From Nemertoderma westbladi (taxonomy: Eukaryota; Animalia; Xenacoelomorpha), in NCBI GenBank assembly GCA_032718475.1, contig JAUCBJ010004635.1, positions 1 through 48,690 on the forward strand: 48,690 nt of DNA. Direction: 5' to 3'. The translations under genes were made by a program, and so were the position numbers. The first letter of the stretch is position 1, and each line of letters starts with the position of its first letter. Shown one piece after another: positions 1 to 48,690 of the stretch. The notes beneath the pieces are model-generated. The model did not search any database. It saw only the letters and a list, made by a program, of their open reading frames with translations, and was not told where the DNA came from.

Positions 1-21
1 TTAATGTACATTCATCAATAT
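1..21 (-). CDS. Host gene EGF exon, cut off by the window edge (encodes DIDECTL...)
   Basis: Identical to the 5' end of the other EGF exons; AG acceptor at 22-23 (tttacag). Confidence 0.8.
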   Translation of the reverse strand: MLMNVH

Positions 22-722
22 CTGTAAAATTATGTTAAATCATTTTTAAGTAAATATAAAACATGAAAAAATTGTTTTAATTTATTAATTCATTATGGAT
101 GCGCACCAGTTGATCAGTCCATGCTGTGCTTGAGGTTTTTGGTTTGTGTAGAGGGGATGGTAAGCCTGTTTTCATGAAGATACTGGCTATTGCGATTCTG
201 GCTGGTAATGCGGTCTCCATGTTGGGGACAGCGGATGCCCTGCTCATAACAGCAACAGACTCTAAGAGGTAGTCCATAGTCCAAGAAATTCCACTCTATT
301 CCACTACCCCCCCCCCCCCCCCCCCCCCCTCCACCACCCTCATACTTTCTAACTGATCCAACTGCCTCAACCTTCCCCTTTATAATTGTACTTTATGAGT
401 TAATACCACCTCTATCAACCACCCTCCATGAACACCGATTAAGATTCAGTGGGCACTGCTGGAGAAGTAAGCATGAGGTCATTCCAGATCTACTTTTCTG
501 GCAACAAAACACAAGAAAAGCATAGCCATGGAAGACCGGCTATGACATATATTTAGACAAATGAAAGGGATGCTTGACTAAGGAAAAACGAAATTGCGAC
601 AATCATGGAGAATAGGTAAGGGAAGCCTGGAAGGACCTTATGTATTACAGTAAATATAAAGCAGAAAATTATTTTTTTGCATATTATTAACTCAATGATT
701 TTTATTTAAGAAAGTTTATTAC

Positions 723-845
723 CTGTACATGTGACACCATCTCCTGTATATCCAGACTTGCAGGTGCAAGTAAATCCAGGGACAGTATTGGAACAGTCAG
801 CATTAATGTGACAGTTGTCGGTGTTTAATGTACATTCATCAATAT
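723..845 (-). CDS. Host gene exon: calcium-binding EGF-like domain ([41 protein letters not shown])
   Basis: 123 nt, phase 1-1, acceptor tttacag and donor gtaata; six Cys with D-I-D-E-C start. Confidence 0.92.
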
Positions 846-983
846 CTGTAAAATTATGTTAAATCATTTTTAAGTAAGTATAAAACATGAACAAATTGTT
901 TCATTTATTAATTCATTATGGATGCGCACCAGTTGATCAGACCATGCTGTGCTTGAGGTTTTAGGTTTGTGTAGAGGGTATGG

Positions 984-1838
984 TAAGCGTGTCGATTGCG
1001 TTACCTGATTGTGTTATCATGGTAACTGATCTAGACTTTGCTGATGATTTAGGAGTACTCTCAGAATCACTAGAGGGAGCCCAACGGCTCTTCAGCTCAT
1101 TAGAACAGGCTTCTTCTAGTGTTGGTATTTTTATTAACTCCAAAAGACCAACATTTTGACAGTTAACTTTGAAAGTCATCAGCAAGTCTCTGACCGGATG
1201 AGCATAAGCTCAAAGGATGATACGCTTGAGCATGTGGACAACTTCTGTTACCTGGGATCATGGATCCGGAAGTCAGATGAGGACCTTTGAATACGAAAGG
1301 GAAAGGCATGGGCAGCCTTGAATGGGCTTTCCAGGATTTGGAAGTCACAAAGAATTGATCGGAAACTTAAGGTTCGATTATTTAGAGCAGCAGTAGTTCC
1401 AGTACTCCTCTATGGGAGTCCATATGCTGGGCTCTAATTGATGAGGACACCAAATCTCTGGAAGGCACATTCACAAGAATGCTATGCCGGATTCACTGTG
1501 TCAAGTACAATGCACACATCTCAAACCAGATACTATATAACATTGGATGTGTCTCAATGGTTCCCCAAGGCTTAACACTAGAACAAAGCCGCTTCCACTT
1601 TGCAGGACATTGCTTTCGCCATGAGGACCAGTCAGTGCATAATCTTGTGCTTTGGCGGCCTTATGGAGTGAATAAGCATGGTGGACAGCCTATGACTTTT
1701 TGAGACGCATCTTAAAGGACACTGGCCTTTAAGATGAGGATGATCTAGCAAATGTCATGGGTGATACGGAGTTGTGGAGGCGCAACCTTGTCAACAAGCC
1801 GGCACTTCATTCTTAATATATATGTAATATATATATAA
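984..1838 (+). mobile_element. 5'-truncated, decayed RTE-clade LINE fragment (RT C-terminal half)
   Basis: Translates to TDLDFADDL, HVDNFCYLGSW and KVRLFRAAVVPVLLYG with stops and frameshifts; AT-microsatellite tail. Confidence 0.8.
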
Positions 1839-2062
1839 TGCAGCTGCAATGCAGCATGCTGATTGTAGTAGTAGTAAGTTACCCATGGAGCCATTGGCTG
1901 TTTGTTCATAATTTGGGATGTGCCGCTTGTGGAACCTCTTGTGCCCAGCCAGATCATCCAGTCATTATTCATTGGGAGCCACACTGCCGAGGAAGCAGAG
2001 ACTCTAAGGATCCGCAAATGCCAGGTACTCATAGGCTAACCCTTCCACCCGAAATTTATTAC

Positions 2063-2188
2063 CTGTACATGTAGTGACACCATCTCCTGTATATCCAGAC
2101 TTGCAGCTGCAACTAAATCCAGGGGCAGTATTGGAACAGTCAGCATTAATGTGACAGTTGTCTGTGTTTAATGTACATTCATCAATAT
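2063..2188 (-). CDS. Host gene exon: cbEGF variant ([42 protein letters not shown])
   Basis: 126 nt, phase 1-1, canonical AG/GT; in-frame 3-nt insertion relative to the 123-nt exon. Confidence 0.92.
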
Positions 2189-2888
2189 CTGTAAAATTAT
2201 GTTAAATCATTTTTAAGTAAATATAAAACATGAAAAAATTGTTTTAATTTATTAATTCATTATGGATGCGCACCAGTTGATCAGTCCATGCTGTGCTTGA
2301 GGTTTTTGGTTTGTGTAGAGGGGATGGTAAGCCTGTTTTCATGAAGATACTGGCTATTGCGATTCTGGCTGGTAATGCGGTCTCCATGTTGGGGACAGCG
2401 GATGCCCTGCTCATAACAGCAACAGACTCTAAGAGGTAGTCCATAGTCCAAGAAATTCCACTCTATTCCACTACCCCCCCCCCCCCCCCCCCCCCTCCAC
2501 CACCCTCATACTTTCTAACTGATCCAACTGCCTCAACCTTCCCCTTTATAATTGTACTTTATGAGTTAATACCACCTCTATCAACCACCCTCCATGAACA
2601 CCGATTAAGATTCAGTGGGCACTGCTGGAGAAGTAAGCATGAGGTCATTCCAGATCTACTTTTCTGGCAACAAAACACAAGAAAAGCATAGCCATGGAAG
2701 ACCGGCTATGACATATATTTAGACAAATGAAAGGGATGCTTGACTAAGGAAAAACGAAATTGCGACAATCATGGAGAATAGGTAAGGGAAGCCTGGAAGG
2801 ACCTTATGTATTACAGTAAATATAAAGCAGAAAATTATTTTTTTGCATATTATTAACTCAATGATTTTTATTTAAGAAAGTTTATTAC

Positions 2889-3011
2889 CTGTACATGTGA
2901 CACCATCTCCTGTATATCCAGACTTGCAGGTGCAAGTAAATCCAGGGACAGTATTGGAACAGTCAGCATTAATGTGACAGTTGTCGGTGTTTAATGTACA
3001 TTCATCAATAT
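2889..3011 (-). CDS. Host gene exon: cbEGF, 123-nt type
   Basis: Copy of 723-845 with intact splice sites. Confidence 0.92.
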
Positions 3012-3149
3012 CTGTAAAATTATGTTAAATCATTTTTAAGTAAGTATAAAACATGAACAAATTGTTTCATTTATTAATTCATTATGGATGCGCACCAGTT
3101 GATCAGACCATGCTGTGCTTGAGGTTTTAGGTTTGTGTAGAGGGTATGG

Positions 3150-4012
3150 TAAGCGTGTCGATTGCGTTACCTGATTGTGTTATCATGGTAACTGATCTAG
3201 ACTTTGCTGATGATTTAGGAGTACTCTCAGAATCACTAGAGGGAGCCCAACGGCTCTTCAGCTCATTAGAACAGGCTTCTTCTAGTGTTGGTATTTTTAT
3301 TAACTCCAAAAGACCAACATTTTGACAGTTAACTTTGAAAGTCATCAGCAAGTCTCTGACCGGATGAGCATAAGCTCAAAGGATGATACGCTTGAGCATG
3401 TGGACAACTTCTGTTACCTGGGATCATGGATCCGGAAGTCAGATGAGGACCTTTGAATACGAAAGGGAAAGGCATGGGCAGCCTTGAATGGGCTTTCCAG
3501 GATTTGGAAGTCACAAAGAATTGATCGGAAACTTAAGGTTCGATTATTTAGAGCAGCAGTAGTTCCAGTACTCCTCTATGGGAGTCCATATGCTGGGCTC
3601 TAATTGATGAGGACACCAAATCTCTGGATGGCACATTCACAAGAATGCTATGCCGGATTCACTGTGTCAAGTACAATGCACACATCTCAAACCAGATACT
3701 ATATAACATTGGATGTGTCTCAATGGTTCCCCAAGGCTTAACACTAGAACAAAGCCGCCTCCACTTTGCAGGACATTGCTTTCGCCATGAGGACCAGTCA
3801 GTGCATAATCTTGCAGTCTTGTACTTTGGCGGCCTTATGGAGTGAATAAGCATGGTGGCCAGCCTATGACTTTTTGAGACGCATCTTAAAGGACACTGGC
3901 CTTTAAGATGAGGATGATCTAGCAAATGTCATGGGTGATACGGAGTTGTGGAGGCGCAACCTTGTCAACAAGCCGGCACTTCATTCTTAATATATATGTA
4001 ATATATATATAA
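3150..4012 (+). mobile_element. RTE-clade LINE fragment, copy 2 (copied with the tandem unit)
   Basis: Near-identical to 984-1838. Confidence 0.8.
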
Positions 4013-4236
4013 TGCAGCTGCAATGCAGCATGCTGATTGTAGTAGTAGTAAGTTACCCATGGAGCCATTGGCTGTTTGTTCATAATTTGGGATGTGCCGC
4101 TTGTGGAACCTCTTGTGCCCAGCCAGATCATCCAGTCATTATTCATTGGGAGCCACACTGCCGAGGAAGCAGAGACTCTAAGGATCCGCAAATGCCAGGT
4201 ACTCATAGGCTAACCCTTCCACCCGAAATTTATTAC

Positions 4237-4362
4237 CTGTACATGTAGTGACACCATCTCCTGTATATCCAGACTTGCAGCTGCAACTAAATCCAGGGGC
4301 AGTATTGGAACAGTCAGCATTAATGTGACAGTTGTCTGTGTTTAATGTACATTCATCAATAT
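4237..4362 (-). CDS. Host gene exon: cbEGF, 126-nt type
   Basis: Copy of 2063-2188 with intact splice sites. Confidence 0.92.
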
Positions 4363-5060
4363 CTGTAAAATTATGTTAAATCATTTTTAAGTAAATATAA
4401 AACATGAAAAAATTGTTTTAATTTATTAATTCATTATGGATGCGCACCAGTTGATCAGTCCATGCTGTGCTTGAGGTTTTTGGTTTGTGTAGAGGGGATG
4501 GTAAGCCTGTTTTCATGAAGATACTGGCTATTGCGATTCTGGCTGGTAATGCGGTCTCCATGTTGGGGACAGCGGATGCCCTGCTCATAACAGCAACAGA
4601 CTCTAAGAGGTAGTCCATAGTCCAAGAAATTCCACTCTATTCCACTACCCCCCCCCCCCCCCCCCCCTCCACCACCCTCATACTTTCTAACTGATCCAAC
4701 TGCCTCAACCTTCCCCTTTATAATTGTACTTTATGAGTTAATACCACCTCTATCAACCACCCTCCATGAACACCGATTAAGATTCAGTGGGCACTGCTGG
4801 AGAAGTAAGCATGAGGTCATTCCAGATCTACTTTTCTGGCAACAAAACACAAGAAAAGCATAGCCATGGAAGACCGGCTATGACATATATTTAGACAAAT
4901 GAAAGGGATGCTTGACTAAGGAAAAACGAAATTGCGACAATCATGGAGAATAGGTAAGGGAAGCCTGGAAGGACCTTATGTATTACAGTAAATATAAAGC
5001 AGAAAATTATTTTTTTGCATATTATTAACTCAATGATTTTTATTTAAGAAAGTTTATTAC

Positions 5061-5183
5061 CTGTACATGTGACACCATCTCCTGTATATCCAGACTTGCA
5101 GGTGCAAGTAAATCCAGGGACAGTATTGGAACAGTCAGCATTAATGTGACAGTTGTCGGTGTTTAATGTACATTCATCAATAT
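5061..5183 (-). CDS. Host gene exon: cbEGF, 123-nt type
   Basis: Copy of 723-845 with intact splice sites. Confidence 0.92.
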
Positions 5184-5321
5184 CTGTAAAATTATGTTAA
5201 ATCATTTTTAAGTAAGTATAAAACATGAACAAATTGTTTCATTTATTAATTCATTATGGATGCGCACCAGTTGATCAGACCATGCTGTGCTTGAGGTTTT
5301 AGGTTTGTGTAGAGGGTATGG

Positions 5322-6176
5322 TAAGCGTGTCGATTGCGTTACCTGATTGTGTTATCATGGTAACTGATCTAGACTTTGCTGATGATTTAGGAGTACTCTC
5401 AGAATCACTAGAGGGAGCCCAACGGCTCTTCAGCTCATTAGAACAGGCTTCTTCTAGTGTTGGTATTTTTATTAACTCCAAAAGACCAACATTTTGACAG
5501 TTAACTTTGAAAGTCATCAGCAAGTCTCTGACCGGATGAGCATAAGCTCAAAGGATGATACGCTTGAGCATGTGGACAACTTCTGTTACCTGGGATCATG
5601 GATCCGGAAGTCAGATGAGGACCTTTGAATACGAAAGGGAAAGGCATGGGCAGCCTTGAATGGGCTTTCCAGGATTTGGAAGTCACAAAGAATTGATCGG
5701 AAACTTAAGGTTCGATTATTTAGAGCAGCAGTAGTTCCAGTACTCCTCTATGGGAGTCCATATGCTGGGCTCTAATTGATGAGGACACCAAATCTCTGGA
5801 TGGCACATTCACAAGAATGCTATGCCGGATTCACTGTGTCAAGTACAATGCACACATCTCAAACCAGATACTATATAACATTGGATGTGTCTCAATGGTT
5901 CCCCAAGGCTTAACACTAGAACAAAGCCGCCTCCACTTTGCAGGACATTGCTTTCGCCATGAGGACCAGTCAGTGCATAATCTTGTGCTTTGGCGGCCTT
6001 ATGGAGTGAATAAGCATGGTGGACAGCCTATGACTTTTTGAGACGCATCTTAAAGGACACTGGCCTTTAAGATGAGGATGATCTAGCAAATGTCATGGGT
6101 GATACGGAGTTGTGGAGGCGCAACCTTGTCAACAAGCCGGCACTTCATTCTTAATATATATGTAATATATTTATAA
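5322..6176 (+). mobile_element. RTE-clade LINE fragment, copy 3
   Basis: Near-identical to 984-1838. Confidence 0.8.
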
Positions 6177-6829
6177 TGCAGCTGCAATGCAGCATGCTGA
6201 TTGTAGTAGTAGTAAGTTACCCATGGAGCCATTGGCTGTTTGTTCATAATTTGGGATGTGCCGCTTGTGGAACCTCTTGTGCCCAGCCAGATCATCCAGT
6301 CATTATTCATTGGGAGCCACACTGCCGAGGAAGCAGAGACTCTAAGGACCCGCAAATGCCAGGTACTCATCAACCCAGGCTAACCCTTCCACCCGGTAGC
6401 CTAGGAGATCCAGGGCTGCCCCAGTTCTTAAACATCCGAGTTCGTGAAGGAGTTTGGGGCCAGACTCCATGCTGTAACACAAGTGTCCAGATTTCACAGA
6501 TTCTTCATAAAGATACTGGCTATTGCGATTCTGGCTGGTAATGCGGTCTCCATCTTGGGGACAGCGGATGCCCTGCTCATAACAGCAACAGACTCTAAGA
6601 GGTAGTCCATAGTCCTAGAAATGTCACACTACCCCCCCACCCCCCCCCCCCCCCCCCTTCCACCACACCCGCCAACTATCTAACTGATCTATTTGCTTAA
6701 ACCATTACCCTTTATAATTGTACTACATGACTTTATTCTACCTCTTGTGCTCTCTTTTTGTATTGGGTTTTACAATATCTATTAATATTTATCTGAAATT
6801 AAATTAAAAATACTTATGAAATTATATGA

Positions 6830-7280
6830 GTAAATATACTCAGATACTATCGCTATAGAGACTGGTTGAAGGAATTAAATCAAAGAGCTGTCCTTCAATC
6901 GACTCCACAAAATAAATCATCCTAAGGGAGTGGAATCTTGGACATTGAATGACACTGATGAATGAAAAACGAATTGATGTTCATTTCACTAAGGGTAGCA
7001 CTAAACATCAGCTGGAGACAACACATGACAAACCCTGAGATTTATGGTACAATACCACCTGCATCAACCACCCTGTAAACACAGATTTAGATTCAGTGGG
7101 CACTGCGGGAGAAGTAAACATGGGGTCATTCCAGATCTACATATCTGGCAACAAACACATGCAAAGCATAGCCATGGAAGACCGGCTATGACATATATTT
7201 TGACAAATGAAAGGGATGCTTGACTAAGGAAAAACGAAATTGCAACAATCATGGAGAATAGGTAAGGGAAGCCTGGAAGC
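6830..7280 (+). mobile_element. Older RTE-like LINE 3' fragment; shorter versions at about 430-625, 2596-2791 and 4768-4963
   Basis: Remnant RLRFSGHC...PDL..WQ...GRPAMTYI, typical of RTE ORF C-termini. Confidence 0.55.
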
Positions 7281-7369
7281 ACCATATGTATTACAGTAAA
7301 TATAAAGCGGAAAATTATTTTTTTGCATAATTATTAACTCAATGATTTTTATTTAAGAAAGTTTATTAC

Positions 7370-7492
7370 CTGTACATGTGACACCATCTCCTGTATATCC
7401 AGACTTGCAGGTGCAAGTAAATCCAGGGGCAGTATTGGAACAGTCAGCATTAATGTGACAGTTGTCTGTGTTTCTTGTACATGCATCAATAT
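7370..7492 (-). CDS. Host gene exon: first EGF after the CUB domain ([41 protein letters not shown])
   Basis: 123 nt, phase 1-1, canonical AG/GT; diverged paralog with E to A in the DIDEC motif. Confidence 0.9.
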
Positions 7493-7810
7493 CTGTAAAG
7501 TTATGTTATATCATTTTTAAATAAATATAAAACATGAAAAAATTATTTACATCTATTAATTCATTATGAAATCGCTTCAGTTGACTTTATTTTACATTCA
7601 TAACTTTCTATAAGATGATGTCTCAAATAATCTTCTAAGCAAATATAATACGCATAAAAATGTAGATATTAACGGATATTAATGTAGAGGTACAAGTAAA
7701 AGCATCTGGATAGGACATTGCCAAGTGAACCCGAAAGGTAGTGAACTGAACCAAAAACATCCCCAGAGGAATCTTGCGATTTCATTTGCGCTAAATATAT
7801 AATAGCTGCG

Positions 7811-7904
7811 AATCCAGCCTGTGTAAAATCCAGCCTGTGTAAAATCCAGCCTGCGTAAAATCCAACCTGCGTAAAATCCAACCTGTGTAAAATCCAGCCT
7901 GTGT
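7811..7904. repeat. 16-bp minisatellite (AATCCAGCCTGTGTAA) x about 6
   Basis: Direct reading. Confidence 0.9.
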
Positions 7905-8176
7905 TGGACTTACAGATAATTATCGTTGCTTGTACAGTCGTTGCTGAACCTTTACTATTTTCACTGGGATTCTATAAAATGAAGACAGGATTTTGGTAAC
8001 ATATTAGCTATTCGTTAGGACAGACCAGAATATCCTCAAAGTATAATTATTCATTCCAGATTAAAGATTTATTTTCATTTTATTACAGATTAAATCCATC
8101 CGTATGGAGGACTGTATTCAATAGCAACCGTAAGGTAGCTTACCACCTATAGCAAATCAATCGGAAAGATGCAGGA

Positions 8177-8248
8177 ACCTCCGTGGTGTAGTGGTTAGCA
8201 TACCTGAACGTTTATCGGGAGAAGCGGGTTCGATCCCCGCTGGTGGCG
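8177..8248 (+). pseudogene. tRNA-like sequence (tRNA pseudogene or SINE head)
   Basis: A box TGGTGTAGTGG, B box GGTTCGATCCC, T stem GCGGG/CCCGC, anticodon stem CCTGA/TCGGG, T6 run shortly after; acceptor stem has two mismatches. Confidence 0.7.
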
Positions 8249-8399
8249 AATTCATTTTTTCCGCTCCATTTGCTATAGAGTTGGAACATCCTAAGTCCTG
8301 TTTAAATTACTTAATAATATAAACAATATATTTTGCATTTTGCTATATTGAAACATTTCCATTTTCTACTGTTACTAATGACGACGCAGACGTTTTTTT

Positions 8400-10935
8400 T
8401 CAAATGTACAAACGAGGATGAATGTCTCTTAGCAAATAATTATAGTGAATTGAATATGAAAAATCATTTAACAACATTGACACGGACCAGAACTTAAATT
8501 CCAATAACACTGACAGTACAAATATTTCTCAGAAGAAAAATTACTTAGACTAAGAATTACTAAGACATTACTAAGAATAACTCTCTTTCGGTGTACCATA
8601 TAAACTGTAGGAGCTTAAACAAAAATCTTACGGCAACCACAGACTACCTTCACATATTAGACAAACAATTTGACCTACTCACTTTTACTGAAACTTTTTT
8701 AACCGAAAACACCGATCTCACAACAGTAAGCATAAACGGATACTCACAACCACTTGTTATCAACAGACAGTATGGGGAAACTAGACAGAGGCGGTACTGC
8801 TATCTACGTTAGGAACCATTTAAGTTACTCTCACCGCGTTTTCTAAAAGATTCACGGAACTCGAACACTTGGACATATAAAAACACTAGTGTAACTATCG
8901 AAGATAAATTTAACAAATTTTATAAAAATTTCGAAAATATTCACTTACCAATTCACTTACAAATTTTCACTTACCAAAAAAAAGTTCAAAAATAATGAAA
9001 TATCAAAAAAAACCACCAGGTTCAACCAGGATAGCACCAGGTTTAATAAAATCAATACTAAATAAAAACTGCATTTATGCTTCCCTGTCAAAAAATATGA
9101 ATAATATAAAATTGGACAAGTATAAAATATGCCGCAACAAATTAACAAAACCTTTAAGATCAGCTGAAAAATCGTATTATGAAAAGCAATTTGAAAAAAT
9201 AAGAATAGTACCCAAAAAATTCAGCGCTCAATAAAACTAAAAATAAGACATCTCCAAAAAAATTAATTAGAACTATCAATGGAAAAGAAACTGAAACAAC
9301 TGACCCAAAAGAAATTGGCTCCCTTTTTAACAACCATTTCGCCTCAATTGGACTTCGACTAGCCCATGACATATCTTCTTCAACCAGAAATTCAACCCAT
9401 TTTATCATACATAAAGAACCAAATTCATTTTATCTTTCATAAACTTCCAACTTAAGAAACAATATATAATATACTAGATCTCAGCAACGCATGCGCCACA
9501 AACGACAGTTTCCCAGTAAAAATAGTAAAATTAGCCGCGTACGATCTTGCACCACACATCACTCATTTAATAAATCTCTCAATTAGAAATGGCCTCTTCC
9601 CAACTACATTAAAATCTGCAAAAATACTCCTGTTTAGAAATTCGGTGATACAACAGGCAAAAATAATTATAGACCGATTTCAATTCTACCACTATTTAGT
9701 AAGCTCTTCGAACGCGTAGTTAACCATTATTATAACCGTTATATCATATCTCGATAAATACTTAATTATGTCTATAAACCAATATGGATTCCGAAAAATT
9801 CAACCACTACAGACGCATTACTTACCATAACAGAACGCCTACATAATATACTAGACGCACAAGAGTCGGCATGTCTCATCTCGATCGATCTCAAAAAGAC
9901 ATTTGATACTCTCCAACATAAAATATTACTAAACAAATTACACAACTACGGCATACGAAGTACACCACTCAAACTTTTAACTAGTTTCTTACTGAACAGA
10001 TCACACTCAGTTACAATTGCCGATACCCAATCAGACCCAATATTGGTCCACTGTGGAACACCACAGGGAAGTATAATTAGTGCAACCTTGTTCCTGTAAT
10101 ATATCAACGACTTATCGAACTGCACATCTCTTACATCTACTTTATTTGCCGATGACACTAATTTTCTATTCTTATTTTCTTCCTTTCTGGATAGACGACA
10201 AACTTACATGGAAAAACCACTGTGCATTTATACTAAACAAAATCTCGAAGTCTACAGGTATATTGTTCAAACCATGTCACATTTTACCACTAAATATATT
10301 GAAACTACTTTATTACGCACTAATTCAACCATACATTACATACGGAATAGCAATATGGGGTAATATGGGCTCCAACAACGCAGATTAAGCCAATCAAAAC
10401 TAAAGTGAGCAAACTAATAAAAGCAATTACCTTTAGTCACTACCGTGAACACGCACCCCCACTCTACAAACTACTAAATATATTACCGATCGAACAAATA
10501 CATTTACTTGAAACCGGTAACTTGTACTAACTTGTACTGTAAACTTGTAACAGGCGATACTGGCCGACCCGGCTCATGGGTACTGATATATCCCAACCAC
10601 CAAGACTACCCCCCCCCCCCCCACCCTCCCTCCCACAAACACCCTCCCTCCACCCCAGATTTACCGGTGCCAGGAGCTAGCAACACTAGCTATGCTACTG
10701 CAAGCTACTGCCAATGCACAAAAATAGATGCTGTGTCAAAAAAAATGTAGTAATACACTAAAACATTAAATGTTCACTATAAATATTATGATGACGTGTT
10801 TATATAATAATATATTGTATATATTATCTCAAATATACTTGAGACATACTTCTAATTTCCGCTTAATTGATGTGTACGGTCTACTCTGGATTCCCTTATT
10901 AATAATGGGCTCACTTGAATTGAATTAAACTACAA
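8400..10935 (+). mobile_element. Decayed CR1-group (Crack/Daphne-like) LINE: AP endonuclease and RT, internally deleted
   Basis: HINCRSL and FTETFL (APE); NYRPISILP, QYGFR, IDLKKTFD, GTPQGS and LFADD (RT); YYALIQPYITYG..WG; TTGAA-type tail; many stops. Confidence 0.85.
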
Positions 10936-11315
10936 GTATATTTATTGTAAGTAAATTTCAATGTGACGATTTGATGCCGCTGTTTTTTGTACTAAAGCCA
11001 TAGTAATAAATAATATTAGTAATAATATTAAATAAGAAAAACTTTTTTGAATAAAAATATTCCAAGTGATAAATATTAATTAAAAAGTTGAGTTATATAT
11101 ATGCAGTATATTGTGAATAGAACAAGTAAGCAACAAGGTGCAACAAATACGTAGCATAAGTCATAAGTCGTGGCTTGAACCGGTGACTGCTCGCAACCTG
11201 AATGGTCAGGCTACTACTAATACTGTGTGCTCCAAGAAACATTCAGTCATTATACCATTAAATGCCACTTAGGCCTAAAAGTTAGACCAACAACATCTAA
11301 ATATTTCAAACTTAC

Positions 11316-11478
11316 CAGATATTACAAATGTGGCATGATATCCAGTTAATTCAGTATCTAAATCACTTTTAAAGTGAAGAAAAAGTTTATTGGATGACGA
11401 TGTTATTGGTGAAGGAATTGAAGTTGTCCCAGTTAAAGTCTTTAATAATGGTGCTGTAGCATCTACCCCATCATACAC
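11316..11478 (-). CDS. Host gene exon: C-terminal half of CUB domain (VYDGVDATAPLLKTLTG...SSSNKLFLHFKSD...GYHATFVIS)
   Basis: 163 nt; acceptor ttctaatag (phase 0), donor gtaagt (phase 1); YDG and F-x-S-D CUB motifs. Confidence 0.92.
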
Positions 11479-11731
11479 CTATTAGAATATTAAATCAGTT
11501 ATATTGCTTTTTGCTTTTTGCAAAAATGCTATTGCTTTTTATATATTTGTATACTTTATATAGTATATAGTAATTTATATAGTATATAGATGTTGGTTAT
11601 AACAACTATGCCATGTCGAAATCTGTATAATGGCGTATTTACGACCAGTTTTATATAAGATGAGGCGAGAGCGTTTTCCTGGATCTAATGGCTTTTGGTA
11701 ATCATCTGAACGCCAAAACGGGCGTTAATGA

Positions 11732-12450
11732 CATTCCTTTAGGAAACAGAGTGGAAGGGTTTACTGTGGAAGATCACCCATGGTGGTGAACAGGCATTCC
11801 TTTAGGAAACAGAGTGGGAGGGTTTACTGTGGAAGATCACCCATGGTGGTGAACAGGCATTCCTTAAGGAAACAGAGTGGAAGGGTTTACTGTGGAAGTT
11901 TACCTATGGTGGTGAACAGGCATTCCTTAAGGAAACAGAGTGGAAGGGTTTACTGTGGAAAATCACCCATGGTGGTGAACAGGCATTCCTTTAGGAAACA
12001 GAGTGGGAGGGTTTTCTGTGGAAGATCACCCATGGTGGTGAACAGGCATTCCTTTAGGAAACAGAGTGGGAGGGTTTTCTGTGGAAGATCACCCATGGTG
12101 GTGAACAGACATTCCTTCAGGAAACAGAATGGAAGGGTTTACTGTGGAAGATCATCCATGGTGGTAAACAGGCATTCCTTTAGGAAATAGAGTGGAAGTG
12201 TTTACTGTGGAAGATCACCCATGGTGGTGAACAGGCATTCCTTTAGGAAACAGAGTGGAAGGGTTTACTGTGGAAGATCATCCATGGTGGTGAACAGGCA
12301 TTCCTTTAGGAAACAGAGTGGAAGGGTTTACTGTGGAAGATCATCCATGGTGGTGAATAGGCATTCCTTTAGTAAACAGAGTGGGAGGGTTTTCTGTGGA
12401 AGATCACCCATGGTGGTGAACAGGCATTCCTTTAGGAAACATAGTGGAAG
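11732..12450. repeat. 60-bp minisatellite, about 12 copies
   Basis: Unit CATTCCTTTAGGAAACAGAGTGGAAGGGTTTACTGTGGAAGATCACCCATGGTGGTGAACAGG repeats head to tail. Confidence 0.97.
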
Positions 12451-12457
12451 TGATTAA

Positions 12458-13865
12458 CCCTATTAGTACTGTAAAGGTAAATGTTGTACAAATACCGGGG
12501 GGGGGGGGGGGGGGGGGGGTGGTCATATATACCGCCCCCCTCCCTTCTAAAATCGTTAAATTTTAACGAAAACGTCTGATTTTTTTTGTTTGTACGTAGA
12601 TTTCACTAGTCTGAATCCGACCGAAAAAATGTACTGGGGTGGTTATATTGCAGCACCAAAATTACAAGTAGTGAATAATTATCTTAAAATTTGAATGATA
12701 CAATTTTCGGCTAATTGTTTTTCAATACAGGTTTTCTGGGGTGCAAAATCCTTTGGATAATATTTAAAAATAATCTGATTACTATAAATGGCTATTTTAG
12801 TCTTCTACGTAGGCAAAAAATGAAAAAAAATAAAAAGTAACCAGCACTTTTCAGTTTGAACACAAAATTTTTAATTCACTTATACGATGCTATAAACTCA
12901 TATTTTTAGGTTTTCTGGGGCGCTGATTCTAATGGAATACATTTCTAATGTGCCAGATCATTGCTACTCGTATTTTTCGGCTTAATATGGCTAATATTGG
13001 TTCGAGCACCAAATTTCATACCCATCACCAAAAAGTACAAGTTTGAGATGTCCAGTGCTGTTTTTATTGATTCCATCGCATTCAGGGCCATCATAAACCC
13101 GTATAACGCATGATACAATATGATACTATCTATTGATCAATTTGCTTATTTTCCAAAATGTGGTGCTGGCACAACAATTTTCACACTCTGGCGAAAAATA
13201 CAAGTTTGAAAACTCGATATACGATTTTTACTGATTCCATTGAATTCAGAAAACTCACAAACCCGTACAGTATAACGCTTGAAACAAGGTGACACAATCA
13301 ATTGATATATTCGATGGTTTTCAAAATTTGATACTAGCACCAAATTTTGCACACACTTCCGAAAAATACAAGTTTGGTACGCCTTGTGCAACTTGTATAT
13401 TTTCCATCGAAATCAGAACCCCACAAAACCTCTATTTCGCAAAAACAGGTTCAAACAATCAATTTACAAAATTGACATTTTGGTGCTGGCACCAAATTGG
13501 CACCCACCGAAAAATACAAGTTTGAAATTAGTTTGAAAAAAGTTTATTTATTTGAATTCCATCTAATGTAAACACCAAAAAACCGGTGTAAATAAAAAGT
13601 ATAGATGTTACAAATCATATTTCAGGAAATGTAATTTTCAAAAAACGCCTCAAAAAATGTGCCGAAAGTAGGGTTAAAAAATGGTGCTATAACTCGAAAA
13701 CTTCCCAATATTTTTGAAAACCGCTTTCACTATTAGGAAGATAATAGATTTGTAGGAAAAGTCATAAAATTTCAGATTCTCCACTGCGTTCATTTCGGAG
13801 TTATAATAAACAAACCACGGGGGGTAATATTAACCCCCCCCCCCCCCCCCTCGGGTTTAATAGGG
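12458..13865. mobile_element. Non-autonomous piggyBac-type DNA transposon (MITE-like, 1.4 kb)
   Basis: TTAA at 12454-12457 and 13866-13869; termini CCCTATTA...TAATAGGG; subterminal poly-G and poly-C; internal ~160-bp subrepeats; no transposase. Confidence 0.85.
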
Positions 13866-14240
13866 TTAAGGAGTGCCCCTGCACATTTTACATAACAAAG
13901 AATTCCCGACGTTTCCGACGTTTGAGAAATTCGCGACCTTTGCGAAATTCGCGAAGAATCCACCAGTTTCTGTGCCCTACTCATACAGTACCGTACATAC
14001 AATTAATCCATTTTATCAAAACTACCCACATAAAAAACAACTAAAACAAAATCATTCGCGGTATTTGGCACTGACTACATAATTGCCACCATAAACCGAT
14101 ACATGCAACTCACTCGGTATAATAATAGACAACAACATCTATACCTATAGCCTATGTTAGTATCATATTGTTTTATACCGTAGCAATATGTGAAGGTCAA
14201 AAAAGTGTATTAGTGTAGGTTCTAGGCATATGTAGACGTC

Positions 14241-14811
14241 TGTAAGCGGATTCAATTCCGTTTATTACCCACCGAAAATGGGATTAGTGGCATTTTACCA
14301 ATATAGTTGGCGATGTGAGATTCAAAAAAAAAAAAAAAGAGAGAGGTGAGTGGTCAAACCACCTCAGAGGGAGAAACAAGCTAGTGAGCCTAGCACAAGG
14401 GATAACGGGAACAGGGAGTGGCGAGGTGACAATTAATCAGGTTAAGCCAATAGTGGGCGGGAAAGCACATTGGGGGTGAATAGAGCGCATCTATTGGATA
14501 TTAAGGCCGCCCTGTAGTGTAGGACTAATGTAATATTATGTGTCAATGATATAACCGTTATGATTACTGATTACTAATTTAGTTGGTTCTCCTTATAGTT
14601 GTTGAACCGGAATAGTTTTGACCGTCGTCACTAACTGCTGTATTGTATGCTGTTATATTCAGTCTGTGCTATTATCGATTACTGCCATTACTGCATTATT
14701 AACATTTAGTTATTCAGTAACTCAGTTATTTTGAACGGCCTTCGGCCCATAGATAAAAGGCGACAGCTCAGCAGCTCACGGACGTGGCGACGCGTACAAC
14801 TAACATACCGG
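14241..14811 (+). repeat. 5' LTR of X, first part (remainder at 26136-26174)
   Basis: Start homologous to the LTR of element A; about 3% diverged from the fragment at 45064-45562. Confidence 0.8.
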
Positions 14812-15342
14812 TGTGACGGGATCTACGGATCCCGGTTTATCCGTTGGGTTTTCTATCCACGCGTCCCCGCCGTGTGTGAAAGGTAAAAGAGTTCTGATGT
14901 TCGGTAATATGTATAAAGGTATAATAGTCTGATATAGCACAGTATAGTATGACACGGTTACCGGTAGATAAGTATGATGGCGGTAGCGGACGGTAATAGA
15001 TGTTGCCGCTCCACCCTAACTGATCTGACTAACTGATAACTGAGATAACTGATGCAGTCAACTGGTAATATATATTGCACGGTTTGGCCGTATTACATTA
15101 CCTAGCCGATGCCTTCCCCCCATTGGCTAATATCCCTGTTGGCACCCTTTGGAGTGTTTCCCTTCACTCCTTGTGTTTTCTCTCGGTTAGGGGTTTGGCC
15201 CCTGACCCTCGTTGTGTGTTTCTCCTTCCCACTTTATTGGGGTGACACGAGGTTGGGTAATCAACCTCGTGCTCCCAATATTGCTTTACGGTTTAATGGC
15301 TCACTTTATGGGGTTTGGTGAGGCGGAATTGATTCGCTAACA
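14812..15342 (-). repeat. Complete 3' LTR of A (531 bp), with polypurine tract at 15343-15351
   Basis: Minus strand reads GGGGGGGAG-TGTTAGCG...CCCGTCACA. Confidence 0.9.
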
Positions 15343-15929
15343 CTCCCCCCCATGCTATCTTCCCGGTGAGAAGATGGCATCAACCACTAAGTGCGCTTCA
15401 ATTCCGCTGGAACTCGATCTATTATCGGGTGTGGGGTGGAGTTATTTTCTTGGAGTCGGCTTTCCAGGCCGCTCCCTATGGGTATGATCTCACTACCCTC
15501 TGGCGTCTCGTGTCGGGCCGATCGTGCGCTTCTCTCACACAATTTTTGTTTCCCCGACACTCTCACCACTCTCATCCTAACTCTGTCTAACTCCCAACTC
15601 GCTCTTACTCTCTCCCCACACCTGAATCGCACTCTTCTCTCTCGCCAACGGCTCCTCTCACTATCTCCTCTCTACTCCCTGCCACTCTTTAAGGCCCTGA
15701 CCTCTAATGCTACCCCTGTGCTATCATACTATCTACCTTATCTAACTTACTAACTCTAACTATCTAACTCTACTAACTACTAACTCTACTCTCTGCTAAC
15801 TCTTACTACTTTTAGCTCTAACTAAAAGCCTCTAACTTTCTACTAACTCTAACTAGAACTCTCTAACTTTCTGCTAAGTCTACTAACTCTTTTCTAACTC
15901 TGACTAAAATCCTCCAACTAACTCTATCT

Positions 15930-16620
15930 CTATCTACGTGGCGCTAACGGTGCCCACAACCACAACCGGTACTACGTACCCTCTTACTAACTCTTTTCTC
16001 CATCTACGTGGCGCTAACGGTGCCCACAACCACTCTACTACTACTTTAACTAAAAACCCTCTATCTACGTGGCGCTTGTGGTGCCCACAACCACTCTACT
16101 ATCTACCCTCTACTACTCTACTACCTGGCACCCTATGTGCCCTCTCTACTACTCTACTCTCTGGCACCCTATGTGCCCTCTCTACTACCTCTATCTACGT
16201 GGCGCTTGCGGTGCCCACAACCACTCTACTACTAACTCTAACTAAAACCCTCTATCTACGTGGCGCTTGCGGTGCCCACAACCACTCTCTGCTACTACTT
16301 TCTACGTGGCGCTTCCGGTGCCCACAACCACTCTCTCCTACTACTTTCTACGTGGCGCTTCCGGTGCCCACAACCACTCTCTTGCTACTTTCTACGTGGC
16401 GCTTCCGGTGCCCACAACCACTCTCTTGCTACTTTCTACGTGGCGCTTCCGGTGCCCACAACCTCTCTACCACCGCTACTTTCTACGTGGCGCTTCCGGT
16501 GCCCACGACCTCCCTACTACTACTCGTGGCATGACAATATGCCACACTCCCTTACCCCGCCGCCTTCTAACCTACTCTCCTTCTACGTGGCGCTTACGGT
16601 GCCCACAACCCCACTACTAC
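15930..16620. repeat. Array of about 11 copies of a ~30-bp motif CTACGTGGCGCTTCCGGTGCCCACAACC with CT-rich spacers, inside A
   Basis: Direct reading; motif is hairpin-capable. Confidence 0.9.
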
Positions 16621-16836
16621 TACTCGTGGCATGACAATATGCCACACTCCCTTGCCCCGCCGCCTTCTAACTCTACTCTCCTATCTTCTAACTACTTCTT
16701 ACTTCTACTAACTATTATTTTTAATTATTTAATTATTTATTAATATTTATTTAAATTAAATAATTATTTTTGTGGGAAGGGCGTCTCGCCCTCATTCCCA
16801 CCCCCCTCAGTCCAAAATATTGGACGACTAAACCTC

Positions 16837-19545
16837 TTAACTAGGGCGATTCTTCCAACAGGCACTCTCCCACTGCTGCTCTTGTAGGTCCTGTAGGATT
16901 CGCCGCACTCTCTTCGCCAATTCCATCTCACCAGGAATTGGTTCTCCCTCTTCTGCCACCCTGAAATCGAGTCTCTCCGCCGCCTTCTTAACTAGCTCAT
17001 CTCCTGGCATCAAAATGCCACCTCCCTCCTTGTTGTCTCCCGCCGGCAGAATGAATAGAAAGTGAAAGAACAGGCAGAACAGAAGGTAGAATAATAGTCC
17101 TATCCCTTTCCATCCTGCCTTCCTTCTCGACTTCCCCCTTGTCGGTATGCCTCCAAACCGGACCTGCGCCTCTTCCGGACACTCCTCTGGACACTCCCCC
17201 GGAGTGTTGTCCTCCGGACACCTTGCCGTCCGCTCCGCTCCATCTCCATACCGATGCTTGTTGGGAAACCTACTCTCCTCTGCCCACTTTCTTACTGTCA
17301 CCTCCCTATCTGGCTCTACTACCTCTTGTTTCTCCTCTACTTCCTCTGCGTCTTCGGTGCCTGGTATCATGCACCCAGATGTCTCCGTCACACTGCATGG
17401 GATGTTAGTTTTAACTGGGCCGCTAAGCGTCCATCCGAACGGCGTGAGGATAGCCGTCGGGTTCCGCTGCCTGTCTTCGCCGAAGACCGTCTTCATTCTC
17501 TCATGGGCCGTCGGGCAGTCCATTCCTACTATAATGGACACCTTCCTAACGTCCACCTTTGGTATTGAGAAATCGATACCCTCCAGGAATCTATACTGCT
17601 CGACCTCAATGTTGGTTGGTCGCCTGGCGTTGATGTTTATCGATTCGATGATGTGGATGGGGTCGATCGTCGCCCCATAGTCGCATCCCGGTGCAATCGC
17701 TGCTATCCTGCACCGCCCCGTCCTCGTCTCCAGGACCTCATCTTTACTCGAGACGGTAGTTACCGCCATTCTGTTCGGCCTCGTCTTTAGCCCTATCTCT
17801 TCGGCCACCCAGTTCTCCACCAGCGTGCAGGCTGCTCCGCTGTCGACCAGCATTAATGTCGTTACTGATCGACCGCCCTCTCCTGATATCTTCACTGGTA
17901 CTACCCCGAGTAGTACTTTTCTCTTCTTCTCCTCTTCTATAGTGCTTCTAGCTGCTGTTTGGCCTCCAGTCTCCTCCTCTCTTGCTGCTGTTTCTCTACA
18001 CTCTCCGGACCTGTGTCCTTCTACCACACATCGATGACATAGTCCGTTCGCGTCTGTGTAGGCTACACGATCTTGTTTGGGCAACGCTTGCCAGTGCTTA
18101 CAACTCCTGGTCTTATGTGTTCCGTCCCGATGTAATTGACATTCGAATCCTGGATTATAGCGTTCCCTGTATAGTCCTTCACGTATCGCGCGTAGGTTTA
18201 TATGTACCGATTTAGTGTTTTGGTTGTCTGCACTCGGCCTACTGGGTATATTGGGATTATGTTTATTTATGGTGTTATTTTCTTTCTGTCCCTGCCACGG
18301 TGTGGCCCTGCTACCAGCTAACTGTGGACTAGCAGTCCCCTGTGTGGCCGCATGTGGTAGTGATTGTCCTACTCTCGGGAATGGATCTGCAGGATCGTGT
18401 TCGGGTTTATGGCTTGTCCCCAAACTATCCTCGCTATAGACTGGGTCTGTTATTAATTCGGCTTCATAGTTGAGGAAGCTCGACATCTCTTCTAAGCCCG
18501 GTTCCGCACCCTTCTTCTCCCGTGTGGAGAAGGCTATCTTCCTCCACTTCCTTCGTAACCAGACCGGCAGTGCTTGCGCTATCGTGGTGATGTTGTTAGA
18601 CGCGTTGAGTTCGTATGGTGCGTCTAGCGTCTTTAACACGATTAACGCCTTCTCGACCTTGTTTGCAAAGGTCCTTATGCTAACGGGATTGTCCTGTAGG
18701 CCATCCGATGTTATGCCTCTCAGGGTTTGCCGGATGATCTTGGCCGGGTGCCCGTATTCCCTATCTAGCGCCCGCCATGCTGTCGTGAAGCCGCCCTCGA
18801 TGCCCTGGTATTGCCTCACGATGTCGTATGCTGGGCCTCCTGTATATACTTGCAGATATTTTAGGCACTCCGCCTGCGTCAAGTTCTTACTTAATATTTT
18901 GTTACTATACATGCGCCGAAACTGTAGATATTCTTCCGGCCTACTCCCATCGAATTTAAATGGTTCCACAGGTGGTAACTCGATCCTAGTTTTTAACACA
19001 TAAATCAATGTGGCCATTCCCATCGCTTGCGCTTCTAATGGGTTCGATGGATGTTGTATAGTTTCTCCTGTTGGGTGCGGTCCGTCCGTCCTATCTGTTG
19101 TTGTCCTTTGCGTCGGATATATCATTGGGGGTAACGGCCCCCTCCATATTTCCGTGTCGCATGATCTGTTCTCGTCCAAGGGGTTCGATGTTCTCGCTCC
19201 TATTGGGGTATATTGTTGATATTGTGATGGGGGAATGTCACCCTGTCCCCCTCCCACCGGTATGTTTGGTACTGGGGTTGATGTTAATATATTGGGGCCC
19301 ATACATCTATCTGCAATAATTCCCCCCTCCCCTGGATATATGTTGTGTCCCTGGAAAGTATAGTCATGCTGCTGTACCGGTACCAATATAGGCCTATTCA
19401 CTTCTTGCCTACCTACCGGTATGTACTCCGCGACTTCCGGGTTTAATCCCGTCGTCCGCGCTACCCTATCGCCTACTCTATCTCTCCCAGCATGGCCTAT
19501 AATAGTATGTGCAGTAAGGCCTACAGTATGTCCTGCAGTCTGCAT
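16837..19545 (-). CDS. BEL/Pao Gag core, zinc-knuckle region and aspartic protease of A (902 aa open), no RT, RNase H or integrase
   Basis: FDGSRPEEY...LDREYGHP (Pao Gag core); CQLH..H...C and CHRC....H....C; LVDSGA protease motif; TPFGWTLSGP. Confidence 0.85.
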   Translation of the reverse strand: MQTAGHTVGLTAHTIIGHAGRDRVGDRVARTTGLNPEVAEYIPVGRQEVNRPILVPVQQHDYTFQGHNIYPGEGGIIADRCMGPNILTSTPVPNIPVGGGQGDIPPSQYQQYTPIGARTSNPLDENRSCDTEIWRGPLPPMIYPTQRTTTDRTDGPHPTGETIQHPSNPLEAQAMGMATLIYVLKTRIELPPVEPFKFDGSRPEEYLQFRRMYSNKILSKNLTQAECLKYLQVYTGGPAYDIVRQYQGIEGGFTTAWRALDREYGHPAKIIRQTLRGITSDGLQDNPVSIRTFANKVEKALIVLKTLDAPYELNASNNITTIAQALPVWLRRKWRKIAFSTREKKGAEPGLEEMSSFLNYEAELITDPVYSEDSLGTSHKPEHDPADPFPRVGQSLPHAATQGTASPQLAGSRATPWQGQKENNTINKHNPNIPSRPSADNQNTKSVHINLRAIREGLYRERYNPGFECQLHRDGTHKTRSCKHWQALPKQDRVAYTDANGLCHRCVVEGHRSGECRETAAREEETGGQTAARSTIEEEKKRKVLLGVVPVKISGEGGRSVTTLMLVDSGAACTLVENWVAEEIGLKTRPNRMAVTTVSSKDEVLETRTGRCRIAAIAPGCDYGATIDPIHIIESININARRPTNIEVEQYRFLEGIDFSIPKVDVRKVSIIVGMDCPTAHERMKTVFGEDRQRNPTAILTPFGWTLSGPVKTNIPCSVTETSGCMIPGTEDAEEVEEKQEVVEPDREVTVRKWAEESRFPNKHRYGDGAERTARCPEDNTPGECPEECPEEAQVRFGGIPTRGKSRRKAGWKGIGLLFYLLFCLFFHFLFILPAGDNKEGGGILMPGDELVKKAAERLDFRVAEEGEPIPGEMELAKRVRRILQDLQEQQWESACWKNRPS

Positions 19546-21730
19546 GTGCCCTTCCGAATCGAAGTTTATTCTTCTCGAATCTCGAATCTCCCCGCGACTA
19601 CCGTACTCTCGATCGGCAGCTATATCCCGTCGGGAAGCTTCTCTTCGATCCCCTATCCTGCTCTCGTCTTCGTATCGGTACGTCCTGTACCCCTCTCTTG
19701 GTGTGCGGTGCGTTTCTCCGGGGCGACGGCAATCTCCCGAAGTTCAACCCCACTGGCTCCCTAACTCCATCTCTTCTATCGACGGCTCGCTATCCGTCCT
19801 CGCTCTCCGGTCGCTCCTAGCAACGACTCTCCTATTATCTTCACTTCGTCTCTCTTCGACCCCTCGGTTCAACTCTACTAATCTTCTTCTATCTTCGACC
19901 TCTATATTAAACTCTACTAATCTTCTCTCTTCTGACTGGGCTCGACGTTCCGTCGCCCGCCCTCTCGCGACGTCAACCTGTCTCTCTCTGCTCGATCGCA
20001 CGCCGCTGGGGATACTCGCAATCCCCCTATTACTCTCCGTCGCCGGGTGTTGCGGTTTACCTAATTCGGCCCGCGCATTATCCGCCGACGCCTGTGGGAC
20101 ACTCCCTGCCCCCCTCTCTCGCTACTAATCCCTCGCGGTGGGGTGCCCGTAGCCCCCCCCCCCACCCGCTACTTCTAACTTCACTATCTCTTACTACACT
20201 TCTGCGTCCCTCTTGTCGGACACTCTCTACCCCCTTTCTCTCGCCACTAATCTTCTGTGGTGGGGCGCCCGTAGCCCCCCCCCCCACTCGCCACATCTAA
20301 CTTCACTATCTCTTACTTCGTCTCTACACCCCTCTCTAGTCGACACACTGTCTCTACTGCGGCCGGGTCTATTCACCCCCGCCTCTCTCTCTACTACTGC
20401 GTGGCCTACCAGGCCCACCTCGGGTTGGCTCAACCGCGCCACTTCCTGCCTACTAACTACGTGGCCTACCAGGCCGCCGTCTGCCGGGCTATACACGTCT
20501 GACGCGTTCACATTAATAGCACCATTCCCAATATTATTTGTTAATTTAATTAAATTATTAGAACCATTAGAATTTGAAACGGGATTATTATTTAAATTAT
20601 TTTGTGTATTTAGATTTAAACTATTTGAATTATTTTGATTATTCTGAATATTTGAATTAATATTATTATTTGAATTTAAACTTAAATTACTACTACCGGG
20701 TAAAATATTTCCTGTAATAAAGGGATTAGGGTTATTTACTACGGTACTATTAATACCAATATTTCCTAACGCACTACTACTACCCCCCTCACCCGTACGG
20801 TTACTGTACGTGTACCGCACGCTCTGTTCTCTTGCCTCACGCTCTTCGCGTTCACTCTCTTGCTCTTTCCTTCCCCTCAGTCGCCACTCTAATTCTTCCA
20901 TTTTTAATTTATATGCCATGCGTTCACTCTCTCGCACCCGTCTTTCTTTTGCGGAGGATGTAGCAGACTTATCGGTTGCGACGGACTTCCGCCGCCCCTC
21001 CGTCCTACTAACTTTCCCCCTCTTTCCGGGGTTCTCGCTGACCGACGAGACCGAATCCTCGGAGCTAACCTCGGATTCGCCCTCGTGCGGTCCCGCCCAA
21101 CCCACTAACTTAACTTCCCTGGCATCGACTAAGTATGCCTATGTACACTACACCAGGCCCCATACCCCTACGTTCCCATAGCCCAAACAGTTCGAAGGCA
21201 ACCCCTCTTGCTCTATCCTCGGCCAGTTCTCCCTGCCCAGAACGCACTAGGTAATCAAAGTATCTGTTCGACTCACCTAGTCGTCTCCTCAACTTCACCT
21301 GGTCTATCTCAGCCCCTCCTCTAGCTTCCTTCAGTTGTTCCCGGGTCGCGGCGTAGGCTCGTCGGAGCCGGACGACCCCGACGTCCTCGTCGTCGACATC
21401 TCCTCTCTCCCTCCGGGTTCGGCGTCGTACCGTCGGCTCCACCGTTGCCGTTCCGGTGGGCCGTCCGTCGCCCTCGGTCTGTGGCTGGCCGGCGACATCG
21501 GCATATCGACCGCCGCCCTGTGTCGACTCGTCTCTCTCCTCCCCCGTCTCGCTCTCTCCTCTACTCGACTCGCTCTCTCGCTGTAGACAGCCCCCCTCGT
21601 CTCGGATCGCCGGGTCGCTCGTTGTCGACGTGTCCGGCGTCGTGGGTCGGTGCCGTCTCGTCGCGGCCTCGCGGATCGTTAGATCGTCGTCCGGGGTCCG
21701 CGGCGGTGTCGCTTCTTCTTCTCGACTCAT
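19546..21730 (-). pseudogene. Frameshifted long N-terminal Gag extension of A (Arg/Glu-rich, with an Asn-rich tract)
   Basis: ORF pieces 21110-21730, 20227-21105 and 19744-20001 are collinear with the copy at 22032-24986. Confidence 0.75.
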
Positions 21731-21788
21731 GTTCGTCCTCTGTCTGTGTCTGGCAGTTACAGTTCGGCAGGCCTAGAGTTAGGACTGT

Positions 21789-24700
21789 CACCGCCGTCAC
21801 CCATAGTATATTACAGTATTACCATATTCAGTCATTAGTGCTATCTGTTATTATATCTATCTCATATTATTAGCAATACTGGAACAACAAACTTATCACC
21901 TTTTCCATCACACGGTGCGGCTGACGCGTACGTAACCAACACCGGATAAACCGGGATCCTCTCGGATCCCGTCACAGTCCTAACTCTAGGCCTGCCGAAC
22001 TGTAACTGCCAGACACAGACCAAAGACGGAGATGAGTCGAGAGATAGGAACGACACCGCCGCGGACCCCGGGCGACGATCTAACGATCCGCGAGGCCACG
22101 GCGAGACGATACGAACCCACGACGCCGGTCGATGCTACGCCGACCACGTCGACGCACGTTGACGCCACGTCGATAACGAGCGACCCGGCGAACCAAGATG
22201 TGGGGGGTCGTCTACAAAGAGAGGACGAGTCGGGAGTCGAAAGGGAGAAAGACGAGTCGACGCGGAGTGAGGGTCGACGTACCGATGTCGCCGGCCAGCC
22301 ACAGGCCGAGGACAATGAACGGTCCACCGGAACGGCGACGGTGGGGCCGCCAGTACAACGCCGGACCCGGAGAGATGAGGGAGATGTCGGTACCGATGTC
22401 GCCGGCCAGCCACAGGCCGAGGACGACGAACGGTCCACCGGAGGGGCGACGGTGGGGCCGACGGTACGACGCCGGACACGGAAGGATAGAGGAGATGTCG
22501 GCAACGAGGACGTCGGAGTCGGCGACCGGCTCCGACGAGCCTACCTCGCGACCCGAGAGCGACTGAGAGAGGCCAAAGGAGGGGCGAAGATAGACGAGGT
22601 GAGACTGAGGAAACGACTAGGTGAGTCGAATAGACACTTTGATTACCTAATGCGTTTTGGGCAGAGAGAACTAGCCGAGGAGAGGGCGAGGGGAGTTGTC
22701 AACGAACTGATTGAACTATGGGAGTGTAGGGGTATGCAGCCTAGTGTAGTGTACATAGGGCCATACTTAGTCGATGCCCGGGGAGTAAAATTAGTGGGTT
22801 GGAAGAGACCTGAGGAGGGCGAATCCGAGGTTAACTCCGAGGATTCGGTCTCGTCGGTTGGAGGAAGTTCCGGGAGGCGGGGGAAAGTTAGTAGGACGGA
22901 GGGGCGGCGGGAGTCCGTCGCAACCGATAAGTCTGCTACATCCTCCGTAAAAGAAAGAAGGGTGCGGGAGATGAATCTGGAGTGTAGATTGGAAATGGTG
23001 GCGAATGAGCAGGATGGGTTAGAGAGACAATTGAGAGAGGAAACCGCATTCTCAGAGGAGTTAGGAGAGTCGGAAAGGGAGTATAGAGAGAAAGCCGAGG
23101 AGTTTAGAGAGAGAGCCAAGGAGTGTAGAGAGCGAGAGATGGGAGTAGAGAACGAGCCGGCGAGGCGGCTTGAGATGGTTGCGAGAGTGGCAGAGTCGGC
23201 CGAGCAGGATATGCGACAGAGAGGGATAGAGTGTAAGCGCAGGCGGGATGATTTGCATGCCCTACTAAGGGGGATTATGCAACATCAAGCCAAACTGAAT
23301 CAGCGCCGACTAGAACTGGCGCGGTTGGAACTGTCAGAGAGTGAGCCCCCACTTACAGGCACCGGGCGAGAGAACCAGAACTGGTGTAGCCGTACGGGTG
23401 GGGGGGGGGGGGGGTAGTAGTAGTACGTTAGAAGCAGTTAATATTAATAGTACCGTAGTAGATAACCCTAATCCCTTTATTGCAGCAAATAATATTTTAC
23501 CGGGTAGTAGTAATTTAAATTTAAATACAAATACTCTAAATAATAATTTCAATTCAGAACCCGCAAAATAATTCGAATAATAATTTAAGTTTAGAGAATA
23601 GTAGTGATCTAAGTAATTTAAATAATTTAAATAATAATCCCGTTTCAAATTCTAATAATTTAATTGATTTAACAAATAATATTGGGAATGGTGCTATTAA
23701 TATGAGCGTGTCGGACGTACATAACCCGGCAGACGGTGGCCTGGTAGGCCACGTAGTTAGTAGGCAGGAAGTGGCAGGGTTGAGCCAACCCGACGGCGGC
23801 CTGGTAGGCCACGTAGTTGGTAGGCAGGAGGTAGCGGGGTTGAGCCAACCCAAGGTGGGCCTGATGGGCCACGCAGTAGTAGAGAGAGAGGCGGGGGTGA
23901 ATAGACCCAGCCGTAGTAGAGACAGTGCGTCGACTAGAGAGGGGTGTAGAGACGAAGTAAGAGATAGTGAAGTTAGATGTGGCGGGTGGGGGGGGGGGGG
24001 GCTACCGGCGCCCCACCACATAAGACTAGTGGCGAGAGAGGGGGGGCAGAGAATGCCCCACAAGAGGGGACGCAGAAGTGTAGTAAGAGATAGTGAAGTT
24101 AGAAGTGGCGGGTGGGGGGGGGGGGGGGGCTACGGACACCCCACCGCGAGAAGTTAGTAGAGAGAGAGGGGGGGCAGAGAGTGTCCCACAGCCGTCAGCG
24201 GATAATGCGCGGGCCGAATCAGGTAAACCGCAACACCCGGCGACGGAGAGTAATAGGGGGATTGCGAGTATCCCCAGCGGCGTGCGATCGAGCAGAGAGA
24301 GGCAGGTTGACGTCGCGAGAGGGCAGACGAAGCGTCGAGCCCGATCAGAAGAGGAGAAGAAGAACAGTGGAGTTTAACCGGGAGGTCGACGAGAGATCTC
24401 ACGAGCCGGAATACTGCACGAAAAGGGGAAGAAGAGAAGATAGTAGAGAAGTGTCGCCACGAACGATAGCAGTGTGAGGACAGATAGCGGACCGTCGATA
24501 GTAGAGATGGAGTTAGGGAGTCAGTGGGGTCGAACTTCGGGAGATTGCCGTCGCCCCGGAGAAACGCACCGCACGCCAAGAGAGGGGTACAGGACGTACC
24601 AATACAAAGTCGAGAACAGGAGAGGGGATCGAAGGGAAACTTCCCGACGTGATATAGCTGCCGATCGAGAGTGCGGTAGTCGCGGGGAGATTCGAGATTC

Positions 24701-26114
24701 GCGAAGAATAAACTTCGGTTCGGAAGGGCACATGCAGACTGCAGGACATACTGTAGGCCTTACTGCACATACTATTATAGGCCATGCTGGGAGAGATAGA
24801 GTAGGCGATAGGGTAGCGCGAACGACGGGATTAAACCCGGAAGTCGCGGAGTACATACCGGTAGGTAGGCGAGAGGTAGGTAGGCCTATATCGGTACAGC
24901 AGCATGACTATAATACACAGGGACATAACATATATCCAGGGGAGGGGGAGTTATTGGAGATAGACGTATGGGCCCCAATGTATTAACATCAACCCCAGTA
25001 CCAAACATACCGGCTGGGGGGGGGGACAGGGTGACATTCCCCCATCACAATATCGACAATATACCCCGATAGGAGCAAGAACATCGAACTCCCTGGACGA
25101 GAACAGGTCGTGCGGACAGTCACCACCACACGCGGCCATACAGGGGACTGCTAGTCCACAGTTAGCTGGTAGCAGGGCCACACCGTGGCAGGGACAGAAA
25201 GAAAATAACACCATAAAATAAACACAATCCCAATATACCCAGTAGGCCGAGTCTAGACAATCGAAACATTAAATCGGTACATATAAACCTAAGCGCGATA
25301 CGTGAAGGACTATACAGGAAACGCTATAATCCAGGATTCCAATGTCAATTACATCGGGACGGAACCCATAAGACCAGGAGTTGCAAGTACTGGCAAGCGT
25401 TGCCCAAACGAGATCGTGTAGCCTACACAGACGCAAACGGACTATGTCATCGATGTGTGGTAAAAGGACACAGATCCGGAGAGTGTTGGAAAGGGAGAGG
25501 ATGTGAAAGGACTAAACCAGGGGCAGAGAAGCCCATTAGCAAACATAAGGGAGTCGGGAAAGTAGAAGGAGGCGTGTTGCATACACACGCAGGACTGACA
25601 CAGTGCGAGGGGGCATTACATGGGCAGACACCGCATATACCGAGGGACGAGCGGGGGTCGTCGAGGGCTTTAATGCCAGTGCACATACGAAGGGGGAGGC
25701 CAGCAGGGGTAGCACCGAAGAGAGTGTGGCGAAGAGTTAGAGGACGTATAGGAGGGCAGCAGGAGAGTGCCTACTGGAAGAAGGGGCACGTGAGAGTTTT
25801 TAGTCGTCCAAGGTTTTGGACTGAGGGGGGTGGGAATGAGGGCGAGACGCCCTTCCCACGCATAAAATATAAAATAATTATTTAATTAAAATAAGAAAAT
25901 AATTAAATAATAGAGTAGGCAGAAGTTAGTTAAGAGGTACATAGTACCGATAGTTAGTTAGTTAGTTAGGAGGTACGTAGTACCGTTAGTTAGAGAAGAG
26001 TTAGAGGGTACGTAGTACCGTTAGTTAGAGAAGAGTTAGAGGGTACGTAGTACCGTTAGTTAGAGAGTTAGAGGGTACGTAGTACCGTTAGAGAGTAAGA
26101 GTTAGAGGGTACGT
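21789..26114 (+). mobile_element. Element B: inverted, internally deleted sibling of A (LTR 3' part 21789-21976, gag from 22032, tail repeats to 26114)
   Basis: Reverse-complement similarity to 16740-21785 (MSRE..TPPRTP, MQTAGHTVGLTAH, DRVAYTDANGLCHRC); Gag core and protease deleted. Confidence 0.88.
25965..26114. repeat. ~31-bp tandem repeat (GTTAGAGGGTACGTAGTACCGTTAGTTAGAG), about 5 copies
   Basis: Direct reading; a single inverted copy lies near 15965-15990. Confidence 0.85.
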
Positions 26115-26227
26115 AATTGATTCGCTAACAACCGGTCAGGAGGTGATACTGCCAACTCCGTTAGCCCCGTCACAGTCAAAACTACCGAATTAAAAACTGT
26201 GACCTCAACAGGACGAAGAGGCCAAAG

Positions 26228-26767
26228 ATGAGCGAACACACGCCCCAAGTTTTGGAAAGGGGAGGAACACCGCCGAGAACCCCGAGCGACAGAGACCAAA
26301 CGATTCGGGAGGCGGCGACGAGCCGGCCCGCCACACTGGATTCACCAACGAGGGACGCTCCGGACATCGAGGAGGAGGGCGGCCGAGTACGAGGAGGAGG
26401 GGAGTTCGAGTCGACGCGAGATCCTAGCGGCGGACGAGGTACCGAAGTCGCCGGCCAACCACTGGCCGAGGGCGGCGAACGGCCCACCGGAACGGCAACG
26501 GTGGGGCCAACTGTACGGCGCCGGACGAGGAGGGAAGGCAAAGTCCACGAGGAAGACATCGGGACGAGCGATCGCATGCGACGAGGATGCAATGCCACCA
26601 AGAGGATGTTGAAGGACGTTAGGGAGGGGAGAAAGATAGACCAGCCCAAGTTATATCAGAGCCTAGGTGAGTGCAACAAACACTTTCGCTATCTAGTCCG
26701 ATTTGGACAGGGGGAACTAGCAAGTGTGAGGGCGAGGGGGGTCGCCAAAGAACTGTTTGAATTATGG
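26228..26767 (+). pseudogene. Gag N-terminus of X
   Basis: Homologous to the starts of the A and B ORFs (TPPRTP..D.TIREA, GTATVGPTVRRRTR, ELFELW). Confidence 0.8.
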
Positions 26768-26794
26768 CGATCTTGTGACCTTGTGTGTATATTG

Positions 26795-27743
26795 TCACTT
26801 CTTGTCCTATATTTTGCGCTAGTTCACCCTCACATACTTTATGGCATTACTTTATGGGGCAACAGTTATAACACAAACGTAAACAAAATAAAAATTAAAG
26901 TAAATAAAATAATTCGAGCCATTACCTTCAGTCACTACCAAGCCCATGCAGCACCAATATATAAATCCCTCAAAATTCTTCCGTTAGATAAATTGTTTGA
27001 ACTCGAAGTAAATCAATTTATGTTCGATATACACAAGTTTAATAATACATATCTACAGGACATATTTTGCCCCACTAGCTCTATCCATCATCACTTTACT
27101 AGATCTGCATCAGCGAAGAACTTTTTTATTCCTCGCGTTAGACTAGAACTTTCCTAAAAATCTTTGAAGTATTCAGGCCCCAAAATCTGGAATGAACTGC
27201 CCCCAGTTTTAAAAAATTCGAAATCCAAAAAATCGTTATCAACCAAGCTAAAATTAATATATCTTGATTCGTTATAATCAATTTACATAACAATTAAAGA
27301 TGCATAATATCACAAATACAGTAAAATTTTCAACATTTTTATTCTCGAGACAGGTCCCAGCTAAGGTAAATCCTCGTTGAAGTAAGCATTTTTTTCTTAT
27401 AAACAGATGTTTTGGAATGGGTTGTGCTATCGAGTCACCCCCCCCCCCCCCCTCTTCCCTCTCCCAATCCACCCCAAGTTTCACAAATACATACATAGAT
27501 GACTTTTGCGTACGGTGGCAAGCTACACTAGCTTTGCTACAGCTTATAGCCACCGGGTGCCGTTAATCCCAGTAAACATAAATATTTTTTTTCTCGTACT
27601 GTACTGTACTACAGTGTCATGTACTGTAGTTATTTGGTGTTGGGGTGCAATTATATTCTATCAATATCTGCTATGTATCCCAAATAAAGGCCCGGGCCAT
27701 CCCGGATTGAAATTGAAATTAAAAATTGAAATTGAAATTGAAA
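26795..27743 (+). mobile_element. 3' fragment of a CR1-group LINE sitting where most of the gag of X is missing
   Basis: LYFALVHPHILYGITLWG...HAAPIYKSLKIL...HHHFTR; 3' UTR; (TTGAAA)n tail. Confidence 0.85.
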
Positions 27744-27744
27744 T

Positions 27745-29135
27745 ACCAGTACCTGGATGACATCGATTTCTCCGAACCAAAACTGGACGTCCCGAAAGTC
27801 AAAAGTATAGTCGGCATGGATTGCCCGACAGCCCACGAGAGACTACAGACCGTATTCGGCGAGGATAGGGAGCAAGACCAGATGGCGATTCTCACGCCAT
27901 TCAGATGGACGCTCAGTGGCCCAATTAAGACCAGAATCCCATTTAGCGTGTTAGAATCCTCAGGGTGCATGTTCGGGGGACAGTGAGGGAAATGGAGGAT
28001 GAAGGAGTAGAGGAACAACTCAAGAGGCTGCTGCGGCAGGACTTCGAGGGGTTGACTAACGGCAAGAGCCTGCTGAATGACTACCTGCTGGAAGGCCCCA
28101 ATATTTTCAACTCGGGGATAGAGGTCCTGTTAAAATTTAGGAATGGAAAGCACACCTTCACGTGCGATATAGAGGGCATGTTCAATCAGGTGCGAGTGAC
28201 GGAGGAGGACAGCGATAGTCAGCACTTCCTATGGTACAAAGGCGATGAAGAACCGTCGGAGATACCGATGTATAAGATGGTAGTGCAGAACATAGGGGCC
28301 AAGTCGTCCTCGTTCACTACGACTACAGCTGTGAGAGACACGGTGGAGGGTAGAGAGGGAGAATACAGTGAGAAGGCGATCGACATGATTCATCGCGGAT
28401 TCTATGTGGATGATGGGATGGGATCTGGGAACACGGTTGAAGAGATACTTGAGATAGGGCGCGAAGTTCGCGACATCCTAAAAGGATCGGGATTCAATCT
28501 CACAAAATTCCAATCCAACTCTAAAGAATTTATGGAGGCCATAGAAGATAAACAGCCAGAGATGAAGCCTACAATGGTGTAGGGGCTGATTATGGTGGAC
28601 AAAAGGATGGAGTCGCATCAGAAGGCGCTAGGGATTGTATAGAACCAGGAGACGGATGAGTTGGAGTATCAACTGGGTCAGGAGGGCGCCGGAATCCATA
28701 CTAAACGAGGCTATGTGTCGTACATAGCGAGGATTTACAATCCCCTAGGTCTAGCATCCTCGTTGTTAGTCACGGGGAAACAGATATTAAAGAAGGTGTA
28801 TAAGCTGAAAGACGATTGGGACGTTAAGGTCCCGGTGGAGATAAGTAGACAATGGGACAAATGGACGGGGAGCTTCGAGGAGATGGGGACGTATAGTATG
28901 CCACGTATATACTTCCTGGACGGAGACATGACCGATTTGGAACTACATATGTTTTCCGACGCATCATCCTTGCATATCCTTGGAGGCATATGGAGCGGCG
29001 CATTATTTGGTACAGCGAAAGGGGGCTCATAAGCCCAGGCTTGCATTTAGTAAAGCGAGGTTGACGCCACCAGATTCAGCATCAGTGCCGAAACTCGAGT
29101 TAACGGCTGCGAGATTAGGAATGAGGGAGACAGCA
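27745..29135 (+). pseudogene. Decayed pol of X: protease tail, Pao RT and RNase H
   Basis: IVGMDCP, LNDYLLEGP, DIEGMFNQV, FYVDDG, GFNLTKF.SN, YNPLG, LHMFSDAS, KARLTP, PKLEL; several stops and deletions. Confidence 0.9.
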
Positions 29136-30690
29136 TGCTAGCGCTTTTAGTAAATTATGTTCATTCAATCTCAATTTTGTGTAATTTCGAGCTTGTATTA
29201 ATTGGAGCTGAGAACTCATGCATTTATGACGTATAAACCACTGGTCTGTCACAATAAACAGGATTGCGCTAGTGTACCTGTCAACAAGGGCCGCTTACTG
29301 TATCGGTCATAGCTTCCCCTTTGCCTTCCTCTCATAAATTGGTTTAATATGGTATTTGATTATCTATTGTATTTGACTGAGATACGATACCGGGAGGGTG
29401 TGACAACACAATATAACAAGCAAATGGCCGACTAACTAATTCTGTAAGGACTCAAGTGCGGTATTTGTGTTTCTCTTTAGGAGAAACGTATAGTGACTTG
29501 CCTTTGTACGATTATATAAATATTTCTATCGTAATTAATTTATGACAACTCTCAATCGTGGTACAATTAATAATAAGAGCCTTTCTTATATTAATGGTCT
29601 GGTATATCGCCATATATCAATTATTTAGTAAGTCAGAGCTAGAGCAACACACTTCTATTACAATTGTCCAGATTACCACTGATACTTAATTGCATAGACC
29701 CACCTTGTATTTGACGCGTGTAAAATCTCCTTGATTACGTAATATCGGCGGTATAATCAACAATGAGAGAGCAAATTATATTCAACGACAGAACAAATTA
29801 CAAGTACAAATTATAATTCAATTCAAGCATTTACAATATAATGTACATCGCCATTGTACATAATAACATCGTACATTGACATGTAATAAATACCACTGGC
29901 TACGGCTCAAACAGGGGTATAATACATCTGCATGAGAAGTAATCTCTGCAGAACTCCACATTACACAGTGCACAAATCAACAGGTATTATAATATTATAT
30001 ACTTAGGGGGATCAATGTAATTGTTATAAGCCAATAGGAGATCACTTGCTCCTTGGGCGTTCCATGTAACAATAAGTTCAAATACAGGCATGATAGCACT
30101 AGATGGCGTAAGAACCTTTTCACTGGAGAATAATCTCATAAATTATTGAAATAATAACGTAACTGATAAAAATACAGTTATTTGAATAAATTGGTAAAAT
30201 AAGTAATTTTAAAGGCAGGATTTATGCCTGCAGCAACACTACTTCCATTCATTTAGCTACCAGGGATGCAACGGTTCAAGTTCGTACATAAAAACTAGTC
30301 TAATAAGTAAATAATTCAGTTATCAACACCAAACTAGAATTATACAGAGCGTACGTAGTTAATCATATTATAAAAAACATCTCAACTCGTGAACAAACAA
30401 TTAAGAGTTGCCAAATGCTCATGACTCCTTAAGCAGTTAAGTTGTAGTGCGAGAAGCATTTGAAGCATATAAAATGTTTCAGTTTATAATAAAAATAAGC
30501 TAAATGAATTCTTGGGGACACCTTTACTTATTTTTCATATAATATAAAATAAAGATATGAGTCATATAAAGTAAAATAGAGGTAATATAAAGAAGTGTCA
30601 AAAATCAATGTCTATTTATGACTTTTCTTCTTTTTGGAAGAGTGTTTATGTCGCTTTGTCGGCGGCGAATGATTATTAGTTGCTTTGCCC

Positions 30691-33600
30691 TCATACTTGC
30701 AGCCCTTCAGCGGCAGAGGGATGAATCTCCAATGAATCTGGATGGGGCGCAACAGCACGTAGTGTGGGTCCTCCAGTAGAAGTTCCAGGTTGAGGTTCAG
30801 TTGTTGTGGTAGTCACTGACGCGGAGTATTGCAACAACTTTACGCCTTTTCTAAGTACCTTGGCCGGTGAAGACCTGGAGGAAGGCACCAGGGTGGATTG
30901 TACTGCCTTTTTAAGAATTGCCGCAGTAACTGGTCCTTTGAGAGTTTGCGATGACGTCGCAACGCCTCCTCTGTCGGAAATGAACTTGGGTGGCTTGACA
31001 GTCTCTTCAGCAAGACGCTCCGTATGACGAAGGTACGCAACTCGATCTGAAGTTTGTATCAACTCAGGCTTTCCAATTGAATTCAATCAGGTTGTAGGTC
31101 GTAATGTTACCGGGGTTCATACGATGGAGAAAGGTCCGCACATACTGAATGTTAGTAAGCTCCGAAATGGTTAATAATAATTGGTAGTCCGGAAGGTGGG
31201 ATCTTTGTACTTCAATAGCGAAAGAATAGGGATTGAATGCAAAGACTCCGCAATACGAGAGAGCAGACTCGTAGCGTAGGCGCGTGACTTGATGTAAGTC
31301 AGCGGAATGTTCCCACAGTTTAATATACTTCAAGAGAGATGTTTCGTTGTCCCGTTGGGTCAAGTCAAAGGGGCAAGAGCCTGGGTAATGCCCTTTAAGA
31401 AGACATTTATCGCATTGTTCCACGAATTGCAGGCAGTTGAAGAAGGTATGATCGTCGAACAATCTTCAATACGGACAATGGAGAGGAAGGTCTGAACATT
31501 GTAGATAGGTTTGACAAATCTCGCCGGTAGGTGGCGCTTTATGTGCATGGGAACCACATTGAATGCAGCGCTTCCGGCCTTGAGACACGGCTGAGCGGAT
31601 GGCGAATCTCGTCAAAGGTTGTGGTCCAAGGAGCCACGGTATAATAAACTCACCATCATCATCCAACTCAGAAGTGGGATGGACGGATTTAGATTCCAGG
31701 ATATTGTCAGTTGCGGAATCGTTTAGATAAGAAGCCAGCTGTTTGTCCGAAGTTTGGACAATCGAAACCGAATACCCAGACTTAAGGATGGGGGGTTCCA
31801 GAATAGTAGAATGTAGGTTTTTAACACATACATCCTTAAATATGGCGAAACCCTTTCGATTCAAATCCTCGAAAGCAGAGAGACGTTTATTTACCTGTCC
31901 CTTCAGGATGTGATCACGGAACTGACTATCAATACCAAAGAAAGGGAATAAAAACCTTCGAAAACATTCGAAACTTTGGAACTTACCTTCACGGTTGACT
32001 TTGGCAAGCTGGGTGCCGAGAAGTAAGGGGTGAGACCTCAAAGTTCTACTACAAGTATCGGCCAACCAACCTGACAGCAGAGTTCTCGTAAATCATATAA
32101 ATAGCCAAAGAAGGCCAAAGGGGGACACTAATATTGGAATAAACTGCACCCGGAGCGGTTAAGGGACCATTAAAATAATAATGGGAATAATTATCACCGT
32201 ACAGATTTAAATAGCGGTTATACCGACCTTCCTTGAAATCCCAACCGAGTTCATGGAATGAGATATGTCCGATGCCGGTACGTTCGGCTCTGCGCATTCC
32301 GCTTCCCACGCATTTGTAAATAACGCGGAAAAAGCCACGTTCCTGAGCCCACGGGAGGATCATTTGCATGTCCGCAAAGGGGTAAGGAATATCTAGCAAC
32401 GAGTCGAAATCCTTGTATAGGTCGGGGTATATTGCTGAACCGAGTTTACAAATCCTCTTGTTGATCAACAGGTCAAGGACGGGTTGCGGTAACATTGAGG
32501 GTTCGATACCAATCGCAGGGTGCCGCTTGGTTTCAATGACATAACGGTAGGACTTTTCGAACTGTCCATGCCGAGGTAACATTTCCTGGAAGGACAGAGG
32601 GGTAAAAGATGCATTAGAGCTACGGGAGGTTCACGTGAATACATGAGTGGCTCCGGTGAGACCATGGATATGTATTAACCGTGTGGTGCTGAGTTCATCA
32701 TTCGAAACCGAACCTTCATTGTCGTATAGCATCACACCATACTGTTGGATAATCTCGAGCGTGTTATTAAATTCGAGATACGCAATGGTTTCGTCCACTT
32801 CAACTGGCGTCCATAAGCTGTCGAGGGATCCGATGGAGCCTCGGGCAATAACTACCGATTTGTAACTTGGACGTTTTCTACGACAGAGTTTTCTTTCATC
32901 ACCGTAGAGAGTTTGTCTTCCCGAATCCCAGTGAATTAATTGATCACTAATGAAATTAGCGAGATTACGAGGAGGTGCGGGTTTGTCTTCTATAGTTTGT
33001 ATATTAAAAGGTTTACGGAAGGCGTTCAGTTTAACCACGTGATCGAGATGTTTCTGCAGGGGTTCGATTTCCATAACATCGAGAGAATTAACTAAAGGTA
33101 GAAAATCCATACTGCAGGCGGGATCCTCGGGTTTCATTACGTACCGTTGATCGAGGAGAATGAAGTACGGATGGTCCTGAATCCCATAGAATGGGGGATG
33201 GAGAGATTCTTCCAGATCTTTCCAGATTCTTTTCTCGGATCAATGACTTGATTTGGTCGGTTCGACCAAGAGGAGCGATAATCCACTGGTCGGTTTCATC
33301 GAGAAAGGGCTCAGCAATGTGGGTTTCCAGCATTGGAGCGTCGGCGACCAAGTTAGGGTTAGAGATGTCGGTGTCGAAAGGTATCGTTCGGGTTTGACTG
33401 TAAGCGACACCGAAACACTTTACAGACCCGGACGGATCAGCTTACGCATTACCTTGGAACCCTTCCATAAGAGTTTGGACCACGGGTTGGACCAAGGAAG
33501 CTAGCCCTCGCTCGTCGTTCAAACGTTCACGCTCCATCTGTTCCTCTTCTTCACGAAGACGTTGGCTTTCTTTTAAGGCGTCTGCGAGGGAAATGGGTTT

Positions 33601-34894
33601 TCCCTTTTCGATTTCCTCTTGTATGAGGCGGACTTTGGACTCGAACTCTGGGAGTCGCATCCGTCGGATGACATCAAGTTTACCGGATAACTTGATCGGG
33701 TCATCAACGCCGATAGAGTTTCGTAGGGAATCCAGAAACTCTGTAACTAGATAGTTACGATTGACCTTAGAGGTTCGGGCAAAGGTGAGGGGGGAGGTCC
33801 ATATGGATTCCTCACGCTGTAGCAGACTGCCACAGCCGATACTGATCATAGAGGGTTGGAGAGGGGTTGGCTCTTCCTCTTGGTAGCGGGGAACTATCTA
33901 TTCTTCCATGATGAGGTCTCGGAAGTACATGTACATGGCTTCGGAGAAGCGAGGATCGGTCGGGGATAATGTCATGGCTTTTACCATGGGCAACATCGGG
34001 CCGGGAGAAAACTCCGGAATGCGGATCATAGGTTTACGTACTCTGTGTAGACCACGTAACCGTTTCTCATCGACATTAAATCGATTTTCCTCAAACCCAC
34101 CGTATGAGTACTTTACGTATCTATGGCAGGGACATCGCCGATGGGGATGGTTCGCAGGCGTAGTGGAGACCTGTTGGTTGGGATGCGGGAATTGACCACA
34201 CAAGTACCAGAGCCAAAAGTCAGTTTTGCTCGGAGATGGGGGACTTCGCACCAGATTTGCAGTACTCCTCCATGTCGTAGAAGGCGTCGGGGAGGACAGG
34301 GAGCGGGCAACCTTCGGTAAGGTACATCATGGTGTGATAGAGTCATTTGATCTCTTTAGCGGGATCAGGATGAACGCCTCTGGGGTATAGAGTTTGTAAA
34401 TCCTGTTGACTAGCGACCTTTAGGTATGTCTCACGGAGGAATATAACATAGTCCTTGAACCGGGAGAGATGAGAAGAGTTCTCTGTGTCGTCGTCCGCGA
34501 TATCAACACGAATCTGGTAGTCGTGTTGAGTTTGAATCTCGTTTCTACGTTGCCGCTCAACATGAAGTTTGAACATCTTCATGTCCCATTCGACGTGATG
34601 GTCATCAATGTCCCGTAAGTCCATAGGGTGACCAGTAGTGAAGAAGTTGTTGTAACTTCCGTCGCATTCGGTATATTTGAGAATAAACTCATGATATTGT
34701 TGTTCGATGTCGCACTGTTCGGGGTTCATCGGCGGTTCGATGTAGCTTCCTGAAGGATCCATACGCGGTTCCATACTTTGGACGAGCTGGGTGGATTCAC
34801 CGGTATAGTCAGCCATCATCGTATCCATCATCTCCGAATGTTGTTCCAGAGAACGTCGCTTTACGGAAGAGGGTGTCTTTAAAGATCGAGACAT
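30691..34894 (-). pseudogene. ~1,400-codon extra ORF: DEDDy 3'-5' exonuclease-like domain plus two zinc knuckles
   Basis: Chain of abutting ORFs. ExoI VMLYDNEG, LIHIHG, LPQPVLDLLINKRICKLGSAIYPD (ExoII), FADMQ, TGIGHISFHELGWDFK, PLT....YSNIS (ExoIII position); CIQCGSHAH-X8-C and CDKCLLKGHYPGSC. Confidence 0.75.
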
Positions 34895-35839
34895 TATGAG
34901 TTCGAGTAGATAAGTGTATATAGGGGTAGGTGAGCGTCACCGCCCCAAAGCGCCGAGACACGCTGCAGCGCAGTCCCTGGTCAATCCCTTATGGCAAGAA
35001 TCGAGTTTGCAACTACCAGCAGTACCGAAATATCGTGGCTAAATGCTAAACTCTCTTCAAGCCAGGGAGACGGGGGACTGGCCCGGAGTCATCACTGATC
35101 TATTGCGCCTATAGTATCTATGGAAGGTTGGACAATTGTGTGTACCTTAAATCTCACACTATTTATGGGTCTTTCACTCTATTTAGCTTAATTTGGTGCT
35201 TATTTGTGCACTTTTGGCTAACATTCGTTCAAAATACGGTTCAAAAACGCTTAACTTTAAACATTTACCAGAATGTCACTGTTTTATGTATCCATGATAA
35301 CAATGTTACCTTTCCCATACAAGCTGTGTTAAGCAATAGCATTTACAGTTGTACGAGTTCTAACTATGTTTCCTGGGAGACACGTTGTTTCGTTGTTATT
35401 TAATTAATTTTTCCGTGACATATTGATAAATAGAAATTAGAATGCTCACCTCTCACACTTATTTCACATTAGTAACTAGTGTAATAGTTATTTGGGCATT
35501 TATGGCGATATTAATTTTGGTTATTATTATTAATTTGTATTAAATACAAAATTTTTGAAATTTTTTCGCATATTTCTATGCTGGTAACGTCACACAAATC
35601 CGCTTCCACGATTGAGTATTGTCGTTAGTAATTAGTCACTTATTTTGAATTATTTAAGTTTTAAGTCAAATAATTTACTATTAAATTAAATTGTTGCACA
35701 TGTTGCGATCATATACAATGTACAATTATCAGAAGTAGGTTTTATTGCTATGTTGTACACCGCTGTCTAATACTAATACCTACATTATACCAAGTGGTTA
35801 ATAATAATTACACACTCAATCGTAACCTATTACAAGACA

Positions 35840-36403
35840 TTATTCAAGTTTGTATGTTAGACTGCTGGGTCGAACTCTCTGTTGCCCGTAGTTACCAGAA
35901 TGTTCCCTTGCCAGTTCTAATAAACAAAGGCGTCCGATGGGTCGGTTGAAATAGTGTACTTTCGGTTTAGGTGTAGCTCTCCAAATAGCCAGTTCAACTG
36001 AGCGAACCAAACCATCTTTTCTTTGATGAATTTCTGTTATCCGACCTGTTTCCCAGTTTTTTCTAGGTTGGTCTTGATCCACTAAGAGAACAATGTCGCC
36101 AACTGACACATTTACCTTCTTAGAAAACCATTTGGTTCTGAGCTGAACCGACGGTAAATAGTGTCTTTCAAAATGTGTGGCAAATCGACGGGATAATAAT
36201 TGCATCATTTGCCAGGTGCGTCTCAACAGGTCATCACCGTCCTGTGGTGTGGATTTCGGTAACATGGTTACAGGTTTTCTCAACATAAAATGGGATGTTG
36301 TTAGTGGCTCCATCACTTGTGGATTAGATGAAACAGGTAAGAGAGGCATATCATTTAAATAACTCGCTATTTCCTCTCCGCTTCCATGATCCTGACGGGT
36401 CAT
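35840..36403 (-). pseudogene. BEL/Pao integrase C-terminal region of Y
   Basis: LNDMPL, PLTTSHF, YLPSVQLRTKW, VGDIVLL, W..GRI, DGLVRSV, RPIGRLCLL. Confidence 0.9.
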
Positions 36404-36537
36404 TGTGAATGGATGTAGCTATTAGAAAGGTGTTCAGAGTTAATATTATTATTTAAAGTTTCGTCATTGGTTGTTCTTTCATTTAAAGTCTTAATAGAAG
36501 GATCGGTACAGAACCAACCTATCCTCATTCTACCAGC

Positions 36538-38188
36538 CTACGTGGTCAACGGTGGAGGGGAACTGGGGAACTTTTCCAGGATTTCCATAGCCTCCGGTGC
36601 GTTCTGGCCGATCAATAGTTGGACACCTTGGCGGTCGAGTTTATATCTCGGTATGTTGTTGTTTTTTACAAAGTCGTCGCTATCCCAATCATACATTGGT
36701 GCCTGGCTTTCTGCGAAATTCTTTATGGCTACCATTTTAATATTATCTAGTTTACCCACATTATAAATGTCTCCTGGGTTGGACAGTGAAACCTTGTAAT
36801 AACGAGTTTGAATAACTGATTGCCAAATCTGCATTACGCCCGAAAGATTAAATTTCATTGGGTGTCCATCATTCTCGTCAAACAGTTCGTTGGCAAGGTC
36901 TTGGTCTATAAATGATCTTGAACTACCAGTGTCAAGTAAGGCGTTTACTGTGATGTTGCGGTTGTTATAATGTAATCTTACTTGCAGAACGGGGAATTCG
37001 CGAACACCAATCGATTTTGGGCCGGATGTTTGCTGTGATATTTGTTCATCTGATGTTTGTTCTGGAGTGGTTGGCGACTCGTAGGTGATGGCTTCATACA
37101 CCATTACGTGGTTGCAACTTTCATTATCGGTCGCAAATTCGTCTGTGTCGAATTCTTGTTCCAAATATCCAGAAGAATCGTAGGGTGAATGATCAGTGAA
37201 CGGAACTTTTGCTTCCATGTGCGGCACCATGTCTTTCTGATGTAAGAGATAATGATGGTTACCATTACATTTAATGCATTTATATGTATCCTTTAGATAG
37301 CACCTGTTTCTGCTATGTCCGGGACACAAACATAGGAAACATACTCTAAGTGTACCAGCGGTTTCTCTTTGCTTCTCGAGTGATAACTTGATGAACTCAG
37401 GACATTGTGATAATCTATGGGACTCTTTACTACATAACGAACAGCTGGCATAAGTTACGGTCTTAATAATTGGTTTAAGGGTTTTTACCTCAGTATGCAT
37501 TACTTTTTGGGTTTTAAGAGTTCGGTCACGTGAGGGTCTGTCCGAGTGATCTTTGCGTCTAGGAGATGGAGATCTAGAGTCCTTTCGCTGTTGTGCCGCT
37601 ACGTTTAGTGTTATCCGATATATGATAGGAACTCTCATTTTCCTCTAATTCTTCTTCGCATGTAGACAAATCAGTTTGATATACTCGTTCCCGACGTTTA
37701 GCTGTAGGATTTTTATCGAGTTTCGGGTCCGCGTTGCGTTCACGGCGTTGAGTAATCATAAGTAGTGAGGATTCGTAATCGAGATATTTTAGGAAGTCCT
37801 TCATGCCTAGAGCTGATTTGTTATTAAGTTGCGCATTGAGTACGTTGGATACTTCTACTTCTTTAATCTCGTCCACAAATTCAATCATTTCAGTACTTAT
37901 CAAACGTTTGCGATTAACCAACTTTCGATACAGATATTGCGCTATAGATGCCTCATCTCCGTATCTCTCATGTAATAGTTTCCATAATTCTTCTAATCCT
38001 TGTGGATGTCCAATATATCTTTGCACTAATTTCTTTGGATAGCCTTCTAAACAATCAATGAGGAAGCGTAGTTTCTCACTATTTCGTAATGGAGAACTAA
38101 ATATACTATCCTTTAAATATTCTCTGAATGGAAGCAATTTTAACTCATTTCCATCTAATTTAATAATTTCACCAACTTTAACAGCTTG
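36538..38188 (-). pseudogene. Gag core, three zinc knuckles and protease of Y (frameshifted)
   Basis: LWKLLHERYGD; CSLC..H....C, CFLC...GH....C, CIKC...HH.LLH (BEL triple knuckle); ALLDTGSSRSF. Confidence 0.9.
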
Positions 38189-38193
38189 ACGCG

Positions 38194-38505
38194 TGTATGG
38201 AGGTCACGACTAACTGTGGAGCCGGAATAATGTCGGGCGTATAATATACAGGTAGTGACCATACAAGTACAAACAACAACAATGCTGTGCTGGGCCGTCT
38301 GTCTGGCAGTGCGCCCTATGACTGGAGACCTAACTGTACTGATTACAGGACTAGCTAACTGCTGTCTATCGGTCGGTGGTATCCTGAGTCTGTGTCAGGG
38401 CGTAGTCTCTGAATCCTGGTGAGTCATCCCTACAGTACCGCAGTCCCTGAGTATCTGCTGGCATATGGGGCGAGCCATGTAGTGTGGCGAGTTTGTATCA
38501 CTACA
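38194..38505 (-). repeat. 3' LTR of the Gypsy element
   Basis: Two mismatches to 43070-43381 by eye. Confidence 0.97.
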
Positions 38506-38540
38506 CCCCCCTTCTAGTTCGTTGCGGGGTCAACGAACTC

Positions 38541-41500
38541 TCAGAGTCTGTTGGGGGGACGCCTCAAGCGGGAGGGGTAGGCTCTACGAGGCCGATCGAG
38601 TTGTTGAGTGGGGGGAGTGTCAGCCCAGTGTACGCGCTTCGGTGGCGTTGCAGGTGATCTTGGGCCGTTGCCCCTCGGTATCCCGATGGCTGTTGGTGTG
38701 AGTGGGGTGCACTCTCGTGTGCCGGTAGCGGTGGTGTCCCGGATGAGGTGGCGGCGGTTACGGGTGAGGCATCGACTGGAAGGGGTACGTACGGTGTACT
38801 TCCGGTTGGGTCTTGTTTCCGTGACAATCCCAGTGCGGTCCCATCGCTTCGAGACTGGGTTTTGAATTCGGACCGGGTCCCCTACAGCGAATGGAATAAG
38901 GGGTTTGGCTCCGCGATTGTAGGCAGCCATCTGGAGGCCGTGGAGCGAGGGCAGTGCCTCGTCGAGCTCCGCGCGGGTCAGTTGGTGTTCCCGGAGGAAA
39001 GCGCGGCTGTGCATTGGCACTCGCGACCGTATGGGGTGCCCAAAGAGAATCTGGGCCGGCGACATTCCATGGGCGCGGGGGGAATTTCTGAGTTCTAGGA
39101 GTCCTTCCTGGAAAGCATCGGAGTTCATTTTCCCCCCGGTCTTGGTGAGCAACGCCTTGAGTGCCTTCATGGCAGACTCCGCGTGGCCATTGCTCTGGGG
39201 ATATTCGGGAGATGATACGACGGGATCGACCCCCCAGACCTGGAGGAAGTCGGTAAAATTCTTTCCAGCGAATTGTGGACCGCCGTCGGAAGCGAAACGT
39301 AAGGGGGCGCCAAAACGCGTAAATACGTCCCTCGCATGCGTAGCGGTAGAAGCAGAGGTTGGGGGATTCCCGTATTTGTAGACTTCGGGCCAACCGGAGT
39401 AACGATCCGCGATGGCGAGGAAGTTGTGACCGTCGAGTGCGAAGAGATCTCCGGAGATTTCCTCGAATGGTCTTGTGGCCTCGCGCTCCCGTAGCATGGG
39501 TTCCTTCGCGAGGCTGGGGCGTCGAGTGAGGCAGGGCTCACAGGACTCGACGGTGGTCCGAACGTTGTTTGTCAGTCCGGGCCAGTACACTGTCTGGCGG
39601 GCGCGACGTAGCGTCTTCTCGACTCCTTGGTGTGCGGCGTGGAGGCGCGCTAGAGTGTCCCGGCGGGAGGCCCACGGGACTACAATCCGTTGTCCGTAGA
39701 GGACGAGGTCGCGGTCGGATGAAAGTTCATCGCGTAACGACCAAAAGGGTTGGACACCAGGGAGTTGGCGGGACGGCGGCGGGAATCCGGTGCGAACGGC
39801 GCCGAGGAGGTCGACGTAATCGGAGTCGGCCCGAGCCGTTGCAGCCAAAGATTGGAGGAGTAGATCGGGGTGGTCGTCATCCGGATCGAGTTTGTCCCCC
39901 ACAATTGTTGCAGCCACCTGTGACGTTACAGCACATAGGTAGTGGCCCATGTCTCCGTCGTCAACAAGATCATCATCGGATGGGTCGTCTACAGGGGAGT
40001 GGGACAGAGCATCGGGAATGCGGTGATCCTTTCCTCTCCTCCAGATGGTAGTAAATACAAAGGAGGAGAGTTTCGACTTCAGTCGCTGGATCCGTGAGTT
40101 GTCGTTGGCATCCAGCGTCTGGCGGTCGAGGATGGACACCAGGGGCTGGTGGTCTACCACCAGCGTGAAATGTGGGAGTCCCACGAGGTAGAGACGGCAC
40201 TTGTGGGCGGCCCACGCAACAGCGAGGAGCTCCAGCTCCACCATCGCATAGCGCGACTCGGTTTCCGAAATAAATCGTGAACCGCATTCTACCAACCTCC
40301 AGTCGGTCCCATGCCGCTGAAGTAGCGCGTATCCCAACCCGTTCTTCCTTGAGGCGTCAGTCTCGAGCTTAGTGTCGAGCTCCGGATCGAAGGAAGCGAG
40401 GATGGGTGGGGAGACGAGTGTGCGTTTGGTCACCTCGAATGCCGCCTCGTGGTCAGAGTTCCACTCGTATGGATTCCTGGAACGGAGGAGGGGGCGCAGG
40501 GGGGACATCGTAGCCGAGATGTCTATAGAAAATGGGGTGAGTTGCTCGACCAACCCAACAAAGCTCCTCAAGTCTGTAATGTTGGTTGGTCGAGGGAAAT
40601 CCGTTATGGCGCGGACCTTGGATGGGTCTGCCTGGATGCCGTCGGCCCCGGCAATGTAGCCTGCAAACTTAACTTTGGGTTGGGCGAGTTGTATTTTGTC
40701 AGGGTTGAGTGAGATGCCGGCTGTACGGCATCGTGTGAGGAACCGTCGGACACTGGCGATGTGGTCGTCCAGGTTGTCGTCGTATAGAAGGACGTCGTCG
40801 ACGACTTTCACCATACCGGGAAGTCCACGCAATGCGTCGTCGCCCCGGCGATTGAATTCGTCCCCACTCGATATGAGTCCCATTACGCCCCTCCTATACT
40901 TATACCGTCCCCAGGGGGTTACAAAAGTGGTGAGGAGTTGGGATGCTGGGTCGAGGGGGACCTGCCAATAGCCGGCGGCGGCGTCAAATACCGAGAATAT
41001 CTTAGCGGTCGTGGATATCCCGGTAACCGCCACCCGCGGGCTCGGGGTGGGGTAATACGGCCGCTTAACCTGGTCGTTCAGGTGGCGGAGGTCGACGCAA
41101 ACCCGGAGTTTCCCATTGGGTTTGCGAGCAACAGTGAGCGGGTGGGCCCAGTCAGTAGGTTCGGTGACCCGCTCGATGACTTCCCGTCGTTCCATCTCGT
41201 CCAGGTGGGCGCGCACCACCTCGTCCCGCAGCGCAAATGGTATAGGCCTCGCGCCGTTTGCGTGGAACGGGGTGGCGCCTTCCTTCAACTCAACGTGCAT
41301 CGGCTCGCCGGCCATCGTACCGAGCGGTCGATCGGTGTCGTCGAATACATCGGCGAATTCGTTGAGGAGGTTCGCGCGTAAATGTGCCGTAGGATCGGTT
41401 ACAGATGCTACAGAGGCGATGGGATGAGGGAAGTTGGGGTGGAGGAGTTTGAGATCGACGAGTGACCGGAAGGAGAGGATGAGTCCGTCGACTTCCGGGG

Positions 41501-42953
41501 AGACGCCGATGTTCACGATCGCCGAGTTTCCTGCGAAGAAAACTCGGGCAGCAAAAACTCCCATTATCTCCAGTGGAAGGTCGTTGGCGGCGCGTAGATC
41601 CGCAGTGGGGTGAGGAGTAAGGTCCTGGTTGCAGCCGCCCATCCGGTAGAAAATCTCCTGGCTTAGCACGGTGGCTGCAGCGCCGCTATCCGCGAGGACA
41701 TTGCGTATGATTCCGCATACGTCATCATCGTCCACGCCGCGCACCTCGACCTCGATGCGGGGGAGGTCGCAGGCGAATGTTATTGAGTTTATCGGTCCGC
41801 CGCCCGTGATCGTGTTCACTCTCAAGGCGGGTTTACCCGTTCCTTTGCCGCCCCTGGAACTGGGTTTATGTACCGAGTCGGAACGACAGACTGCCTGGAG
41901 GTGGCCCCACTTTCCACAGTTATGGCATTTCGTGTCTTTGGCGGGGCAGTTACTCTTTCCCGGAGGGTGACTGCGCCCACAGTTTCGGCATACTCCGGAG
42001 GCATTAGATGCGTGTTCGGGCGGAGGTGGGGTTTGCCGGGAGGTCAAACGCCCACGTTTGTACGACGACGTGAGTTTCGTAACCGGGGTCCCACGCCCGA
42101 TTATTGAGTCGTTACGCTCGCTCGCCTCCATCGATTGGCAGATGCGTACGCAATCCTCGAGGGAAGGTTGTGGAAGAACCTTGAGGAGTTCGGTGCGGGT
42201 CTCCGACGAACGGATGCCGACCAGGATCTGCGTCACGATCTGTCGATTCCGACAGTGTTCGCAAAGTTCCGCGGCGTCGCCGAGTTCCTCCAGGGCGATC
42301 CGGAACGAGTCGAAGTTTTCGTTCGGGCCCTGTCTCCGGTCGTGGAACTTTATTCCATCGATGGCGATACTGCGCTTTGACCGGAGGTGCGCCTGGAGGG
42401 CGTCGAGAACCGTCTCCACGGTGGTTGCGTCGTCGTCGATGTCGACGTTGAGCGTCACGGTGAGAGTTTGTTGTAGGTCTCGACCAATTGCGGATATTAG
42501 CGAATAAACCTATTCTTCGCGTGGGAATGTGGATGCTTGTTGGCGGTGTGCGTGGACTCGCCAGGCCTCTCGCCACCGATGGAACGAGGTGAAGTCGACA
42601 TCGCTATCGATTTTCTCGAGATCGCGGATATCGATAACGCGGCGTTGTGGTTGACGTGTCGGTGCGGGTTGTATCGGACCGGCCCCGCCGGGATTGGCCA
42701 CACCCGCGCCCGATTGGAGTGCGCCCATCAGTTGCGCGATCTGCGCATTGGCCTCGGCGCGCTCGCGTGCTGCACTGTCCTGCTGGTGTATCAGCATTTG
42801 AGTTAGTTTATCGAGGCGAGCGTCTGCGGCCGCCTCGCGTTGAGTGGCGTCAATGTCGCGTTTTGCCAACTCCTGACGCAAGTGGTTGAGAACGTCGATG
42901 GCGGGTTCAGTGTCGTCCGAGCCCTGTTCGGAGGGAGTTCTGTGGTCGGCCAT
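38541..42953 (-). CDS. Gypsy Gag-Pol polyprotein, 1,470 codons in one frame with one internal TAG at 42510-42512
   Basis: CRNCGRSH and CHNCGKWGH knuckles; LADSGA; LRVCVDL; VVDD; TDAS and ELEL RNase H; HAAH..CEPC; SDGGPQF and SNGHAE integrase. Confidence 0.93.
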
Positions 42954-43069
42954 CAGTTCGCTTCTGCGTTACTCGGGGTTTGGGGTTATGCAGACAGGAG
43001 TACCGGTAGGTCCGTAGGTTTAGGATTGCGTGGTGGTTTCAGTTCACCAACACAAACACAACTGCGCCA

Positions 43070-43381
43070 TGTATGGAGGTCACGACTAACTGTGGAGCCG
43101 GAATAATGTCGGGCGTATAATATACAGGTAGTGACCACACAAGTACAAACAACAACAATGCTGTGCTGGGCCGTCTGTCTGGCAGTGCGCCCTATGACTG
43201 GAGACCTAACTGTACTGATTACAGGACTAGCTAACTGCTGTCTATCGGTCGGTGGTATCCTGAGTCTGTGTCAGGGCGTAGTCTCTGAATCCTGGTGAGT
43301 CATCCCTACAGTACCGCAGTCCCTGAGTATCTGCTGGCATATGGGGCGAGCCATGTAGTGTGGCGAGTTTGTATAACTACA
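43070..43381 (-). repeat. 5' LTR of the Gypsy element
   Basis: Followed on the minus strand by PBS TGGCGCAGT. Confidence 0.97.
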
Positions 43382-43386
43382 ACGCG

Positions 43387-45020
43387 CTTCAGTACGCAGT
43401 ACGCGCTAATTGGCGGGTAAAACTATCTTGAGCTATAGTACTATTAAACATTGAGTTAAAAGTAGAGTTATCACAGAGGCCTACATTAGACTGGGGGGGC
43501 CGGTAAGGATCATTTATATTATTAACATTTTGTGTGTCATTTTGGGGCCCAGTGCCATATTCAGGGCCTTTAACATTGGGTGAGATAGGAAGGCGTGATA
43601 TATTTTCAGCTTCAACACCGTTTATATTTGAGGCTTTCTTTAATATTTGGTATTCAGGGGAGTCCGGGTTCCTGAATACTGTAGCCTTGTTAGAGGTGAA
43701 GAGGTCCTGAGAATTAGCCAGCTTTTGGTGCAGCTCCTCTAGAACCTTGGCGGCTTGCGCAGATTCATTTCGTAATTCTTGTAGCTGACAATGTTGTGCA
43801 ATCTGAAATTGCTCGTTGTTGGCAGCTTCGTCATGCAATTGCTTCAAATGCTGCTGTAATTGTTGCCGCTGCTGCTGCTGTTTTTCCAATGCTTGCCATT
43901 GTTGCTGATTGTGTTCATTCACTATCTCCCTTTGACTATTTAATCGATCTAATTCAAAATCGATATTTGTTAATTGTTTCATTTTATTATTTACAGCTTC
44001 CTGCATAGCTTGCAGGTTTAGTGCGGACTCGTTTACTCTATCCCTATAAAGGGAGTCCTTATTTGCCCGGGCGACCTTTTTACTCGCCCCTGTGGGCCCC
44101 ATGTCCCCCACCGACTCAACCGAACCGATAGACACGGCCGGCCATACGGCGGCATGGTGTCTATCATGAGAGTCGGTGATGGGGGATACGCTAGGGCCCA
44201 GAGTTTGAGTGTTATGGGGATGGGCGAAGGCGGTACTAGACATTCTGTCCGCCAGCAAGGGAGTTGGTCGCACCTGTTTAGGTCGAACAGTGGGCGTAAC
44301 TATTCGGTCCCTATATACTGTAGAAGTTTTTGTCATAAATTTTCAGTCTGACTACTCGCTACAGTAGTTGTCGTAATACCAAGTGATGTTACTTTGGTCT
44401 GAGTTACATTTGCCACTGATTTTAAATTCGGCTTAGAGGGATTTATTAATATGACAGTGCGGGGAATGAGATTGGGAGCCGCTAAAGGCGTATTAATAGG
44501 TTTGAAAAAGTCAGAGTCGGAATCACGGAGTGGGAGTTCCGGGAGACGGCGGCGTTCAACTCTTTCCAAGCATCTTCTGCTCCTGGAAGTTCGAGATTTA
44601 TCCGATGTTTTATCGAACTCGTTGGAAGATGTATAGCACTCTTGTTGTTTGGTTCTGCTTTACTTTAACTGAGTATCCGACTGTTGTTTCTCTATGGATT
44701 CGATCTCATTCAGTATGATCTCCCGGTCCCTTACCGCTTGTTTTCTGTTTCGTTCCGCTACGAACTGATTTTTGCATTCCTCTCGTTCCCGTTCCGCCTC
44801 GAGCTTTCGCTCTTCTGCCTTTCGCTCCTGCGCTTCGTACTCAAGCCGTAATCATTCGTCTTCCGCTTGATTGTCTAATTGTTTTAATCTATTTTGTTTT
44901 TCCTCCTTGATCCTATCCAAATTCGCTTTTCGTTGGGTTGCTAAATCCATGTCTTTGTCGATATCTTTTAGGATTTTCTTGGTGGTGGGACTAGTTGGGC
45001 AATGTCCATGCAATCTCCTT
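43387..45020 (-). pseudogene. Coiled-coil, Gln-rich Gag N-terminus of Y
   Basis: ORF pieces 43389-44336 and 44333-44569 plus upstream E/R/K-rich frame; joins 38188 in frame after removing the Gypsy element and a 7-bp duplication. Confidence 0.75.
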
Positions 45021-45063
45021 ATTAACATAGTACATAATTAACATTAACAGTACACTATTAACA

Positions 45064-45562
45064 TAGTAGCATTTTACCAATATAGTTGGCGATGTGAGAT
45101 TACCAATAATAATCTCACCTCATAACCAACTAGGGGGGGGGGGGGGGGCGACACACGCCGTAAGCCACAGAGTGAGGTGAGAGGTCAAACCACCTCAGAG
45201 GGAGAAACAAGCTAGTGAGCCTAGCACGAGGGATAACGGGAACAGGGAGTGGCGAGGTGACAATTAATCAGGTTAAGCCAATAGTGGGCGGGAAAGCACA
45301 TTGGGGGTGAATAGAGCATATCTATTGGATATTAAGGCCGCTCTGTAGTGTAGAACTAATGTAATATTATGTGTCAATGATATAACCGTTATGATTACTG
45401 ATTTAGTTGGTTCTCCTTATAGTTGTGGAACCGGAATAGTTTTGACCGTCGTCACTAACCACTGTATTGCATGCTGTTATATTCAGACTGTGCTATTATC
45501 GATTACTGCCATTACTGCATTATTAACATTTAGTTATTCAGTAACTCAGTTATTTTGAACGG
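45064..45562 (+). repeat. LTR fragment of family X, truncated at both ends (possible remnant of the 3' LTR of X)
   Basis: Direct repeat of 14285-14738. Confidence 0.88.
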
Positions 45563-45563
45563 A

Positions 45564-47606
45564 TTTAACACATACATCCTTAAATATGGTGAAACCCTTT
45601 CGATTCAAATCCTCGAAAGCAGAGAGACGTTTATTTACCTGTCCCTTCAGGATGTGATCACGGAACTGACTATCAATACCAAAGAAAGGGAATAAAAGCC
45701 TTCGAAAACATTCGAAACTTTGGAACTTACCTTCACGGTTGACTTTGGCAAGCTGGGTGCCGAGAAGTAAGGGGTGAGACCTCAAAGTTCTACTACAAGT
45801 ATCGGCCAACCAACCTGACAGTAGAGTTCTCGTAATCATATAAATAGCCAAAGAAGGCCGAAGGGGGACACTAATATTGGAATAAACTGCACCCGGAGCG
45901 GTTAAGGGACCATTAAAATAATAACGGGAATAATTATCACCGTACAGATTTAAATAGCAGTTATACCGACCTTCCTTGAAATCCCAACCGAGTTCATGGA
46001 ATGAGATATGCCCGATGCCGGTACGTTCGGCTCTGCGCATTCCGCTTCCCACGCATTCGTAAATAACGCGGAAAAAGCCACGATCCTGAGCCCACGGGAG
46101 GATCATTTGCATGTCCGCAAAGGGGTAAGGAATATCTAGCAACGAGTTGAATTTCGAGGAGACGATGCCAGTGATTTGAGAAAGTGTGAGACAATTGGGG
46201 TTACTATTCCCAACTTGTACACAGTGTTACAACTCAGAAAACACAGGGCTTCCAGAGTTATTTAACTATATTCGAATATTATAGGTGGGAGTGTGTTTTT
46301 AGGCTATAAGCGGCGTTTTTTCATGTTACTACCTACAGAACCAGTTAAAAGGTTATAACTTTTGAGGAGACAGTGCCAGTGACTTGAGAAAGTGTGAGAC
46401 AATTGGGGTTACTATTCCCAACTTGTACACAGTGTTACAACTCAGAAAACACAGGGCTTCCAGAGTTATTTAACTATATTCGAACATAATACGTCGGAGT
46501 GTGTTTTTAGGCTATAAGCGGCGTTTTTTCATGTTACTACCTACAGAACCAGTTAAAAGGTTATAACTTTTGAGGAGACAGTGCCAGTGACTTGAGAAAG
46601 TGTGAGACAATTGGGGTTACTATTCCCAACTTGTACACAGTGTTACAACTCAGAAAACACAGGGCTTCCAGAGTTATTTAACTATATTCGAATATTAGGT
46701 GGGAGTGTGTTTTTAGGCTATAAGCGGCGTTTTTTCATGTTACTACCTACAGAACCAGTTAAAAGGTGATAACTTTCGAGGAGACTGCCAGTGACTTGAG
46801 AAAGTGTGAGACAATTGGGGTTACTATTGCCAACTTGTACACAGTGTTACAACTCAGAAAACACAGGGCTTCCAGAGTTATTTAACTACATACGATTATA
46901 ATACGTGGGAGTGTGTTTTTAGGCTATAAGCGGCGTTTTTTCATGTTACTACCTACAGAACCAGTTAAAAGGTTATGTATAGGTCGGGGTATATTGCCGA
47001 ACCGAGTTTACAAATCCTCTTGTTGATCAACAGGTCAAGGACGGGTTGCAGTAACATTGAGGGTTCGATACCAATCGCAGGGTGCCGCTTGGTTTCAATG
47101 ACGTAACGGTAGGACTTTTCGAACTGTCCATGCCGAGGTAACATTTCCTGGAAGGAGGGAGGGGTAAAAGATGCATTAGAGCTACGGGAGGTTCGCGTGA
47201 ATACATGAGTGGCTCCGGTGAGACCATGGATATGTATTAACCGTGTGGTGCTGAGTTCATCATTCGAAACCGAACCTTCATTGTCGTATAGCATCACACC
47301 ATACTGTTGGATAATCTCGAGCGTGTTATTAAATTCGAGATACGCAATGGTTTCGTCCACTTCAACTGGCGTCCATAAGCTGTCGAGGGATCCGATGGAG
47401 CCTCGGGCAATAACTACCGATTTGTAACTTGGACGTTTTCTACGACAGAGTTTTCTTTCATCACCGTAGAGAGTTTGTCTTCCCGAATCCCAGTGAATTA
47501 ATCGATCACTAATGAAATTAGCGGGATTACGAGCAGGTGCGGGTTTGTCTTCTATAGTTTGTATATTAAAAGGTTTACGGAAGGCGTTCAGTTTAACCAT
47601 GTGATC
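45564..47606 (-). pseudogene. Second copy of the exonuclease-domain segment (equals 31820-33044), split by a satellite
   Basis: 45564-46147 matches 31820-32404; 46976-47606 matches 32414-33044; scattered SNPs. Confidence 0.93.
46152..46975. repeat. ~208-bp satellite, 4 copies
   Basis: GAGGAGAC recurs at 46156, 46364, 46572 and 46778. Confidence 0.95.
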
Positions 47607-47713
47607 ATGGTGTGGCCTTAACCTCAAATAATTATTGTTAAATTTTTATTTTTAATTATTTTTTAAAATAATAAAGTATAATTAATAATAATAGCCTACA
47701 TCGCCGCACTTAC

Positions 47714-47889
47714 TTTGAGTAAATCGTAACTAAATTCGACACGAAAGTGATCAAACGTAAGAACAATTTCGGTGCCAGAAGCGCCCTGGATTAGATAACT
47801 ACAATCCGCAAAGCTAGGATAATTCCCGGGGTGGCCAGGTGACTGTATTACATTGCTTGTCAATTCATTGTAGTTGGTGGCTGGACAAA
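47714..47889 (-). CDS. Host gene exon: N-terminal half of CUB domain (CPATNYNELTSNVIQSPGHPGNYPSFADCSYLIQG...FDHFRVEFSYDLLK)
   Basis: 176 nt; acceptor catttttag (phase 1), donor gtaagt (phase 0); SP..P..YP...C motif; phase matches exon 11316-11478. Confidence 0.92.
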
Positions 47890-48690
47890 CTAAAAATGTA
47901 AAATTAATGTATAATCCACAATTGTCACAACAGAACTGTAAATTATGGGTCATGTCATGCAGCCCTCCATTAAATGTTTTATTTATGTATAACGATAATG
48001 AGATCACTGGAATAAGTCATTAAATAAATTCCACTAACTACTAGCACTACAGTACATTATGTAGAGTTGTGGGTTAGGTTTGCTCTTTTGTTATGGTTTG
48101 TTGGTCAGACACATACAGTACCATATGTAATTTGGGCCATTATGACATGGTTTTAAGATATTTTTAATAAGCGAGTAATATCTACTGTTTACTACTGCAA
48201 CATACTTTCTAGAAAATCTATTATATTTATTAATTATCTTTTTTTATTTTAACTTTATAATCTTAACTTTTAACATATATTTTAACTGTGTAAAATGGAT
48301 CTGTTTATGGAAGGAAGTAAAATTATCACCAGGGTTTTCAAATACAATATTCTGATATTCCTTCACTAACTTCACAAATGCAATGGTGGACAGTGCCTAT
48401 ACCCCAGTATAAGGCGTATTAAAGGACGCCTTGTCCCAGTGTATATGATAGATAATATTCTTGTATTCTTGTATTTATTTCCGGGCATAAAATAAACAAA
48501 TTACACATATTGTAATCATTAAAAATACAGTAGTTCGTGAACCATTATAAGAGTTATGAGTTGAGATTGAACAGATACAATCGTCTGTATAGCTATTACC
48601 GGTAGGGTACAGGTTGATGTCAATGCCTGTATGCACATGTCATGTCAATGCACAATGCCTGTGATTATTATGCAATAATACCTGCAGCAT

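What the first reader, a model, noticed from the sequence alone, without database searches (positions are those of the whole stretch)
30691..34894. BEL/Pao retrotransposon apparently carrying a large DEDDy exonuclease and zinc-knuckle cargo gene
Seen: about 950 bp downstream of the integrase end and on the same strand, abutting ORFs rebuild a ~1,400-aa protein with no signal peptide or TM segment evident, so it is not env-like. Region 32060-32810 has motifs in the order of WRN/EXD2/Mut-7-type DEDDy domains: YDNEG (32712-32726), LIHIHG, LP..VLDLL....I.KLG..I..D (D at 32421), FADM, G...IS...LG..FK, PLT....Y. Two knuckles follow, one a perfect CX2CX4HX4C. Known: relatives such as Mut-7/Nibbler, EXD1 and Egalitarian act in small-RNA trimming and RNA transport. 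I do not know of this cargo in BEL/Pao elements. Inference: an element-encoded RNA-processing or anti-silencing factor.
Basis: partly seen in the sequence, partly recalled or inferred. Interest (0 to 1): 0.9.

Follow-up and report, generated by a model that had tools for sequence, protein, structure and literature searches.

The report
BEL/Pao retrotransposon carrying a pseudo-exonuclease gene
A decayed, repeated BEL/Pao jumping gene carries, after its integrase, a broken extra gene for a very large protein whose middle likely descends from an RNA-trimming exonuclease but lacks one of the four catalytic residues, so it probably bound RNA rather than cut it; such cargo is known from Gypsy-type elements, and our searches found no BEL/Pao case.

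Summary
945 bases after the BEL/Pao integrase end lies a same-strand gene broken into nine pieces (about 1,280-1,400 codons), with no membrane segment and one perfect CCHC knuckle. No library or database search recognised it. ExoI Asp/Glu and ExoII Asp are present; the ExoIII Asp is absent from both window copies, so it is best read as a likely pseudo-nuclease. Sequencing contigs show many diverged copies and tie integrase, spacer and cargo together in other copies. This copy is dead: most of pol is missing, a Gypsy element sits in gag, and no LTRs were found, so 'before the 3' LTR' is unproven. Selection, expression and function were not shown. DEDDy third genes are published for bdelloid Gypsy-type elements, and this scan noted several more Gypsy cases on other DNA; none in BEL/Pao turned up. 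Verdict: new variant of a known kind, moderate interest.

The parts
30691..34894 (-). Broken third gene (ORF3) of the BEL/Pao family, about 1,280-1,400 codons in nine pieces; the last piece (31086-30691) is doubtful
   Evidence: frame change at about 31075 not matched by a gap record 27
32085..32735 (-). Highly diverged DEDDy-like (RNase D/WRN type) domain with two long insertions; ExoI Asp 32723 and Glu 32717, ExoII Asp 32423, ExoIII Tyr present but no Asp after it
   Evidence: ordered-block test; own profile; alignment
31514..31567 (-). Non-canonical knuckle, CX2CX4HX8C
31373..31414 (-). Canonical CX2CX4HX4C zinc knuckle
   Evidence: about 0.00025 expected by chance
34895..35839 (-). 945-base AT-rich spacer (35% GC) between integrase stop and ORF3; not an LTR by self-comparison
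   Evidence: tied to integrase and to ORF3 in other copies
35840..36418 (-). BEL/Pao integrase C-terminal part
   Evidence: DUF5641 E 2e-20
36538..38203 (-). BEL/Pao gag (DUF1759-like, two CCHC knuckles) and aspartic protease; pol between protease and integrase C-terminus is missing
   Evidence: DUF1759 E 1e-4 (below cut-off), Asp_protease_2 E 0.001
38194..43384 (-). Nested, nearly intact Gypsy-type element inserted into the BEL/Pao gag; 321-base terminal repeats 98.4% alike, 5-base target duplication
43389..45010 (-). Broken N-terminal coiled-coil part of the BEL/Pao gag
   Evidence: no Pfam match; assigned by position across the target duplication
45564..47606 (-). Second, partial copy of ORF3 (equals 31820-33044, 98% alike), split by four 208-base tandem units and placed upstream of gag
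29152..30690 (-). Non-coding region after ORF3 (33% GC); no LTR recognised; ends against a plus-strand pol fragment of another BEL/Pao family

Best explanation
This is a dead copy of the third gene of a repeated BEL/Pao retrotransposon family, and its product was likely a large soluble RNA-binding protein built on a probably non-cutting DEDDy exonuclease fold plus zinc knuckle. Shown: position and strand after integrase, many diverged copies, three of four acidic residues in motif order, no fourth Asp, one canonical knuckle, no membrane segment. Inferred: the domain is DEDDy-derived (moderate statistics); without the ExoIII Asp the two-metal site would be incomplete; domain and knuckle together would grip single-stranded RNA 3' ends, most simply the element's own RNA, shielding it from trimming or steering it into particles. 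The target RNA and any effect on silencing are untested.
For: Own HMM: 1.9 bits, 3 of 2,000 shuffles. MAFFT puts identical residues at 8 of 13 family-conserved columns, 2 of 300 shuffles; the ExoIII Asp column is one of the five missed. At 32368 all contig depth in three runs reads another letter, which by hand gives Asp-Thr-Gln, the commonest triplet there in the family (11 of 37). Linkage in other copies: a joint from 35151 to 35908, a diverged contig joining 34054-34169 to 34976-35102, and a contig over 35765-36070. Diverged cargo pieces show 629 substitutions with 52 gap letters against 123 with 85 in non-coding pieces (rough). DEDDy plus CCHC fingers binding RNA is shown for trypanosome RNase D (PMC7797062, section 13 read); inactive RNA-binding DEDD derivatives (EXD1, Maelstrom) are named in PMC5408684.
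Against: No match in Pfam, NCBIfam, PHROGs or PDB sequences, none among 1.84 billion representatives. Profile-profile probability was under 2%. The single-sequence fold failed (pLDDT 30); the second fold was seeded with DEDDy sequences and is circular. Purifying selection is not shown: only 4 of 7 sites where both window copies differ from the runs are silent (0.30 expected). No contig spans integrase to the domain, no LTR was found, and third-position GC differs from the BEL/Pao genes (0.49 against 0.37, P 1e-8).
Confidence: 0.5

Rival explanations
1. The same BEL/Pao third gene, but an active or atypical 3'-5' exonuclease that would trim the element's RNA or small RNAs.
For: ExoI Asp/Glu and ExoII Asp are kept. 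A second Pro-Leu...Tyr register 14 residues later has Glu four residues after the Tyr in the first copy (32102-32085), and bdelloid ORF3s tolerate an Asp-to-Glu change (DEED, PMC5408684). Only dead copies could be read.
Against: That register scores -4.3 in copy 1 (2.6 in copy 2, where the Glu is not present) against 2.6 for the Asp-less register; alignments choose the Asp-less one. No other letter at the ExoIII codons is among the 40 best-supported rows (211 rows not shown) or (1,085 not shown).
Confidence: 0.22
2. The gene is real cargo, but the DEDDy likeness is chance and the protein has another or new fold.
For: All library and database searches were blank; scores are weak and post hoc.
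Against: Three differently built tests agree on the same motifs with 0-3 per 1,000-2,000 or 2 of 300 shuffles; the site at 32368 moves towards the family triplet in other copies.
Confidence: 0.14
3. The gene belongs to another repeated element or is a passively carried host fragment that merely lies next to this BEL/Pao copy.
For: No LTRs enclose it in the window; different third-position GC; the window is a tangle of nested and rearranged elements; a fragment also lies upstream of gag; depth over integrase end and spacer is about twice that over the cargo.
Against: Integrase-spacer and spacer-cargo joins recur in other, diverged copies; depth over gag and cargo is of one order; no introns or transposase are seen in or beside it; few gaps among diverged copies.
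Confidence: 0.14

Closest known systems
DEDDy ORF3 of bdelloid rotifer Juno and Vesta LTR retrotransposons and of Athena/Terminon elements (PMC5408684, passages read; PMC6431247, passages read)
   Same: Non-env third gene after pol, DEDDy-type domain, no membrane segment, function untested.
   Different: Those passages name Juno and Vesta, and the paper does not contain the word Pao; their catalytic residues are intact (DEED) and they show strong homology, whereas this one lies in a BEL/Pao family, lacks the ExoIII Asp, is barely detectable and sits in a protein of about 1,300-1,400 residues with a CCHC knuckle. Sequence kinship could not be tested.
Trypanosoma brucei RNase D, PDB 7c42 (PMC7797062, abstract and section 13 read)
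   Same: DEDDy domain followed by Cys/His zinc fingers; the fingers supply RNA binding.
   Different: A cellular, active, U-preferring enzyme of about 350 residues with four fingers; here one canonical and one odd knuckle lie about 170-240 residues behind the domain.
WRN exonuclease, EXD2, Mut-7/Nibbler, RNase D, Rrp6; inactive EXD1 and Maelstrom
   Same: Order of ExoI, ExoII, post-ExoII Asp and Pro-Leu...Tyr motifs as in the WRN and Mut-7 alignments shown.
   Different: 14-22% identity to the bacterial relatives, two insertions of 20-45 residues, no conserved Gln, Trp register or ExoIII Asp. No subfamily can be assigned: the seeded model ties them all (Z 9-11).
BEL/Pao (Belpaoviridae) LTR retrotransposons
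   Same: DUF1759-like gag with knuckles, protease, DUF5641 integrase end.
   Different: Extra 4.2-kb non-env gene; this copy lacks most of pol and recognisable LTRs. That some BEL/Pao elements carry env-like third genes is recalled, not from a call.

Membership tests
DEDDy 3'-5' exonucleases (PF01612 group) | ExoI Asp-x-Glu at the end of a hydrophobic strand | tested here: met
   32723-32715
DEDDy 3'-5' exonucleases (PF01612 group) | ExoII Asp after Leu-Leu...Lys-x-Gly | tested here: met
   32423-32421; best block, 10.2 bits
DEDDy 3'-5' exonucleases (PF01612 group) | ExoIII Tyr-x3-Asp | tested here: not met
   Tyr present, Ser in place of Asp in both window copies; alternative register has Glu in copy 1 only
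DEDDy 3'-5' exonucleases (PF01612 group) | Match to the Pfam model | tested here: not met
   no family at E up to 10
DEDDy 3'-5' exonucleases (PF01612 group) | DEDD (RNase H-like) fold from an independent model | tested here: inconclusive
   unseeded model pLDDT 30; seeded model pTM 0.61 is circular
DEDDy 3'-5' exonucleases (PF01612 group) | Two-metal 3'-5' exonuclease activity | not testable with these tools
   needs an assay
Mut-7 / EXD1 / Egalitarian subfamilies | Grouping with these proteins in a tree | not tested
   no animal sequences of these families could be fetched (one search gave one protein); signal too weak for a tree
BEL/Pao LTR retrotransposon | DUF1759-type gag with knuckles, protease and DUF5641 integrase end in order | tested here: met
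   (DUF1759 and protease below curated cut-off, DUF5641 above)
BEL/Pao LTR retrotransposon | Reverse transcriptase and Pao RNase H between protease and integrase | tested here: not met
   missing from this copy; other copies not checked at that junction
BEL/Pao LTR retrotransposon | Flanking LTRs with primer site and polypurine tract enclosing the cargo | tested here: inconclusive
   none found; both ends are disrupted by other repeats
ORF3 of an LTR retrotransposon | Same strand, downstream of integrase, linked in more than one copy | tested here: met
   joints and diverged pieces (piecewise, no single spanning contig)
env-like ORF3 | Signal peptide and transmembrane segment | tested here: not met
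   hydropathy maxima 0.1 and 1.04
Bdelloid DEDDy ORF3 pool (Juno, Vesta, Athena) | Sequence kinship with those ORFs | not testable with these tools

The most novel reading that the evidence does not exclude
A BEL/Pao lineage encodes its own large pseudo-nuclease with zinc knuckle that caps or shields RNA 3' ends and so blocks the host's small-RNA trimming or RNA decay: a retrotransposon-encoded mimic of EXD1/Egalitarian-type factors, showing that disabled DEDD domains were recruited independently in a third retroelement branch.
Probability: 0.15. Interest if true: 0.8.

Novelty: new variant of a known kind. Interest (0 to 1): 0.47.

Why it matters
If right, exonuclease-derived third genes are not confined to Gypsy-type and Penelope-like elements but also occur in BEL/Pao, here in an unusually large and apparently non-cutting form with no detectable relative among 1.84 billion representative proteins. 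That points to repeated recruitment of an RNA-end-binding module by retroelements and gives a concrete candidate for asking what such cargo does. The copy itself is dead and the function is untested, which caps the interest.

Tried and rejected
Blank searches with the domain or knuckle region: Pfam, NCBIfam, PHROGs, PDB sequences, 1.84 billion representatives (20), word-seeded homologue searches (limited length classes), plasmids, metagenome contigs (25), viral contigs (59). An integrase query in metagenome contigs gave two 26-residue hits; the one inspected was a bacterial PNPase region. No whole genome is held. The ESM Atlas gave no answer. Single-sequence AlphaFold failed; the seeded model and its fold matches were set aside as circular. 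No RNA holder was listed, which says nothing on expression. The 400-base repeat at 45169-45562 / 14338-14738 was tested as the element's LTR and rejected as unproven: its depth is 1,200-80,000 against 100-2,300 for gag and cargo, and its flanks match in an unrelated copy. The spacer 34895-35839 and the region 29152-30690 have no second copy in the window. Silent/replacement counts did not show selection; the two window copies differ by 4 silent and 15 replacement codons, as in neutral decay. A second, family-B-like exonuclease remnant at the C-terminal end stayed weak (Pfam E 0.018; 11 and 48 of 2,000 shuffles, no hit with a third profile). Literature searches for a BEL/Pao exonuclease cargo found none; these cover open-licence full texts only and cannot match a slash in 'BEL/Pao' in every spelling. 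No supplements were read.

Full report
Setting. The window is a tangle of animal repeats; no whole genome is held. On the minus strand a BEL/Pao element runs from a gag start near 45010 through a nested Gypsy-type insertion (38194-43384, terminal repeats 98.4% alike, 5-base target duplication) to a DUF1759-like gag part, two knuckles and a protease (38203-36538), then almost at once to the integrase C-terminus (36418-35840, DUF5641 E 2e-20). Reverse transcriptase, RNase H and most of integrase are absent from this copy.

The observation. The ATG at 34894 lies 945 bases after the integrase stop. Nine same-strand pieces sum to about 1,397 codons with five stops and four frame changes. Some breaks are confirmed as decay by other copies: the stop at 32633 and the frame change near 32090 are open in the second window copy; of two contigs across the change near 33200, one differs in length as a continuous frame would need and one does not (records 11 and 22). 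The last change, near 31075, is spanned without a gap by a contig with 18 differences (record 27), so the protein may end at 31064 (about 1,276 codons). There is no signal or membrane segment. One knuckle is canonical (31414-31373, about 0.00025 expected), the other is not (31567-31514).

Is the domain DEDDy? No library says so: Pfam, NCBIfam, PHROGs and PDB sequences were blank, as were 1.84 billion representatives and two word-seeded searches. I therefore built a profile from 37 fetched domains under 62% identity (EXD2/WRN-like, RNase D, NrnC-like, Pol I); an alignment of 21 of the EXD2-like ones finds WRN, Mut-7, EXD2 and Rrp6 in the PDB. The HMM scores the cargo at only 1.9 bits but on the ExoII stretch, reached by 3 of 2,000 shuffles. 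Four layouts were run: 3 of 1,000 and 2 of 1,000 shuffles reached the score, then 1 of 2,000 without ExoIII and 0 of 2,000 with ExoIII split. Cargo tiles ranked first among 720 six-frame window tiles each time, once narrowly (7.1 against 6.7), and above 77 unrelated proteins. Members score 116-185 bits against 7-22. MAFFT gave identity at 8 of 13 conserved columns, 2 of 300 shuffles. One semi-independent point: at 32368 the whole contig depth of three runs reads another letter; by hand this makes Asp-Thr-Gln after ExoII, the commonest triplet in the family alignment (11 of 37). I put the DEDDy origin at about 0.8.

Catalytic site. ExoI Asp and Glu and ExoII Asp are present. In the register that all alignments prefer the ExoIII Tyr is followed four residues on by Ser in both window copies. 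A second Pro-Leu...Tyr register 14 residues later has Glu in copy 1 but scores lower there and abuts a frame change. No other letter at these codons is among the rows shown, but 1,085 and 211 rows were not shown. A defining DEDDy feature is thus not met; the domain is filed as DEDDy-derived, not as a member.

Is it cargo of the element? Four runs were laid (at most three samples, one possibly the source). Three cover all 30 bins of 29000-38300, with most pieces under 99% alike; summed depth over the cargo in X1 is 130-720 where pieces identical to the window have about 44, which suggests several to a dozen or more copies though depth is no copy number. Links in other copies: a joint from 35151 to 35908 (X3); a contig with 29 differences joining 34054-34169 to 34976-35102 (X2; the joint is in X1-X3); a contig over 35765-36070 and overlapping ones down to 35009 (X4). 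No contig spans integrase to the domain. The repeat at 45065-45562 proved to be a separate very-high-copy element, and no LTR pair was found, so the cargo is shown downstream of integrase but not inside LTRs. Its third-position GC (0.49) differs from the BEL/Pao genes (0.37; P 1e-8), which fits a captured gene as well as a separate element.

Was it kept by selection? Among the 64 listed pieces I used 28 in the cargo and 9 in non-coding or foreign sequence, leaving out repeats of one contig in another run, gag and integrase pieces and several short or identical non-coding pieces: 629 substitutions with 52 gap letters against 123 with 85. That suggests coding constraint but is rough. Substitution classes do not show it: 4 of 7 sites where both window copies differ from the runs are silent (0.30 expected), and the two window copies differ by 4 silent and 15 replacement codons, as expected after death.

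How it most likely works. Shown: position, copies, motifs, missing Asp, knuckle, no membrane segment. Inferred: an incomplete two-metal site, so binding rather than cutting; knuckle-assisted grip on single-stranded RNA ends, by analogy with trypanosome RNase D, whose zinc fingers supply RNA binding (PMC7797062, abstract and section 13 read), and with inactive DEDD derivatives EXD1 and Maelstrom (named in PMC5408684). The simplest substrate is the element's own RNA. An active trimming enzyme (0.22), a chance likeness (0.14) and an unlinked neighbour (0.14) remain.

What is known. PMC5408684 (abstract and 12 passages read, plus a word count showing no 'Pao') reports DEDDy ORF3s with intact residues in bdelloid Juno and Vesta elements and in Athena/Terminon elements; PMC6431247 (four passages) repeats this for Terminons. 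Six searches for a BEL/Pao case found none (listings only). This scan's unchecked notes list Rrp6-like and dead DEDDh third genes in Gypsy or unnamed LTR elements of other genomes, one with a knuckle, and none for BEL/Pao or for this sequence; they lower the surprise of the cargo type and were not tested here.

Verdict. A real, dead, multi-copy third gene beside BEL/Pao integrase, probably a DEDDy-derived pseudo-nuclease with zinc knuckle: a new variant of a known kind, interest 0.47; 0.8 if it proves to be a counter-silencing mimic (probability about 0.15).

Noticed in passing
window 45065-45562 and 14285-14738: A very high-copy repeat of about 500 bases, composite by depth, whose high-coordinate end runs into a short GC palindrome in other copies; no Rfam match. 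It replaces the leader of the BEL/Pao gag here.
   Followed up: partly
window 36538-36400: Protease is joined almost directly to the integrase C-terminus. If other copies share this, the family would be non-autonomous yet keep gag, protease and the cargo; not determined.
   Followed up: no
window 31230-31064: Weak likeness to the ExoII region of family-B polymerase proofreading domains at the end of the cargo (Pfam E 0.018; 11 of 2,000 shuffles at best); a possible second exonuclease remnant.
   Followed up: partly
window 38194-43384: Young Gypsy-type element with an open 1,322-residue gag-pol frame, 98.4% alike terminal repeats and a 5-base target duplication, nested in the BEL/Pao gag.
   Followed up: partly
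window 15300-29150: Several broken copies of a second BEL/Pao family in inverted and head-to-tail arrangement, with a polypurine tract and LTR start at 15351-15327 and a pol fragment at 27700-29150.
   Followed up: partly
window 46152-46976: Four 208-base tandem units (95% alike) sit inside the second cargo copy, between the ExoII and post-ExoII motifs.
   Followed up: no
window 29280-29704: Loose ends and a depth peak suggest a separate high-copy insert of about 420 bases in the region after the cargo.
   Followed up: no
window 47696-48016: A CUB-domain coding stretch (Pfam E 5e-8) on the minus strand, probably a host exon, so the repeat cluster may be intronic.
   Followed up: no
window 1-7600 and 11732-12450: A 2.17-kb tandem unit in about three copies at 99-100% identity, and a 63-base minisatellite of 11 units; a tRNA-Asn gene at 8177-8248.
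   Followed up: no
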